Of a stretch of 58,837 nucleotides of DNA, positions 1 through 58,837 are shown one piece after another. Position 1 is the stretch's first letter; every line of letters starts with the position of its first letter. This DNA is from a virus (Duplodnaviria; Caudoviricetes). The notes below the pieces were generated by a model, which was given only the letters and a program-made list of their open reading frames with translations, made no database searches and had not been told where the DNA came from. Location: the IMG/VR virus record IMGVR_UViG_3300028025_002566, positions 1-58,837 of that record. One strand, written 5' to 3'. The translations under genes were made by a program, and so were the position numbers.

Positions 1-126
1 GTCATAAGGTAGTTTTGGAGCAAACTTTTTCTCTGTCATCATATCTTGTATATGCGTACCATAGTTACCTAGTTGATACAGAGTCTGTGCTTCTTCAGGT
101 GTTTCAATAGTGATAGTAATAGTGAT
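1..126. repeat. Terminal direct repeat, left copy (identical to 58701-58826); probably circular-assembly overlap
   Basis: gtcataaggtagttttggag...tgatagtaatagtgat is repeated exactly from 58701; the last 11 nt of the window diverge. Confidence 0.9.
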
Positions 127-450
127 TGGTTTGAAGTTATTGGAGTGGGATATTGATGAGAGTTTCATGATGAAATGTAGTTTAGGTGCTTTAGATTGGG
201 TACAGTTTATGGGTACTGTAGTGTGGTTTAAAAGTGGTTTTTATTGGGATTGTACTGTGGGTACCTTTAACTTTTCATACACCCACAAGAAACCATCCAA
301 AAACAAACAATTTCCTGCTCATCTCGCGATTACTATCTTTTTAGTATATAATTCTGTACATTTCTGTTGATTATATACGTTTAAGTTAATAATAAAAGAC
401 AACGAAGGTATCATTGGATGTTTTTTGGTATAATTCTTGTGGTAATGTAC

Positions 451-672
451 TTAGATTGTAGCTAACCTTTCTGCTTTTTCTATTTGTTCTTCCATGTATT
501 GATCAAAAGATATAGCAAACTCTTTGAACTTAGTAAGTTCTTTGAGTACCTTTGTTACTTTCTCTTGTTCTTCTACTGATACTGGATCACTACCCAGGTT
601 ATTTACTAAGAATATCAGGTCTTCGGAGGACATATTCAAGGTAAATGTATCACGGTGCTTAGTAAGTTGCAT
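451..672 (-). CDS. Hypothetical early protein (73 aa)
   Basis: ORF track; AGAGGAG-type SD upstream on the - strand. Confidence 0.7.
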   Translation of the reverse strand: MQLTKHRDTFTLNMSSEDLIFLVNNLGSDPVSVEEQEKVTKVLKELTKFKEFAISFDQYMEEQIEKAERLATI

Positions 673-689
673 TTTATTGCTCCTCTTTG

Positions 690-935
690 TTACAAAACTA
701 CTGCTTGATCATACACTGCTGTGTACTCGATGACAATACCCGGTAATTCTACCTGTTCTGTCATGTTGGTCATTGCATCCTTGGTGTTTGACACAGCAAA
801 GAAGACAACATTACCCAGTGGATCTACTGATTGTAGTGTACTCAGGCCGAATTCTTGTAGTGATTCGGTAATTTCATCGTATGTATTCATTCCGAACATA
901 GATGGAATGAGTGGTGTTAAGAGAAGGTATTTCAT
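690..935 (-). CDS. Hypothetical early protein (81 aa)
   Basis: ORF track; colinear with neighbours. Confidence 0.65.
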   Translation of the reverse strand: MKYLLLTPLIPSMFGMNTYDEITESLQEFGLSTLQSVDPLGNVVFFAVSNTKDAMTNMTEQVELPGIVIEYTAVYDQAVVL

Positions 936-958
936 GATTGACTTTCTTTGGTGGTTAA

Positions 959-1252
959 TTAGGCTTCGATTACTTCATTGAACCATACATCAGAGTTCCA
1001 TCCACTGGTAACACCGAATCGTACAGCTTTACCAACAAGCTTCTTAGCAATGCGGAATTGTTTACGTGCATACTCAACATCGCGTGTGATAGACATCTTA
1101 CGGATGACTTGTTTGTCGTCAACAGCATAGATGTACTTGTTCTCACCGTCAATATACAGAGCCATGAGGACAGATGTACTCTGGGTATAGGTTGCAGTGT
1201 TAGTATCACCTTTAGTAGCGTACTGAGCAGGAACGGTCTTGATTACAGCCAT
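959..1252 (-). CDS. Hypothetical early protein (likely start MAVIK at 1252)
   Basis: Within ORF 959-1300; AAGGAG SD precedes the ATG at 1252. Confidence 0.7.
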   Translation of the reverse strand: MAVIKTVPAQYATKGDTNTATYTQSTSVLMALYIDGENKYIYAVDDKQVIRKMSITRDVEYARKQFRIAKKLVGKAVRFGVTSGWNSDVWFNEVIEA

Positions 1253-1443
1253 GATTTTCTCCTTGAAATGGCAGTTAGTGAATGGACGAATTGTCCCCAT
1301 AGAGTGCTATTGCTAACACTCTATAAGTACAGCTCAATGAGAGTATTGTACATCTACTAGTGATGGTAGATACTGATTAAGATCTTCTTTGTTCTTTGTC
1401 TTGAACAACAAGCGACCGGTCTTCTTAGAATAAACGTAGTACA

Positions 1444-1740
1444 TCAGAACTCCTCGTTAAATAAAGCAACAGAACCACAGAGAGAACATAAAGCAGATGC
1501 AAACCCAAGAGGCCAGTACCCAACAAAAGCATAGCCCATGAAGATAAAGGCAAAGAAGAAAAGGAAAACACCAATCAGAATACGCATGACAACTCCAAAC
1601 AGCGCAGACAAGAGCAGCTGCAGCACCGCGCCAAGCGCAAGCAGCCAGAGGAAAACAAGGGGGTCTACAAAACAGAAAGGGGCTAACCTAATAAACAAAC
1701 TGATTCTTTCTTTCACACAGAGAGACATATACCCCACCAC
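1444..1740 (-). CDS. Small hydrophobic, probably membrane, protein
   Basis: ORF track; long Leu/Phe/Val-rich stretches; start uncertain. Confidence 0.4.
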   Translation of the reverse strand: MVGYMSLCVKERISLFIRLAPFCFVDPLVFLWLLALGAVLQLLLSALFGVVMRILIGVFLFFFAFIFMGYAFVGYWPLGFASALCSLCGSVALFNEEF

Positions 1741-1921
1741 AAAACCTAAATTAAAATACCCTCACTACAACTACCCCCATTAAAACTTTCAAAACTAAAA
1801 CTCCCCATAACCCAAGTAGGGGTACCCCAAATAAAGTATCCCAAGTACCTTCTCGCAAAGAAATATTATACATATTATTTCATTAATAAAACGTATACCT
1901 ACTATTACATTCTTATTAAAG

Positions 1922-1937
1922 AGCCGGTACATAATAG
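1922..1937 (+). promoter_or_regulatory. Putative phage RNAP promoter upstream of terminase
   Basis: AGCCGGTACATAATAG, copy of the 8x motif. Confidence 0.75.
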
Positions 1938-1981
1938 AGAAACAATTATTTTGTTTTAATAGACACAAAGGACGCTAATAA

Positions 1982-3622
1982 ATGGCGAGTATATCAAACA
2001 AACAAAAACTCGAGGCGCTACGCGAGTTAAATAAGCGAAAGAAGTTATCTGAATATAAAGGTGACTTCGAGTTATTCGCAAAAGAACAGATTAAGATTTT
2101 ACCTAAAGACAGTTCTCAGGGGTTTCAACCCTTTCTGTTTAATGAGGCACAAAAGATTGTTAATGAAAAGATTGAAGAACAGTTAAAGAGTACCGGAAGA
2201 GTGAGGGCTATTATTCTTAAGGCCCGTCAAATGGGTTTAAGTACCTTTACTACGGCCAGAGTATTCTGGAAGTCTTACTTTAATGCTTATAATAAGTCAG
2301 TAGTTATGGCCCATGATACGGCTACTTCTGACTCTTTGTTTTCAATGAGTAGGAATACTATTGCAAACATGTCTGAGGATTTCAGACCTAAATTTAAGAA
2401 GTCTAATGCCAAAGAGATTATGTTTGAGCATAATGATTCAGGGTATAGACTATATACAGCGGGTTCTCCAGAGGCTGGTAGAGGTACAACACCTACTATT
2501 GCTCACTTGTCTGAGGTAGCCTTCTGGACGCATGATGCCAAGATCTTAGCTGGTATGTTTCAGGGTATTTCACAGGCACAGGGTACCGAGGTTATTCTTG
2601 AGAGTACTGCCAATGGTGTGGGTAATGAATTTCACAGATTGTGGAAGGGTGCTGTGGCGGGTGAGAATGAGTACATTCCTATTTTCGTACCATGGTTCCT
2701 TATGCCTGAGTACCGTAGGACAGCTCCTGAATCGTTTGAAAGAACAGATGAAGAGGAAGTATTAGTTACCCGGTTTAATCTTGACAATGACCAGTTATAC
2801 TGGAGAAGGTTAAAGATTGCTGAAGGTGGTAATGATAAGTTCAGACAAGAGTACCCCGCTACTCCTGATGAAGCTTTCGTAGTATCAGGTGCAAACGTAT
2901 TTAACATTGAAAAGTTAATGGAGTTAGTACCCCAACCTATTCTTAAACAGATGGAATTTAACTTTGAGTCTCAAATGATGGAGGATGCCCCAAGAGGTTC
3001 TATCGAGATTTACAAGTATCCTACCTTTGAAAACTCTTTTGCTATTGCAGGAGATGTGGCCTTAGGTGTAGGTAAAGACTATTCCTCAGCTGTTGTTATG
3101 AATAAGGATAAGGAAATCTGTGCTGTATACCGTAACAATACCATTGATCCATCTAAGTTTGGTGATGTATTATTTTATCTTGGCAGATATTATAACAACG
3201 CTCTTCTTGCTGTCGAGTCTAATTCTATGGGTATTGCTACACTCAACAGACTAACGCAGATGAACTATGTTAATCTTTATTATCAAACAAAGATTGCTAA
3301 CGTATCCAAAGAAGAAGGTAGCCGAGTAGGATGGAGAACAACCTCTGCATCCAAGCCAGCTATTATCGGATTCTTAAAGAGTGCTATCGAGAATGATGAG
3401 ATATGGATTCCATCAAGAACTATTATCGGTGAATTAATGAATTATGTTGCGGATGATAATGGCAAAACAAACGCTATTGTCGGTCACAATGATGATACAG
3501 TAATTGCCTTGGCTATCGTACTTGAAGTAATTCGTACTCACGGAGATAAATTAACAACTAACAATGTACCCTTTACACAACGTATGGGGTCATTCCAACA
3601 GGAAAACACAACATGGTTATGA
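1982..3622 (+). CDS. terL: Terminase large subunit
   Basis: Walker A KARQMGLST, Walker B HLSEVAFW, ESTANG coupling motif, nuclease GDVALG and HNDDTVIALA. Confidence 0.95.
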   Translation: MASISNKQKLEALRELNKRKKLSEYKGDFELFAKEQIKILPKDSSQGFQPFLFNEAQKIVNEKIEEQLKSTGRVRAIILKARQMGLSTFTTARVFWKSYFNAYNKSVVMAHDTATSDSLFSMSRNTIANMSEDFRPKFKKSNAKEIMFEHNDSGYRLYTAGSPEAGRGTTPTIAHLSEVAFWTHDAKILAGMFQGISQAQGTEVILESTANGVGNEFHRLWKGAVAGENEYIPIFVPWFLMPEYRRTAPESFERTDEEEVLVTRFNLDNDQLYWRRLKIAEGGNDKFRQEYPATPDEAFVVSGANVFNIEKLMELVPQPILKQMEFNFESQMMEDAPRGSIEIYKYPTFENSFAIAGDVALGVGKDYSSAVVMNKDKEICAVYRNNTIDPSKFGDVLFYLGRYYNNALLAVESNSMGIATLNRLTQMNYVNLYYQTKIANVSKEEGSRVGWRTTSASKPAIIGFLKSAIENDEIWIPSRTIIGELMNYVADDNGKTNAIVGHNDDTVIALAIVLEVIRTHGDKLTTNNVPFTQRMGSFQQENTTWL

Positions 3623-3756
3623 ACGTACCATTACGTGGTGAGGAAAAAGATAGCTTTAAAAAGCTTATTAAACCACAACAACCTAATAAACTACTTAATC
3701 CCAAGGATAAAATTGGGGATAAGACAGGACGAACACTGCCCATCCGAGGGCAATAA
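3619..3756 (+). CDS. Small basic protein (45 aa, MNVPLRGEEK...LPIRGQ), not in the ORF track
   Basis: ATG overlaps the terL stop (ATGA); open to TAA at 3754-3756. Confidence 0.55.
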   Translation: MNVPLRGEEKDSFKKLIKPQQPNKLLNPKDKIGDKTGRTLPIRGQ

Positions 3757-3864
3757 AAGTTATCCCTTTGTGTCCGCTTGGGGCGACCGGCAAGTGGGAT
3801 ATCCGGAAGACTTATATAGGCTGTTATAGCCTTGATTGATTGATTGAACCAAGAAAGGTTTATA

Positions 3865-6120
3865 ATGGCAGACAATATTTCTAGCGTAGTTAGAATTTCT
3901 CAAGGATACAAAGAGAAAGTTACAGATGAAGAACTGGTAAGTATGATCGAGACAGGGGTAATGAACTCTGTTGGCGACTTCTTAAATAGTTCGGACATGG
4001 CCCGTGAAAGACAGAAGGCTACATTTGAGTATGGCATGATGCCTGATATGCACCTTAAACCACAAGGTGTTTCTCAAATTGTTTCCTCTGATACTGTAGA
4101 AGCTGTAGAAGGCTATGCAGCTATTCTTTCCGAGTTACTATTTAATAACAATAAAATTGCACGTTTCACACCGTACAATTCATCACCTAAAGCATTTCAT
4201 GATGCTAAAGTAGCCTCTGACCTAGTTAACTATGAGATCTTTAAAAAGAATCCAGGTTGGCAAGTATTAAATACATGGGTTAAAGCTGCACTATTGTGGA
4301 AGAATTCGATCGTCAGATGGGAATTCATCGAAGATTATGATTATTCATATGAAGAGTATGATGAAATTTCTCAAGAGAATCTTGACGCTCTGCTTGCTGA
4401 CGATGACGTTGAAGTTGTCGGGCAACTAGAATACGATCAAAAATTAAGTACCGATGAAGACGGTAATGCTGTATACGTAATGGTATACAACAATGTAAGA
4501 TTAAAACGCAAACATAATAAGACACGAGTTGAACTCAGGAACATTCACCCTGAATCATTCCGTATCACAAGAGATGCCCACAACTTTGAGGATGCCTCTT
4601 TTGTTGGTATTCAGATTGATATGACTCGTTCAGAGATCAGAAAATATTTCCCCCAGATTGCAGAGAATATTGACTGGGACGCTATTGGAGATGGTAGTTA
4701 CGATTGGGCTACTAAGTACACCGAAGAGCAAGCTGCTCGAAAGCGTCTGGTTGGTGAAGAGTACTGGCTAGGTGGAAATTCTAGGGAACTATACCCTACT
4801 GAAGCTAACAGACAGGTTACTGTCGTTGAATGTTGGCTAAGAGTTGACCGTGACGGTGATGGTATTGCCGAACTAAAACACTTTATTATTGCAGGTTCTA
4901 CCATTCTTCTTGAAGAAGATTGTGATATGATCCCTCTTGCATCACTATGCCCATTTGAAGTTCCTCACGAATTCTTTGGTTTATCTGTTGCAGATATGAT
5001 CAGACCTTCTACACTAGCTACCACAGCTATTTTAAGAGGTTTCGTAGAGAACGTATACCTAACTAACTACTCACCTAAGCTTGCTGACCCTAACGTAGTT
5101 GACTTTAGTGCTCTTCAAAACATGAAGCCTAAACAGATTATTGCCACAAACGGTAATCCTCAAACTGCTGTGTCATCTATGACTCCTGATACAATCAGCA
5201 CAGGTACAGTACCGTTACTTGAGATGTTGCAAATGCACAAAGAGCAATCCACAGGCCTGTCAAAAGCAGCACAAGGATTGAACGATACGTTATACGTATC
5301 TGGTAACTCTGAAGAAAAAATGAAGAGCGCTATGAGTGCAGCTCAAGTACGTATTCAATATATGGCTCGTAGATTTGTTGAGACAGGTATTAAACGACTT
5401 GTTGAAGGGGTATACAAAACTATTCGCACTAATATGCGTGGTCGTACTGTAAATTACTTTGATCAAAACGAAGTGTATCAAGCTATTGAGCCTTCAACAT
5501 TACCTTCTAACATGCTACTTCAGATTGATGCTGACGTAGGTGAAAATAGTAACAGTAATATTGTCAGAAAAATGACAATGGTTGGTCAACAGCTATTACC
5601 TGCACTACAACAATCTGGCGCTGGTGCTGTTGTTAACCCAGAAGCTGCTGTCAGAATTGCTGCTAAAACCCTTGAGGCATTAGATTTAGATCCACTAGAC
5701 TATCTAGAAGACTATACTACTGATGAGTTCAAACAAAAAGCTGCGGCGTCTAAAGACAACGAAATGAAGGCTAACGAAAAGTTAAAAGCACTAGAAGAAC
5801 AGCTTAAGCAGTTAAACATTGCCCAACAACAAGCTACTATTGACTTAACAAACGTTCAGTCTAAGAACTCTATGCAAGATAATATCAAGCAATTGATGGT
5901 TGCATTAGACAAGTCAAATCAAGAATGGGCTAAACTATATATTGATGCTGCTAAGGAGGGTATAGAATTACCACCTAAACCAGATATCAATGAACTATTA
6001 GGTATTGCTACTAAAGCTATTAAGCTTGATGTTGCTAATGATGCATCTCGACCAGCCAATGGTGTTGAATTAAAACCTCAACAAGGTCCAGCTGCAGCTA
6101 TGCCTAATCAAATGACTTAA
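3865..6120 (+). CDS. Portal protein (podovirus, SU10/P22-like)
   Basis: Position after terL; WLRVDRDGDGIAEL and PHEFFGLSVAD motifs; Gln-rich helical C-terminus; GAAAGG SD before the ATG at 3865. Confidence 0.88.
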   Translation: MADNISSVVRISQGYKEKVTDEELVSMIETGVMNSVGDFLNSSDMARERQKATFEYGMMPDMHLKPQGVSQIVSSDTVEAVEGYAAILSELLFNNNKIARFTPYNSSPKAFHDAKVASDLVNYEIFKKNPGWQVLNTWVKAALLWKNSIVRWEFIEDYDYSYEEYDEISQENLDALLADDDVEVVGQLEYDQKLSTDEDGNAVYVMVYNNVRLKRKHNKTRVELRNIHPESFRITRDAHNFEDASFVGIQIDMTRSEIRKYFPQIAENIDWDAIGDGSYDWATKYTEEQAARKRLVGEEYWLGGNSRELYPTEANRQVTVVECWLRVDRDGDGIAELKHFIIAGSTILLEEDCDMIPLASLCPFEVPHEFFGLSVADMIRPSTLATTAILRGFVENVYLTNYSPKLADPNVVDFSALQNMKPKQIIATNGNPQTAVSSMTPDTISTGTVPLLEMLQMHKEQSTGLSKAAQGLNDTLYVSGNSEEKMKSAMSAAQVRIQYMARRFVETGIKRLVEGVYKTIRTNMRGRTVNYFDQNEVYQAIEPSTLPSNMLLQIDADVGENSNSNIVRKMTMVGQQLLPALQQSGAGAVVNPEAAVRIAAKTLEALDLDPLDYLEDYTTDEFKQKAAASKDNEMKANEKLKALEEQLKQLNIAQQQATIDLTNVQSKNSMQDNIKQLMVALDKSNQEWAKLYIDAAKEGIELPPKPDINELLGIATKAIKLDVANDASRPANGVELKPQQGPAAAMPNQMT

Positions 6121-6131
6121 ATATAACACGG

Positions 6132-6165
6132 CCTTCCCACATCGAAAGATGGCGGGAGGGTTTTT
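6132..6165 (+). terminator. Rho-independent terminator after portal
   Basis: ccttccc..atc-gaaa-gat..gggaggg followed by TTTTT. Confidence 0.65.
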
Positions 6166-6178
6166 CAAGAGAAAACAA

Positions 6179-6550
6179 ATGGACAAATATCGAAAGAGTT
6201 TCGAGCAGAAGATGAAACCTAAGATGAATCACGAAACAATGGAATACAAAGTAGAACCATTCCGTGATGCACAAGTTGCTTTGGGCCAAGCCCAATTCGT
6301 TCAACGTGAACGAGAACAATTTTTTAATGAAGCATACAGTGAGATCCTATCTGATCTCTTTGTTGCTTGGCTAAAGTCAGAGCCACACTGTACAAAGGAA
6401 CGTGAGTACCTTTATTCAGTAGCTATGGCGCTTGGTTCAGTTAAAGAAAAATTAGTAGGTATTGAAACCTACGGTAATAATGTTAAATACATTCAACAAT
6501 TACAAAAAGGATCCTCAGTAGAGAACGAGGAAGATGGCAGTAATGAGTAA
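6179..6550 (+). CDS. Hypothetical head-assembly protein
   Basis: ORF track; between portal and scaffold; start MDKYRK after the terminator. Confidence 0.7.
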   Translation: MDKYRKSFEQKMKPKMNHETMEYKVEPFRDAQVALGQAQFVQREREQFFNEAYSEILSDLFVAWLKSEPHCTKEREYLYSVAMALGSVKEKLVGIETYGNNVKYIQQLQKGSSVENEEDGSNE

Positions 6551-6782
6551 ATATCAACAAGCAAAAGACGTACTTGAAAAAGCACGAGAAGAAATCCTCC
6601 GCGAATTAACCCTATGTGGTCAAAATGGCGGTACAGGTCGTTCCCAAAATTATGCACCTATTTTAGTGAGCCTTCATAATGCCGTTAAGGTTATTGAAGA
6701 ACTAGATCAAGGTGTTAAATCTGAATTTGGTGAACGTATGAAAGCTGCCCGTGCTGCAAAAGCATCAGCTGCAAAAGATTAA
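6543..6782 (+). CDS. Hypothetical protein
   Basis: ORF track (6534-6782); overlaps the upstream stop; start uncertain. Confidence 0.65.
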   Translation: MSKYQQAKDVLEKAREEILRELTLCGQNGGTGRSQNYAPILVSLHNAVKVIEELDQGVKSEFGERMKAARAAKASAAKD

Positions 6783-6807
6783 TTGGACATAAAGGCAAAA
6801 GAATAAT

Positions 6808-7953
6808 ATGAATCTATCACATCTCTCTACCAATACCCCCGCTTCTGAAATCAGTAGCCGGGACTTTGATGACGGAAGTTATAGTGCAGACTTGGAAGCA
6901 AAAAGTCTTGATGACATTCTTCGTAATTCCCCTGCTGCGGAATTACTAGGTTTAAAAAACCAAGAGGAATCTCTACCGGAAGACGATAGCGTCCCAAGTC
7001 CAGATGAACCATCGGATGATAATGAAGAAGTCCCTGATGCCGATGAGGAATCTGAAACTGACCTAGATGAAGAAGAAGAATCAACAGATTCTGATGAAGA
7101 TAATAAAGATGAGGATGATACGTCTACCCAAGATTCTGAATTACCTTCTGAAGAAGATATTGATTGGGAATATAAAGTACCTGTTACCGTTGACGGTAAA
7201 ACAGAATACCTTTCCCTAGAAGAAATCCGCAAGGGTTATTCTACTGATAAACATCTATCTCAAAAGGGGCGTGAACTCGGTGAACTGAAGAAACAAATCG
7301 AGCAAGAAAGAACAGAAAAACTACAGGAGCTGGTTACATTAGGACAAGTCGTTCATGAAGAAATGACTGTCGTAGAAACTAAGCTTGCACAAGAATACAA
7401 CTCTCTATCTGCGCAGATCGAAAAAGCAAAAGACGAAGGTGATACGTACACCGCTCGTGAGCTTAAGGAAAAGAGAGAAGAAATTCAAGAGGCATACTGG
7501 AACGCACGTACTAAACGTGAAGAAAGTACTAAAACAGTTGTAGCAAAAATTAAAGAGCAACAAGCAGAACAGCAGACTAAACTTCTAAAAGAGTTTGAAG
7601 AAACAATTAAGGATTTTATTCCTGATTTTTCGGATACAACTGCTAAGAGTATTCGCGAGTTTGCTATTAAAGAAGGTATCCCTGAAGCGTTATTGGAGCA
7701 AATTTACTCCCCTGCTGCTATTAAGTTTATCAACGATTATAGAAAACTTAAAACAGCAAAGGAAAAAGGCGAAGTGAAACGCAAAGCCGTGCCCACCGTT
7801 AAATCGGTACCAACTAAAAAAGGTACTCCTGTCTCACAAAAACAAAAGAGTGCAGACCAAGAGTCCCGTAAACGTGTTCTTTCCGGTCAAGGTTCTAACC
7901 AAGACCAACTTGATTTCTTAAAACGAATTTCTTCAGTCAGCAAAAAACTTTAA
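6808..7953 (+). CDS. Capsid scaffolding protein
   Basis: Very acidic N-terminus, VTVDGKTEYLSLEEIRKGY motif, coiled coil, directly upstream of the MCP. Confidence 0.85.
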   Translation: MNLSHLSTNTPASEISSRDFDDGSYSADLEAKSLDDILRNSPAAELLGLKNQEESLPEDDSVPSPDEPSDDNEEVPDADEESETDLDEEEESTDSDEDNKDEDDTSTQDSELPSEEDIDWEYKVPVTVDGKTEYLSLEEIRKGYSTDKHLSQKGRELGELKKQIEQERTEKLQELVTLGQVVHEEMTVVETKLAQEYNSLSAQIEKAKDEGDTYTARELKEKREEIQEAYWNARTKREESTKTVVAKIKEQQAEQQTKLLKEFEETIKDFIPDFSDTTAKSIREFAIKEGIPEALLEQIYSPAAIKFINDYRKLKTAKEKGEVKRKAVPTVKSVPTKKGTPVSQKQKSADQESRKRVLSGQGSNQDQLDFLKRISSVSKKL

Positions 7954-7981
7954 AATGTTTCTATAATAAAAGGAAAATAAA

Positions 7982-9091
7982 ATGACTGCACGTACATTCC
8001 AAACTGGTGGCCCTAAGGCCGCCGCCCGTAGCGCATCTGCTACTGGTAACTCTATGAACGCTTCTGAGAAAGAAGACCTAGCGAATTTCATTTCAATGAT
8101 CTCTCGCGATGAGACTCCTTTCCTAAGCTCTATTGGTAAGACCAAAGCTACTGCCGTATTCCACGAGTGGCAAACTGATGAACTATCTGCTCCCTCTTCT
8201 GGTGCTGTTGCTGAAGGCGTTTCATACGCTACTCAAGCTGCTGCCCAAGGTGCCGAGCCTCTCCGTACTCGTCTAGGTAACTACACCCAGATTAACAGCA
8301 AGACCGTTACCGTTACTGGTACCAAGCGTGCTGTTGACCAAGCCGGTGTTGCTGACGAATACGCATACCAGCTCAAGAAGCGTGGTACTGAAATGCGCCG
8401 CGATGTTGAGTTTGACTTGACCAACAGCTGGAACTCCAGCAATGGTTCTGGCACTCGTACTTTCGGTGGATACCAAGCTTGGGTTAACTATGGTACCGCT
8501 ACTGGTGGTACTGCTCTAAACGTACTAGCTACTCCTGCTGAATACACTGCTCCTACCAATGCTGGTGGTGGTGTTGCCGGTACTTTCGCTACTGTTACTG
8601 GTGCTGATAAGGTTTCACTACAGCTATCACACATTGATACTGTTATGCAAGCTATCTACGAAAACGGTGGTAAGGCTACTAAGCTAATGCTCTCCCCCGC
8701 TAACCGCCGTGTATTCTCTGCCAAGGCACAGTCTGCTGGTTCTAGCTCAAGCAATGCTGGTGACGGTAACGTTCGCCGTAACATTGATGCTGATGGTAAG
8801 CTCCGTCAGTCAGTTGAAATCTACATGTCTGATTTCGGCGACATCATGGTAGTTCCTAACTACGTTATGGGTATCAGCAACACTTCTGTTTCAGGTCTAA
8901 ACGACACCGCTAACTTCAGCGCGTTTGTTTACGATCCACAGTGGTTTGCTTACGCCAGCCTACGTCCTACTCAAGAAGTAGACCTCGGTCAATTAGGTGA
9001 TTCTATCATCGGTCAGATCGTTGAAGAAGGTACCTTAGAGTGCCGTAACCCCAAAGGTTGTGGTCTAATCTTTGGTCTATCAGGCGCTTAA
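7982..9091 (+). CDS. Major capsid protein (DUF5309/SU10 MCP-like)
   Basis: EDL...ETPFLSSIGKTKATAVFHEWQTDEL, NYTQI, EGTLECRNPK motifs; strongly biased codon usage; terminator follows. Confidence 0.92.
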   Translation: MTARTFQTGGPKAAARSASATGNSMNASEKEDLANFISMISRDETPFLSSIGKTKATAVFHEWQTDELSAPSSGAVAEGVSYATQAAAQGAEPLRTRLGNYTQINSKTVTVTGTKRAVDQAGVADEYAYQLKKRGTEMRRDVEFDLTNSWNSSNGSGTRTFGGYQAWVNYGTATGGTALNVLATPAEYTAPTNAGGGVAGTFATVTGADKVSLQLSHIDTVMQAIYENGGKATKLMLSPANRRVFSAKAQSAGSSSSNAGDGNVRRNIDADGKLRQSVEIYMSDFGDIMVVPNYVMGISNTSVSGLNDTANFSAFVYDPQWFAYASLRPTQEVDLGQLGDSIIGQIVEEGTLECRNPKGCGLIFGLSGA

Positions 9092-9107
9092 TAAGCTGAG
9101 ATGATAT

Positions 9108-9139
9108 AAAAGGGATGGGATAATATCCTGTCCCTTTTT
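9108..9139 (+). terminator. Rho-independent terminator after MCP
   Basis: aaaagggatgggat-aat-atcctgtcccttttt. Confidence 0.8.
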
Positions 9140-9155
9140 ATTTGAAAGGAACATA

Positions 9156-9398
9156 ATGCAAACTCTCAAAATTACAGCAACAAACGGTACATCTAAACTT
9201 GTACCTTTAGATAACGTACTTGAATTAGTCGTTAATACTAGCTTCTTTATTACTAGCGTAAGCTATGTTAATAATGTTGGTACACCTGTTACAGTGGCCG
9301 TAACTGCCTATGATGGTACTAATGATAAATACGAATATGGTCATTTAGAAGATGGTTATATTTTCAGTGCCCACGTAGCTAACTACGTAACACGTTAA
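9156..9398 (+). CDS. Hypothetical virion protein
   Basis: ORF track; AAGGA SD. Confidence 0.7.
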   Translation: MQTLKITATNGTSKLVPLDNVLELVVNTSFFITSVSYVNNVGTPVTVAVTAYDGTNDKYEYGHLEDGYIFSAHVANYVTR

Positions 9399-9414
9399 TA
9401 CTAGAAGGACACAA

Positions 9415-9738
9415 ATGGGATTCCGATCACAACAAGATAATGCTAATAGTTTCTTTGTAAAGACAAATGAAACAGATTACGAATTAGAACAAGATATTCA
9501 AGCGTACAAAGATTACGCTGCAGAACAGAGACAACAAAGCACAATCACAAGCGGAAGTAAACAATACAAGTCGTTTGCTATTATTCCAGATATTGTTGCT
9601 ATTGATATCTTAACTAAATATAAGATGGATATTCATTCACCTGAGTTTATGAATGATCCTGCGCAGTTAAGACGACTAAAACAAATTATTGAATCAGACT
9701 ATCCGTTACTTAAGACAAGTAACATTAAAGCCTTATAA
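9415..9738 (+). CDS. Hypothetical protein
   Basis: ORF track; GAAGGA SD. Confidence 0.7.
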   Translation: MGFRSQQDNANSFFVKTNETDYELEQDIQAYKDYAAEQRQQSTITSGSKQYKSFAIIPDIVAIDILTKYKMDIHSPEFMNDPAQLRRLKQIIESDYPLLKTSNIKAL

Positions 9739-9750
9739 GGAGAATAACCT

Positions 9751-10620
9751 ATGGCAACCCCATTATATGACGCTCTCGTAGCAAAAGTAAGAGATTGGAG
9801 CAATAAACCCGAAGTAAACACTATTCCTACAAGCGTTATTCAGGATTGCCTAAAGTATTCAGCTGACGAGTGTTATCGATTATTACGTATTCCTCCTTTA
9901 GAGGAAACAGTTATTTACACCGTAAGTTCTGGTGATAATACCGGTGCTCAGAATGATGTATTAAGCTACACTTCATTCCCAATCCCAGAAGACCTTACTC
10001 AATTTATTTATTTAAGGACACTGGAATCAGAGACTAACGAATCAATAGTATTTGATGAGATCACAGATAAAAGAACATTCTTTAATCAATACGCTGAGAC
10101 ATACAGTTCAAACTATTGGATGTGGCAAGATGGTAAGTTATTTATCAAATCACAATTACCTGTAGGTACTCAAGTAGAAATCCATTACTACAAAAGATTA
10201 CCCTCATTAAACGCTTTATACAGCGTAATACCAGTTAATTATATTATTAGTTTATCTGATGCAAATCAACCATACCTTACTTTGGTAGTAAGTGGAGGTA
10301 CTAATTTATATTTTAGTACTGCTAGTTCAGTTACCCGATGCTTTAGTTCGTATGCAGAAGCTGAAGCTTATAATTCTACCGTAACAACTAAAATGTATAT
10401 TGGCAATGAAGTGTCTAATTGGTTAAGAGATCAAAATGAGCGACTACTTATTTGGGGTGGTTTATATAATCTTGGAGCTTATTTAGTTGATGATGCAATG
10501 GAAAAGAGATATCAAGCAAAATTCCTTGATAATATTGGTTCATTAAATAAAGAAGAAAAATGGAGACGTAGCCTTGGTGGTAACGTTCAAATGAACTTTA
10601 ACACTGGTGGTTTAATCTAA
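9751..10620 (+). CDS. Head-tail adaptor / tail tubular protein A-like
   Basis: YDALVAKVRDW start, LRIP, IHYYKRLPSL, SNWL...LLIWGGL pattern of podovirus adaptors; position after MCP. Confidence 0.7.
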   Translation: MATPLYDALVAKVRDWSNKPEVNTIPTSVIQDCLKYSADECYRLLRIPPLEETVIYTVSSGDNTGAQNDVLSYTSFPIPEDLTQFIYLRTLESETNESIVFDEITDKRTFFNQYAETYSSNYWMWQDGKLFIKSQLPVGTQVEIHYYKRLPSLNALYSVIPVNYIISLSDANQPYLTLVVSGGTNLYFSTASSVTRCFSSYAEAEAYNSTVTTKMYIGNEVSNWLRDQNERLLIWGGLYNLGAYLVDDAMEKRYQAKFLDNIGSLNKEEKWRRSLGGNVQMNFNTGGLI

Positions 10621-10629
10621 GGAGATATT

Positions 10630-13600
10630 ATGGGATATGAACAACAACCGGGTACTACCTCTGATCAAGCTGAGGGTGGGGAATATGATTCTGGATCACA
10701 AAGCTCAGCCAGTTATCCTATTAGTAGTTCTTTAAATGGGTATAATATTACGCCGGGAGTTACAGGTAATATCTCTTCTGGTGGTCAATATGATGATTTA
10801 GATTCAGTTGACTCTATAAGCTATAGTAATCTTGCAGCTGAATACGCAGGACAAGCTGCTCAAAGCGCTAATGCTGCAGCTAACTCAGCTACAGAAGCTT
10901 CTGCTTCTGCTATTTCTGCTGATATTTCTGCGGATATTGCTTCCGATGCTGCCGGTGATGTTAATGCAGGTGTTATTGCAGCAGCAGCATCAGCCACCTC
11001 TGCTTCAAACTCTGCTACCACAGCTACAACCCAAGCAGGTATTGCTACTACTCAAGCAACAAATGCTTCTGCTTCCGCAACAAGCGCAAGCACATCCGCT
11101 AGTACAGCAAACACTGCCGCTACTACAGCTACTACTCAAGCGGGTATAGCTACTACTCAAGCTACTGCCGCTGCAACCAGCGCTACTAATGCTGCTACTA
11201 CAGCTACTTTATCCGAAACAAGCGCAACTAACGCCGCTACTTCAGCTAGCTCTGCTAATACTTCTGCTTCAACGGCTACAACTGCTGCAACAACAGCAAC
11301 TACACAAGCAGGTATTGCTACTACTCAAGCAGGTATCGCTACTACTCAAGCTACTAATTCTGCAAATAGTGCTACTACAGCTACTACTCAAGCGGGTATA
11401 GCTACTACTCAAGCAGGTATCGCTACTACTCAAGCTGGTATTGCTACTACTCAAGCTGGTATTGCTACTACTCAGGCTACTAATGCCGCATCCTCCGCGA
11501 CTGCTGCAGAAGCAGCGCGTGATCAAGCATTAGCCGCATTTGATAATTTTGATGATATGTATTTGGGTGATAAATCATCCGACCCAACGGTTGATAATGA
11601 TGGTAATCCACTTCAGACAGGTGCATTATACTTTAATACAGTAGATAATGTAATGAAAGTATATACAGGCACTGCATGGGTAGCTGCCTACGTTTCAGGA
11701 GCTGGTGTATTACTTGTTGCTAATAACTTATCTGACGTACAAAGTGCTGCTACTTCCAGAACTAATCTAGGCTTAGGCACTGCTGCAACTACTGATAGTA
11801 CTGCTTACGCTACTGCTGCACAAGGGGCATTAGCTGACAGTGCTTTACAACCTGCTTCAATAGGTACAACTGTACAAGGTTATAATGCAAACACGGTTGT
11901 AGATGCCTCTTATGTACATACAGATAACAATTACACAACTACTGAGAAAAGTAAATTAGCGGGTATTGCGGCAGGTGCTGAAGTTAACGTTAACGCCGAC
12001 TGGAATGCTTCAAGTGGTGATGCTCAGATTTTAAATAAACCAACTCTAGGAACTGCAGCAGCAACAGACTCTACAGCATATGCAACAGCTGCACAAGGTA
12101 TTAAAGCGGATACTGCATTACAAACTGTAGCCTCTGCTGACGGAAGCATTATTGTTACTACAACAGGAACGGCTGTTGATTTGGCAGTATCACAAACATC
12201 CCCTGCCTCTGTAGTAGTTGAGCAGGTAAGGAATACCACTGGCGCAACTCTTACTAAAGGTACAGCAGTTTATATTTCAGGCGCTACAGGTCAATTGCCA
12301 ACTGTGTCTAAGGCTTTAGCTACTGGTGACTCTACCTCCGCACAAACTTTAGGTTTAATTACTAATGATATATCTAACAATTCCAATGGATATGTTACTA
12401 TTATTGGTCTTATTACAAATATAAACACATCAGCGTATACCGATGGTGATCAATTATATCTGAGTCCAACAACAGCAGGAACATTAACTGCAACAAAACC
12501 TTATGCACCAAATCATATGGTGTATGTAGCTGTGGTTGCTCATGCCCACCCGTCTCAAGGTAAGCTACTTGTTAAAGTACAAAACGGCTATGAGATGGAT
12601 GAGCTGCATGATGTATCAGCTCAATCACCAACAACAGGCCAGACTCTTGTATATAACAGTACAACTAGTTTATGGGAGAAGTCTAATGCTCCTGTAATCT
12701 CAAGTACAACCATTAACAGTACAAGTATTGGGGCTACAACACCTTCTACTGGTGCGTTTACTACATTGTCTGCTTCAGGTAATGCTGTAATCAGCGTTAC
12801 AGACAACACCAACGCTGCTTTGCGTATCACTCAACTCGGCACAGGTAATGCTTTGTTGGTTGAGGATGAGACCAACCCTGATTCAACACCGTTTGTTGTT
12901 ACAGCAGACGGGCGAGTAATTCTTGGCACAACAGAAGCGGCTGCGACCTACGGCGCAACAACTCCATTCATGCAAGTTCGTGGAACTGATGGAAGTACGT
13001 CTGCTGCATCTATTGAATCAAATTCAACAACAGCTACTCGTGGTGGCACTTTATTTTTGACAAGAAGCCGTGGCACAACAGTGGGCTCAACAGCGATTGT
13101 TGCAGATGATGATAGGCTTGCTTCAATTATTGGAAGCGGCGCGGACGGGTCAACTTTTGTTCAGGCCGCAAGAATTGATGTCGAAGTAGACGGTACACCC
13201 GGCACAAACGACATGCCCGGTCGCTTGGTGTTCAGCACCACTGCCGATGGCGCAAGTACGCCTACTGAGCGTATGCGTATCGACAGCGCAGGAAGAACTG
13301 TTATTGGTGCTTCACAAGCGTATGCTGCTGATGGTGACACGCAGCAACTTCAAGTTCATGGACTGACACAAGCAGCATCGAGCGCGTTGCTTGCAAACTG
13401 GTCTGCAACCGCAACATCAGAGCCAAACCTTGTGCTTGCTCATTCTCGCAGCGGTGTTGTCGGAACTCAAACAGCATCAGTGCTTAATGATAATTTAGGC
13501 AATATTACTTTTTGTGGTTCTGATGGTTCAGTTTTCAACGCAGGCGTTGGAATTCTTGCTGAAGCAGATGGCACATGGAGTGGTTCAAGCACGCCTGCAA

Positions 13601-14088
13601 AAGTTACTTTTTTCACCGTTCCTTCTGGTGCGACAACCGGTGAAGAAGCTCTTTCATTAACTAGCGGTCAAGGTGTGCAAATCGCACGCACAGCAGTTAC
13701 ATCTCCTGTGGCTAATGACGGTAACGTATTCAGCGGTACTTATACGCCTACACAGGTAAGCACAAACACAAACGTATCATCTGTTACGTATTCTGCTTGC
13801 CAATACATGCGTGTTGGTAACACAGTTACTGTTAGCGGTCAGATTGCTATTGACCCTACACTGGGAGTAACAAACACCGTTGTTCTAATGTCTCTTCCGA
13901 TTGCTTCAAGTTTTTCAGCGTCAAGACAACTTGGAGGCACTGGTTCATCGATAACTGCTGTAAATTATGCGGCACAAGGGCTGGCGTTTATGGCAAACTC
14001 AACAGATGATTGCGTAGAAATTCGTTTAAACCCAGTTAGCGCTTCTACTGTTTCTTACATATTTTCATTCACATATCAGGTGCTTTAA
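10630..14088 (+). CDS. Tail fibre / receptor-binding protein
   Basis: Ala/Thr/Ser-rich repeat stalk; FDDMYLGDKSSDPTVDNDGNPL...GALYFNT motif; DMPGRLVFSTT..ERMRIDS repeats. Confidence 0.85.
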   Translation: MGYEQQPGTTSDQAEGGEYDSGSQSSASYPISSSLNGYNITPGVTGNISSGGQYDDLDSVDSISYSNLAAEYAGQAAQSANAAANSATEASASAISADISADIASDAAGDVNAGVIAAAASATSASNSATTATTQAGIATTQATNASASATSASTSASTANTAATTATTQAGIATTQATAAATSATNAATTATLSETSATNAATSASSANTSASTATTAATTATTQAGIATTQAGIATTQATNSANSATTATTQAGIATTQAGIATTQAGIATTQAGIATTQATNAASSATAAEAARDQALAAFDNFDDMYLGDKSSDPTVDNDGNPLQTGALYFNTVDNVMKVYTGTAWVAAYVSGAGVLLVANNLSDVQSAATSRTNLGLGTAATTDSTAYATAAQGALADSALQPASIGTTVQGYNANTVVDASYVHTDNNYTTTEKSKLAGIAAGAEVNVNADWNASSGDAQILNKPTLGTAAATDSTAYATAAQGIKADTALQTVASADGSIIVTTTGTAVDLAVSQTSPASVVVEQVRNTTGATLTKGTAVYISGATGQLPTVSKALATGDSTSAQTLGLITNDISNNSNGYVTIIGLITNINTSAYTDGDQLYLSPTTAGTLTATKPYAPNHMVYVAVVAHAHPSQGKLLVKVQNGYEMDELHDVSAQSPTTGQTLVYNSTTSLWEKSNAPVISSTTINSTSIGATTPSTGAFTTLSASGNAVISVTDNTNAALRITQLGTGNALLVEDETNPDSTPFVVTADGRVILGTTEAAATYGATTPFMQVRGTDGSTSAASIESNSTTATRGGTLFLTRSRGTTVGSTAIVADDDRLASIIGSGADGSTFVQAARIDVEVDGTPGTNDMPGRLVFSTTADGASTPTERMRIDSAGRTVIGASQAYAADGDTQQLQVHGLTQAASSALLANWSATATSEPNLVLAHSRSGVVGTQTASVLNDNLGNITFCGSDGSVFNAGVGILAEADGTWSGSSTPAKVTFFTVPSGATTGEEALSLTSGQGVQIARTAVTSPVANDGNVFSGTYTPTQVSTNTNVSSVTYSACQYMRVGNTVTVSGQIAIDPTLGVTNTVVLMSLPIASSFSASRQLGGTGSSITAVNYAAQGLAFMANSTDDCVEIRLNPVSASTVSYIFSFTYQVL
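11383..11475 (+). repeat. Coding 21-nt tandem repeats (TTQAGIA heptads)
   Basis: actactcaagcNggtatHgct x4 in tandem, with further copies near 11026-11054, 11131-11160 and 11299-11349. Confidence 0.85.
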
Positions 14089-14241
14089 ATGATTGATTCA
14101 TACACACTTAACTTTGCAGAGCAAAAGCTAATCGTCACGTTTGCTGATGAAACAACCAAAGAGTACACACAAGAAGACAAGGATCAATATCTTGTTGAGT
14201 ACCCTGACCGTGTTTCTGATGTAGTGGCGATGGGCTGGTAA
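14089..14241 (+). CDS. Small acidic protein (50 aa), possible fibre chaperone, not in the ORF track
   Basis: ATG immediately after the fibre stop; MIDSYTLNF...VVAMGW. Confidence 0.6.
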   Translation: MIDSYTLNFAEQKLIVTFADETTKEYTQEDKDQYLVEYPDRVSDVVAMGW

Positions 14242-14277
14242 TGTTTTAATTTACAAAATTTTTTAAGAGAATAGACC

Positions 14278-14475
14278 ATGTCAACGACATTACAACAAAC
14301 TACAGAAACGGGGGTATCTATGGCAACAAAAGCTGCCGCCCCCGTAAGTGTTTCCTTAGCCACTGTTGCTGGTTATCAAGTATCCGAATTAGTTCTTTGG
14401 GCTACTTTACTATATACCGTATTAATGATTTGCCATAAGTTATACGCCATTTATAAAGATTTAAAGGAACCATAA
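14278..14475 (+). CDS. Putative holin (small membrane protein)
   Basis: 65 aa with hydrophobic segments and charged C-terminus; start of the lysis cluster. Confidence 0.55.
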   Translation: MSTTLQQTTETGVSMATKAAAPVSVSLATVAGYQVSELVLWATLLYTVLMICHKLYAIYKDLKEP

Positions 14476-14982
14476 ATGGAACCGATTACAACAGCACTTG
14501 CCGCACTTGGGGTTGTTAAACAAATTGTTAATGTAATTAAACAAGCAGATAGCACAATACAAGATGTATCTTCTCTTGGGCCTTTGCTTGGTAGGTATTT
14601 TGATAAGAAACATGAGATAACAAAGAGTTTAAGAGAGACAAGTAAACCAGGATTTAAAGGCTCAAATATGGGCCGTGCTGCTGAAATTGAATTAGAGTTA
14701 AAGAGTATGGCTCAATTCGAAAATGAAATGCAATTTATATTTATGACAACAGGTAACATTGATGTCTGGAATAAAATTGTGGCCAGATCTGCAGCAATGG
14801 ATGAAGAAGATAGAGCAAATCAACGTAGAGCTGCTGATGCACTTAAACAAGCCCGTAAGAAAAGAAAAGAAAATTTTGAGTTAGGTATTGCTATTACCTT
14901 ATCTACTATTACCCTTGTTATTTTAATGTGGATTGGTATTGAAGCTATATACTATTGTAGGGAGGTTAAGTGTGGAGCCTGA
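14476..14982 (+). CDS. Hypothetical membrane-anchored protein
   Basis: C-terminal TM segment (LGIAITLSTITLVILMWIGI). Confidence 0.65.
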   Translation: MEPITTALAALGVVKQIVNVIKQADSTIQDVSSLGPLLGRYFDKKHEITKSLRETSKPGFKGSNMGRAAEIELELKSMAQFENEMQFIFMTTGNIDVWNKIVARSAAMDEEDRANQRRAADALKQARKKRKENFELGIAITLSTITLVILMWIGIEAIYYCREVKCGA

Positions 14983-15589
14983 TAAATTAAATGCTAATAC
15001 AACATTAGACAAAATATTATCCTATGTAGATTCTCCATTTAAACTATTTGCTATTATAGTTATGGGTATCATAGCTTTCACAGGTTATTTTCTATGGCAA
15101 AATCAAGAGTTCATGCGGGATGCCTATAAGGAATCTAAGAAATTACCTGAGATAAATGTAGATAGAGTAGATGATGCTTCAGCAATGTTATTTAAAAAGA
15201 CTGGTGCTACTGTTGTAGCTGTATTTAAAGTTAACCCTTTATTCAATAGCCGAACATTGTACAAAGCATATACTAAAGATGGTAGAGATAAAAGTATCGA
15301 AGATATTGATGTCGGTTTGTTCAGTCAAAATACTGGAAACAACAATGATGTAATTTCTTTGATGACCAATCAAATTCCATGTAGTGAATATCGTTATGCA
15401 CAATCAGAAGTAGGTTTATGGTATATTGAAAAGGGTGTAACATTCACCTGTCGTATAAGTATACCACCAGACAGTCATAGGTTTGTTGGACAGATTACTG
15501 TTGGATGGTCTGAACCTCCACAAAATCTGGAACAAACAAAATTCATGCTGGAGATTGCCAGCGCGATGTTAACTAAAAGAGGTAATTAA
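14972..15589 (+). CDS. Single-TM protein with a large soluble domain (possibly T4 holin T-like)
   Basis: N-terminal TM, two Cys, C-terminal FVGQITVGW plus helix; GGGAGG SD before GTG at 14972. Confidence 0.5.
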   Translation: MEPDKLNANTTLDKILSYVDSPFKLFAIIVMGIIAFTGYFLWQNQEFMRDAYKESKKLPEINVDRVDDASAMLFKKTGATVVAVFKVNPLFNSRTLYKAYTKDGRDKSIEDIDVGLFSQNTGNNNDVISLMTNQIPCSEYRYAQSEVGLWYIEKGVTFTCRISIPPDSHRFVGQITVGWSEPPQNLEQTKFMLEIASAMLTKRGN

Positions 15590-15590
15590 T

Positions 15591-16001
15591 ATGTTTGCAC
15601 TTGGACCAATACTTGAGATAGGTGGTAAGCTTATTGATAAGCTCATTCCTGATCCTGAAGCTAAAGCAAAAGCTCAACTTGACTTAGCAAAGATGGCACA
15701 GGATGGTGAGCTAGCTAAGATGGCTAATGAAACCAAATTATATGAGACAGAACAAAACAACTTAAGCGATCGTCATAAAGCTGATATGGCCTCTGACTCT
15801 TGGTGGTCTAAAAATATCCGACCATTAACTTTAGTTTATATATTGGTAGCTTATTTATTGTTAGCAGTGTTAGACGCTTCAGTGCTTGATGTTGCTGATG
15901 CTTTCGTAGAATTGCTTGGTCAATGGGGTATGCTAGTTATGTCTTTTTATTTTGGTGGTAGAACTCTTGAAAAGATTATGGATATGAAAGCAAATAAATG
16001 A
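15591..16001 (+). CDS. Holin of the 3TM (GTA-type) family
   Basis: KLIDKLIPDPEAKAKAQL, SDSWWSKNIRP, FYFGGRTLEK motifs. Confidence 0.8.
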   Translation: MFALGPILEIGGKLIDKLIPDPEAKAKAQLDLAKMAQDGELAKMANETKLYETEQNNLSDRHKADMASDSWWSKNIRPLTLVYILVAYLLLAVLDASVLDVADAFVELLGQWGMLVMSFYFGGRTLEKIMDMKANK

Positions 16002-16462
16002 ACTTAACTAAAAACTTTACACTGTCTGAGTTAACTAAAAGTGAAACTGCTTTACGCAAGGGGCTTAACAATGAACCAAATCAAGAGGTTATCTCTAATT
16101 TACAATTATTGGCTGACAATGTGTTGCAACCTGTACGTGAGCACTACAATAAAGGTATCAAAGTTAATAGCGGTTATCGCAGTCCGGAAGTAAATGCTTC
16201 AGTTGGTGGAAGTAAAACCAGTGATCATTGTAAAGGACAAGCTGCTGATATTGAAATTCCGGGCGTGTCTAACGCAGAACTTGCTGAGTATATTAAAAAT
16301 AACTTAAAGTTCACACAATTAATTCTTGAGTTCTATACACAGGGTGTTCCTGACTCTGGTTGGGTACATGTATCTTATGATTCATCCAACTTAAAATGTC
16401 AGACACTTACAGCAGTAAAACAAAACGGTAAGACTGTATATCTCAATGGTATACAAGCTTAA
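15998..16462 (+). CDS. Endolysin, peptidase M15A family
   Basis: LTKNFTLSEL, SGYRS, SDHCKGQAAD and WVHVS zinc-ligand motifs. Confidence 0.9.
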   Translation: MNLTKNFTLSELTKSETALRKGLNNEPNQEVISNLQLLADNVLQPVREHYNKGIKVNSGYRSPEVNASVGGSKTSDHCKGQAADIEIPGVSNAELAEYIKNNLKFTQLILEFYTQGVPDSGWVHVSYDSSNLKCQTLTAVKQNGKTVYLNGIQA

Positions 16463-16476
16463 TCGGTACCTAATAG
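16461..16476 (+). promoter_or_regulatory. Putative phage RNAP promoter
   Basis: AATCGGTACCTAATAG. Confidence 0.75.
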
Positions 16477-16486
16477 GAAACAAAGT

Positions 16487-16759
16487 ATGATAGAGTATGC
16501 TGGAGAAAGTTTTTCAGGTTATAACAAACCTAAGAAAACACCTAACCATCCTACTAAGTCCCATGCTGTACTTGTTAAAGAAGGTACTAAAGTAAGGCTT
16601 ATTAGGTTTGGTGAACAAGGGACACAAGGTAGTCCTAAGAAAGAAGGCGAGTCAGAGTCATATCGTAACCGCAGAGAATCGTTTAAGGCGAGACATGCCA
16701 AAGATATTGCTAAGGGTCCATTAAGCGCAGCTTATTGGGCAAACAAAGTTAAATGGTGA
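16487..16759 (+). CDS. Conserved basic phage protein
   Basis: LIRFG..RRESFKARH..SAAYWANKVKW, common in aquatic phages. Confidence 0.75.
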   Translation: MIEYAGESFSGYNKPKKTPNHPTKSHAVLVKEGTKVRLIRFGEQGTQGSPKKEGESESYRNRRESFKARHAKDIAKGPLSAAYWANKVKW

Positions 16760-16780
16760 TCTGTAGTTAAGGATTATAAA

Positions 16781-17464
16781 TTGAAAAGAGTACATAAGCA
16801 GCGCAGTGAACGTATTCATAGAGATGAACGTTCATTTCATATTCAACCAAAAACGGAAAATCAACGTCTATTACTAGATGCTATTAATGAATTCCCTATT
16901 ACCGTCACTCTAGGCGCTGCTGGTGTTGGTAAAACTTATTGTGCTGCTTCTAAAGTAGCTCAATTATATTTAACAGGTAAGTATGATCATATTATCCTTA
17001 CCCGTAGTAACGTACCTACAGGGAGATCTTTAGGATTTTTCCCCGGTGATATTAATGAAAAGTTAACCCCTTGGTTATTACCATTAATCAGTGTACTTGA
17101 AAAACAATTAGGTAAAACTAAATACGACTATATCTTAGAAAAGAATATTATTCAATTACAACCTCTTGAAACAATTAGAGGCAGATCATTTGAAAATTCT
17201 TTAGTATTAGTTGATGAATGTCAAAACCTTACAATCGAAGAATTAAAAGCTATTACAACACGACTAGGTGAAAACTCTAAGATGATTCTTATGGGTGACG
17301 CTACTCAATCAGATATTGATAATGGCTCTAATATTATTAAGTTCTGTAAGATTTGTGAGAAACATAATATTGAAATTCCTATTGTACGGTTTACAGTAGA
17401 CGATATTGTAAGGTCAGATATTGTTGGGCAATTAGTAAGAGCCTTCATTAAAGAAAAGATTTAA
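16781..17464 (+). CDS. phoH: PhoH-family ATPase
   Basis: GAAGVGKT, LGFFPGDINEK, RGRSF, DECQN, TRLGE, GDATQSD, DIVRS. Confidence 0.95.
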   Translation: MKRVHKQRSERIHRDERSFHIQPKTENQRLLLDAINEFPITVTLGAAGVGKTYCAASKVAQLYLTGKYDHIILTRSNVPTGRSLGFFPGDINEKLTPWLLPLISVLEKQLGKTKYDYILEKNIIQLQPLETIRGRSFENSLVLVDECQNLTIEELKAITTRLGENSKMILMGDATQSDIDNGSNIIKFCKICEKHNIEIPIVRFTVDDIVRSDIVGQLVRAFIKEKI

Positions 17465-17478
17465 TATGGAGATCGTAT

Positions 17479-19008
17479 ATGGCAGAACAAATTAAACAAT
17501 TAGGTGCTGGTGGTTTAAATACAGATACACCCCAAATGATCGTACCACCAAACACCTTTACAGATGTTCTTAATGTACGATTTTATGATGATTCAGTTCA
17601 AACAACAACAGGTGAAACTACAGGTGAAGTAGTAAGTATTGCACCTAACTTTGGAGTTCACTGGAGACGGCCTGATCAAGGCTATAATATATTTGCAAAA
17701 AATGGTAACTTTATTAGAGTAGATTCTGCAGGTAACCAATCAAGTATGTTTAGTTCAGCTAGCTCTGAATATTCAAATAGTGATTGGCAATTCACTTACT
17801 TTAATGGTGGTTACGCTATTGTGTTCAACAATGGTAAATCAACCCCATTATATTGTTTATACGGTAGTATTACTGCAGACAATGCTCTTCAACCGTTACC
17901 CGGTTGGAATTATTCTGAAGGACTTACAGTTACAGCTAAAGTAATTAGAGCATTAAACTATTCATTAGTAGCTGGTAATTTAACTATTAGTTCTGGTGGT
18001 ACAATTACTTATGCACCAGGTACTATTAGGATATCTGTACAAGCACCTACAGGTGGTATTCCCCAAACATGGCAGCCCGGTTTAACTACAGATACTGCCG
18101 ATGAATTTGAATTATCCTCAACATCACCAGTCCTTGATATGGCTAGTCTCAGAGGTAATATGTTTATTTATACTTCTGATAGTATTAGCATGTTAACTAT
18201 TAATCAAGGTAGGGCTAACGTATCAGGTTATTCAGACTCATATGGTATTTTAAATACAGACTGTGTAGTTGAATTTGAAGGTAAACATTTTGTTGTAGAT
18301 AATAATGACATCTATATTCATGCAGGTTCAGGGCAAATTGAACCTATTGCAGATGGGAAAGTTAAAAGATATTTCTTTAGTAACTTAAACAGATCTTATA
18401 TTAATAAAGTACAAGTAATTAGAAATCCATTCTATAAAGAAATTTGGATTAATTACCCTAAGGGTAGTTCTACTGTTTGTAACGAATCATTAATTTTTAA
18501 TTATAAAAGTAATACCTGGACTAAACGGCAATTAGCAAATGTATCTTGGATGTTTAATGGACCGAGTAATATTGCTAACCAATGGCAATATAGTAATAAA
18601 GTATTGTATATGACTACAGATAATGCACAAACATTAATTACTGATGACTCTTATGTTATGTGGAATGGTACTGGATTAGTATCATATGAATCTTATGTTG
18701 AAAAAAGAAAATTAAATACTGGCCAAATTGAAGGTAGTACTTTAATTAGTTCCTTATACACAGTATTTGATATGGTACCCGTTGATTCTGAAATTAATAT
18801 TTATGTGAAGAGTCAAAACAATTATACAGATAATCCTGCTTTTACTTCAGAAGATTTATTTGTTTTCCAACCCAATAACCAAAGATCACAAGGTTATAAA
18901 ATTGACCCAAGAGCTAATGGTCGTATTATGAATTTTAAAATATCCTCTATGGGTAATTGGAGGTTACCATTGTACGCATTTGACGCTAAAGCAGCTGACC
19001 GGAGGTAA
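17479..19008 (+). CDS. Tail tubular B / nozzle-like protein
   Basis: GGLNTD start, NVRF, beta-rich, EIWINYP; position in tail module. Confidence 0.65.
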   Translation: MAEQIKQLGAGGLNTDTPQMIVPPNTFTDVLNVRFYDDSVQTTTGETTGEVVSIAPNFGVHWRRPDQGYNIFAKNGNFIRVDSAGNQSSMFSSASSEYSNSDWQFTYFNGGYAIVFNNGKSTPLYCLYGSITADNALQPLPGWNYSEGLTVTAKVIRALNYSLVAGNLTISSGGTITYAPGTIRISVQAPTGGIPQTWQPGLTTDTADEFELSSTSPVLDMASLRGNMFIYTSDSISMLTINQGRANVSGYSDSYGILNTDCVVEFEGKHFVVDNNDIYIHAGSGQIEPIADGKVKRYFFSNLNRSYINKVQVIRNPFYKEIWINYPKGSSTVCNESLIFNYKSNTWTKRQLANVSWMFNGPSNIANQWQYSNKVLYMTTDNAQTLITDDSYVMWNGTGLVSYESYVEKRKLNTGQIEGSTLISSLYTVFDMVPVDSEINIYVKSQNNYTDNPAFTSEDLFVFQPNNQRSQGYKIDPRANGRIMNFKISSMGNWRLPLYAFDAKAADRR

Positions 19009-19010
19009 TT

Positions 19011-21158
19011 ATGTTTTTAATCCCACCATATACGGGTAATGCTGATTTAGATTCTTATTTATATAATGTATATTTAGGAATTAATTCACTACAAGAATCT
19101 CAAGGTATTAATGTGGATGAAGGTACAGGTATTATTACCGATCCTAACAACAATATATTAGGTTTCTTGTATAGATATCTTAGTATTAAATACGCTGATG
19201 ATAATGTAGGTACTGGATTATCCGATGTACCAACAAGTAAATTATATTTTGGAGTGTATAATACTAATCAATCGGTAGAATCAACTAACCCTGCAGATTA
19301 TACTTGGATTGCGGTTGATGGTGGGTTTAGTACTGATAAACTATTATGGGTTTTAAAACAAGGTAACAGACAGGTAAGTTTCTTTGTTGGTGCTGAATAT
19401 CCAGATGAAGCCAATTGGATATTAGCCCCCGTAAGATCCCTAGATTTAGATAGATTAACCATAGAATATAATAAATATTTAACAGTTCGTTACGCAGATG
19501 ATTCTGCAGGTAATGGTTTATCTACAAGCCCTGTAAATAAAAGTTTTTATGGTATTTATACTAATACTGTTGAAGTAGCTTCTACTGATCCAAATGATTA
19601 CGAATGGTCACCATTCAATTTTGGTACTACATTTGAGTTATATTATCGTTGTTACGGTGGTAGAAGTATTGATATTCAACCGTATGATAATAAACCTATT
19701 GGGTTGCTATTACTCAAAGATAATACCTTTTTAAATCTTGATGTAATTACATTTAGTGTTACAGATAAGATTGGCATTATTAATGAATCACCCTTAAGTA
19801 TTATTTCACCTACTCGGTACCTATTAGTAAAGTATGCCGATAGTGCTACTGGTACAAATATTTCTTCAGCATCTATTGGTAAAACTTATTTTGGATTATT
19901 ATCTTCAGATGTATTATATGATAACGTAAGTCCAAGTGATTTTATTTGGTTTACTGCTAATGGTACCTTTGGGCCTGAGTCTAAGAAACTTTGGTTTAGA
20001 AGTGTTGGTAATAACATAATTACCTTTGATAATAATAACGAAGCACCAGACACTACTGGTTGGTTTGACGTTACAGTACAAAGTAATCCTTACAATTATA
20101 TTGATGCATATAGTCGTTCAGGTATTGTTGTTACCGACTTAACTTCCCCTACAGATGGTCGTCTAGGTTATACCCAAACATCTGCTGGTGTTTATAATAT
20201 TAACCTTGACCCATATGGTACAGGCGCAGATACTGGTGGATTCTCTTTTGACCCATCTACTACTGCAGAAATTAACGTAGATCAGTTTGGTAGAATTATT
20301 TCTGCTGGTGCTTTAGACCAAGTTAGATTTAGTTTAGGTATGGTTAACGCAGCTTCTGGTCAATCTGTATTTACATTTTCTAATGCACAACCTGATCAAA
20401 TATTCTTTTTCAAAAATGGTATATTACTTCAGAGCGGTACTGATTATACAAGAACATCTACTAATATTACATTAACACAGGCATGTGTTGGTGGAGAATC
20501 TATGATGGCTTATTATATTAGGTTAATTGATGCTGTAACCTCTTTAGATAAAGTACCTTTTACCACAAGTTACATTAGCCTTAGTAATGGTCAAACAATA
20601 ATTCCAAGAACATCTGTTGATGGTAGTGAATTGTTGTTTATTAATGGTGTTCTTGTAGTTGATACTCAATACACTTATTTAGCAGGTAATTCTGGATATC
20701 AATTAAACTCACCAGCTACAGGTGGTACACTTACTGTTATTGAGTTTGTAAAGAATAATGCTAATACACTTATCTTTACAGAGAACTATACTGAAAAATT
20801 ATCTGGTACAGATATAATTACTTACCCTACTCCTTATCAAAGAAATTCTTCTTTAATCTGGTTTAATGGTGTATTATTAAAACCAACCTCAGATTATAGT
20901 ATTCCCGGAGCTTCTGATTTAGTTTATAATGCAGAATTAATTGGTGTATTAGATTATGCTGGTCAGCCAGCTCAATACGCTTCTTTTGTAAGTGCTGGTC
21001 CTGCATCTGTTGGTTCATTAAGTTCTGCTGGTGTACTCGGTTTTGATGTACCAATTGAAATTGAAAAGAAAACAACCATTAAAGATATGTTCTTAGAATT
21101 ACAATTTCAAATTGAAGAATTACAACAAGAGGTTAAAAGATTAAAAGGTGATTTATGA
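19011..21158 (+). CDS. Tail structural protein
   Basis: Three (K/R)YAD(D/S)..G repeats and (K/I/F)NG(I/V)L repeats. Confidence 0.7.
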   Translation: MFLIPPYTGNADLDSYLYNVYLGINSLQESQGINVDEGTGIITDPNNNILGFLYRYLSIKYADDNVGTGLSDVPTSKLYFGVYNTNQSVESTNPADYTWIAVDGGFSTDKLLWVLKQGNRQVSFFVGAEYPDEANWILAPVRSLDLDRLTIEYNKYLTVRYADDSAGNGLSTSPVNKSFYGIYTNTVEVASTDPNDYEWSPFNFGTTFELYYRCYGGRSIDIQPYDNKPIGLLLLKDNTFLNLDVITFSVTDKIGIINESPLSIISPTRYLLVKYADSATGTNISSASIGKTYFGLLSSDVLYDNVSPSDFIWFTANGTFGPESKKLWFRSVGNNIITFDNNNEAPDTTGWFDVTVQSNPYNYIDAYSRSGIVVTDLTSPTDGRLGYTQTSAGVYNINLDPYGTGADTGGFSFDPSTTAEINVDQFGRIISAGALDQVRFSLGMVNAASGQSVFTFSNAQPDQIFFFKNGILLQSGTDYTRTSTNITLTQACVGGESMMAYYIRLIDAVTSLDKVPFTTSYISLSNGQTIIPRTSVDGSELLFINGVLVVDTQYTYLAGNSGYQLNSPATGGTLTVIEFVKNNANTLIFTENYTEKLSGTDIITYPTPYQRNSSLIWFNGVLLKPTSDYSIPGASDLVYNAELIGVLDYAGQPAQYASFVSAGPASVGSLSSAGVLGFDVPIEIEKKTTIKDMFLELQFQIEELQQEVKRLKGDL

Positions 21159-22159
21159 CACAAGCAATTAATTTAGCTAACTTTGCTAATAATTTAAATA
21201 GCTCGGGGCAAGTTGACCCAAATGCGTTAAGCACAGTAGTTCCTATCGCTAAGGGTGGTACTAATGCATCAACCGCAGCAGATGCAAGAACAAGTCTTAA
21301 TGTTCCCACAAGGACTGGGGGGGATTCTTCTGGTACTTGGCCTATTGGTATCTCTGGTAATGCAGCCACGGTTACTAATGGCGTTTATACAACTGGTAAC
21401 CAAACAATTGGCGGCACAAAAACTTTTACTAGCGGTATAAAGTTTAATGATGACACCGTACAAACAACTGCTGCTGTTACTCCGACAACTAACGTTCAAA
21501 CATTTAACAGCACTGGAACTTGGACAAAACCAACTGCCGGGCAAACAATGGCTCGTATCCAAGTTTGGGGAGGTGGCGGTGGTGGTTCTCGTTTTACCTC
21601 TAATGATGGTACATCTGGTGGTGGTGGTGGTGGGTATAACGAAACCACAATTCCTATTTCTTATTTAGCTGCAACAGTGACAGCAACTGTTGGTAGTGGT
21701 GGTACGGGAGCAACAAGTAGCGGCGTGGGTGGTACTGGTGGTACGTCCTCTTTTGCCCTTGCTACTTCGTTTATGGGAAGATCTACTGTCGCCGCCTATG
21801 GTGGAGGAGGAGGTCAGGCTGGAGCACAAAATGGTTCAAGTGGAGGTGGAGCACAACTTTCTGCTGGTGCCCCGGGTAGTGGCGCTTCTTCAAACGGGAT
21901 TCCTTACAGTGATAATTGGTCTGGTGGGCGAGGTACGGGGTCAACAACCGAAGGCGGGACGTCTGATGGGGGAAATAGTTTATTTGGCGGGGGAGGTGGC
22001 TGTTGTAACGGAGCTACTGCTGGAGTAAGCCTTTATGGTGGTGCTGGTGGTGCCGGTGCTGCAGGAACCCAACCCGGTGGTGGTGGTGGATCAAAAGTAA
22101 CTGCTAACTTAAACGGATCTAACGGCGGCGCTGGTCGAATCATTGTAACTTGCTGGTAA
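21155..22159 (+). CDS. Gly-rich tail fibre-like protein
   Basis: TFNSTGTWTKP, GGGGGG repeats, GAGRIIVTCW end. Confidence 0.75.
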   Translation: MTQAINLANFANNLNSSGQVDPNALSTVVPIAKGGTNASTAADARTSLNVPTRTGGDSSGTWPIGISGNAATVTNGVYTTGNQTIGGTKTFTSGIKFNDDTVQTTAAVTPTTNVQTFNSTGTWTKPTAGQTMARIQVWGGGGGGSRFTSNDGTSGGGGGGYNETTIPISYLAATVTATVGSGGTGATSSGVGGTGGTSSFALATSFMGRSTVAAYGGGGGQAGAQNGSSGGGAQLSAGAPGSGASSNGIPYSDNWSGGRGTGSTTEGGTSDGGNSLFGGGGGCCNGATAGVSLYGGAGGAGAAGTQPGGGGGSKVTANLNGSNGGAGRIIVTCW

Positions 22160-22168
22160 GGAACTTAA

Positions 22169-22384
22169 ATGAATTTAAACGATTACGCTTATTACAATGT
22201 TAACACAGGATTAATTGAAAACGTTATCTGGATTGATGATGAAATTGTATCTACACTTGTTTGGCCTGAAGGCTACGCTATTGTAGACATTCCTCAAAAT
22301 GGTATTGCTGGTGAATGGTCAATGTGCGGTATTGGATGGTCATATATTAATGATCAATTTATTGAACCATTAGCACCAGTATAA
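22169..22384 (+). CDS. Small tail-fibre-associated protein
   Basis: GIGWSY..QF motif following the Gly-rich fibre. Confidence 0.65.
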   Translation: MNLNDYAYYNVNTGLIENVIWIDDEIVSTLVWPEGYAIVDIPQNGIAGEWSMCGIGWSYINDQFIEPLAPV

Positions 22385-22401
22385 CCTATTATAAATTAAA
22401 T

Positions 22402-22818
22402 ATGATTATTCAACAACTAACCAAAGAACAAACCATAGAGAACTGGCCTACATTATCCAGATACCTACGACAAGTAATTGAGCATGGACAAGGAGAGTCT
22501 ACACTAACTGACTACTTAACTAAAGTACTTGTTAATATTGCTCAATGTTGGGCAGTTGTTGATCATGGTATTATTGTAGGTGTAGGATTAACTGAATTCC
22601 TACAATACACACAACACAAAACACTTCATATTATTGCTTTTAGTGGCAGTAACTTTGAAGAACAATCTAAAGTCTTTCCAACTGTGGAGCAGTTTGCTCG
22701 GGACAATGGTTGTAAAGCAATTGAACAATGGGGTAGACAAGGTTGGGCTAAAGTCCTACCTCAATACGTTCCCGGATTTAAGCAAGCCTACGTGGTAATG
22801 CGAAAGGATTTAGAATGA
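22402..22818 (+). CDS. GNAT-like protein preceding the ejection genes
   Basis: EQFARDNGCKAIEQWGRQGWAKVL. Confidence 0.55.
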   Translation: MIIQQLTKEQTIENWPTLSRYLRQVIEHGQGESTLTDYLTKVLVNIAQCWAVVDHGIIVGVGLTEFLQYTQHKTLHIIAFSGSNFEEQSKVFPTVEQFARDNGCKAIEQWGRQGWAKVLPQYVPGFKQAYVVMRKDLE

Positions 22819-23468
22819 AATATAAATTAGTTAAAAAATATGGTGGTGGAGGTGGTAACCCTCAAACGATTGAAACAATCCCTGATTGGGCAAAACCTGC
22901 CTTACAGCAAGTACAAGGGGAAGCAAAAAATTTATACGAGTCAGGCGACTTAGGTAAAGTAGCTGGTGCTACAGCTAACCAAGAAACCGCTTTTGGTATG
23001 GGTGATACTATATCCAATACAGGTAATACTGGCCTTGAAACATTGGCACAACAACAAGAACGATTAAAGCAAATGGCTGAAACGGGCGGTGCTGCTGAGT
23101 TACAAGACGCGCTGAAGCTAGATGTTGGAATGTCATCTGCTAACTTAGGTAGCCAATTTGGTTCTGGCGGTGTACTTGGTTCTGCCAGACATGCTCTTGC
23201 AGAGAAAACTTCAGAAGATGCGGCTAAAGCTAAATTCGCTCAACAAGTAATTACTAACAAGGCTGGTGCTGAAGCAGCTCTTGGTACTTCAGTTGGTCAA
23301 GGTGTATCTACTGCGGGTACTACTGCATCTAATCTAACTAAATTAGGTTCTGAAGAACGTAACATTAATCAACAACAGTTAGATGCCGATTGGCAAGCAT
23401 TACAACGTTATGCTTCTACAACATATGGTAATCCCGCAAGACAGCAGGGTGTTAGTGGAGGTAAATGA
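22815..23468 (+). CDS. Putative ejection (internal virion) protein
   Basis: GGGGG start, Gln/Ala/Gly-rich, ends SGGK, no Cys. Confidence 0.65.
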   Translation: MKYKLVKKYGGGGGNPQTIETIPDWAKPALQQVQGEAKNLYESGDLGKVAGATANQETAFGMGDTISNTGNTGLETLAQQQERLKQMAETGGAAELQDALKLDVGMSSANLGSQFGSGGVLGSARHALAEKTSEDAAKAKFAQQVITNKAGAEAALGTSVGQGVSTAGTTASNLTKLGSEERNINQQQLDADWQALQRYASTTYGNPARQQGVSGGK

Positions 23469-24010
23469 TGTACGAACAAGATCCTTGGTCATGGGTTAAC
23501 CAACAAAAACCAGTTGCTCCATTAGGCGCGTCCATTCAACCCTCTCAAGAACAAGCACCCGGTGTATTGTATACACAACCAGATCCATTAGAACAACAAT
23601 TGCAATCTATGGCTGTAGGTAAAGGCGTTGATGCTGCTGCTACTGGCTTAAGTGCAGGATATAAAGCAGCTATGGCACCTGCTGTAGTTGCTCCTTTATC
23701 AGCAGGATCAGTATTAGGTACATCAGCACCGGCAATGTCACTTGCACCCGCTGCTACCACTGCAGCTACTGAAGGTCTTATTGCTTCTGGTATTCCCGGT
23801 TTAGCTGCCCCATTAGCTTCTACTACTGCTACAGGTGCTGCTCTTGCAGGTACGGGTACTGCAGCTACCGGTGGCGCATTAGCCTCTACTGGTGCTGCTG
23901 CAGGTACTGGAGCTGCTATGGTTGGCGGTGAGGCTGCATTAGCCGCATTAGGCCCAGTTGGTTGGGCTATTGGTGCTGGTTTACTGGCAAAGAAATTAGG
24001 AATTTTCTAA
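23465..24010 (+). CDS. Putative ejection protein with a hydrophobic Ala/Gly-rich C-terminus
   Basis: AALGPVGWAIGAGLLAKKLGIF; no Cys. Confidence 0.65.
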   Translation: MMYEQDPWSWVNQQKPVAPLGASIQPSQEQAPGVLYTQPDPLEQQLQSMAVGKGVDAAATGLSAGYKAAMAPAVVAPLSAGSVLGTSAPAMSLAPAATTAATEGLIASGIPGLAAPLASTTATGAALAGTGTAATGGALASTGAAAGTGAAMVGGEAALAALGPVGWAIGAGLLAKKLGIF

Positions 24011-24019
24011 GGAGATACT

Positions 24020-27000
24020 ATGGGTCCGCTTAGCGCAAAACAATATAGAGAATATTTAAAGCTTGGTGCAGATGAACAGCGTAAGAATGCTGCATTTACT
24101 CAAGAACAACAACGTAAAGATCAGCTACATCAGCTAAAGCTTAAAGAGGCTGGTGCCAAAGCGTCCCAAGGTATTGCTCACAAAGAAGAAAACCATGCGA
24201 TGAAGTTAGCTGAAGGTACTGTAAAAGTACCACGCATTAACAGACAGAAACTTGGTTTACCCTCTATGAATCCATTAGCGGATTCAGAAATATTAGGGCA
24301 AGGGCAAAGACGTTTACCCGGTATGATGCCTAAGGGTACTGATACAGTCCCTGCTATGCTCACACCCGGTGAAGCTGTTATTCCAGCTCCTGCTGCACAA
24401 AACCCTAAAAATAAAAAAGCCATTAAGAAAATGGTTAAAGAGGGTCGTAATAAAAATAAAATTATGGGTTATGCCGATGGTACTGAATATGTACAAGAAC
24501 AGGTACAACCATTAACAATCCAAGATCCACGGATGGGTTATACTGCACCTATGTATGAAGGTAAGTACATTGAAAACATTCCTACTCGTAGTAATAATCC
24601 CGGTAATCTTATGTATGCTGGTCAGCCCAATGCTATTCCCGGTGTACCTAAACCCGGTGGCGGTAGCTTTGCTCTCTTTGCTAATCCTCAATCTGGTATT
24701 GAAGCTTTAGAACGACAAGTAACAAAGAACACACAAGAACGTGGCCAAAACATTAAACAAATGATGGCTAAATACGCACCTAAGGGTGAAAATAATACTG
24801 CAAAGTATGTTAAGAACCTATCTAAAGAGATTGGTGTCAGCCCAACAGCAAAGGTTCCAATGGATAAAGTACCCGCATTGTCTCGTGCTATTAGTAAGTT
24901 TGAAGGTTACAAAGGTGAGTACTATTCTGATGGTACTACCGGCGTTAAGTACTATAATGATGGTAACGTATCTGTTCCCTTTGATGCTACTACCCAAGAA
25001 ATCCCTGTATATGTACCTCAATTATCATTAGGTACTCCAGCACCTGATCCAAGACTCTTAACTAATGCAGTACCTATTAATACTGCTGTACCCGTAGCTG
25101 TTGCTCCTTTAGCAAATACAGGTCAAGAAGCAGCCTTAACAGTAGCTCAAAGGCATAACAACCCCGGTAACCTAATCTTTGTTGGTCAAAAAGGTGCTGT
25201 TAAAGGTGAACCCAAAGCTGGTGGTGGCTATTGGGCAAGATTTGAAACACCAGAATCTGGTAGACAAGCTTTAGAAAATCAAATTAAATTAGATACTCAA
25301 GAAAGAGGTCTGACTTTATTTGATACTATGAATAAGTATGCACCTGCTGGTGACAGAAATAACCCTTCTGCGTATGCCAAGACTATTGGTGATAAATTAG
25401 GTATTTCATTAAGTGACAAAGTACCCTCTGATAAGATTGGTTTAATGGCTGATGTTATTACCAGTGTTGAGAGTGGTGGTAAATATAAAACAAATAATAA
25501 CGTTGTTGCCAGTACCCTTACCCCTGCTGAGTCAGATGAATTAGCTACTCTAAAGAAAGTAGTATCCAGCAATATTTATCCAGCTAATGAGGTTGGTAAA
25601 GCTCGTATGCGTATTCAAGAGCTTGAGAATAAAGCATTAAACGTACCTAGACCACAAGCTACCCCAGAGCAAAAACAATGGGCCGATGAGCGAAGAGGTA
25701 CTGTTAAACCTGATGTTGCACAACGAGTCGCAGCTATTGATGCTATGGTTCCTGCTGCAGTATTACCAGCTAACGAAGGTAATGTACCTCCTGCTGTTAT
25801 GCCTCCACAATTACCTGAGGCACCTTCTGTAAGCCAAGAAGTACCTAAAGATACTGCCGCATTTGATGCTATGATTGCTGGTTTCTCTCAACAGGTAGCA
25901 CCTCAAATTCAAGAAGCTACTAAGCAAGCAGAAAAGATTGTTGATCCTGTAGAAAAGAAATCTTTCTTAGAAAACTTTATTGCCGGTATTTATGGTGGTG
26001 ATAAGAGTTTATTTAATGATAAAGATCTTGCTCGATTTGCTGTAGTTGCTGCGGGTGGTTTACTAACTGGCGGTTCTGTAGGCGGTTCATTAAGATTTGC
26101 TGCTAAGGATACTCTAATTAGTGCTGACAGACGTAATGTTGCTCAAGCACAGCAGGACTTTGAACGTGAAAAGATTAAAGCAGTTGATGATCGTACTGAG
26201 CGTAATAAGTTAATTGATCAAGGTTATGAACCAGCTAATATTGATAAGTATTTAAAATCAAGAACAATTGATGATCTTGGTTCACCTAAAACAACTTATT
26301 CATTTAAAGAAACTGGTAAACAATACACTATTGATCGTGGCCCACAGTCAGGTATGGTATTCCAAGTAGTTGAAGCAACAACCAAAACTGGTAAAGGTGC
26401 TGGTGATACTATTCAAATGATAATTGACCCACGTACTAATAATAAGGTACCCTTAAGTTCTTTCCAAGCTAATGCACAAAAGTTAGGTTATAACGTAGTA
26501 GATTATTCTTCTGCAACACATTCACCTACAGCTAAAGCTAATCGGGTAAAAGAATGGGTTGAGAAAGATGCTAACACTATTGCTGACCAAGCACTAGAAC
26601 AAGTGTATGGTGCTTCTAAAGTAAAAGATAAACCTAATACTGCAAGAGCTAACGTACCTACGTCATCCGCTATTGGTGCTCAAGCTGCTTCATTCTTTAA
26701 GTCTATTGGTTTTGAACCAAGTGACTCTGGTGAAATGCTTGAAGGTAAAAACATTATGAACGTAGCTGTACAGGATATGATCAATGATCAGCAGACTCGT
26801 AAAGTAAAAGTAACAGACATTACACCTTATTTAAGCCGTTCAATGATTACAGTTCGTTCAGGTATTAACCCTGATTTATTTAAGATTGGTGCTGGTGATA
26901 AAGCTAAAGTAATGCCGCCTGAAAAGATTGTTCAGTTAGATTACTTAGTTAAACAAGCATCTTCTGATTTGGGTGGTGGTCAAACTAATGCTGCTGCACA

Positions 27001-27139
27001 ACAAGCGTTGTATCAAAAGATGGCTACAGCTTGGACTAATAACCCTAAGCTAAGAGAACAGTATGCTAAACCTGGTCCTGAAGAAAGCTCTTTCTATATG
27101 TTTATGAAAGATACTTTGTCTAAAGGACTGAAACAATAA
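24020..27139 (+). CDS. Internal virion protein with two tandem NNPGN lysozyme-like domains
   Basis: RSNNPGNL...KYAP and RHNNPGNL...KYAP; GTDTVPAMLTPGE motif; no Cys. Confidence 0.7.
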   Translation: MGPLSAKQYREYLKLGADEQRKNAAFTQEQQRKDQLHQLKLKEAGAKASQGIAHKEENHAMKLAEGTVKVPRINRQKLGLPSMNPLADSEILGQGQRRLPGMMPKGTDTVPAMLTPGEAVIPAPAAQNPKNKKAIKKMVKEGRNKNKIMGYADGTEYVQEQVQPLTIQDPRMGYTAPMYEGKYIENIPTRSNNPGNLMYAGQPNAIPGVPKPGGGSFALFANPQSGIEALERQVTKNTQERGQNIKQMMAKYAPKGENNTAKYVKNLSKEIGVSPTAKVPMDKVPALSRAISKFEGYKGEYYSDGTTGVKYYNDGNVSVPFDATTQEIPVYVPQLSLGTPAPDPRLLTNAVPINTAVPVAVAPLANTGQEAALTVAQRHNNPGNLIFVGQKGAVKGEPKAGGGYWARFETPESGRQALENQIKLDTQERGLTLFDTMNKYAPAGDRNNPSAYAKTIGDKLGISLSDKVPSDKIGLMADVITSVESGGKYKTNNNVVASTLTPAESDELATLKKVVSSNIYPANEVGKARMRIQELENKALNVPRPQATPEQKQWADERRGTVKPDVAQRVAAIDAMVPAAVLPANEGNVPPAVMPPQLPEAPSVSQEVPKDTAAFDAMIAGFSQQVAPQIQEATKQAEKIVDPVEKKSFLENFIAGIYGGDKSLFNDKDLARFAVVAAGGLLTGGSVGGSLRFAAKDTLISADRRNVAQAQQDFEREKIKAVDDRTERNKLIDQGYEPANIDKYLKSRTIDDLGSPKTTYSFKETGKQYTIDRGPQSGMVFQVVEATTKTGKGAGDTIQMIIDPRTNNKVPLSSFQANAQKLGYNVVDYSSATHSPTAKANRVKEWVEKDANTIADQALEQVYGASKVKDKPNTARANVPTSSAIGAQAASFFKSIGFEPSDSGEMLEGKNIMNVAVQDMINDQQTRKVKVTDITPYLSRSMITVRSGINPDLFKIGAGDKAKVMPPEKIVQLDYLVKQASSDLGGGQTNAAAQQALYQKMATAWTNNPKLREQYAKPGPEESSFYMFMKDTLSKGLKQ

Positions 27140-27151
27140 ACAAGAGGTAAT

Positions 27152-30100
27152 ATGGATAGATTAGAAAAAGTATTATCAGATATTGGAATAGATGTTTCGT
27201 CTATCCCTAGAGCTTCTGACTTTAAAGTAGGTGAGAATACACTCAAAGATGCCGATACCTTTACTACTGCTGATGGTACACCAGTACGTATGAGAGGTAT
27301 TAATGCCGCAGAGACTTCAAAGGTAGATCCTTCAAGGGGTGCCTTTGAAGGATCTCAACCAGGTGCTGATACACAAACAAAGATTGTTGGAGACATTGCT
27401 CGTCAGGGTAATTTCACCACACCAATTGTTACTGAAGAGGTTGATAAATATAACCGTAGAATGGGTGATTTAGCTGACCCTTATGGTAACAAATTAACTA
27501 CCAAGCTATTAGAGATGGGTGTTGTTAATCCATCTTTAACTCCTACATTAGATCAAACTAATTCAATGTATTGGGGTAGAATTGATCGGCAACAGCGTAT
27601 TAATCAGGGCCGTAAAACTGAGGCTGATTTACTGCTAGATAAGCTTAATGAAGAAAGAAATCAATTTGGTGTACGTGCAAAAGTATTTACACCAGATGCT
27701 AAATCTTTTGGTGCTTCTGTAGATGATGCTGGTCGTAGTGATTATTTTGCTGGTCCAGCTATTGTCCGTGAAGGTGAAGATAGAACAGGTAAGGCTACAA
27801 GTAATTTATCTACAGGACTGGATATTGGCTTTGCCCAAATGCAACAAGGTTTATTTGGGGCTATTGATCTTATCGGTAAAACTACTGGATCAGAATTCTT
27901 AAGTAATGTAGGTACATCTAATGTGCGTGCATTAAAATCTGAGTTAGAATCATTACCGTATCTACGTAATGCTGAAGCTATTGATGAGAAAGGTAACTGG
28001 AAACTAGATAGTTTCAGTAAGTTAACTGACTATTTAGTTGGTACTGCTGCCTCATCTGCACCTCAAATGATTGTATCTTTAGCTTCTGCTTTTGCTGCTC
28101 CTGCTACTTTTGGTTTATCGTTATCAGCTCCTGCAGCTATCTATACAGGTAATGTATGGAACGAACAAAAAGAAAAGAACGCTGGTACCGCTTTAATCTC
28201 AGGTATTACACAAGCTGCATTAGATCGTTTAGGTATTGCTGGTTTAGTTAAAGCACCTAACCTAAACATCACATCTACAGCTACACAAGAATTAGTTAAA
28301 GCACAATTACTAAAGAAAGGTTTTAGTAAAGAAGCTGCTGAAGCTATGATTGTAAAAGCTACACAAGCGTCTGTTAAAGACGTAGCTGATGCTGCACGAA
28401 TTGTAGCTGCAAGACAACAGCTTGGCGCTCTTAATATTGGTAAAGCAGTTGGTATGGGTGCTGTATCTGAAGGCCCAACCGAAGGTCTACAAGAATTAGT
28501 ACAATACTTTGGTGAGACATCTAGTTTAAATGTACCTGAAGGCGAAGAGTATTCTAAGTTAAAGAACCGAGTACTTAATGCTACTGTAGGCGGTGCGTTA
28601 TTAGGTGGAACTATTGGTGGTACAGGTGCTGTTGCTCGTAACTTAACCTTCTCTGATAAAACAGTTAATCGGAGTAATGATGTCGAGTTCAGAGAACAGT
28701 TTAAAGGTAATGTTCCTTATGCAACTGAAGTAGCTAATGAGGCCTTTAATAGTAACCAAGAAGTTAGTTTAGATAAATTGGCCGAGGCTGAGGCTATTAA
28801 ACGATCTACTCAAGGTATCCCATCTAAGTTAAGTTCTTGGTGGGAAGATAAAGGTATTTCATCTCTATGGGATAAGTGGTCTAACACTATTATGGGTGAT
28901 AACGTTCATAAGAGTAAGTACACAGCTGCCTTAGCCACATTACTTGGTGCAGGTAATCCCCTTAATGGCTCATCTATTACTGATCAACAAGCACTATTAG
29001 AAACAAACATTCATAAGCATTTCGGTACCAAAGAAGAAATGGAATCTATGTTTAATGGTATGAATAGTAAGAATATTTCTATTCTATTATCTAACCCTAA
29101 AGTACTTGACTTAATGGAAAGACTTGTTCGTAGAAAGAAAGCTCAGTTTGCTGAGAACATGGATAATGTTGTAGGTAAGTTTGATCTTGATACTGAGCTA
29201 GGTGAATACGCACAATACAAAGATGGTATTGTTGAGTATGCTAATCGTATTGATAACCTAATTTCTACATATAACAATGCAACAAACAGTCAATTACGCT
29301 TTGACGATTTTGTTGAACAAAGACCATTAGATAAGACTGTTGTATCTAGATACTTTAAACAATTTGTTTCTGATCTATCTGATACATTAGGTTTATCTCA
29401 ACAAGAGGCAACTAAGATTGCTAACTCAGTACTCGATAACAATAACATTAACTCAATGGAAGATGCCTTAGATGACATCCTTAACTTTGATGTTGCATCT
29501 TTAAAGAATAAAGATGAGTTAGCCAAAAAGCTTTATACACCAGAAAATCGTGGTAAGTTCCAGAAATATTTTTCTCACGATATCGTAGACAATGCTTATA
29601 CATTATCTGCAAGAGGTGCTGCTAAGAATATTAATACAAATCTTATTGGTAAAGATGGTTCTAAGTTAGCTGCTTTAATTCAAGCTGCAAAAGATAATGG
29701 TGACATTACAGAACAAGAAGCCTCATTCATGGCTAAAGAGATTAAAGATTTCTTAGATATGCGTGCAGGTAAGTATCACCCCATAACTAATCCTTATGTT
29801 CGTGGTGCTTTAAGTACTGTTAACTTCTTATCTACTATTACTTCACTACCACTAGCTGCTATTAGTTCTACCGTAGAGTTTGCTCAGGTATATCGTAACC
29901 TAAATAAACCCCAATCTATTAAAGCTACTCGTATATTACTAAATACCTTTGGTAAAGAATTTGGTTCTTTGTTTAAAGAGTTAGGTGCATCGGTAACTAA
30001 CAAAGGTACTAAACCAGTAGAGCATAGGATTGCTTTATCTAATGCAGGGTATTTAAGAGAAGGTGGTATTGCTCACCGTAATGATATCATGTCTGGTTAT

Positions 30101-30940
30101 TTCCAGAAGTGGACAGAAGGTTTTTTTAAAGTCACTGGTTTGACTTCAATGACTACCATTACTCGTAATGCTAAGTTAGGTATTGCTGCAGATGCTATCA
30201 ATAGCTGGTTATCTATTGTTAAGTCAGGTGACCCAACAGATCAAGCAGTAATTGATGCCAAAGAACATTTAGTTCGATTAGGTATTGACTATGATTACAT
30301 GAATAATATTACTAAACATAGTATTGATTCAGAACAAAGAGTCTTAGACAACCTTCAAAGAGGTGCATACAACTTTATTAACGAAGCTGTGGTTATTCCT
30401 TCACAACTTAACAGACCTAAGTTCTACAGTGATCCTTACCTTAGATTGTTTACTCAATTCCAAGGCTACACATCTACTTTTACTGCTAACGTATTACCCA
30501 GATTAATTACTGATTTAAACCGTAAGGGTTCAGCAGATCAAGGTAATGCTGCAGCCACTATTGCTATGATGTTTGCTTTAGCTATGCTTGCTTTGTATAT
30601 TAAAGATATGATTAAGTATGGTGAATCACCACCTGAATGGCTCAAGGATGATAAGCAATTCCAAAGAGCTATTGGTCAAATGGGTATTTTAGGTACTGGT
30701 CAACGGGTATGGGATACAGTATCTGATATTACCGGAAACGATAAGTACAGTAAGACTGTTCTTGGCGATGTATATGAAAACATTTCTAATCAATCACCAC
30801 AACTAGCTTATATCAACAGGGTTAACTCAGCCCTCTCTGCCCAAGAAGGCAAAGAAATTGAGAAGGGTGCAAGGCTGCTTCCGATCTTCGGGACATCTCC
30901 CGCCTTTGCTAAATATCTTCAGAAAACACTCGGAGAGTAA
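27152..30940 (+). CDS. Large internal virion protein with an N-terminal thermonuclease-like domain
   Basis: DADT..VRMRGINAAE..DKYNR; C-terminal RLFTQFQGY resembling large podoviral ejection proteins; no Cys. Confidence 0.7.
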   Translation: MDRLEKVLSDIGIDVSSIPRASDFKVGENTLKDADTFTTADGTPVRMRGINAAETSKVDPSRGAFEGSQPGADTQTKIVGDIARQGNFTTPIVTEEVDKYNRRMGDLADPYGNKLTTKLLEMGVVNPSLTPTLDQTNSMYWGRIDRQQRINQGRKTEADLLLDKLNEERNQFGVRAKVFTPDAKSFGASVDDAGRSDYFAGPAIVREGEDRTGKATSNLSTGLDIGFAQMQQGLFGAIDLIGKTTGSEFLSNVGTSNVRALKSELESLPYLRNAEAIDEKGNWKLDSFSKLTDYLVGTAASSAPQMIVSLASAFAAPATFGLSLSAPAAIYTGNVWNEQKEKNAGTALISGITQAALDRLGIAGLVKAPNLNITSTATQELVKAQLLKKGFSKEAAEAMIVKATQASVKDVADAARIVAARQQLGALNIGKAVGMGAVSEGPTEGLQELVQYFGETSSLNVPEGEEYSKLKNRVLNATVGGALLGGTIGGTGAVARNLTFSDKTVNRSNDVEFREQFKGNVPYATEVANEAFNSNQEVSLDKLAEAEAIKRSTQGIPSKLSSWWEDKGISSLWDKWSNTIMGDNVHKSKYTAALATLLGAGNPLNGSSITDQQALLETNIHKHFGTKEEMESMFNGMNSKNISILLSNPKVLDLMERLVRRKKAQFAENMDNVVGKFDLDTELGEYAQYKDGIVEYANRIDNLISTYNNATNSQLRFDDFVEQRPLDKTVVSRYFKQFVSDLSDTLGLSQQEATKIANSVLDNNNINSMEDALDDILNFDVASLKNKDELAKKLYTPENRGKFQKYFSHDIVDNAYTLSARGAAKNINTNLIGKDGSKLAALIQAAKDNGDITEQEASFMAKEIKDFLDMRAGKYHPITNPYVRGALSTVNFLSTITSLPLAAISSTVEFAQVYRNLNKPQSIKATRILLNTFGKEFGSLFKELGASVTNKGTKPVEHRIALSNAGYLREGGIAHRNDIMSGYFQKWTEGFFKVTGLTSMTTITRNAKLGIAADAINSWLSIVKSGDPTDQAVIDAKEHLVRLGIDYDYMNNITKHSIDSEQRVLDNLQRGAYNFINEAVVIPSQLNRPKFYSDPYLRLFTQFQGYTSTFTANVLPRLITDLNRKGSADQGNAAATIAMMFALAMLALYIKDMIKYGESPPEWLKDDKQFQRAIGQMGILGTGQRVWDTVSDITGNDKYSKTVLGDVYENISNQSPQLAYINRVNSALSAQEGKEIEKGARLLPIFGTSPAFAKYLQKTLGE

Positions 30941-30943
30941 ATA

Positions 30944-33900
30944 ATGGCTATTAATGTCAATGTACCTAGTCAGGTACCACCAATCGGTAATAAGTTCTTA
31001 GAACAACAACTTGCCAACCAAGCTGCTGCAAGGGCAAACGCCCAAGCAGAACTTCCTGTTAACATGCAGTCTACTGGTACACCCTTTCAAGGTAATGTAC
31101 CACCTGTACCTACTATGCCAACAGAAGAGGAGTATCAATCTTTTGCTGCTCCTAGTTTCCAACAACAAGAAATGGAACCACAACCCTTTAATGATGTTGT
31201 GGATGTACAAAGGGAAACTCTTTCAGCAACTGGTGAGTTAACTCCTTATGATGTAAGGCTACAACAATTAGAGGCTGAGAAAGCAAAACAAGCTCAGTTA
31301 GCTCAATCAGTTAATATTGATTGGGAATCACAGCAAGAGCTACGGGATGCGTTCCCTGAAGCTGTACTACCTACACAAGCAGGTACTATCCAACGTGCAG
31401 CTAAGGATGTTGGTGAAGCACTGTCTCGTAGTATGGTTAGCCTTACTGAAGAAGGTAGTGCTACACCTGTAGACTTATCCGGTATGACTTATCTTAAGCA
31501 AGGCCTTGGTTTAAGTACTAAGCAAGTAGCTTCTAACATCACATTAGCTGCTAACATGATTGCACCTATGCTTGCTGGTGCTGCTAAAACCGGTAATGGT
31601 GAAATTCAGACTGACGAAAAAGATACATTTGACTACTTGGATTCTATTCTTTCCCAAGAGGGTGATGTAGCTATCCCAAAGAGTGCTGTCAATGGCGGTG
31701 TTCCCTTAGATGTTGTTGAACAAACATTAGGTAGACTAGTTAAAAGTTATGCTAAAGGTACTCAGGTAGATGAGACTAATAATCCATTAGACCCTCGTAC
31801 CATGAAGGGTCAGAACGTAGATGCTCAGTCAGCTGGTGCTACTGCTGTTAACGCTCTTGTTGATGCTGATATTCTTACATTAGATAATGCACTCGATGGT
31901 ACTCGTATCGTTCGATTAAACCCAGTATTTGGTACTGAGTTTTATTCTAATGGCCGTAACTTAAGACGTACTTTAGGTGAGGCTGGTGCAGGTATGTCTC
32001 AGACAGTACCTGTTACTGAAGAGGGTAACTATGCTGGTGCTATGCGTAATATTCGCAGAGGTGATAAACAAAAAGTTAACTTTGAAAAATTAGATAATGT
32101 TACTGAAGCTAAACGTATTGCCGGTAGTATTGGTAGGTTAGTTGGTCCCGGTAAGGCTTATATTGGTGCAATGATGTATGGTAATGCTCTTATTGAAGCT
32201 CAAAATAACCCACAAAACCCTGCACCATTCAGTACTCTTAATTTATTTAAGATTACTAAACGAGATGTAGAAGAAGGTAGCCCTGTTGTTAAGGATAAGT
32301 TAAATAACCTTGGTAAAGAACTTACTATGCTTGCTAATGCTTTAGCTCAAGGTAATCCAAGGTATACCCCTCATTGGGAAGACTATTCAGTACACCGCTT
32401 GTACAACGATACGTTAGACTTTAACGAACAACGTAATAAGTTTACCAGAGGTATTACTAATGGCATTGGTAATCCATTTATGATGGATAGTAATTATCAT
32501 GAGACAGGTGTAAACAGATTTACCGCTGAGAAATACTGGGATAGAGTAGGTAACAAAGCAAGGTCAGGTAACTTTGATGTTGGTAGTTTGTCTTCACAAG
32601 AAAGAGAATTAGGATTCCTAATGACTCTTGGTCGAGTACTAGATGTTGGTCGTACTGTAGGTATGACTACTGAAAACATGACTGCTCCCGGTATCCTTGA
32701 AGCTGTTACTCCTAAGTTCTTGATTGAAGCTGCTCAAGTAGGATCATTATTAAAGTCAATTGTACCATCAACTAAACGCGATATTTATAACGCTATGGTT
32801 GATCCTCAAACGATAGATCCTACTAAGTTAACTAATGAACAGAAAGTTGCTTTACAAACTCTGCTAGATAACTCTGACAGAGAAACTTGGGGTTACGTAC
32901 TACAGGCTTATGTAGATGCATCTAACTATTTGGATGCTAAAAAAGGTAACAAACCATTCCTACCTAAAGCAACTGTAGCTATCGATATGAACTCTGCTGG
33001 TAGAGCGTTCTTAGCTATGGACATTGGTGAGATGAACGTTATTGAGCGTGTTGGTTTGTTATGGGAGTCTGCCGACAGAGATGGTGTATTTGATGACACA
33101 CAACCTGAAGGTAACCCAAGAACTTACTTCGTTGATGTAGCTAAGAAGCAAAGTATTGATAAAGCATTTGGTTTAGATCAACGTGAAAAGGCTTTAAAGT
33201 TTAAAGAACTGCTTAATAAGTATGAGAGCAGAGCATTCAATAAATCATTAGCCAAGAAAGTACTACTTACTACTGATTATGGTAAACCATTAGCTTATCA
33301 CTTAGAAGAAGCAAGAGCCTTCCTTAAAGATCATCCCGATTTTACTGATGAATTAGTAACATACTATAACGGTGATACAGAAGCAGCTATCAAGGACATC
33401 AATGAGATCTTTAAGTTTACACTTAAGGATGTTGTATCTGAATGGCAATTTGTATTACCAAAGAAAATGGTTAAAGTACTTCAGATGCTTGGTCGAGTGC
33501 CACATCCTGAAGGTTTATATGGTGAGAAGATGAGCCTTGGTAATATGAGTCCTGTTGAAACAGGCACTACTGTTACAATTGGTTCAGGCGCTAATGAGCG
33601 TAAGGTAAAGCTTACTCGTGCTATGTTTAACCCATTAGCAGCTGCTAAACCAAAGACATTCGAAGATGGTACTGTATGGGAACCCGGTGAAGGTACTGCC
33701 GCAATTAATCAGATCGGCCCATTACTAGGTCAGTATAGGGAGTCTGCATTAGTCATTGATACAATGAACTATGTTAACGGCGGTAAAGATCCTGCCAAGA
33801 TGATGTATATGTTACCTGTATTCGATAACTTTATTACAGATGCTACCAGTTATCCGTATGTGTTATACACTGCCAACAATATTATTGCACCTAAAGTATT

Positions 33901-34354
33901 TGAATGGGATATCCAAAAACCATTTAAAGAAGATTTTGAAAAGCAGTTAAGAGAAGCTTTTGCTGATATCCAAAAACAAGGTGAGATTGTTATTGATAGT
34001 CGCAGCCCTTATCGTGGTTTATTTGTTACATTAGATCGCGAGTATGGTTATATTCAGGATAGTAAGAACCTATCGCAAGCTCAAAAAGAGTTTAAAGAAG
34101 TATTAGATAACCCTAAGAGTGGTTATGTTAACCCTTCTGAAAGATCAGGAGCTACTGTTCTTACTCCAGCACAAGTAACATTACTTGTAAAAGCTGCTGT
34201 AGTTTATTTTGATATTTCAGGTCAACGATCTGCTAAGTCAAATAATGAAGGTGGTTTAAATAGCTGGATTAATCGTGGATTGGAAAAGAAACGTAAGGCT
34301 ATGGACAAAGTAAAACAAAAAGCTAAACAAGGCAAGATTTATTTCATGACTTAA
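30944..34354 (+). CDS. Putative virion-encapsidated single-subunit RNA polymerase (divergent T7/N4-vRNAP fold)
   Basis: EDYSVHRLY..FNEQRNK (DxxGR region), AIDMNSAG (motif A), KSLAKKVLLTTDYG (motif B), PVFDNF (motif C) in order; no Cys; last gene of the ejection cluster. Confidence 0.75.
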   Translation: MAINVNVPSQVPPIGNKFLEQQLANQAAARANAQAELPVNMQSTGTPFQGNVPPVPTMPTEEEYQSFAAPSFQQQEMEPQPFNDVVDVQRETLSATGELTPYDVRLQQLEAEKAKQAQLAQSVNIDWESQQELRDAFPEAVLPTQAGTIQRAAKDVGEALSRSMVSLTEEGSATPVDLSGMTYLKQGLGLSTKQVASNITLAANMIAPMLAGAAKTGNGEIQTDEKDTFDYLDSILSQEGDVAIPKSAVNGGVPLDVVEQTLGRLVKSYAKGTQVDETNNPLDPRTMKGQNVDAQSAGATAVNALVDADILTLDNALDGTRIVRLNPVFGTEFYSNGRNLRRTLGEAGAGMSQTVPVTEEGNYAGAMRNIRRGDKQKVNFEKLDNVTEAKRIAGSIGRLVGPGKAYIGAMMYGNALIEAQNNPQNPAPFSTLNLFKITKRDVEEGSPVVKDKLNNLGKELTMLANALAQGNPRYTPHWEDYSVHRLYNDTLDFNEQRNKFTRGITNGIGNPFMMDSNYHETGVNRFTAEKYWDRVGNKARSGNFDVGSLSSQERELGFLMTLGRVLDVGRTVGMTTENMTAPGILEAVTPKFLIEAAQVGSLLKSIVPSTKRDIYNAMVDPQTIDPTKLTNEQKVALQTLLDNSDRETWGYVLQAYVDASNYLDAKKGNKPFLPKATVAIDMNSAGRAFLAMDIGEMNVIERVGLLWESADRDGVFDDTQPEGNPRTYFVDVAKKQSIDKAFGLDQREKALKFKELLNKYESRAFNKSLAKKVLLTTDYGKPLAYHLEEARAFLKDHPDFTDELVTYYNGDTEAAIKDINEIFKFTLKDVVSEWQFVLPKKMVKVLQMLGRVPHPEGLYGEKMSLGNMSPVETGTTVTIGSGANERKVKLTRAMFNPLAAAKPKTFEDGTVWEPGEGTAAINQIGPLLGQYRESALVIDTMNYVNGGKDPAKMMYMLPVFDNFITDATSYPYVLYTANNIIAPKVFEWDIQKPFKEDFEKQLREAFADIQKQGEIVIDSRSPYRGLFVTLDREYGYIQDSKNLSQAQKEFKEVLDNPKSGYVNPSERSGATVLTPAQVTLLVKAAVVYFDISGQRSAKSNNEGGLNSWINRGLEKKRKAMDKVKQKAKQGKIYFMT

Positions 34355-34356
34355 GC

Positions 34357-34406
34357 AAATAAAAACCCTACTAGGAATTATCCTGGTAGGGTTATTTTTT
34401 TTTTTT
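34357..34406. terminator. Bidirectional terminator between the two convergent arms
   Basis: aaccctactagga-atta-tcctggtagggtt flanked by an A-tract and a long T-tract. Confidence 0.88.
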
Positions 34407-34701
34407 ATTTAACTGATAGTAATTGATTATACATATCTAGTGCTTGAGCACGATTAGCTCCTGCAACTTCTTTAGCTTCTTCTTCAGTATAAGGGCGACC
34501 TGTCATATCGTTAACGACATTAGGTAATCCTGATACAGATTGTTTGTAAATTTCATTCATCACATATGGACCAAGTTCTTTGGTGTATAGTAGTTCATCA
34601 GGAACATATACACCTACATCGCGCATATCTGCTTGGAATGTATGGTCATCATAATTATGACCGCGTAACGCTTGTACGTTATAGCTTTTTAACTGAGACA
34701 T
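34405..34701 (-). CDS. Hypothetical protein
   Basis: ORF track. Confidence 0.7.
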   Translation of the reverse strand: MSQLKSYNVQALRGHNYDDHTFQADMRDVGVYVPDELLYTKELGPYVMNEIYKQSVSGLPNVVNDMTGRPYTEEEAKEVAGANRAQALDMYNQLLSVK

Positions 34702-35120
34702 GATTTAACCTTCCAATGTAACTTGGAGACACCTGTCATATAGTCTCCGATAAATGTTTCTAAGGCACCGTGACCTTCAGCACCTGCCTCTGTGTAAAGA
34801 ATTTGAGCAGACATGTGAATGCTATCCAGTGCTTTAGTCAAGTCATCTAGCATAGCCTTATCTGTTTTTGCTTTATTATCTAAAGTAAAGTTAGATTCTT
34901 CGGCATATTCTTTAAGACTAGTCATACACATGTTACCCATCTGACGACACTGTTCATTAAGGTCATCGTGGGCAGTGCTTAAATACTCATATACTTCCTG
35001 CAATAATGTATGGTACTGAGGGAAATTAGGACCGGTAATATTTAAATGATATACTTGTGACTTAAAGTATACAATAAAATTATCACTGATCAGTGTTTTT
35101 AGTTTGCTCTGGCAGCTCAT
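34689..35120 (-). CDS. dps: Dps / ferritin-like protein
   Basis: YHLNITGPNFPQYHTLLQEVY...DDLNEQCRQMG, KLHW. Confidence 0.85.
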   Translation of the reverse strand: MSCQSKLKTLISDNFIVYFKSQVYHLNITGPNFPQYHTLLQEVYEYLSTAHDDLNEQCRQMGNMCMTSLKEYAEESNFTLDNKAKTDKAMLDDLTKALDSIHMSAQILYTEAGAEGHGALETFIGDYMTGVSKLHWKVKSCLS

Positions 35121-35229
35121 TATTATCTTTCTGTTCTTGTTCTACTTTCTTTTTACCAAAGATAGTATCCCAATTGTTCTTATATTGTTCTTCGTTAGTA
35201 GGTCTACGACCTGAACCTTTACCTGACAT
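35083..35229 (-). CDS. Small protein (48 aa, MSGKGSGRRP...NWDTIF)
   Basis: Read from sequence; GAGGA SD. Confidence 0.6.
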   Translation of the reverse strand: MSGKGSGRRPTNEEQYKNNWDTIFGKKKVEQEQKDNNELPEQTKNTDQ

Positions 35230-35387
35230 ATTATTCCTCAGCTAGTTTGGTATTACCAAGCTTGTACCGACCGAAACCCATTTGCACTTTAATACCATTA
35301 AGTTCGGTATCAATCCAATAAGCACGATCATCATTAATGTAGTCTTCTTCTGTTAAGGGAGGACACATATCCTCAATATCGTGTTCG

Positions 35388-35756
35388 TTAATCATCGGCT
35401 AATAACTCATGTAAAGATACTGTTGCATCATTGTATTTTTCTGTATTACGGTTCTTACGTAGCTTAACTTCTTTTTGTTTGTTGTTGTACAACTCTTCAA
35501 ATACAGAAATACTATCTGCGTAGTATACCCTTGCAGCTGCAATTTCAGATAGCAACAAGTCAAGTTTATTAAGTTTTTCTTTAGCATCTTTAGGATTCAT
35601 AGCATAGAAGTCTAATGATACCTTACGACTACAATCAGAGATATTAATATCAATATCAATAGAATATTCTGTAAAGTTACCTGTACATTCAATAGCCGCC
35701 ATTCCTTGCTTTTTATTTAAGAACTTACGGGAATGATATTTATTATTCTTTGACAT
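35388..35756 (-). CDS. Hypothetical protein
   Basis: ORF track. Confidence 0.7.
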   Translation of the reverse strand: MSKNNKYHSRKFLNKKQGMAAIECTGNFTEYSIDIDINISDCSRKVSLDFYAMNPKDAKEKLNKLDLLLSEIAAARVYYADSISVFEELYNNKQKEVKLRKNRNTEKYNDATVSLHELLADD

Positions 35757-35885
35757 TAACTTTACCTTGTTGATGCGTACGACCCGGACCCTTCTTAGTG
35801 AAGCTTAGGGATTTACCACGGGAATGTAGTTTAAGTAGTGTTTCGTCACCGAGAATAGTGAAGTAAAATTGTTGTGCTAAATTCA

Positions 35886-36110
35886 TTATGCTAATTCCTT
35901 ATATGCGTTTTCAAATACAGATTTAGGAGACCAAGAAACATATCCTGTATACTGATTGGTATTAGCTTTACCACCATCAGTATACTCTACTAAGAAACCT
36001 TCATCATCTGGATTTTCATCTGCAGGAACAGTCCATCCACGAAAATCATTGTACTGCTGGCGAGTCATTGGAGTTGCATTAACATATTTAATGCCAATAT
36101 ATTTTTTCAT
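35886..36110 (-). CDS. Small KYIG/SWSPK-family phage protein (possible nucleotide-signal sponge)
   Basis: MKKYIG..ATPMTR..GFLVEY..YVSWSPKSVFENAY. Confidence 0.7.
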   Translation of the reverse strand: MKKYIGIKYVNATPMTRQQYNDFRGWTVPADENPDDEGFLVEYTDGGKANTNQYTGYVSWSPKSVFENAYKELA

Positions 36111-36131
36111 TTCATACCTTAGAGTTATTAA

Positions 36132-36208
36132 TGGTATCTCGTAGTCGATTCGAACGACTGACCGACAACTTAGAAGGTTGTTGCTCTATCCAACTGAGCT
36201 AACGAGAT
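36132..36208 (-). tRNA. tRNA-Arg(TCT)
   Basis: Acceptor ATCTCGT/ACGAGAT, anticodon arm ACAAC-CTTCTAA-GTTGT, TTCGAAT, CCA. Confidence 0.92.
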
Positions 36209-36212
36209 ATAA

Positions 36213-36291
36213 GTTGCTCCCTTTATTTTACTATGCGGGAGCTACATAGGACGCCTGTTCCGCAGACGACAACGGCACCTAAGGTAGGGTG
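36213..36291 (-). ncRNA. Candidate structured non-tRNA RNA inside the tRNA array
   Basis: Three hairpins, no T-loop or CCA, fills a whole slot between two tRNAs. Confidence 0.45.
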
Positions 36292-36293
36292 TT

Positions 36294-36367
36294 TGGAAGC
36301 GGGTACTGGATTCGAACCAGTGATGCTGCGAGCTTATGAGACTGCAGTAGTGACCACCTTACCCGCT
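36294..36367 (-). tRNA. tRNA with CAT anticodon (Met), irregular D and anticodon arms
   Basis: Acceptor AGCGGGT/ACCCGCT, loop CTCATAA, GGTTCGAATCC, CCA. Confidence 0.75.
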
Positions 36368-36370
36368 ATT

Positions 36371-36447
36371 TGGTCTCAAGAACCGGACTCAAACCAATAA
36401 CCAATGAATTATGAGTTCACTGCTCTAACCAGTTAAGCTATCTTGAG
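36371..36447 (-). tRNA. tRNA with CAT anticodon (Ile2 or Met)
   Basis: Acceptor CTCAAGA/TCTTGAG, GTGAA-CTCATAA-TTCAT, variant T-loop TTTGAGT, CCA. Confidence 0.8.
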
Positions 36448-36453
36448 TGTTTT

Positions 36454-36529
36454 TGGCATACCCCGTAGGACTTGAACCTACAACCTGTAGATTTGGAATC
36501 CACTGCTCTGCCAATTGAGCTAGAGGCAC
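36454..36529 (-). tRNA. tRNA-Trp(CCA)
   Basis: GTGGA-TTCCAAA-TCTAC anticodon arm, GGTTCAAGTCC, CCA. Confidence 0.9.
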
Positions 36530-36538
36530 ATTTGTTTT

Positions 36539-36626
36539 TGGTGGATGCTCTTGGAATCGAACCAAGTGTGCTCCTTGGAGCGGAGGATTTACAATCCCCT
36601 GAAGTCACCAATGCTTCTCAACATCC
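36539..36626 (-). tRNA. tRNA-Tyr(GTA)
   Basis: GGGGA-TTGTAAA-TCCTC, long variable arm, GGTTCGATTCC, CCA. Confidence 0.9.
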
Positions 36627-36630
36627 TTTA

Positions 36631-36646
36631 CTATTAGGAACCGACT
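36631..36646 (-). promoter_or_regulatory. Putative phage RNAP promoter driving the tRNA array
   Basis: rc AGTCGGTTCCTAATAG; the final G is 5 nt before the tRNA-Tyr 5' end. Confidence 0.8.
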
Positions 36647-36657
36647 AATTAAATAGT

Positions 36658-37635
36658 TTACTTAGTAATACTATCCCAAGACCAGTCACCTTCCATACCG
36701 TTAACTGAGTATTCAGTAACACGTTTCTCAAAGAAGTTATCGTGGGATACACCATTAAGAATCCAGTCTAGCCAAGTTAGTGGATTGTCTTTTACTTTGA
36801 AGTTAGTTTTAAGACCTAGTTGAAGCAATCTACGGTCGGTAATATACCGGATATACTGCTTGACATCTTCTTTAGTGATACCTTCAATATCATATTCAGC
36901 AAATGCTAAGTCAATGAAGTTATCTTCAAGACTTACCACATCACGGGCCATCTGATAGATCTTAGACTTGAATTCATCGTTAACTACTTTAAGATGTTCG
37001 TTACAAAACTCCCTGAATAGTCGTGAGTTACCTTCTACGTGTACAGTCTCATCTCGAATAGACCATTCAACAATAGTACTCATACCCTTCATCTTACCAA
37101 ACCGTTGTAGGTTAAGTAGCATAACAAAGGAAGCAAACAAAGATACACCTTCGTTTAGCACTGATTTAGCTAATGATAGAGCTAAACCAGACTGCGTTGA
37201 AGAGTCGGACCTTGCCATAAAGTCGATCTTGTCCGACATTTCTTTGTAGTCAAGGAACTTATGGAACTCTTCATCAGGTAAACCTAGTGTATCATTAAGC
37301 AAAGCATAAGCACGTTGATGAGTACCTTCACGACCAGCAAAGGAACCAAGCATTACTCGTACTTCATTGTTCTTAAACTTAGGGATTAAGTAGTCATAAT
37401 AGTTTTGCCCTACTTGTACGTCACCTTGAGTAAACAAACGAAGGATATTAGTAATAAAATCCTTTTCACTTTCTGTTAGTTTGATTTTCCAATCATTAAC
37501 ATCTTCAGATAAGTCAGCCTCATCCTCTGTCCAGTGGATTTCTTCGTGTTTCTTAGTAATCTCTACAGCCCACTCGTGATTAAATGGTTTGTAGGTTTTA
37601 GAAAAGTTTAGTAATGATGACATATTATCCTTCAC
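36658..37635 (-). CDS. nrdB: Ribonucleotide reductase class Ia beta subunit
   Basis: REGTHQRAY, EGVSLFASF, RDETVH, NFFEKRVTEYS. Confidence 0.95.
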   Translation of the reverse strand: MKDNMSSLLNFSKTYKPFNHEWAVEITKKHEEIHWTEDEADLSEDVNDWKIKLTESEKDFITNILRLFTQGDVQVGQNYYDYLIPKFKNNEVRVMLGSFAGREGTHQRAYALLNDTLGLPDEEFHKFLDYKEMSDKIDFMARSDSSTQSGLALSLAKSVLNEGVSLFASFVMLLNLQRFGKMKGMSTIVEWSIRDETVHVEGNSRLFREFCNEHLKVVNDEFKSKIYQMARDVVSLEDNFIDLAFAEYDIEGITKEDVKQYIRYITDRRLLQLGLKTNFKVKDNPLTWLDWILNGVSHDNFFEKRVTEYSVNGMEGDWSWDSITK

Positions 37636-39619
37636 AAGCTTTACATTCGTTATCTTCTTCGCTCACTGTTCCGGACCCACTGTCTCGAAAGTGATTATAG
37701 AGTTCATTAAATCCTCCAATATACTTTCCGCTAAGATAGATTTGGGGTAGACTTCTGACATCAGGTCTTCCAGTGATTTCAGCCGCTGACTTACCTGTTG
37801 TAGTAATGTCAACATAGTCATATTGAATTCCTCTTGAGTCAAGGAGCGATTTAGCCATTGAGCATTGGGGACAGTTTGGTTTGCCATAGATAATTGTTTC
37901 TTTTACTTCAGTCAATTTGTTTTCTTCTACTTTTTCAGAGACATTCTCTGCTCGTTGTTTAGCTTCAGTACGTAAATAGTATAACCCTTTAAGACCTTTA
38001 TCCCAAGCAGCGTAGTGTACTGAATTAACGTATGCTCGATCAGAACCTGAAGGGAAAGCTAAGTTAACTGATTGACCTTGACACACATAGGATTGTCGAT
38101 CTGCTGCATGAGTAATAACCCAATGCTGGTCTAATTCAAAGAATGTTTTAAATACATCTTTTGTTTCTTTAGATAAATCTAAATGTTGAATACTACCTTT
38201 ATTAGTAATAATAGAAGACCAAACAGCTTCTGTGTTCATACCTAATGCATCCAGTTTCTTTTCAAGGTACTTATTTTTAACTAAGAAAGAACCTGCCCGT
38301 GTACGGTGTGTGTAGGCGTTAGCCTTATTAGGCTCGATACTAGGAGATGTACTTAAAAGAATACCCGAAGAAGCGTTAGGTGCAATAGCTAGTAAGTGAG
38401 CATTACGTTTACCACTACCAATCATATCAAGAGCTTCACCTCGATATTCACCTAACCAGAAAGTTTCTTTTTCAGCTTGCTGTTTAATCTTACTGAAGAT
38501 AGCAATGTTTTCTAGTCGCGATTTGTCAGATTCAAAAGGAATCCCGTGACGTTGTAGGTATTCATGAAACCCCATAGCACCAAGGCCAATAGATCTCTCA
38601 TGAATAGCTGAGTACTTTGCCCGTGATAAGCTATCAGGTGCGTTCTCAATGAAGTACTCAAGTACGTTATCAAGCATACGTACAAGATCCTCAATCATAT
38701 GAGTGTTCTTCCATACATCATAGTATTCTAAATTAACTGAGGACAAGCAGCATACCGCTGTTCGATCATCGGATGTTGGTAGGTGAATCTCATTGCAAAG
38801 ATTACTACCATAAATCTTAAGACCTTTACTTTTTAGTTCTTCAGGTAAAGCTTCATTAGCTGTATCAATAAAATTTAAGTAAGGCTCACCAGTACGGAAA
38901 CGAGTTTCAAGTAGCTTAGCCCAGACAGTACGTGCATCTAAGAATTCACCTGTATTACCTACCTTAGGGTCAATCAATTCGTACTTACTACCTGTTTTAA
39001 CCGCTTCCATAAATTTGTCTGAGATATTAACAGCGTTATGTAGGTTAAAGCACTTGCGGTTAGTATCTCCTGTAGGAATACGTAGACCAATGAACTCAAG
39101 AATATCAGGATGCTCAATGTTAAGGTAAGCAGCATAAGAACCTTTCCTTGTTTTACCTTGTCGGTAAGCAGTCATATCAGCATCTACTGTATGCAAGAAT
39201 GGAATAGGACCGGGTGCTACATCAGATACTGAACGAACATCAGACCAGTGACCACCAACACCACCACCCATAACTGACAACCAACGTAGTTCAGATGAGT
39301 GATCAATTAAACCTTGTACGGTATCAGGTACATAGGTTAAGAAGCAACTGATAGGTAATCCCTTAGCCTTTTGACCGTCAATAGGTGCGTTAGATAGCAC
39401 AGGTGAGGCAAACATAAACCATTTATTAGATACATAATCATATAAACGCTGTGCTAAATCTTCATCACGTACACCTTTGTATACACTCCAAGCCCATACT
39501 GCCCGTGCAAACACATCTTGAGGTGATGTTTCACCTTCCTTAGCATAGAAATCCATGATCATATCTACAGCATAATCTGTTAGTAAGTTATCACGTACAT
39601 ACTCAATTTTAATGTTCAT
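37625..39619 (-). CDS. nrdA: Ribonucleotide reductase class Ia alpha subunit with fused glutaredoxin
   Basis: PISCF, SNLCNEI, AIAPNASS, KGLYYLR; then YGKPNCPQC..SLPQIY..YIGGF; terminal CKACEG. Confidence 0.93.
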   Translation of the reverse strand: MNIKIEYVRDNLLTDYAVDMIMDFYAKEGETSPQDVFARAVWAWSVYKGVRDEDLAQRLYDYVSNKWFMFASPVLSNAPIDGQKAKGLPISCFLTYVPDTVQGLIDHSSELRWLSVMGGGVGGHWSDVRSVSDVAPGPIPFLHTVDADMTAYRQGKTRKGSYAAYLNIEHPDILEFIGLRIPTGDTNRKCFNLHNAVNISDKFMEAVKTGSKYELIDPKVGNTGEFLDARTVWAKLLETRFRTGEPYLNFIDTANEALPEELKSKGLKIYGSNLCNEIHLPTSDDRTAVCCLSSVNLEYYDVWKNTHMIEDLVRMLDNVLEYFIENAPDSLSRAKYSAIHERSIGLGAMGFHEYLQRHGIPFESDKSRLENIAIFSKIKQQAEKETFWLGEYRGEALDMIGSGKRNAHLLAIAPNASSGILLSTSPSIEPNKANAYTHRTRAGSFLVKNKYLEKKLDALGMNTEAVWSSIITNKGSIQHLDLSKETKDVFKTFFELDQHWVITHAADRQSYVCQGQSVNLAFPSGSDRAYVNSVHYAAWDKGLKGLYYLRTEAKQRAENVSEKVEENKLTEVKETIIYGKPNCPQCSMAKSLLDSRGIQYDYVDITTTGKSAAEITGRPDVRSLPQIYLSGKYIGGFNELYNHFRDSGSGTVSEEDNECKACEG

Positions 39620-39639
39620 TTGTTTCCTTATTGTTGTTA

Positions 39640-39655
39640 GTATTAGGCACCAACT
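39640..39655 (-). promoter_or_regulatory. Putative phage RNAP promoter upstream of nrdA
   Basis: rc AGTTGGTGCCTAATAC. Confidence 0.7.
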
Positions 39656-39664
39656 ATTACGAGA

Positions 39665-41872
39665 TTAGCAGAAAAAGTATTTAGAATCAAGGACTTCTGA
39701 GATATCAAGTGTACCTAGGAGAGGTTGACTGTAACTAAAAGTATCCTTATTAAGCATAAGAGTATCTTGTAGGACATCAAAGAAGTTTTCTACATCATAC
39801 TGTGCAATGAATGTTTGCTTAGTTACTTCCTGTAGAAAATCCACTTCACATGCATGGGTACTAAACGAATCGTGAACAGCACCAAATGAACCATTGAACC
39901 CAACAATAGTATTAGCCATGTGAGCAGCGTCATAGGAATGAACAACATTAGGACTAACACCAGACGCAAAACTACGCCGACAAGGTACACGTTCACCAGT
40001 CTCTTTGTTAAGTACGTCAACTTTAATAACGTGCATGACACGACCGTCCTTATTACCTTGAATACCTTTGATGGTACCTCGTTGTTTTCGTTCGTGTTGT
40101 AGATAAGCTTTATAAACGACAGGAAAGCCACTAGGAGTATGCCAAGTAAGATGATTCCTTCCACTATTAAGTTCATGTTCTGCAATCTTCTGTAAGTATT
40201 TAGTTGTTTTAAGAGGGCCAGCACATACTGTATTGATAGCTTGAATAAGGTTGTTAGCTAATTTATTACAGTCTTCCTCAGTAATGTTATACTTGACTGT
40301 AAAGCCTTCCATATGACAGTCATCATACATATTCTTAGCAATACGTTGTTTACCTGCTGAGTATGCACGAGTCATAGAACCACGTTTAGCAATACCTTTA
40401 CGGATATGTTTCATAGGGATCTGACGATCTTCAAACCAGTCAGGCATTACCGTAATAAGTTCTTTGGCTACAGCCACGTAGAAATCTTTCTGGATAGGTG
40501 TAGGTACTAATGATACCAAAGTACCTGCTTGTTTATCCTTAGACATAGCAGCTAAGTGTTGCCATCCGTTATTACTACCATCGATTGGGATAGGTAAACC
40601 GCTGAAGTATTCTGTACGTAAGATCTTTGCTTTATGGTATCCAGCAATCTCGATACAAGCAGCCAGAAAGCTATAAGGTTTTTCAGCGTTATGCTCGATG
40701 TGTTTAGCACGAGCTGTATTAATAATGAACTCTAAATTGTGTTTAATCCACAATGCACGGTCATCTAGGGTCATCTTATCTACAGAAATAGTATCAAGAC
40801 CTTCTTCATTGAGGTACTTAATATAGTCAGTAGTAAGGTAGTTTAGTCCTTGCAACTCGGCAATGGTATAAGATTTGTTATAGCATGCTGCGGCATGTAC
40901 ACATAACCAGTAGTATGCACGTTCATCAACTCTCTTTTTATTTCCAAATAGGAACAAGGCACGAGCCAAGTCTGAACCTTGGAATTCAAGGAATGATTCT
41001 GCGTAATATACTCGTCCTCTATAGTCACATGACACCTCTTGATAGAATGTTTTGTTACCTACTAACTCAGCCTTCTTAATGACCTGAGTGTACTCAAAGA
41101 ACTTACTAAGCATACGCTGTAACTTAGGGTCTTTCTTACCCATAAACTTAGTACCATCAAGGTGCATAAGCTTCTTAGGTAAGTGAAGGTTTTCATGGTG
41201 AATGTTGTAGAACTGTAGTTCACCATTCTCATCTACTAGATCTAAGATCTCTGGTGGCTTGGCTTCTTTCATAGCAGACAACAAGGGTTGGTTAAGTAAC
41301 CAAGGCTGTTGACGTAAAGCTTCTAAGCTACGAATGAAAGGTTTATCAAGATACTCATGGAATAGCTTGCTGTTAGTCCATCCTTTAATAAATGGATCTT
41401 TAGTCAATTGACTATACAAACCAGCGATAGGTAGCAGTGGTTCAAAAGATGTACCAATAAGAGTAGGTTTAATGTTGTCATCCATGTTAACAATACGGAT
41501 TAAGTAAGGTGCCTTACGACCTTCATACTCGCGGAATATATCGATCAATCCGTCTTGAAGAAATGTTTCTAGAAGAAGATCGCCCAAGGAGAGGGTGGTT
41601 TTGATATCTGTTTCATCAGCACCGATAGCTCTTGCGATTCTTTTGCCGATAAGATCAGATGCGAAGGTGAGCTTAACTGATGCAGAGTGTGTAGCATTTT
41701 TGTTACGGATACAGTATCTAAGAAGACTGTCCCATGCTTCGTTAATAAATCGTTCAAGGTCATACTCCCATGTTGAATGATGTGCCAGAAGACGAGCACC
41801 TTCATTTTGAATCTTATCTGAGTTGAGGATGATCTTCGATACGCGTTCAGTAAGATATTGTAGTGGATTCAT
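39665..41872 (-). CDS. T7-like single-subunit RNA polymerase (735 aa)
   Basis: CDYRGRVY, PIDGSNNGWQH (A), RKGIAKRGSMTRAY (B), PNVVHSYDAAH, AVHDSF (C), SKYFFC end. Confidence 0.95.
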   Translation of the reverse strand: MNPLQYLTERVSKIILNSDKIQNEGARLLAHHSTWEYDLERFINEAWDSLLRYCIRNKNATHSASVKLTFASDLIGKRIARAIGADETDIKTTLSLGDLLLETFLQDGLIDIFREYEGRKAPYLIRIVNMDDNIKPTLIGTSFEPLLPIAGLYSQLTKDPFIKGWTNSKLFHEYLDKPFIRSLEALRQQPWLLNQPLLSAMKEAKPPEILDLVDENGELQFYNIHHENLHLPKKLMHLDGTKFMGKKDPKLQRMLSKFFEYTQVIKKAELVGNKTFYQEVSCDYRGRVYYAESFLEFQGSDLARALFLFGNKKRVDERAYYWLCVHAAACYNKSYTIAELQGLNYLTTDYIKYLNEEGLDTISVDKMTLDDRALWIKHNLEFIINTARAKHIEHNAEKPYSFLAACIEIAGYHKAKILRTEYFSGLPIPIDGSNNGWQHLAAMSKDKQAGTLVSLVPTPIQKDFYVAVAKELITVMPDWFEDRQIPMKHIRKGIAKRGSMTRAYSAGKQRIAKNMYDDCHMEGFTVKYNITEEDCNKLANNLIQAINTVCAGPLKTTKYLQKIAEHELNSGRNHLTWHTPSGFPVVYKAYLQHERKQRGTIKGIQGNKDGRVMHVIKVDVLNKETGERVPCRRSFASGVSPNVVHSYDAAHMANTIVGFNGSFGAVHDSFSTHACEVDFLQEVTKQTFIAQYDVENFFDVLQDTLMLNKDTFSYSQPLLGTLDISEVLDSKYFFC

Positions 41873-41932
41873 ACTTCAGTGTTTAATGTTGAGGCAGTAA
41901 TTATATGCTTGTTTTGGTGTCCAACCGTCACC

Positions 41933-41963
41933 AATAAAAATAACCCCAGGTTTATTGGGGTCT
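41933..41963 (-). terminator. Terminator between primase-helicase and RNAP genes
   Basis: rc aagaccccaa-taaac-ctggggttatttttatt. Confidence 0.65.
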
Positions 41964-42024
41964 TGTCGTTGGCACCTCCACCAAGGAGCATGCCAATAGA
42001 TGTGTGGTTTATAAATAGATTTCA

Positions 42025-43626
42025 TTAATCAAAGTCTACAAAGCTAGCTTGTTTAAGACGACCTGTTTTAGAATCATAAGTAGTACTACCACAGTCACCG
42101 GTCTTACCTGTAAACCGTGACTTAAGTACACGTAGCTTAATAGTATTACGCATCTGCTCAGTCTCAGCAATCATATTACGGGCAAAGGCAATGATATCAA
42201 ACGAGATTTGTTTAATAGAACCTGAACCTTTGATGTCATCAATAGAAGGTAAGTGGCCTTCCTCAAATGGCTTTTCACCTTTACGTAGGTGAGATACAAC
42301 ACCTAACCAAATGTTATGTTTCTTACACAGCTTGAGTAAGTCAGACATCAATGAGTCAATAGCCTCATTACCTGTTTTACCTTTAGAACCCTCAGACACA
42401 GCAATGGTGATGTGGTCAAGGATAATGTACTTACAACCCATTAAAGCAAGACGCTCCATCTTATCTACAAGTGATTCATCACTAACAGAACCTTGGTGAT
42501 CAAGCAATACTAGTCGTTCATCACTGAATACTTCTTCATATGCTTTAAATTGTTCTTCTTCAGATACATTATCTGTAGTAAGATTCTTTTTGAGTTGCAT
42601 ACCAATAAACTTTTCAGCAGTATCACCGATAGATTCTTCTAATGATACCATACCTACCATATCAGGTGTGTTCTTCAGAATGTCTAAGACAATCTCTTTA
42701 ATAACAGTTGATTTACCGCTACCTGTACCTGAAGTAAACAACACGATCTCACCGAGACGCATACCGAATAACTTTTCATTTAAAGAATCTAAACATTCAG
42801 GATAAGGCAGTGATACAATAGACTGTTTAAGTTTAAATTGTTCCCATACAGCAGCACCCTTAACAATACCAGCAGGACTCATCTCTTTGGCATTGAAGAT
42901 ACAACTCATTAGTACATCTGAGCTATGCTTAATTAGTACTTCACAAGGATCTTTCTCAGGTAGAATACATAGTTTAACTTTATCATAGCCGATAATCTTA
43001 GCAGCTTCTTGAGCAGCCTTTTGACCGGGTTCATCCATGTCAAATGCTAATACTACTTCATCAAAGCTCCTTAACCATTCACGTTGTGCAAGAATGAGAG
43101 ACTTAGAGCTAGCCGATGGGACCGCCACCGCTGGATAAAATCGTTGATACTTATCGTATTGTGCTTGAGCAACTGCCAGAGCATCGAGTTCACCTTCAGC
43201 GATAATGATTCGTTTACCACCACTAACGGTGTTTTGACCGAAGAACTGTACATCTTTAAAGTCTCCGTGAATGATAAACTTCTTAGGTAACTGGCGTTCT
43301 TTGTATGCCACAACCATTCCGTCTTTAGTGTACGGATAGAAATGGCTAGCGATAGTACCATCTTCAGCATAAGAAACTTTAACTCCATAATGTGCTGCAA
43401 TTACTTTCTTGATATCACGTTCTTGAAAGCCACGGGTATCATATGTTTCGATTTCAGATAGAGTGTGCATTGAGTAATTTTCTTTGTATGTGTTTGCTTT
43501 TACTTCACCATTAATAGGTGATGACTTGTTACAACTAAAACAGAAACCCCATTCATCTTCATCTTTATATGAGAATGCATCTGAGGAATTACACTTAGGA
43601 CATGGTGCATGATACCATCTAGACAT
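42025..43626 (-). CDS. DNA primase-helicase (T7 gp4-like)
   Basis: CPKC..CFSC zinc finger, EGELDAL TOPRIM, DMDEPG, SGTGSGKST, ILDHI, VSHL, KGSGSIKQ, KSRFTG. Confidence 0.95.
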   Translation of the reverse strand: MSRWYHAPCPKCNSSDAFSYKDEDEWGFCFSCNKSSPINGEVKANTYKENYSMHTLSEIETYDTRGFQERDIKKVIAAHYGVKVSYAEDGTIASHFYPYTKDGMVVAYKERQLPKKFIIHGDFKDVQFFGQNTVSGGKRIIIAEGELDALAVAQAQYDKYQRFYPAVAVPSASSKSLILAQREWLRSFDEVVLAFDMDEPGQKAAQEAAKIIGYDKVKLCILPEKDPCEVLIKHSSDVLMSCIFNAKEMSPAGIVKGAAVWEQFKLKQSIVSLPYPECLDSLNEKLFGMRLGEIVLFTSGTGSGKSTVIKEIVLDILKNTPDMVGMVSLEESIGDTAEKFIGMQLKKNLTTDNVSEEEQFKAYEEVFSDERLVLLDHQGSVSDESLVDKMERLALMGCKYIILDHITIAVSEGSKGKTGNEAIDSLMSDLLKLCKKHNIWLGVVSHLRKGEKPFEEGHLPSIDDIKGSGSIKQISFDIIAFARNMIAETEQMRNTIKLRVLKSRFTGKTGDCGSTTYDSKTGRLKQASFVDFD

Positions 43627-43627
43627 A

Positions 43628-43786
43628 TTAGTTCCAGTATTCTTGATCTTCTTTTAACTCACGTATAGTTCGCCTACGTTCTTTGGCTTGCTTCTGTGTT
43701 TGTTTCTTTTGTTTGTATTGTTGTTCAAACTCTTGTTTAAAGTTAATGTACTCTTCAATATCTTTAGGTTGATTATGCTTCTTCAT
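43628..43786 (-). CDS. Small basic protein (52 aa, MKKHNQPK...)
   Basis: Read from sequence; fills the gap between the endonuclease and primase genes. Confidence 0.55.
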   Translation of the reverse strand: MKKHNQPKDIEEYINFKQEFEQQYKQKKQTQKQAKERRRTIRELKEDQEYWN

Positions 43787-44204
43787 AACTCTTAGGTTTT
43801 AAAAACTTGACGGCTCCAATGTTGCCATTGTACCAGACACGCTTTCCATTAGGTAGTTCATCTCGTGATAAGACTTCACATTGCCATTGCTCATGCACTT
43901 CGCTGTATGTAAGATCTCCGGGACCAACGCACCATTTGTAGATAACAAATGTAAAAGCTTCAGATCCGTAGAGTTTAATATCATCAAGGAGTTCTCGGCA
44001 ACTTGATAGGTATGTGCGCCAATCAGACTCCTTGCGTGTGACAGTACGGCGGCTTGCTCCGGGCTTAAGTTTTCTTGAGACACTTATTAGTTGCTTTCTT
44101 CCAATGTATCGTCTTCCTGTTTCAAGGTTTTCGATGTAGTAGATGAATCCAAAGGCATTGTCTGGTCTGTCTGTGAGAGGGTACCAGTGTCCGTAGTCTT
44201 CCAT
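43773..44204 (-). CDS. GIY-YIG-like endonuclease
   Basis: GFIYYIENLETGRRYIGRK, YNGNI. Confidence 0.75.
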   Translation of the reverse strand: MEDYGHWYPLTDRPDNAFGFIYYIENLETGRRYIGRKQLISVSRKLKPGASRRTVTRKESDWRTYLSSCRELLDDIKLYGSEAFTFVIYKWCVGPGDLTYSEVHEQWQCEVLSRDELPNGKRVWYNGNIGAVKFLKPKSYEEA

Positions 44205-44929
44205 TTAAATTTCTCTTTTAGTTCTTCTAGTGTTAATGGTTTAAAATCATCACTATTCATTCGGATATAGATAAGATTAGCTGATTTGTGAAGAGCATGT
44301 TGCCATTCATTACCACATTTGAGCTTATAGGTATCAATTACCTTATCAAACATGTGCTCATAGGTTACATCCTTAAGAATCTTTTCAGCAGTCTTAGGGC
44401 CAAGACCTTTAATACCTTGGATATTATCTGTAGCATCTCCTGTAAGGACTTGTTTCATCAGGTTGTAGTAACCTTCTTCAGGTGTAACATGGTAAAATTC
44501 TTTCTTACGAAAGTTATAATGCCAACCGGGAATCATATCAAGGTCTTTATCGATGTGACATACTACGTATGACTCATCAGCATTCATAGCTAACTGAGCA
44601 GCAACCCCACAGTAGTCATCTGCTTCTGCTTCATCTGACTCAACACAAAAGTCTTTGGCATAACCATAAAGCATCTCAATACGGTCTTTTACTTCAGGCT
44701 CAATAGTATCTTTACGATTACCTTTGTAGTCTACTGCTACATGATATCGAAAGTTATTAGCACCCTTAATAAATACCAAACCATTATCTGCTTCAGTAGC
44801 TGTCATAATCTCTTGTAATGAGCTATCTAAAGCTTTCTTACATAGAGCAGGTGACGGTTGGACATGTGCAATCTGATACAGAATAGAATCTGCATCAATA
44901 ATAGCATGTTTAAATTGTAGTTCTTCCAT
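44087..44929 (-). CDS. 5'-3' exonuclease (T7 gp6-like)
   Basis: IDADS, NFR..YKGNR, EADD, DKDL, GDATDNIQGIKGLGPKTA. Confidence 0.92.
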   Translation of the reverse strand: MEELQFKHAIIDADSILYQIAHVQPSPALCKKALDSSLQEIMTATEADNGLVFIKGANNFRYHVAVDYKGNRKDTIEPEVKDRIEMLYGYAKDFCVESDEAEADDYCGVAAQLAMNADESYVVCHIDKDLDMIPGWHYNFRKKEFYHVTPEEGYYNLMKQVLTGDATDNIQGIKGLGPKTAEKILKDVTYEHMFDKVIDTYKLKCGNEWQHALHKSANLIYIRMNSDDFKPLTLEELKEKFKWKTTDTGTLSQTDQTMPLDSSTTSKTLKQEDDTLEESN

Positions 44930-45321
44930 TACACAATATCCTTTGCATTAAGACCTGCAGTGTAGATATCTGCAATAAAGTTATCTAGTTCTTCATCATT
45001 AAAACACCAAGAGATCCCTCGGTACCTTGCTCCGTAATTATCATAATCACTAGGTCCAGTAATAATTCTGCTTTTTTTGGCTAAAACATTAGCTATTTCC
45101 ATACGAATACTTTTAATAACTTCTTGTTTTAAATCAACAGTAGCTATCTGTAATAACGAATTGGATAATATTTGATCTACTTGTACTCTAGAATTTAATG
45201 CTAAGGTTTTTAAGTGCCTGAGTAAATCTGGTGTAAGTTTATTAGTGTACGTCTGCATATGTTTTTCCAATGTGAGCATCACCACCCATGCACGTAACAT
45301 TAAAAGCTTTAGGTGCCTCAA
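44929..45321 (-). CDS. Hypothetical protein (true start probably downstream of 45321)
   Basis: ORF track. Confidence 0.55.
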   Translation of the reverse strand: MRHLKLLMLRAWVVMLTLEKHMQTYTNKLTPDLLRHLKTLALNSRVQVDQILSNSLLQIATVDLKQEVIKSIRMEIANVLAKKSRIITGPSDYDNYGARYRGISWCFNDEELDNFIADIYTAGLNAKDIV

Positions 45322-47095
45322 TGAATGCTTGAATAGATAACTCTTTTACTTCCTCAACGTGTTCATCCTTACATACCACAGCTAACTCATCATGGTAGTG
45401 TAATGCAAAGTAGTATGGGATATTACGCTTAATTAATTCTTTTTTAAGCCAAACAATAGCCGCTTTACAAGTGATACCTTCAGCTGTTTGAAGAAGGTAA
45501 TTAAGTAGTTGATGCTTGCTGGACACAAATACAAGACGACCATCCAGACCGCGTACAAAAGCAAAGTCACTACCAAAAGTGTTTGAGGTTGCATTGAATT
45601 GTTTCTCTAAAGATTGTTTTAACTCAGCCATTCCGGGAATTGAGTCTTGAAACTTATTTAAAGCTTCTTGACCGGCCTTAGCATCTCGTTTACCTGTAAG
45701 GATAAGACCTAGTTTACCTGCACCACCACCGAACAAGAACGCATATAAGAAAGGTTTAGCTGTTTTACGACTAGTACCTAATACATCTGCATTTCGTTGG
45801 TGTACATCACCGTTAATAACTTCATTAGTGAAGTCATCATTACCGATGTAATGACAGAGACCACGCATCTGATTACCTGCAGAGTCAGCACCTACAATAG
45901 AAGTACCCGGCTCACAGATAAGTAATGACCTCATTTCTTTTCCATACACAGAATCCACAGAAGGTAGATTAGCAACAAGCTCATGGCGACACCTGAAGGT
46001 TGGAGTACCAATAGTCCACATACGACCATGAAGCCTATTGTCGGGAGAATTTTTGACAGCATCGATCCAACCTTCCAGAATACCTTTACGACTACGGATA
46101 GTATAAAACTCACTGACAAGCATAGCATCAGGACCAAGAGGTTCTAATGAAGATTCAGTAATCTTAGGTGACTTATTAACGAATTGACCATTGATTCTTT
46201 CAACGTTCCATTCATCAGGTACCCAACCCATTTTATATAACCATGACTTTACGACTTCGATTGATCCAACTTTTCCTTGTTCAAAAGAGATTCGGCAGTA
46301 TGGTCCTTCAATAGGTCTCGTAGTTCGTCCCGACTCTTGTGGTAAATTAAAGTGTTTGACAGTGGCAACTGTGTAGCATCCGTCTTTTCTCCATGCCGGT
46401 TCTTTGTAGTCATCTGCTTTATCCATCTTGATACATTGCATACCGATCTTAGGTTCAAGAACAGCTTCAATGGCATCTAGTTTATTATTAATTTCTGTAA
46501 GTAAAGTCTGAGCAGCAGCCATATCAAACATCCAACCCTTATTACGGATTTCAGCTTCAATAGTTGCAAACTCCATTTCTACTTGAAGACCTTTAGCATA
46601 TAGAGGATTCTTACGGATGATACCTGTTGCTTCTCGGATAAGCTCTTTGTATACTTTAACGTTAAGCTCTACATCTCGAATACAGTATGTAAGCATTTCA
46701 TCTGAGTACTCATCGAACTTATCAAAGGGTAACTTAGGATAGTCAAACATACTACCCCAACCCTCTAAGCCATGTTTGTGTTTACGTTTATACTGGTTTG
46801 TTTGAGACATTACCCATGTATCTACAATCTGTTGTTCTTTTCTGGGTACCCAGTTAGCCAAATGTTTTAACACAACTAAATCATAACCAATAATGTTGTG
46901 CCCAATAATAACATCAGCGTTATACAGTTCGTTTAAACCAGCTGTAATTTCAGGACACCAAGGGTTACCATCTTCACTTACATATTTCTTTACTTCATTT
47001 GTATCTGGATCAATTAGTATTAGCATCCAGATTTTATTTACTTCAGGCATGAAGCCGTTAGTTTCAATATCAAATACGTATTTCTTTTTACTCAT
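45242..47095 (-). CDS. Family A DNA polymerase (T7 gp5-like) with 3'-5' exonuclease
   Basis: FDIETNG, HNIIGYD, YCIRDV, GADSAGNQMR, RKTAKPFLYAFLFG, LNYLLQ, YHDE. Confidence 0.95.
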   Translation of the reverse strand: MSKKKYVFDIETNGFMPEVNKIWMLILIDPDTNEVKKYVSEDGNPWCPEITAGLNELYNADVIIGHNIIGYDLVVLKHLANWVPRKEQQIVDTWVMSQTNQYKRKHKHGLEGWGSMFDYPKLPFDKFDEYSDEMLTYCIRDVELNVKVYKELIREATGIIRKNPLYAKGLQVEMEFATIEAEIRNKGWMFDMAAAQTLLTEINNKLDAIEAVLEPKIGMQCIKMDKADDYKEPAWRKDGCYTVATVKHFNLPQESGRTTRPIEGPYCRISFEQGKVGSIEVVKSWLYKMGWVPDEWNVERINGQFVNKSPKITESSLEPLGPDAMLVSEFYTIRSRKGILEGWIDAVKNSPDNRLHGRMWTIGTPTFRCRHELVANLPSVDSVYGKEMRSLLICEPGTSIVGADSAGNQMRGLCHYIGNDDFTNEVINGDVHQRNADVLGTSRKTAKPFLYAFLFGGGAGKLGLILTGKRDAKAGQEALNKFQDSIPGMAELKQSLEKQFNATSNTFGSDFAFVRGLDGRLVFVSSKHQLLNYLLQTAEGITCKAAIVWLKKELIKRNIPYYFALHYHDELAVVCKDEHVEEVKELSIQAFIEAPKAFNVTCMGGDAHIGKTYADVH

Positions 47096-47595
47096 AATAG
47101 TGGTTCACAATACATACAGAAGTAAGGTACCTCTAGCATTCGAGCTTCAATTTCAGTTGGATCAAAGAAATAGCTCTCACGTTCATCTTCTTTGTTATAC
47201 TTAACTTTAGGTAGCTTGATATTATCCCTACCAGTAAGATGTTGACAAGCATGTACAAACTCATGACACATAACAGCAAGGAATTGTTGCAGTACGTAAC
47301 AGTTATCTTCCCAATTATTTAAATAGGGATCACGTACTTGGATCAGCATCTTATTGAGATTTTCTGTACTCCAAATAGTAATTCCATGAGAGGTACCTGA
47401 AGACATATCACTATCATATGGGTCAGGGTATTCGATAAAGCAAATTTGAATTACTACTTTTTCTTTTGTTAACTTAGCATCAAACCGTTCGATGTAATCC
47501 TCAAGGCAGTTAAAGAACACTTCTTTAACTTGTTTCTCTAAGTTAGCTACACATGATACCTGAACTTTAATGTTACTGAATTTATTATTTGTCAT
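47092..47595 (-). CDS. HExxH zinc-metallopeptidase-like protein
   Basis: CHEFVHACQ..YFFDPTEIEAR. Confidence 0.65.
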   Translation of the reverse strand: MTNNKFSNIKVQVSCVANLEKQVKEVFFNCLEDYIERFDAKLTKEKVVIQICFIEYPDPYDSDMSSGTSHGITIWSTENLNKMLIQVRDPYLNNWEDNCYVLQQFLAVMCHEFVHACQHLTGRDNIKLPKVKYNKEDERESYFFDPTEIEARMLEVPYFCMYCEPLL

Positions 47596-47833
47596 ATTTA
47601 ATATTGTATGCAGGTATCGCTTTAACGGATACGTTAGGTGAACCTAGCTTCTCAAGCTCTTCAGCCATAGCTAGGATCATGTTGTGTTGGGTATCATTTT
47701 GTTCTTCTAATAATGACAATTCAGAGCTAAGACTCCAATTCTTAAACCCTAACCATAAGAGTACAACCATATAAATTAGGGTATATAATTCGCTTTGTGA
47801 TTCCATTAGATTAGTCCTGTCTTTTTGAGCCAT
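47585..47833 (-). CDS. Hypothetical membrane-anchored protein
   Basis: ORF track; one TM segment. Confidence 0.55.
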   Translation of the reverse strand: MAQKDRTNLMESQSELYTLIYMVVLLWLGFKNWSLSSELSLLEEQNDTQHNMILAMAEELEKLGSPNVSVKAIPAYNIKYDK

Positions 47834-48273
47834 TCTGGGTCGGCAAACCTACTATGGCTTGGAATGTCATTAATTATTACTCCCAAATATCCGAGGTATT
47901 CAATTCCTTTAAGACATTTATATTCGGACTGATACACCACACGAGTAATACCGCTAGCGTATATAAGTTTAGAACAATCGATACAAGGGGAAAGAGTACA
48001 ATAGAGAGTAGCACCCTCGGTAGAATGATTAGAACGAGCAACTTTAGAAATGGCATAAGCTTCTGCATGTAATACAGGGTTAGATTGTGTGTCATTGTTA
48101 GTACCTCTTGCTGTACCGTTATATGAAAATGAAATGATGTTATCATCCTTAACAATGATAGCGCCTACTTTACGATCTTCTGCATAGGATTGTTCAGCGA
48201 TTAATCCGCATACATTTAAATAAAAATTATCCCAATCTCTTTGGTTTTTCATATTGTCCTCGTGCAAAGTCAT
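47806..48273 (-). CDS. dCMP deaminase
   Basis: KVGAIIV, YNG, HAE, TLSPCIDC. Confidence 0.88.
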   Translation of the reverse strand: MTLHEDNMKNQRDWDNFYLNVCGLIAEQSYAEDRKVGAIIVKDDNIISFSYNGTARGTNNDTQSNPVLHAEAYAISKVARSNHSTEGATLYCTLSPCIDCSKLIYASGITRVVYQSEYKCLKGIEYLGYLGVIINDIPSHSRFADPEWLKKTGLI

Positions 48274-48386
48274 AGTCAGCTTCTAATTCAGAGATGGTAT
48301 CTAAGATATAATCTAACTGTTCTTTTAGGTAGTCATTAAGTGGTCTTTCAAAGATAACAGTAACGTCTATAGTATCTTCTCTAAGT

Positions 48387-48653
48387 TCAACGATCATAAT
48401 ACTCTTTCCATTTAGCCCATGTAGTTAGCTTTTTGTCATAGCTGTCTTGAATAACGATATTGTTAAGACCTAATTCACGAGTTAATCTATGCAAACAATA
48501 CTGTAGTTGACCAATCTCTTCTTCAAGCTTAGATTTGTTATCAATATTATCTACAGGACTAACAGTATATAAGCCGAATCGTAGTACCTTCATAATGTTC
48601 TGAGAGACTTCAGCACATTCTTCGGCTGTTGTGTATAGGGTATATTTATCCAT
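48387..48653 (-). CDS. MazG-like nucleotide pyrophosphatase
   Basis: AEECAEV...LEEEIGQL (the usual final D is Q). Confidence 0.6.
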   Translation of the reverse strand: MDKYTLYTTAEECAEVSQNIMKVLRFGLYTVSPVDNIDNKSKLEEEIGQLQYCLHRLTRELGLNNIVIQDSYDKKLTTWAKWKEYYDR

Positions 48654-48829
48654 TAGATTTCTTCTGTAAAGTGTACTTCACTGATGTCAACAATCGAGGC
48701 TGATTCACCTCGGCTACCGTAAAGGAATTCTTGCATTCCGTTCTCTATCATTTGATCTACAATCATTGTAGCATCGTCTTCGTCTTTGGCGTGTATATAG
48801 GTTACAATAGTTACTGCATACTGGGCCAT
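48653..48829 (-). CDS. Small acidic protein (58 aa, MAQYAVTIV...)
   Basis: Read from sequence, directly downstream of the 48849 promoter. Confidence 0.55.
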   Translation of the reverse strand: MAQYAVTIVTYIHAKDEDDATMIVDQMIENGMQEFLYGSRGESASIVDISEVHFTEEI

Positions 48830-48848
48830 ACATTTCTTTCGTTGTTAG

Positions 48849-48864
48849 GTATTAGGTACCGACT
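48849..48864 (-). promoter_or_regulatory. Putative phage RNAP promoter upstream of the nucleotide-metabolism/replication block
   Basis: rc AGTCGGTACCTAATAC. Confidence 0.78.
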
Positions 48865-48867
48865 AAG

Positions 48868-49746
48868 TTACATGTCGATGGTGTCACGGAAACCTAAGAA
48901 GATAGGGTGCCGTGGTTTATCTTTTACTCCGATAGGGAAGTGTTTGTACTTAACAATATATCCAAGCAGACTTGATTTATTTTTCCAGAAGTTATCCCTA
49001 TCTGATTGGTCAAAACCTGAACCAATTTTAAATTCAACTCCGTCACGGGTTTTACAGATGAATGCTCCGAGAGTTCCTTTCCCAGACATACCAGATAATT
49101 TAGTTGATCGTTTAGTTCTTCCGAGTTCATTAGTTTCTGCGTCATTTCCATTGTGCATCTCCTCTTCCCAACCAATAATAACAGCTTCATCATCCTCAAA
49201 ACGTTTAAGTTTAAAAGCGTTAGCTTCCTTCATAGTACAACGACCGTACTTATACTTACCATGTGGGTTACGAATAACAACACCTTCATAACCTTTTTCT
49301 AGGCAATGTTCTTCAAGCTCCAATAATCGTTCCTTATTATGGGCAGAATATGATAGTACCTTACGATAGTTAGGCGGCACATCATCAATACCTAAATCAA
49401 AGTACCTTGTGTTATAGGTGTTTACAGTATCATCCCACCAGTCAAAGTGGTAGAAAAAGAATTCACTTTCTTTATCATGAGCCATAACAAAAGAGTTAGT
49501 ATCTCGATACACTGTTGGTGAAGTAGGATTACCTACAATAAGTTCACCATCCATACCTTCTAACTCATCACCCCAAAATGCAGCCCATTTCTGGATGGAT
49601 TTATTAGGGATAGGCTTGAGAGTACGTGATAGTGCTACACCATTCTCAAACAATACTCGGATACCATCTAGCTTAGGTGTAACATAGACTGGGTAGTCAA
49701 TTGCATCTAAGTCAGGTGTTTCGCGGGGTAATAGCATTGGTTTCAT
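48868..49746 (-). CDS. ATP-dependent DNA ligase
   Basis: KLDGIR, DGEL, GYEGVV, KLKRF, GSGF, PRHP. Confidence 0.93.
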   Translation of the reverse strand: MKPMLLPRETPDLDAIDYPVYVTPKLDGIRVLFENGVALSRTLKPIPNKSIQKWAAFWGDELEGMDGELIVGNPTSPTVYRDTNSFVMAHDKESEFFFYHFDWWDDTVNTYNTRYFDLGIDDVPPNYRKVLSYSAHNKERLLELEEHCLEKGYEGVVIRNPHGKYKYGRCTMKEANAFKLKRFEDDEAVIIGWEEEMHNGNDAETNELGRTKRSTKLSGMSGKGTLGAFICKTRDGVEFKIGSGFDQSDRDNFWKNKSSLLGYIVKYKHFPIGVKDKPRHPIFLGFRDTIDM

Positions 49747-49961
49747 AGTACTACTTCTTCTGTGATTAATTGTAATTTAATTTCATCTAAAGTATCGGTC
49801 ATACAATCTTCAAAGTATCTAGATTCTTTTGGCCAAGAAAAATAACTTCCTTGTAGATCTTGATACATCCATCCCCAATTTAACACACTTAAATATCTCA
49901 GTCCATATTTACCGTTACTAAATTTAACAGCATGTAACTTAAAAGGGTTGTATAATTTCAT
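49743..49961 (-). CDS. Hypothetical protein
   Basis: ORF track; overlapping start/stop chain. Confidence 0.6.
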   Translation of the reverse strand: MKLYNPFKLHAVKFSNGKYGLRYLSVLNWGWMYQDLQGSYFSWPKESRYFEDCMTDTLDEIKLQLITEEVVL

Positions 49962-50188
49962 CAGAAATCCTTATCACACATACCAAACATTACAAGGATA
50001 TTCTTTACCTCAGAAGGTAACTCAAATACCCCATCATAGTCTTCTAGCATAAGGTCTTTATTAAACCATAGACCACCACCAGACTGATCACCTAAGCGAT
50101 CATGTTCGAAGTAGCCATAATTAGCTTTAACATCGATACCGATAGTATAGTTCTGAGTACCTAGCTGTGTGTTGAAATTGTAATCCAT
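49961..50188 (-). CDS. Hypothetical protein
   Basis: ORF track; GGLWF..LEDYDGVFELP. Confidence 0.65.
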   Translation of the reverse strand: MDYNFNTQLGTQNYTIGIDVKANYGYFEHDRLGDQSGGGLWFNKDLMLEDYDGVFELPSEVKNILVMFGMCDKDF

Positions 50189-50793
50189 TAGTCTATCCTC
50201 AAATTATTTGAAAGATTATAATACATATTACTCATTCTAGTCTTAAGATCAAGTAACAGTTTGGTTTCCAACTCATACATTTCTTGCTGATTTCCATGTG
50301 CAAGGATACTACGAATGAATCTTGTTGGGGATTCATTGTAGTCTGCAAGGAAAGTTTCTGAGGATGCGATATATCCGTCATCAACACTTCCTTTATGTGT
50401 ACCAATGTACTTTTTGTCATTGTCTTTATTGATCCATAAATAAACGAAAGCCTCACCATTATTACTGAAGGCATTTGTTTCTGCAGGAACTTCTACATTG
50501 TATACCCCGTTAATATGATCTTGCCAGATTTCTTTAACGTAAGCTACCATAGGCGTTCCTTTAGGTGCTCTCCACATGACAACAAAGGATGGTGATCCTT
50601 CATTCTCACATAGATAGTCGTATACCCATTTGTTGTATAGCCCGCTATAAACAAAGTTACCTATTTTAGCGCGTACCATACCTTTACCGGAGTCAGATGT
50701 GTAACTTTCAACTTCATTTACAGTACACTCGTAGATATCGAAGTACTTTTCTGACCCGGCAACCCATCGTTTAACTGTTTTAATTAGGTTCAT
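50188..50793 (-). CDS. Protein with a C-terminal GIY-YIG-like domain
   Basis: FVYLWINKDNDKKYIGTHKG..DGYIASS..YYN. Confidence 0.65.
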   Translation of the reverse strand: MNLIKTVKRWVAGSEKYFDIYECTVNEVESYTSDSGKGMVRAKIGNFVYSGLYNKWVYDYLCENEGSPSFVVMWRAPKGTPMVAYVKEIWQDHINGVYNVEVPAETNAFSNNGEAFVYLWINKDNDKKYIGTHKGSVDDGYIASSETFLADYNESPTRFIRSILAHGNQQEMYELETKLLLDLKTRMSNMYYNLSNNLRID

Positions 50794-51215
50794 TTTAGTT
50801 CATTTAGTTTACCGATAATAGTATTTTCACGTAGCAGAATCTCTAAGCACCGTGAGTACCATACTACCTTACCCATTTCCTGCAGATCAGCATCCTTTTT
50901 ACCAAGACGCATCATATACTTATAGATCTGACCGATTAAGTGTGCTTTAAGTCCATCGAAACCAAGAATAAATTCCATACATTCAATGTACTGGTAGTTA
51001 CCTACAATACCTTGATAGTGCTTGGGATTAATAGCATTGTTGATATCTTCGTTACTCACTCCGTTAAATCCTTTATAATACTCTTCCTCATCAGCCTCAA
51101 TATTATATTGTTTAGCCATTTCGTTAGACCAGTGTGGTGTCATAAGATCGTAGAAATCTTTCTTCTGTTGTTGGTTAAAAGGTTTATACTCATCCATGTA
51201 TTTAGGTAGTGCCAT
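50790..51215 (-). CDS. DUF3310 (SaV / T7 gp1.7-like) protein
   Basis: INPKHY..IECM..KYMMRLGKKD..K..WY. Confidence 0.75.
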   Translation of the reverse strand: MALPKYMDEYKPFNQQQKKDFYDLMTPHWSNEMAKQYNIEADEEEYYKGFNGVSNEDINNAINPKHYQGIVGNYQYIECMEFILGFDGLKAHLIGQIYKYMMRLGKKDADLQEMGKVVWYSRCLEILLRENTIIGKLNELK

Positions 51216-51460
51216 CAGTATACATCTCCATTCTCTTTAATCTTAAGGTCTTCATAGGGTGCTGCTACACGGCGGTAGAATTCCATTTTAGCACCCTCTA
51301 AGGCACCGATTACATCGTTAATACGTTGGTAGTTAGGGTTTTTGTTGTAGTAATTTAAAATTAATTCTGTAATAACATAATTAATTTCACCAGCGTTTTC
51401 GATATCTCTTCCTTCTTTAAAAGCTAAATCATCACGTTGTGCTTGTTTAATATAAGGCAT
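51215..51460 (-). CDS. Conserved phage protein (MPYI..GEINY..EFYRR..PYED.KI.ENGDVY)
   Basis: Recognisable conserved pattern; function unknown. Confidence 0.75.
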   Translation of the reverse strand: MPYIKQAQRDDLAFKEGRDIENAGEINYVITELILNYYNKNPNYQRINDVIGALEGAKMEFYRRVAAPYEDLKIKENGDVY

Positions 51461-51867
51461 TATAGGTACTCGCTTAAAATTGTTTCACAGGCTTTATCAA
51501 CATCAGAGCGCCACTCAGTTACAAGTGACTCAAAGAATGGGTGGATAATAGAAGCATCAGCTTTAAAAGCTACAACAGGTTTACGTAACACATATGAAGC
51601 ATAGAATACTTCCATTGCAGTACCATGTTTAGCTACTTTTGGGTTGTCAAGATTAACTAAAATAATATCTGATTCTTGAATATCCCGAAGATCTAACTCG
51701 AAGATACGTTTCATGTATCGTTTATCGAAGTTATGTACTCGTCTAGTTGGATCCAGAATATCGTAGCAGTCAGATAAGATATTAGTTGCTACAATACGCC
51801 ATCCAATAGACTCAGCAAGAGACACATGTTCCATAGGACCGGCTAGATATACTGTACGTTGTTTCAT
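51460..51867 (-). CDS. Nucleoside 2-deoxyribosyltransferase-like protein
   Basis: VYLAGPM, DLRDIQESD, GTAME. Confidence 0.8.
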   Translation of the reverse strand: MKQRTVYLAGPMEHVSLAESIGWRIVATNILSDCYDILDPTRRVHNFDKRYMKRIFELDLRDIQESDIILVNLDNPKVAKHGTAMEVFYASYVLRKPVVAFKADASIIHPFFESLVTEWRSDVDKACETILSEYL

Positions 51868-52003
51868 TTATCTTTCTCTTGTTTAATAGATTCTTTTATG
51901 GCTCTTAAGATACTGTCTTGAATTAATAATTTGACTTCTTCAGTATCTAATTCTAAACTTAAAGTAGCAGAGCCATCTTCATGCTCAGTTATCTCAGTTA
52001 TTT

Positions 52004-52345
52004 TCATTTATTATTCCTTAAAAACGTTAATGCTTTAAGTAAGTAGTCTGCCTCAGCATAGTCCATACAGATATAATTGTCTTGAGTAACGCTACTGTAT
52101 GTAGGAAAATAAGCGATATAACCGTTACCAGTATCTTTTAGTTCACAAAGATTTTCTACATTAGTAGTATAACCTTTATGCGCTGATACAATACAGTATT
52201 CGTCTTCAATAAAGACTCGTTCGGATGTTGTTTCATCTTTATCTTCAAAGATAAAACCCATTTCTTCTTTCTCAGCAATAATATCTTTTACTTGTGCAGT
52301 AAGGGTATTAAGCTGATCAAGGATATCATTTAGTGTATCGTTCAT
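52004..52345 (-). CDS. Hypothetical protein
   Basis: ORF track. Confidence 0.65.
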   Translation of the reverse strand: MNDTLNDILDQLNTLTAQVKDIIAEKEEMGFIFEDKDETTSERVFIEDEYCIVSAHKGYTTNVENLCELKDTGNGYIAYFPTYSSVTQDNYICMDYAEADYLLKALTFLRNNK

Positions 52346-52487
52346 TTAATATTCAACCATAAACCAATTTGAGCAAAAGCATATCCAGTCCAGATCATTC
52401 CGTTAGATAGCTCACCTTTAGACCATTGTAGAACACCTACTATAAGGTATCCTACTCCGGTAGCACCTACAATAAGGTGTTCAATAG

Positions 52488-52790
52488 TCATAGTTCTCCA
52501 AGTACCTTCATATTGTTAGCAGTAAACCATAGACCGCCTTGACTGGCGGGTCGTTGGTGCTCTACGTAGTCATCAATCTTTACGACACACCATACACGAC
52601 CTTTCTTAGATAGATGTGGTGCTTCAGGTTTAGCACAGCAATGCCATCCCGGACGTACCGCAAAACCTTTTGTTGGGTGTGACTCAGCTTGTAACCATAG
52701 ACCGGGATTAATCTTTAATTTACGGTTAATAAATAGAGGTCCATAGGAACCATCTTTACGTTTACGAAAGAGTTTGTAGGCGATCATCAT
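52488..52790 (-). CDS. Hypothetical protein
   Basis: AYKLFR..HPTKGFAVRPGWHC..QGGLW pattern. Confidence 0.7.
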   Translation of the reverse strand: MMIAYKLFRKRKDGSYGPLFINRKLKINPGLWLQAESHPTKGFAVRPGWHCCAKPEAPHLSKKGRVWCVVKIDDYVEHQRPASQGGLWFTANNMKVLGEL

Positions 52791-52947
52791 TGTGGATAAT
52801 ATTTAGTTGTTCGTCTTGAGGCATATCGGAGAACCCCCAGAAGTGATTTTCTTTACAGCAACCTAAGCTAAATTGTTCTGTACCACAGTAACAACAATAA
52901 GTTGTGCTGTCAGACATGTATTCTTCATACAATTCTTGTTCTGTCAT
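52762..52947 (-). CDS. Small Cys-containing protein
   Basis: YCCYC..CCKENHF. Confidence 0.55.
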   Translation of the reverse strand: MTEQELYEEYMSDSTTYCCYCGTEQFSLGCCKENHFWGFSDMPQDEQLNIIHNDDRLQTLS

Positions 52948-53088
52948 ACAAAGATCTCATCTAAGAATACTTCAAGAAAGTCTGGTGTATAACCTAAGTA
53001 GGCATCAGCCTCGTAGTAAGCTTCTGTTTCATCATTGGCATATACAAAGAAGTTTTTAAAGGAAGATACAACGTAGTATTGATTCATG

Positions 53089-53292
53089 TTAAGCAAACCT
53101 TGGAGTTAAGTTTAAAGACTCTGTTTCAGGCGTAACAATTTGGACATCAGTCCATGCTGCAATATGGATTAATTCTTCTTTATAATAGCATACTGAGTAC
53201 ATACCATCAATATGTTTGAATAGATATACATATTGTTGAGGGTCATCCTCGATAGTGAAATAACTGTTACGGGGTAGTTCGTAGAGTTTCAT
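53089..53292 (-). CDS. Hypothetical protein (start MKLYELPRNS)
   Basis: Within ORF 53089-53373; ATG overlaps the upstream stop. Confidence 0.6.
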   Translation of the reverse strand: MKLYELPRNSYFTIEDDPQQYVYLFKHIDGMYSVCYYKEELIHIAAWTDVQIVTPETESLNLTPRFA

Positions 53293-53780
53293 GTGTTCTT
53301 CTCTTTGAGTTTGGCTTCGATGAGTCGATAGAAAGTTGCATAGCGGGGCAAAGCAGCTCGGCTGATTTCCCACAAAAGAGATTGCTCCTCATCCGTCAGC
53401 CCAACCCATTGCCGCTGTGCCGCGGGTGATCGTCTATTCCATTCAGCGATTGCCTCGGTATGCCACTCGCTTTTATCGGGGTACTCGCGGCGAACCTCTC
53501 CGCAACTTGCGCCACATCCACCACAACTTGCAACTCCCCATCGGTAGGTTTCCCCATCTGAAAAGTTCAAGCCAATATGACCGCAAAAAGGGCATGGCAA
53601 AGGTTGCCCCGCCACAAGCTCCTGCACAGGTGCTGAACGGGCTTGCTTGATGGCGGTGATGGCGTCATCTTTTGCTTGGTCAATGTATTTCTGAAAGCCA
53701 TGCGTTGCCATTGTTGCAGTCAACGCATCCAGCGCCAAGTCGAGTGCTTCTTCAGTGCTACGCACTTGGTCTTTGGTCAT
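53289..53780 (-). CDS. Mosaic protein with a Lar-like (restriction alleviation) zinc finger
   Basis: LPCPFCG..CGGCGA..AIAEWNRR; GC-rich relative to flanks; AAGGA SD before the ATG at 53780. Confidence 0.65.
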   Translation of the reverse strand: MTKDQVRSTEEALDLALDALTATMATHGFQKYIDQAKDDAITAIKQARSAPVQELVAGQPLPCPFCGHIGLNFSDGETYRWGVASCGGCGASCGEVRREYPDKSEWHTEAIAEWNRRSPAAQRQWVGLTDEEQSLLWEISRAALPRYATFYRLIEAKLKEKNT

Positions 53781-53895
53781 GTGTTTTCCTTGCATTGATG
53801 TTTTAGCATGGGAATGCGTAGCACTGTGAATAGCCATCCAAGGTAGCCAACATTCTCCTCACATTGAGTGCAGATGTAGCGCACTTGTTCTTTAG

Positions 53896-54207
53896 TCATA
53901 CTTCATCTTTCTGGTAAGGACGATAAATATACAGCGAACATTGTTTAGCAGTACAGTTAGTGATATCACTACGAATATCACCTACACAGTTATTACAAAA
54001 GTTTTTAATAGCTTGCATAGGTGAAGTTTTCTTTTGAGCTTTCTTCAGAGCTTGTTCTTCAATCCATGCTTCAAGAAATTTACCACCTTTCTTTTCAGCA
54101 TAAGCTTTTTCTTTACGCCATTGTTCAAGGGCTATCTTGCCTTTTGCCAGTACTTCTGGATTCATCATACGTTTCTTTTTGAATAGAGAGTTTGTTTGCA
54201 TAATCAT
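53896..54207 (-). CDS. Hypothetical protein with a C-terminal Cys cluster
   Basis: AIKNFCNNC..C...CSLY.YRPY. Confidence 0.65.
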   Translation of the reverse strand: MIMQTNSLFKKKRMMNPEVLAKGKIALEQWRKEKAYAEKKGGKFLEAWIEEQALKKAQKKTSPMQAIKNFCNNCVGDIRSDITNCTAKQCSLYIYRPYQKDEV

Positions 54208-54329
54208 GAGCCTCTTTGTATGAATTAAAACAGATTGCGTTTGTATGTGATATTTCTTTACCAGCTACACAGTATTGTGTTGGGCTATATCCTAAAAAGT
54301 ATTTTACAAAAACAATATAGTGGTCAATA

Positions 54330-54530
54330 TCAGGTGCCATAAGTACCCCATTCAGGCATGCGCCATTCAGGATCTACATAATCATCAGGGATATTCTCTG
54401 CTTCTTTACGTTTGTTATCAGCCCATTTAGACCATCTTTCACTTTTATCACCAGTAGTAATAGAAGCATAGTAGTCGAAAGTACGTGCGTTAGACATTAA
54501 GTCTTTGTATTTACTGGTATCTTCTTTCAT
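54330..54530 (-). CDS. Hypothetical protein
   Basis: ORF track. Confidence 0.55.
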   Translation of the reverse strand: MKEDTSKYKDLMSNARTFDYYASITTGDKSERWSKWADNKRKEAENIPDDYVDPEWRMPEWGTYGT

Positions 54531-54650
54531 AAAGCACTTAAGATCATATTGATACCTTGGACAACTTGCATTTGTTGCATTGCATGAAGCTCATGCCAAG
54601 GTTTCCAGTTAGGAAAGTGTGGTTGTAAACGTACCCAGAAACGTTCTACA

Positions 54651-55694
54651 TCAGTCATTTTTCAGTAACCAAGAGTTAGAGATAGATTTGAAAGATTTGG
54701 ATGGATCAGTTAGGTTTTTGAATACAAGTCCTTCACGTTTTGCTTTGGGATTAAGCATTGATTGACCTTCTGCAAAGGTTAGCAGTTCAGATACAGTAGT
54801 ACGGTTATCAGTCTCATAGTCAGCGAATGTAGGTGTATGCTTAATACCTAGTGCTTCACAGATAAATTGCCTACGCCGTGGTGAGTAGTATTCTTGTTTA
54901 TCAATATCAAAGATATCAAACACATAGAATTCAGCCTCAGATAGGTTATAAGCGTTACCTTGAATACCGGGACCGATAAGCTCACCTTGAATGGCTACAT
55001 TAATATTATGTAGGTTAAGCTTTTCATGGATACGTAGCTTTATAGTTGTACTTACAAAGGAATTGTCAGTATCTTCCATTTTAAGTTCGTAGTTACGGGA
55101 ACATACACCCATATGCGTTTCACCGTTAACTGTATTACGGAACACAGTCATTGATGAGCCATCAAGCTTTTCAGTAACTTCCCACACTTGTAAACCTTGT
55201 AGGTTTTCTAAAGTACGACCGTAGTTTTGGATACGTTCTTGATCAGTTTTAGGGATAAATGAAGGGAAATTACCTGCTAGTTTACCTGCGAGTTGTGCTG
55301 GAATAACAGGTTCCCATTTGAGAATATTTAAATATTCAGTTACATCAGTACCTGCAACTGGGTTTTCAAAGTCATGTGTTAGTACTGATTCTCTTGGTAG
55401 CGCTAAACCTTGGCTAATTTGACCTTTAAGTTTAATAGTACGTAGACGTTCACCCTTTACACCTTGGTATTCACGAGGCTCTTTACCTTTAGATAGGAAT
55501 GGTGCAAGTTCTGTGGGAATCCACGAGTCGATTTCAAAGTAAACGCATAGATCGCCTACATTGAATTCACCTTTTTTAATAACAACTTCCCAACCATCGA
55601 TAACAGCAACTTCAATTAGGTCGGCATTCTCGATAGGTTTTAGTTGGGAAATTACTCGGATAGTGGCTAGTTTACGATCAGACATCGAAGGCAT
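54651..55694 (-). CDS. RNA ligase, DRB0094 family
   Basis: RKLATI..NADLIE, YFEIDS, SQGL, KTDQERIQN, EKLDGSS, GELIGPGIQGN, EGLVFK, FKSISN. Confidence 0.9.
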   Translation of the reverse strand: MPSMSDRKLATIRVISQLKPIENADLIEVAVIDGWEVVIKKGEFNVGDLCVYFEIDSWIPTELAPFLSKGKEPREYQGVKGERLRTIKLKGQISQGLALPRESVLTHDFENPVAGTDVTEYLNILKWEPVIPAQLAGKLAGNFPSFIPKTDQERIQNYGRTLENLQGLQVWEVTEKLDGSSMTVFRNTVNGETHMGVCSRNYELKMEDTDNSFVSTTIKLRIHEKLNLHNINVAIQGELIGPGIQGNAYNLSEAEFYVFDIFDIDKQEYYSPRRRQFICEALGIKHTPTFADYETDNRTTVSELLTFAEGQSMLNPKAKREGLVFKNLTDPSKSFKSISNSWLLKND

Positions 55695-55947
55695 CCATGT
55701 TAATAATTACTAGGTTTTTCATAAATTTAATAGATTCACGAATAGATTTTAGTTTACGTTTAGTTTGACGAGCTAACTCTTTATTGCGATTTAGTTCTTG
55801 AAAGAAAACAAGCATATATGGATTGTTTTTCTTGGCTACATCACACATTTCCCATAGATAAGCAATTTGTGCTTTATGGAATAGCAGATTTTCTTCTTCG
55901 CGCTTAAGTTCTTTGCGAAGTACATTGAGTACTATTTGTTTGTTCAT
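55678..55947 (-). CDS. Hypothetical protein
   Basis: ORF track. Confidence 0.55.
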   Translation of the reverse strand: MNKQIVLNVLRKELKREEENLLFHKAQIAYLWEMCDVAKKNNPYMLVFFQELNRNKELARQTKRKLKSIRESIKFMKNLVIINMDAFDV

Positions 55948-56008
55948 TTGAAACTTACCTTATACCAAATGTAGTATATAACTACGATAGACAATACACC
56001 GAACATGG

Positions 56009-56040
56009 AATAAAAAGACCACTCTTATTAGGAGTGGCCT
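56009..56040 (-). terminator. Terminator after SSB
   Basis: rc ggccactc-ctaataa-gagtggtc-tttttatt. Confidence 0.75.
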
Positions 56041-56052
56041 ATAGTCATTTAT

Positions 56053-56578
56053 TTAGAAAGGGATATCGTCATCTTCTGTGGTAACGACTGTACCGCCTTC
56101 GTCATCGAAGTCAACAAAGTTACTGTTCTTAGGTTCGTATTTAACGAGTTCAGTAACTTGTACTGCGGTTAGTGTCACTGCTGTACCTGATTTGGTTACT
56201 TTACCATTAGGTGCTTTGATTTCATAGTCTTTGAGCATAAGCATAACGTTACCTACAGAGCCATTACCGATAGTCTTCGGATCAATAGCTTCTTTAGCAG
56301 AGTTTACTACACGTACAGGTGCTGCTGGAGTACCGTCTTTCTTTTCAGCTTTCTTCTTCAGGTTAACAGCTACTGTACCTTTGTCGAAGCCGTCTTTTAC
56401 TTTACCGAACTGCTCAAGTTCTTTGCTACGCTTTTTGTCAGCTTGTACAGTCAATTCCCACTGGTTAGTGCCGAAGGGAGAGACAGGCTTCTCAGGGTTG
56501 AGTTTGGCCCAGTGTAGAGATACACCTTTGAGGATTACGTTGCGAACTTCGTTTTGAGCGTTTGTGGTAGTAGTCATG
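56053..56578 (-). CDS. Single-stranded DNA-binding protein (T7 gp2.5-like)
   Basis: WAKL, IGNGS, AVQVTELVKY, acidic tail EDDDIPF; AAGGA SD before MTTTT. Confidence 0.85.
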
Positions 56579-56651
56579 ATTGATTTTCCTTTTGGATTGA
56601 TTGAAAGTTGTTTAATAAATGAGAGAGTATTATCAGTATTGTATGGCACTA

Positions 56652-56975
56652 TTATTTGGTAGCAATATAGAGAGCAATACGGGTAGCGATAGGTAGGTCA
56701 GTACGGCGGTAAGTTTCTTCTTCGTTAGTCTGTAGTTGTACACCAAGAGCTGTTAATAGTACATTTGCATGGTTAATTTCAGCTTGTTGTGTGTTGTTAC
56801 GATCATTAGCCCACTTATAGTTTTGTTTTTCAGACTCTAGTTTTTTCTTAAGCTCAGTAACTTCTTTTTGTAGTTCTTTATGTTGCTCATAGATAGATGC
56901 AACTTGATTATCATCCAGAGTGATGATAATAGTTTCGAGATCAGTACCTTTGGTTTCGATTTGAATTGTGTTCAT
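56652..56975 (-). CDS. Hypothetical coiled-coil protein
   Basis: ORF track. Confidence 0.65.
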   Translation of the reverse strand: MNTIQIETKGTDLETIIITLDDNQVASIYEQHKELQKEVTELKKKLESEKQNYKWANDRNNTQQAEINHANVLLTALGVQLQTNEEETYRRTDLPIATRIALYIATK

Positions 56976-56979
56976 GATG

Positions 56980-56995
56980 AGTTGGTACCTAATAG
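56980..56995 (+). promoter_or_regulatory. Putative phage RNAP promoter for the lone + strand gene
   Basis: AGTTGGTACCTAATAG. Confidence 0.78.
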
Positions 56996-57033
56996 AAAGT
57001 AATATGTTATTACTATCAATAAGGATTCAAAGA

Positions 57034-57432
57034 ATGATTAAAAAGAAATATGTTAAAGTACACCCTAATTCAATTAAGAATTTGAGAGTGATTACTAGCC
57101 CTGAGATGGCCAGAGAGTTACAGAAGAACTCTGTAGAATCTCGAAAGAGAAATACAGAAGCTATTCGTGTATTGACAGAAGAATTTAAGTGCAGTGCAGA
57201 TGCTGTAAGAAAAGTCCTTTCTCAAGTTGATATCAAAGCTATCGATGTCTTAAAGATGTCAATGATGCATGCTTTAAATCAAGATAATTTTGAGGATGCA
57301 GCTCGATATGCAAAAGAGATTGCTGAGTTTGAACAACCTAAACTATCTCGACTTGAACAAACTAATATCAGTAAGGTAGAAGATTTGACAGACGAGGAAT
57401 TGCAGAAGATTCTTAAAGAAGAAGGAATTTAA
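57034..57432 (+). CDS. Putative terminase small subunit
   Basis: HPNSIKNL, helical body, AEFEQPKL, EDLTDEEL end; AAGGA SD before the ATG at 57034. Confidence 0.55.
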   Translation: MIKKKYVKVHPNSIKNLRVITSPEMARELQKNSVESRKRNTEAIRVLTEEFKCSADAVRKVLSQVDIKAIDVLKMSMMHALNQDNFEDAARYAKEIAEFEQPKLSRLEQTNISKVEDLTDEELQKILKEEGI

Positions 57433-57435
57433 ACA

Positions 57436-57465
57436 AGAAACCACATTAATTTGTGGTTTTTATTT
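57436..57465. terminator. Hairpin terminator (possibly bidirectional)
   Basis: aagaaaccaca-ttaatt-tgtggtttttattt. Confidence 0.65.
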
Positions 57466-57473
57466 ACTACTCT

Positions 57474-57489
57474 CTATTAGGTACCGTCT
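57474..57489 (-). promoter_or_regulatory. Putative phage RNAP promoter
   Basis: rc AGACGGTACCTAATAG. Confidence 0.72.
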
Positions 57490-57652
57490 GACTTTCTTTC
57501 TACAGGAATACGACCGATGTAAGTTACATAAGGTTCTTTGGCAATAAGGAACAAGTCACCGGTACTTGTATCATAGTACATACCGTTAGGATAATTCCAG
57601 TTATCTCTTACAGGCCAGATATCTGGTTTGGTACATGGATAGATAGTATAGA

Positions 57653-57961
57653 TCATGTATGAAACACTTTCTTTATAGGTGTGCTATTGATAGCAGTAAC
57701 ACAAACAGGACAAGGTTTAGCTAACAGATACTCTGTACGTTTACCTTTACGAAAGATATGTATAGAGTGTGCTTTAGATATATCTTTACACTTGATGATA
57801 GCATCTATCTCTGCATGTAGATATATCTTTTCTGGATGACCAGCTTTCTTGGCACATTCTGCTTGGTAAGGATGAGTCTTTACATAGTTGTTTTGACCTA
57901 TACTTAGAATGTTACCCTTTTTATCTTTAATAAGAGCAGTTATGTACTGTATATCACTCAT
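57653..57961 (-). CDS. Cytidine/deoxycytidylate deaminase-fold protein
   Basis: LHAEIDAI..AKPCPVC. Confidence 0.8.
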   Translation of the reverse strand: MSDIQYITALIKDKKGNILSIGQNNYVKTHPYQAECAKKAGHPEKIYLHAEIDAIIKCKDISKAHSIHIFRKGKRTEYLLAKPCPVCVTAINSTPIKKVFHT

Positions 57962-58119
57962 TATCTTTAGTACGATACCTATTAGGAATAAACTTCTTTA
58001 CACCTAACAGTTTACCATGAAGAAAGGTTTTTTGGATACCTGTATCTGGGTCATATACTACACGTATCTCAGATTTAACTTTCTCTTTGATACGTTTGAT
58101 CAGATCAAAGTACGTATCA

Positions 58120-58512
58120 TTAGTTGTATTTGAAGAAGGAGTCGTCATGGTATACATCCTTGGTTGTTGATGAGTAACAGTCAATTACCTTATGATCATT
58201 ATTTAACTTGAGCATTACATATGGACCACAAGGACTACCCTCTGGGTAATTGAAAGTCATAATATTTTCTGTTTTAGACTTAGCAAACCTATCTTCAGTA
58301 TGAAAGAACATAAAAGAGTAACAAGGTTTAACTCTGAACTTATAGTTTTTATTAGTAACTCTATATACATCACTATTATCTTTACTGTTATAACTTGGAA
58401 TATCTAACCAATAACCCTCATTAAACCATTGAATATCATACCCTAAGACATATAACTCTACTAGTTCAGGAGAGGATCCCTCATATACTGTATTGCAGTT
58501 AATGTTCTTCAT
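58120..58512 (-). CDS. Hypothetical protein
   Basis: ORF track. Confidence 0.55.
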   Translation of the reverse strand: MKNINCNTVYEGSSPELVELYVLGYDIQWFNEGYWLDIPSYNSKDNSDVYRVTNKNYKFRVKPCYSFMFFHTEDRFAKSKTENIMTFNYPEGSPCGPYVMLKLNNDHKVIDCYSSTTKDVYHDDSFFKYN

Positions 58513-58613
58513 ATATCTATTCTCTTTCTTTGTTACTTGAATTAAAGATACTTGTAATATAGGTACTGTTATTAATAATACCTATATTAATATTACTTGT
58601 CAGGGAAAGTTAC

Positions 58614-58629
58614 CTATTAGGTACCGGCT
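58614..58629 (-). promoter_or_regulatory. Putative phage RNAP promoter
   Basis: rc AGCCGGTACCTAATAG; partial second copy near 58644-58657. Confidence 0.75.
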
Positions 58630-58700
58630 AACTCTGTTGGAGGTTAGTTACCGGCTAAATTGTACTTACCTAGCTCGTTGTAGATTGCAGTCAGAACATC

Positions 58701-58826
58701 GTCATAAGGTAGTTTTGGAGCAAACTTTTTCTCTGTCATCATATCTTGTATATGCGTACCATAGTTACCTAGTTGATACAGAGTCTGTGCTTCTTCAGGT
58801 GTTTCAATAGTGATAGTAATAGTGAT
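58701..58826. repeat. Terminal direct repeat, right copy
   Basis: Identical to 1-126. Confidence 0.9.
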
Positions 58827-58837
58827 GTATATAGAGT

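Follow-up and report, generated by a model that had tools for sequence, protein, structure and literature searches.

What roles would two single-subunit RNA polymerases (ssRNAPs) play in one short-tailed phage? This question is raised by the DNA analyzed here, a stretch of 58,837 nt (the window), which is a near-complete genome (~58.7 kb, with convergent arms) belonging to an uncultured CRP-7-type podovirus. An earlier note had claimed two ssRNAP genes on opposite strands, encoding 1136 and 735 aa, and both were found there (Table 1). We consider it about 60% probable that the two enzymes have distinct roles, the 1136-aa protein being ejected and acting early and the 735-aa enzyme serving the middle and late genes.

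A T7-type polymerase and its partner in related genomes

The 1136-aa gene closes the plus-strand virion arm. The 735-aa ORF lies on the minus strand between the genes for a primase-helicase (42025–43626, DnaB_C/Toprim) and nrdA (37625–39619), the neighbours that had been named for it. Its protein matches PF00940 (5.4e-56, 190.7 bits, cut-off 22) and phrog_414 (2.8e-98, 331 bits, vs 91 bits for the N4-like phrog_2166), and reaches T7 RNAP in the PDB by sequence (3.2e-28). The AlphaFold (AF2) model (pLDDT 85.6) matched T7 RNAP in Foldseek (3e2e, 3.6e-27; 1cez, TMq 0.72), and N4 RNAPII was absent among the fold matches listed; these matches and the PHROG bit scores place the enzyme plainly in the T7 type and not in the N4 RNAPII type. 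It has in common with T7/phiKMV-type RNAPs a PF00940 match, structural similarity to initiation complexes of T7, the stretches PIDGSNNGWQH, KRGSMTRAYSAG and AVHDSFS, and a β-hairpin (residues 592–619 of the model) at the position of the specificity loop. Compared with T7 RNAP (883 aa) it is shorter, with a reduced N-terminal domain, and phrog_414 aligns from residue 179 onward only. Its description as unsplit stood for the window, where the enzyme is in one piece, but not for two relatives, in which the gene is interrupted by a group I intron; an N4-like split of the gene is thereby ruled out for these two.

PF00940 was detected in 29 of 36 records carrying the 1136-aa family, and all nine relatives that are at least 90% complete carry both polymerase genes. 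Among the 16 closest full-length orthologues, identity to the window ranges from 32 to 90% for the virion-arm enzyme and from 59 to 91% for the T7-type enzyme; at three more distant loci (L034, L037 and L038) the RNAPs are ~38% and the 1136-aa protein 26–34% identical. Judged by these identities, the virion-arm enzyme evolves faster than the T7-type enzyme.

The only cultured relative is roseophage CRP-7 (MK613349). Its RNAP is the closest to the 735-aa protein among 50,697 phage records, at the considerable distance of 31% identity. CRP-7 is listed as ‘unclassified Caudoviricetes’, which bears out the suggestion of a poorly described lineage, and passages of the CRP-7 paper report a single RNAP, ORF30, and list the giant ORFs as hypothetical. 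As in the window, genes for DNA polymerase, exonuclease, primase and RNAP are followed by a convergent arm with three giant cysteine-free ORFs at its end; gp33, gp34 and gp35 (3826 aa together) contain no cysteine, vs 14 in the CRP-7 RNAP. The counterpart of the 1136-aa gene is gp33 (1235 aa), annotated as hypothetical: tblastn with the 1136-aa protein misses it, but hhalign recovers a match to the 1136-aa family that spans 730 columns (probability 84.8%, E 6.5e-6) and covers the Asp and K…YG stretches described below. A tRNA-Arg(TCT) is common to both phages, whereas the ribonucleotide reductase of CRP-7 is cobalamin-dependent and that of the window is class I nrdAB.

Table 1. Features of the window discussed in the text (positions are those of the whole stretch)
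Feature	Position	Strand	Remarks
T7-style promoter core GGTACATAATAG, upstream of terL	1926–1937	+	Kept before terL in 5 relatives
Exact T7-style promoter core GGTACCTAATAG, within virion arm, nearest upstream of ejection operon and 1136-aa gene	16465–16476	+	
Pair of short ORFs without cysteine, 217 and 181 aa, opening the cysteine-free block	22815–24010	+	0 Cys each; without PHROG family
Cysteine-free ejection protein, 1039 aa, lytic transglycosylase domain	24020–27139	+	phrog_7182, phrog_873; 0 Cys
gp16-like ejection (internal virion) protein, 1262 aa, cysteine-free	27152–30940	+	Directly upstream of 1136-aa gene; 0 Cys
Proposed compact virion (ejected) RNAP, 1136 aa, cysteine-free, ssRNAP fold	30944–34354	+	AF2/Foldseek; conserved Asp; 0 Cys
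Intrinsic-terminator-like hairpin, 13-bp stem and T run	34364–34393	+	10 nt past 1136-aa stop; arms converge there
Promoter core GGTTCCTAATAG, ahead of four-tRNA cluster	36631–36642	-	
Promoter core GGTGCCTAATAC, between RNAP gene and nrdA	39640–39651	-	
One-piece T7-type RNAP, non-virion, 735 aa	39665–41872	-	PF00940, phrog_414, T7 fold matches; 11 Cys
Promoter core GGTACCTAATAC, nearest of its kind upstream of 735-aa RNAP gene	48849–48860	-	
Weaker promoter-like core GATACCTTATAG, within possible 49-aa ORF	52440–52451	-	2 mismatches
Exact core, rightward, in leftward arm	56984–56995	+	9 nt before plus-strand ORF 57004–57432
Exact core, leftward arm	57474–57485	-	
Exact core, first of its kind on leftward arm	58614–58625	-	

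Fold and active site of the 1136-aa protein

Searches with the 1136-aa protein returned no family from Pfam or PHROGs, no tblastn match in the 50,697 phage records and no PDB match by phmmer or by profile. By sequence, its family reached neither T7 RNAP nor the N4 virion RNAP (vRNAP, gp50), to which the protein bears no similarity. The two polymerases of the window had been called very divergent, and a comparison of the 1136-aa family with the 735-aa protein in hhalign indeed gave a probability of 0.09%. Because no sequence-level match was found, the identification of the 1136-aa protein as an RNAP rests on structure. Its AF2 model (pLDDT 82.8, pTM 0.83) yielded 73 Foldseek matches in the PDB at E ≤ 1e-3, and all among the matches listed were ssRNAPs, including T7 RNAP (8.6e-13), yeast mitochondrial RNAP (1e-12) and the N4 mini-vRNAP 2po4 (1.5e-10). 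The alignments span 920–1335 columns, with modest TM-scores of 0.34–0.54. A search of BFVD gave 52 matches at E ≤ 1e-3, the best being segment 2 of a giant Nahantvirus (Schitoviridae) protein, the polymerase segment of its vRNAP (4.1e-15); the others comprised T7-like RNAPs and N4-like vRNAP segments.

Active-site residues were counted across 143 family members of at least 1000 aa. The presumed catalytic D681 and D961 are invariant (143/143 each), as is R485; the motif-B lysine K771 is present in 138 members and replaced by R in the remaining 5, and Y779 and G780 are kept in 142 and 138, respectively. In the model, D681 lies at the end of a β-strand and D961 in a β turn. Motifs A, B and C were assigned from the T7 motifs and from model secondary structure rather than from a residue-level superposition; the spacing K767-x3-K771-x7-Y779-G780 is presumably that of T7 motif B. 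Identity to the 1136-aa query drops to 28% within a 26-sequence alignment, and the Asp, Arg, Lys and Tyr residues are kept even though family identity falls below 30%, which indicates selection on catalysis. The fold matches and the conserved Asp speak for the earlier note's assignment of the protein as an RNAP, and we propose that it is a very divergent, catalytically competent ssRNAP. It is highly improbable that the protein retains the polymerase fold without the activity, exapted for structural duty only, in ejection or as an inner-membrane channel: such a role would agree with the lack of detectable sequence similarity to active RNAPs, the modest TM-scores and a gene position where T7-like phages keep non-enzymatic ejection proteins, but not with the conservation just described, and a separate gp16-like protein is already encoded upstream.

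In N4, the virion RNAP gp50 has 3500 aa, of which residues 998–2103 (1106 aa) form the mini-vRNAP domain, and RNAPII consists of gp15 and gp16. The 1136-aa protein matches the size of the polymerase domain alone and stands free, whereas gp50 adds an N-terminal domain of ~1000 aa and a C-terminal domain of ~1400 aa; we propose that it corresponds to the N4 polymerase domain as a protein in its own right.

The cysteine-free ejection block

The 1136-aa protein contains no cysteine and its gene closes a block of five consecutive ORFs (22815–34354, 3835 aa) without a single one. Within its family 129 of 143 relatives have none, nine have one and five have two. The 735-aa RNAP, DNA polymerase, primase-helicase and nrdA contain 10–11 each, and the cytoplasmic enzymes checked in the window genome range from 1 to 11. 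Two large proteins of the block resemble ejection proteins. The 1039-aa protein matches phrog_7182 (tail injection transglycosylase, 4e-24) as well as phrog_873, and by tblastn tail-injection transglycosylases. The 1262-aa protein belongs to phrog_6958 (virion structural protein, 9.6e-34), and its residues 829–1118 are ~23% identical to a 1056-aa ‘constituent protein’ of PaP3-like Bruynogheviruses. By size and position the latter probably corresponds to gp53 of Pa223, according to the preprint on that phage a gp16-like ejection protein of ~1000 aa detected in virions by mass spectrometry. The N4 vRNAP has been described as lacking cysteines for its passage into the cell (PMC3821669), and in the Schitoviridae ejection operon the vRNAP is the third protein (PMC13434306). 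The lack of cysteines and the place within the ejection block point to packaging and ejection, and we infer that the 1136-aa protein is probably carried in the virion.

A late cytoplasmic or accessory RNAP that never enters the virion is quite unlikely. Host RNAP would then carry out early transcription, as in phiKMV-like phages, and a sigma-70-like site (10/12) at 58603–58575(-) means that it could do this work; the 1136-aa gene would be transcribed with the late genes from the promoter at 16465, and the 735-aa gene, like the RNAP gene of phiKMV, terminates the replication arm. However, the absence of cysteine from most of the family and from the four upstream ORFs is not readily accounted for if the enzyme is cytoplasmic, the 1136-aa gene closes the ejection block and matches virion proteins in its rate of evolution, and such an enzyme would duplicate the 735-aa RNAP, whose promoters already precede late genes.

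Promoters and the proposed division of labour

Allowing up to two mismatches, GGTACCTAATAG occurs at 19 sites in the window vs 6.06 ± 2.19 expected, a number reached in 0 of 100 shuffles; nine of the 19 are intergenic and co-oriented with genes. The full double-stranded promoter of ~18 nt that the 735-aa enzyme would read, nTTAGnCGGTACCTAATAGnA, ends in …TAATAG, presumably as T7 and SP6 promoters do. Since copies of it stand ahead of middle genes, of the tRNA cluster, of terL and of later virion genes, the 735-aa enzyme would transcribe the middle and late genes. A promoter within 90 nt after the RNAP stop is found in 11 of 19 relatives, and variant forms in three more. One relative, G012, carries five sites of the form TG(A/T)CCCCTAATA (three exact, two with one mismatch) and no canonical site, and its RNAP loop reads RINHV in place of RVMHV; another, G022, has the same loop change, one variant site and no canonical site. 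The RNAPs of the two are 65% identical and not mutual nearest relatives. In these two lineages, one with a single site, the promoter sequence appears to co-vary with the specificity loop of the 735-aa-type enzyme.

In the division of labour that we favour, the 1136-aa enzyme would be made late, its gene being the final one in the operon for ejection proteins, and packaged in the capsid. It would leave the virion together with the DNA and cross the periplasm, a passage that would account for its lack of cysteines. It would begin transcription on the entering genome when no phage protein has yet been synthesized, and perhaps help to pull the DNA in. The 735-aa RNAP would be expressed from the leftward replication arm, its targets including the gene of the ejected polymerase. 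The 1136-aa enzyme would then transcribe the early genes and host RNAP would not be required; if the proposal is true, the phage may complete its entire gene programme without the polymerase of the host. Against the proposal, some 18 kb separate the 735-aa gene from the point at which the leftward arm presumably starts, and most relatives lack a promoter dedicated to this gene, so the first polymerase would have to read far through terminator-like hairpins, for example the one at 56040–56016.

Also against it, a single motif family stands out in intergenic DNA of the window, with no promoter class for the 1136-aa enzyme and no recurrence of N4-like short hairpins where the early arm begins, and host RNAP could use the sigma-70-like site at 58603–58575(-). 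In its favour, sigma-70-like sites are not enriched (11 vs 7.1 ± 3.1, 16 vs 22.7 ± 5.5 and 20 vs 28.2 ± 5.5 expected). None of the RNA runs contain the window sequence, which weighs neither way. Transcription pulls in the genomes of T7 (host and T7 RNAP) and N4 (vRNAP), and it is conceivable, though unlikely, that the active and ejected 1136-aa enzyme has mainly this mechanical task here, with host RNAP or the 735-aa enzyme making the key messages. The operon context and cysteine absence fit it equally, and so do the missing dedicated promoter class and T7-style promoters, the first of which, at 58614, is close to where the leftward arm starts; sequence cannot separate it from the favoured division of labour, but pulling, too, depends on a site at which transcription starts, and no such site was found.

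Like N4 and other Schitoviridae, the window encodes a very divergent cysteine-free ssRNAP together with ejection proteins near the convergence of the arms, and both N4 and the window have a second, smaller ssRNAP in the early/middle arm. N4 differs in its split, cofactor-dependent RNAPII, as against the unsplit T7-type RNAP of the window, which has a specificity loop, in its hairpin promoters and in a larger genome (~70 vs 58.7 kb). The window has a separate gp16-like protein, whereas in DEV and N4 the vRNAP fills that place, and T7-style promoters precede its late genes, whereas N4 late genes use host RNAP (PMC13434306). Calling the architecture intermediate between T7 and N4 is apt for the layout, a small virion-arm RNAP plus a short unsplit T7-type RNAP, but does not demonstrate an evolutionary position. 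From Autographiviridae the window is set apart by its ~59 kb, its convergent arms and its second polymerase; we know of no member of that family with a second one. The logic of a packaged RNAP for pre-early genes and a non-virion RNAP later, independent of host RNAP, is shared with phiKZ and other jumbo phages, Thermus phage P23-45 (a tape-measure-fused vRNAP and an nvRNAP) and the crAss-like phage phi14:2 (vRNAP). Their enzymes are of the two-barrel, multisubunit type, whereas both RNAPs of the window have the right-hand, single-subunit fold.

Fold, relatives and candidate active site of the 1136-aa protein

The two open reading frames on which an earlier note had based a two-polymerase proposal are both present at the positions and on the strands that it gave (see table). 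In that note the larger one, at the end of the virion arm, was regarded as a second, very divergent single-subunit RNA polymerase (ssRNAP), a claim that the predicted structure, and only the structure, supports. By sequence, the 1136-aa ORF yielded no matches in Pfam, PHROGs or the PDB (phmmer and a 26-sequence profile) or in a tblastn search over 50,697 phage records, and the profile did not reach the PDB chains of the mini-vRNAP, the polymerase domain of the N4 virion RNA polymerase (vRNAP), even at E ≤ 10. A PHROGs search with 26 family members gave a best E-value of 0.0054, with no coherent family and no vRNAP family, and hhalign detected no profile similarity to the window's own 735-aa RNAP (probability 0.09%).

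A first metagenome search returned 37 homologues, 26 of which were aligned; the other 11 were judged near-duplicates or truncated forms and omitted. The AlphaFold2 model computed from this alignment reached a pLDDT of 82.8 and a pTM of 0.83. Compared with the PDB by Foldseek it gave 73 hits at E ≤ 1e-3, and all matches listed were ssRNAPs, including T7 RNAP (8.6e-13), yeast mitochondrial RNAP (1.0e-12), human mitochondrial RNAP and the N4 mini-vRNAP (2po4, 1.5e-10; 3c3l, 1.9e-10). The alignments extend over 920–1335 columns with modest TM-scores of 0.34–0.54, as expected for a flexible multi-domain enzyme. Among predicted viral structures the best match (4.1e-15) was the second segment of a giant protein from Vibrio phage 1.152.O, which taxonomy places in the Schitoviridae, with T7-like RNAPs and other N4-like vRNAP segments ranking next. 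In a profile search covering 1.84 billion representatives, the family comprised 162 clusters at E ≤ 1e-3: in the 150 clusters listed, full-length members have 1000–1440 aa, the longest sequence has 1696 aa and the next 1438 aa. The names of 10 clusters were looked up and consisted of 'hypothetical protein' or nothing. The giant N4-type layout (∼3500 aa with N-terminal injection and C-terminal encapsidation domains) is absent from the 1136-aa ORF.

Residue conservation was determined in an alignment of the 143 stored family members of at least 1000 aa. D681, D961 and R485 are found in 143/143 sequences, R502 and Y779 in 142/143 and G780 in 138/143; K771 is likewise found in 138/143 and is R in the other five. 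In the model, D681 terminates a beta strand and a helix comes next, K767-x3-K771 is part of a helix preceding Y779-G780, and D961 occupies a beta turn between two strands. Modelled in this way, D681, K767/K771/Y779/G780 and D961 would represent motifs A, B and C, and we take the motif B spacing to be that of T7 R627/K631/Y639/G640. Like that of an N4-type vRNAP, the predicted polymerase domain combines an ssRNAP fold with conserved TxxGR and motif A, B and C residues. Retention of these motifs and of TxxGR is described for the N4 mini-vRNAP in the relevant passage of PMC4496689. That the presumed catalytic positions are invariant, although identity in the family drops under 30%, speaks for an active polymerase and against a fold retained only as structure.

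The 735-aa RNA polymerase and its probable promoters

The 735-aa ORF is unambiguously a T7-type RNAP. It is the sole PF00940 match in the window (190.7 bits against a cut-off of 22, E 5.4e-56) and also matches phrog_414 (2.8e-98) and, by sequence, the T7 RNAP chains in the PDB (3.2e-28). The best matches of its AlphaFold2 model (pLDDT 85.6) were promoter and initiation complexes of T7 RNAP (3e2e, 3.6e-27; 1cez, TMq 0.72); chains of RNAPII, the split second polymerase of N4, were absent among the structure matches listed. All 17 orthologues aligned share D431, G432, K492, K496, R497, Y504, H667 and D668, residues that presumably belong to motifs A, B and C, judged by comparison with T7. The model has a specificity-loop beta-hairpin (strands 592–600 and 611–619) where the T7 loop sits, and the protein ends in ...YFFC.

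In the window this polymerase is encoded in one piece. In two related loci, L020 and L030, an insert of ∼700 nt, which carries a GIY-YIG-like ORF of 165–176 aa, breaks the gene exactly within motif A (PIDGSNNG / WQHLAAMS). That the second RNAP of these relatives is truly split as in N4 was considered and rejected: the L020 insert, the one that was scanned, is a group I intron (RF00028, 71.8 bits at a gathering score of 50, E 5.5e-18), and the L030 insert is similar.

At up to two mismatches, GGTACCTAATAG occurs 19 times in the window, against 6.06 ± 2.19 expected sites, and none of 100 shuffles reached 19. Nine of these sites are intergenic and co-oriented with genes (see table); the other 10 lie within coding sequence or against gene direction and were set aside. 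The extended consensus is approximately nTTAGnCGGTACCTAATAGnA, which in length and layout resembles T7- and SP6-class promoters. The motif was found in the 90 nt past the RNAP stop in 11 of 19 relatives (variant forms in 3, absent in 5) and upstream of terL in all five relatives examined. Whole-genome counts were 8, 6 and 7 in the related contigs G002, G007 and G009, with none for the reversed control, 2 in G027 and none in G025. Two further contigs are devoid of the canonical motif: G012 carries TG(A/T)CCCCTAATA in its place at five sites (three exact, two with one mismatch) and G022 has one variant site. Precisely these two, among the 17 aligned RNAPs, have RVMHV replaced by RINHV in strand 2 of the specificity hairpin; their enzymes are 65% identical, and that of G012 is closer (80%) to enzymes of canonical-promoter genomes. 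Based on this co-variation of loop and promoter and on the positional conservation, we assign the GGTACCTAATAG promoter to the 735-aa enzyme with moderate confidence. Such sites stand in front of replication genes, the tRNA cluster, terL and later virion genes, so middle and late genes, the 1136-aa gene among them, can be transcribed by this enzyme.

Intergenic DNA revealed neither a promoter for the 1136-aa enzyme nor a second motif class: an intergenic 8-mer survey returned only the CCTAATAG family and T-rich terminator tails, and a whole-genome k-mer survey for a second promoter class was swamped by codon bias. Recurring short hairpins (5–7-bp stem, 3-nt loop) were absent from 1–2000 and 57400–58837, where a few could be missed, as N4 has only three. 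The TTAG...CTAA promoter flanks were rejected as a potential stem for want of co-variation. Sigma-70-like sites, which the host may or may not use, were not enriched in three regions; one 10/12 site lies close to the right end.

A distance of ∼18 kb separates the RNAP gene from the point where the leftward arm presumably begins. A dedicated promoter before it was considered and rejected: in most relatives the primase-helicase gene directly abuts it, and in 11 of the 17 relatives other than L003 and L004 it starts no more than ∼15 nt from the upstream gene. The window, L003 and L004 are the only ones among these loci with a 49-aa ORF and a hairpin (7-bp stem with a T run) at this junction. Whichever polymerase acts first must read a long way to the RNAP gene, or low-level read-through must prime a positive loop from the 48849 promoter.

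Also within the leftward arm, a + strand ORF of 142 aa without family assignment has an exact promoter core (56984) 9 nt before its start. An opposite exact core (57474) lies just past its stop with a hairpin between the cores, and this pair would give convergent, overlapping transcription.

Coordinates of features in the window and of the RNAP gene inserts in two related loci
Feature	Coordinates	Strand	Details
Rightward arm	1982–34354	+	terL, SU10-type portal, scaffold, major head protein, tail fibre, holin/endolysin, PhoH, tail proteins, three giant ORFs
Leftward arm	right end–34405	−	small ORFs, SSB-like protein, RNA ligase, DNA ligase, dCMP deaminase, family-A DNA polymerase, exonuclease, primase-helicase, 735-aa RNAP, nrdA-glutaredoxin, nrdB, four tRNAs
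1136-aa ORF	30944–34354	+	putative virion RNAP
735-aa ORF	39665–41872	−	T7-type RNAP
Oriented GGTACCTAATAG sites	1926, 16465, 56984	+	
Oriented GGTACCTAATAG sites	36631, 39640, 48849, 52440, 57474, 58614	−	
Sigma-70-like site	58603–58575	−	10/12
142-aa ORF	57004–57432	+	
Hairpin between promoter cores	57438–57459		
49-aa ORF and hairpin	41876–42025		hairpin at 41942–41962
126-nt exact direct repeat	1–126 and 58701–58826		
74-aa ORF	58644–168		once ends are joined
Skewed stretch	1300–1980		
GGGGTACCCC palindrome	1819–1828		
Portal	3844–6120	+	PF23899, 1.3e-123
Tail fibre repeat run	11014–11520	+	
nrdA	37625–39619	−	glutaredoxin domain at residues 576–634 (PF00462, 4.7e-14)
tRNA cluster	36132–36626	−	Arg(TCT), Met(CAT), Trp(CCA), Tyr(GTA); promoter core at 36631 directly upstream
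L020 insert	15804–16530	−	
L030 insert	6030–6735	−	

Putative ejection of the 1136-aa protein and genome layout

Four lines of evidence point to packaging and ejection of the 1136-aa protein. Its gene closes a tight block with gaps of 3 to 12 nt that comprises the 1039-aa, 1262-aa and polymerase ORFs, so that it lies 3 nt past a gp16-like ORF and two ORFs past a transglycosylase protein. The 1039-aa protein has a lytic transglycosylase domain (phrog_7182, 'tail injection transglycosylase'), and the 1262-aa protein is similar, in its C-terminal third, to a 1056-aa 'constituent protein' from PaP3-like Bruynogheviruses. The Pa223 preprint describes gp53, a gp16-like ejection protein of ∼1000 aa, as found in virions by mass spectrometry; from its size and position, gp53 probably corresponds to the PaP3-like protein. 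A terminator with a 13-bp stem follows the 1136-aa gene. The vRNAP of Schitoviridae is likewise described as the third protein of the ejection operon in the part of PMC13434306 devoted to it.

The 1136-aa protein contains no cysteine, nor do the five consecutive ORFs at 22815–34354 (3835 residues), and the 735-aa RNAP, DNA polymerase, primase-helicase and nrdA have 10–11 each. Among 143 relatives of the 1136-aa protein, 129 have none, 9 have one and 5 have two. The N4 vRNAP is cysteine-free according to the section of PMC3821669 that deals with it, where this is read as a requirement for passage through tail and periplasm. In 16 related contigs the 1136-aa protein is 32–90% identical to the window copy and the T7-type RNAP 59–91%, and judged by these identities the former appears to evolve like a virion protein; in the more distant loci L034, L037 and L038 the RNAPs are ∼38% identical to that of the window.

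The possibility that N4 gp50 is represented here by its three domains as separate genes, namely the three giant ORFs (together 3437 aa), was rejected: the matches of the 1039- and 1262-aa proteins are to transglycosylase and Bruynoghevirus ejection proteins. Schitoviridae were absent among the records listed for these two proteins (25 of 51 and 25 of 432).

The record, whole at 58,837 bases with an estimated completeness of 95%, carries its genes in two convergent arms. Both ends share a 126-nt exact direct repeat, and the last 11 nt of the window break off the match (6 mismatches). As the repeat falls within a 74-aa ORF once the ends are joined, it has the appearance of an overlap left by the assembly of a circularly permuted or concatemeric genome and does not seem to mark the physical ends. 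Between the diverging arms lies a skewed stretch of ∼680 nt, C/A-rich on the + strand and probably non-coding, which could be the site of genome ends, a packaging site, an origin or a location of early promoters. In five relatives (L039–L043) its palindrome is conserved in three and degenerate in two, and its CACACA(G/A)AGA element is found in all five. The portal belongs to the family of SU10, a phiEco32-like phage with an elongated head, and hints at a link to phiEco32-like phages. The tail fibre gene (1152 aa) contains a run of 21-nt (7-residue) tandem repeats that amounts to 14 overlapping copies of an 87-nt unit.

Pairing of the two polymerases and comparison with known phages

The pair of RNAPs is a lineage trait: PF00940 was found in 29 of the 36 IMG/VR records with the 1136-aa family, including 9/9 of those at least 90% complete, and the seven records without it are fragments of 28–54% completeness. 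The only cultured relative is Roseobacter phage CRP-7 (MK613349; unclassified Caudoviricetes in taxonomy), whose RNAP is the best phage match of the 735-aa enzyme (31% identity). The genome plan of CRP-7 is the same, and three giant ORFs lie where its arms converge. Over 730 columns that take in the Asp and K...YG stretches, its gp33 (1235 aa) aligned with the 1136-aa family profile (probability 84.8%, E 6.5e-6); gp33–35 contain no cysteine in 3826 residues, the CRP-7 RNAP 14. No other relatives of gp33 were found among cultured phages. In the parts of the CRP-7 paper on genome and distribution (PMC6918029), ORF30 is the sole named RNAP, the phage is described as a new group and its lineage as ubiquitous in marine viromes. 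CRP-7 gp33 would thus be a second polymerase in a cultured phage that was missed by sequence-only annotation, and in this phage the two-polymerase hypothesis is directly testable.

The phage resembles N4-like phages in having a putatively ejected ssRNAP and a second ssRNAP made early; as in N4, the first of these is cysteine-free and encoded in an ejection-protein operon. It is not a Schitovirus: the virion enzyme has the size of the N4 catalytic domain alone, shows no sequence link to gp50 and stands beside a gp16-like protein instead of taking its place, the second enzyme is of the T7 type, promoter-specific and in one piece, not a split heterodimeric RNAPII, and phage promoters also precede the late genes, which in Schitoviridae are transcribed by host RNAP. 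Genome size, convergent arms and the second polymerase show that it is not an Autographivirus either. The interpretation in the earlier note is partly supported: the architecture that it proposed, with a small putative vRNAP plus a short unsplit RNAP, unlike both T7 and N4, is real, and the host-independent two-polymerase programme is a hypothesis. Searches of the full-text literature, supplements aside, turned up no account of a T7-type RNAP accompanied by a small, free-standing vRNAP, the nearest item being a size- and composition-based guess for phage StenR_269 in the pertinent lines of PMC10747016. As far as literature searches reach, the two-polymerase architecture is undescribed.

A packaged vRNAP is called 'unique to this family' in the passage of PMC13434306 on Schitoviridae. 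The packaged ssRNAP has been treated as a hallmark of N4-like phages only, and the same strategy would be used here in a different podovirus lineage. We give a probability of about 35% to the reading that the 1136-aa protein represents an unannotated mini-vRNAP family outside Schitoviridae (at least 162 clusters at 50% identity), with free-standing, cysteine-free members in aquatic podoviruses, which together with the T7-type RNAP runs a programme free of host RNAP; a fusion or fission origin is suggested. If this is true, transcription would be run wholly by two single-subunit polymerases with host RNAP unneeded at any stage, and the giant N4 vRNAP may have arisen when ejection-protein modules were joined to such an ejected polymerase that stood alone, or the present form may have arisen by fission of a giant one. 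With its polymerase reduced to the size of the N4 catalytic domain alone, this lineage would offer a minimal natural system for studying how a polymerase is packaged, threaded through the tail and refolded, and for testing whether the N4 vRNAP requires its N- and C-terminal domains in cis. It also adds a very divergent, new branch to the right-hand RNAPs, paired with a compact 735-aa T7-type enzyme and a defined promoter, which may serve as orthogonal transcription parts.

The nrdA gene of the window encodes the large subunit of a class I ribonucleotide reductase with a C-terminal glutaredoxin domain, whereas CRP-7 has glutaredoxin as a separate gene and a cobalamin-dependent reductase; tRNA-Arg(TCT) is common to both. 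No RNA run was listed among those that contain sequence from 34000–43900. DNA nearly identical to this stretch was detected mainly in subsurface, shale-gas and lake-water metagenome runs (shares 0.96, 0.56, 0.47 and 0.44), the best-scoring of which may be the source sample of the window.
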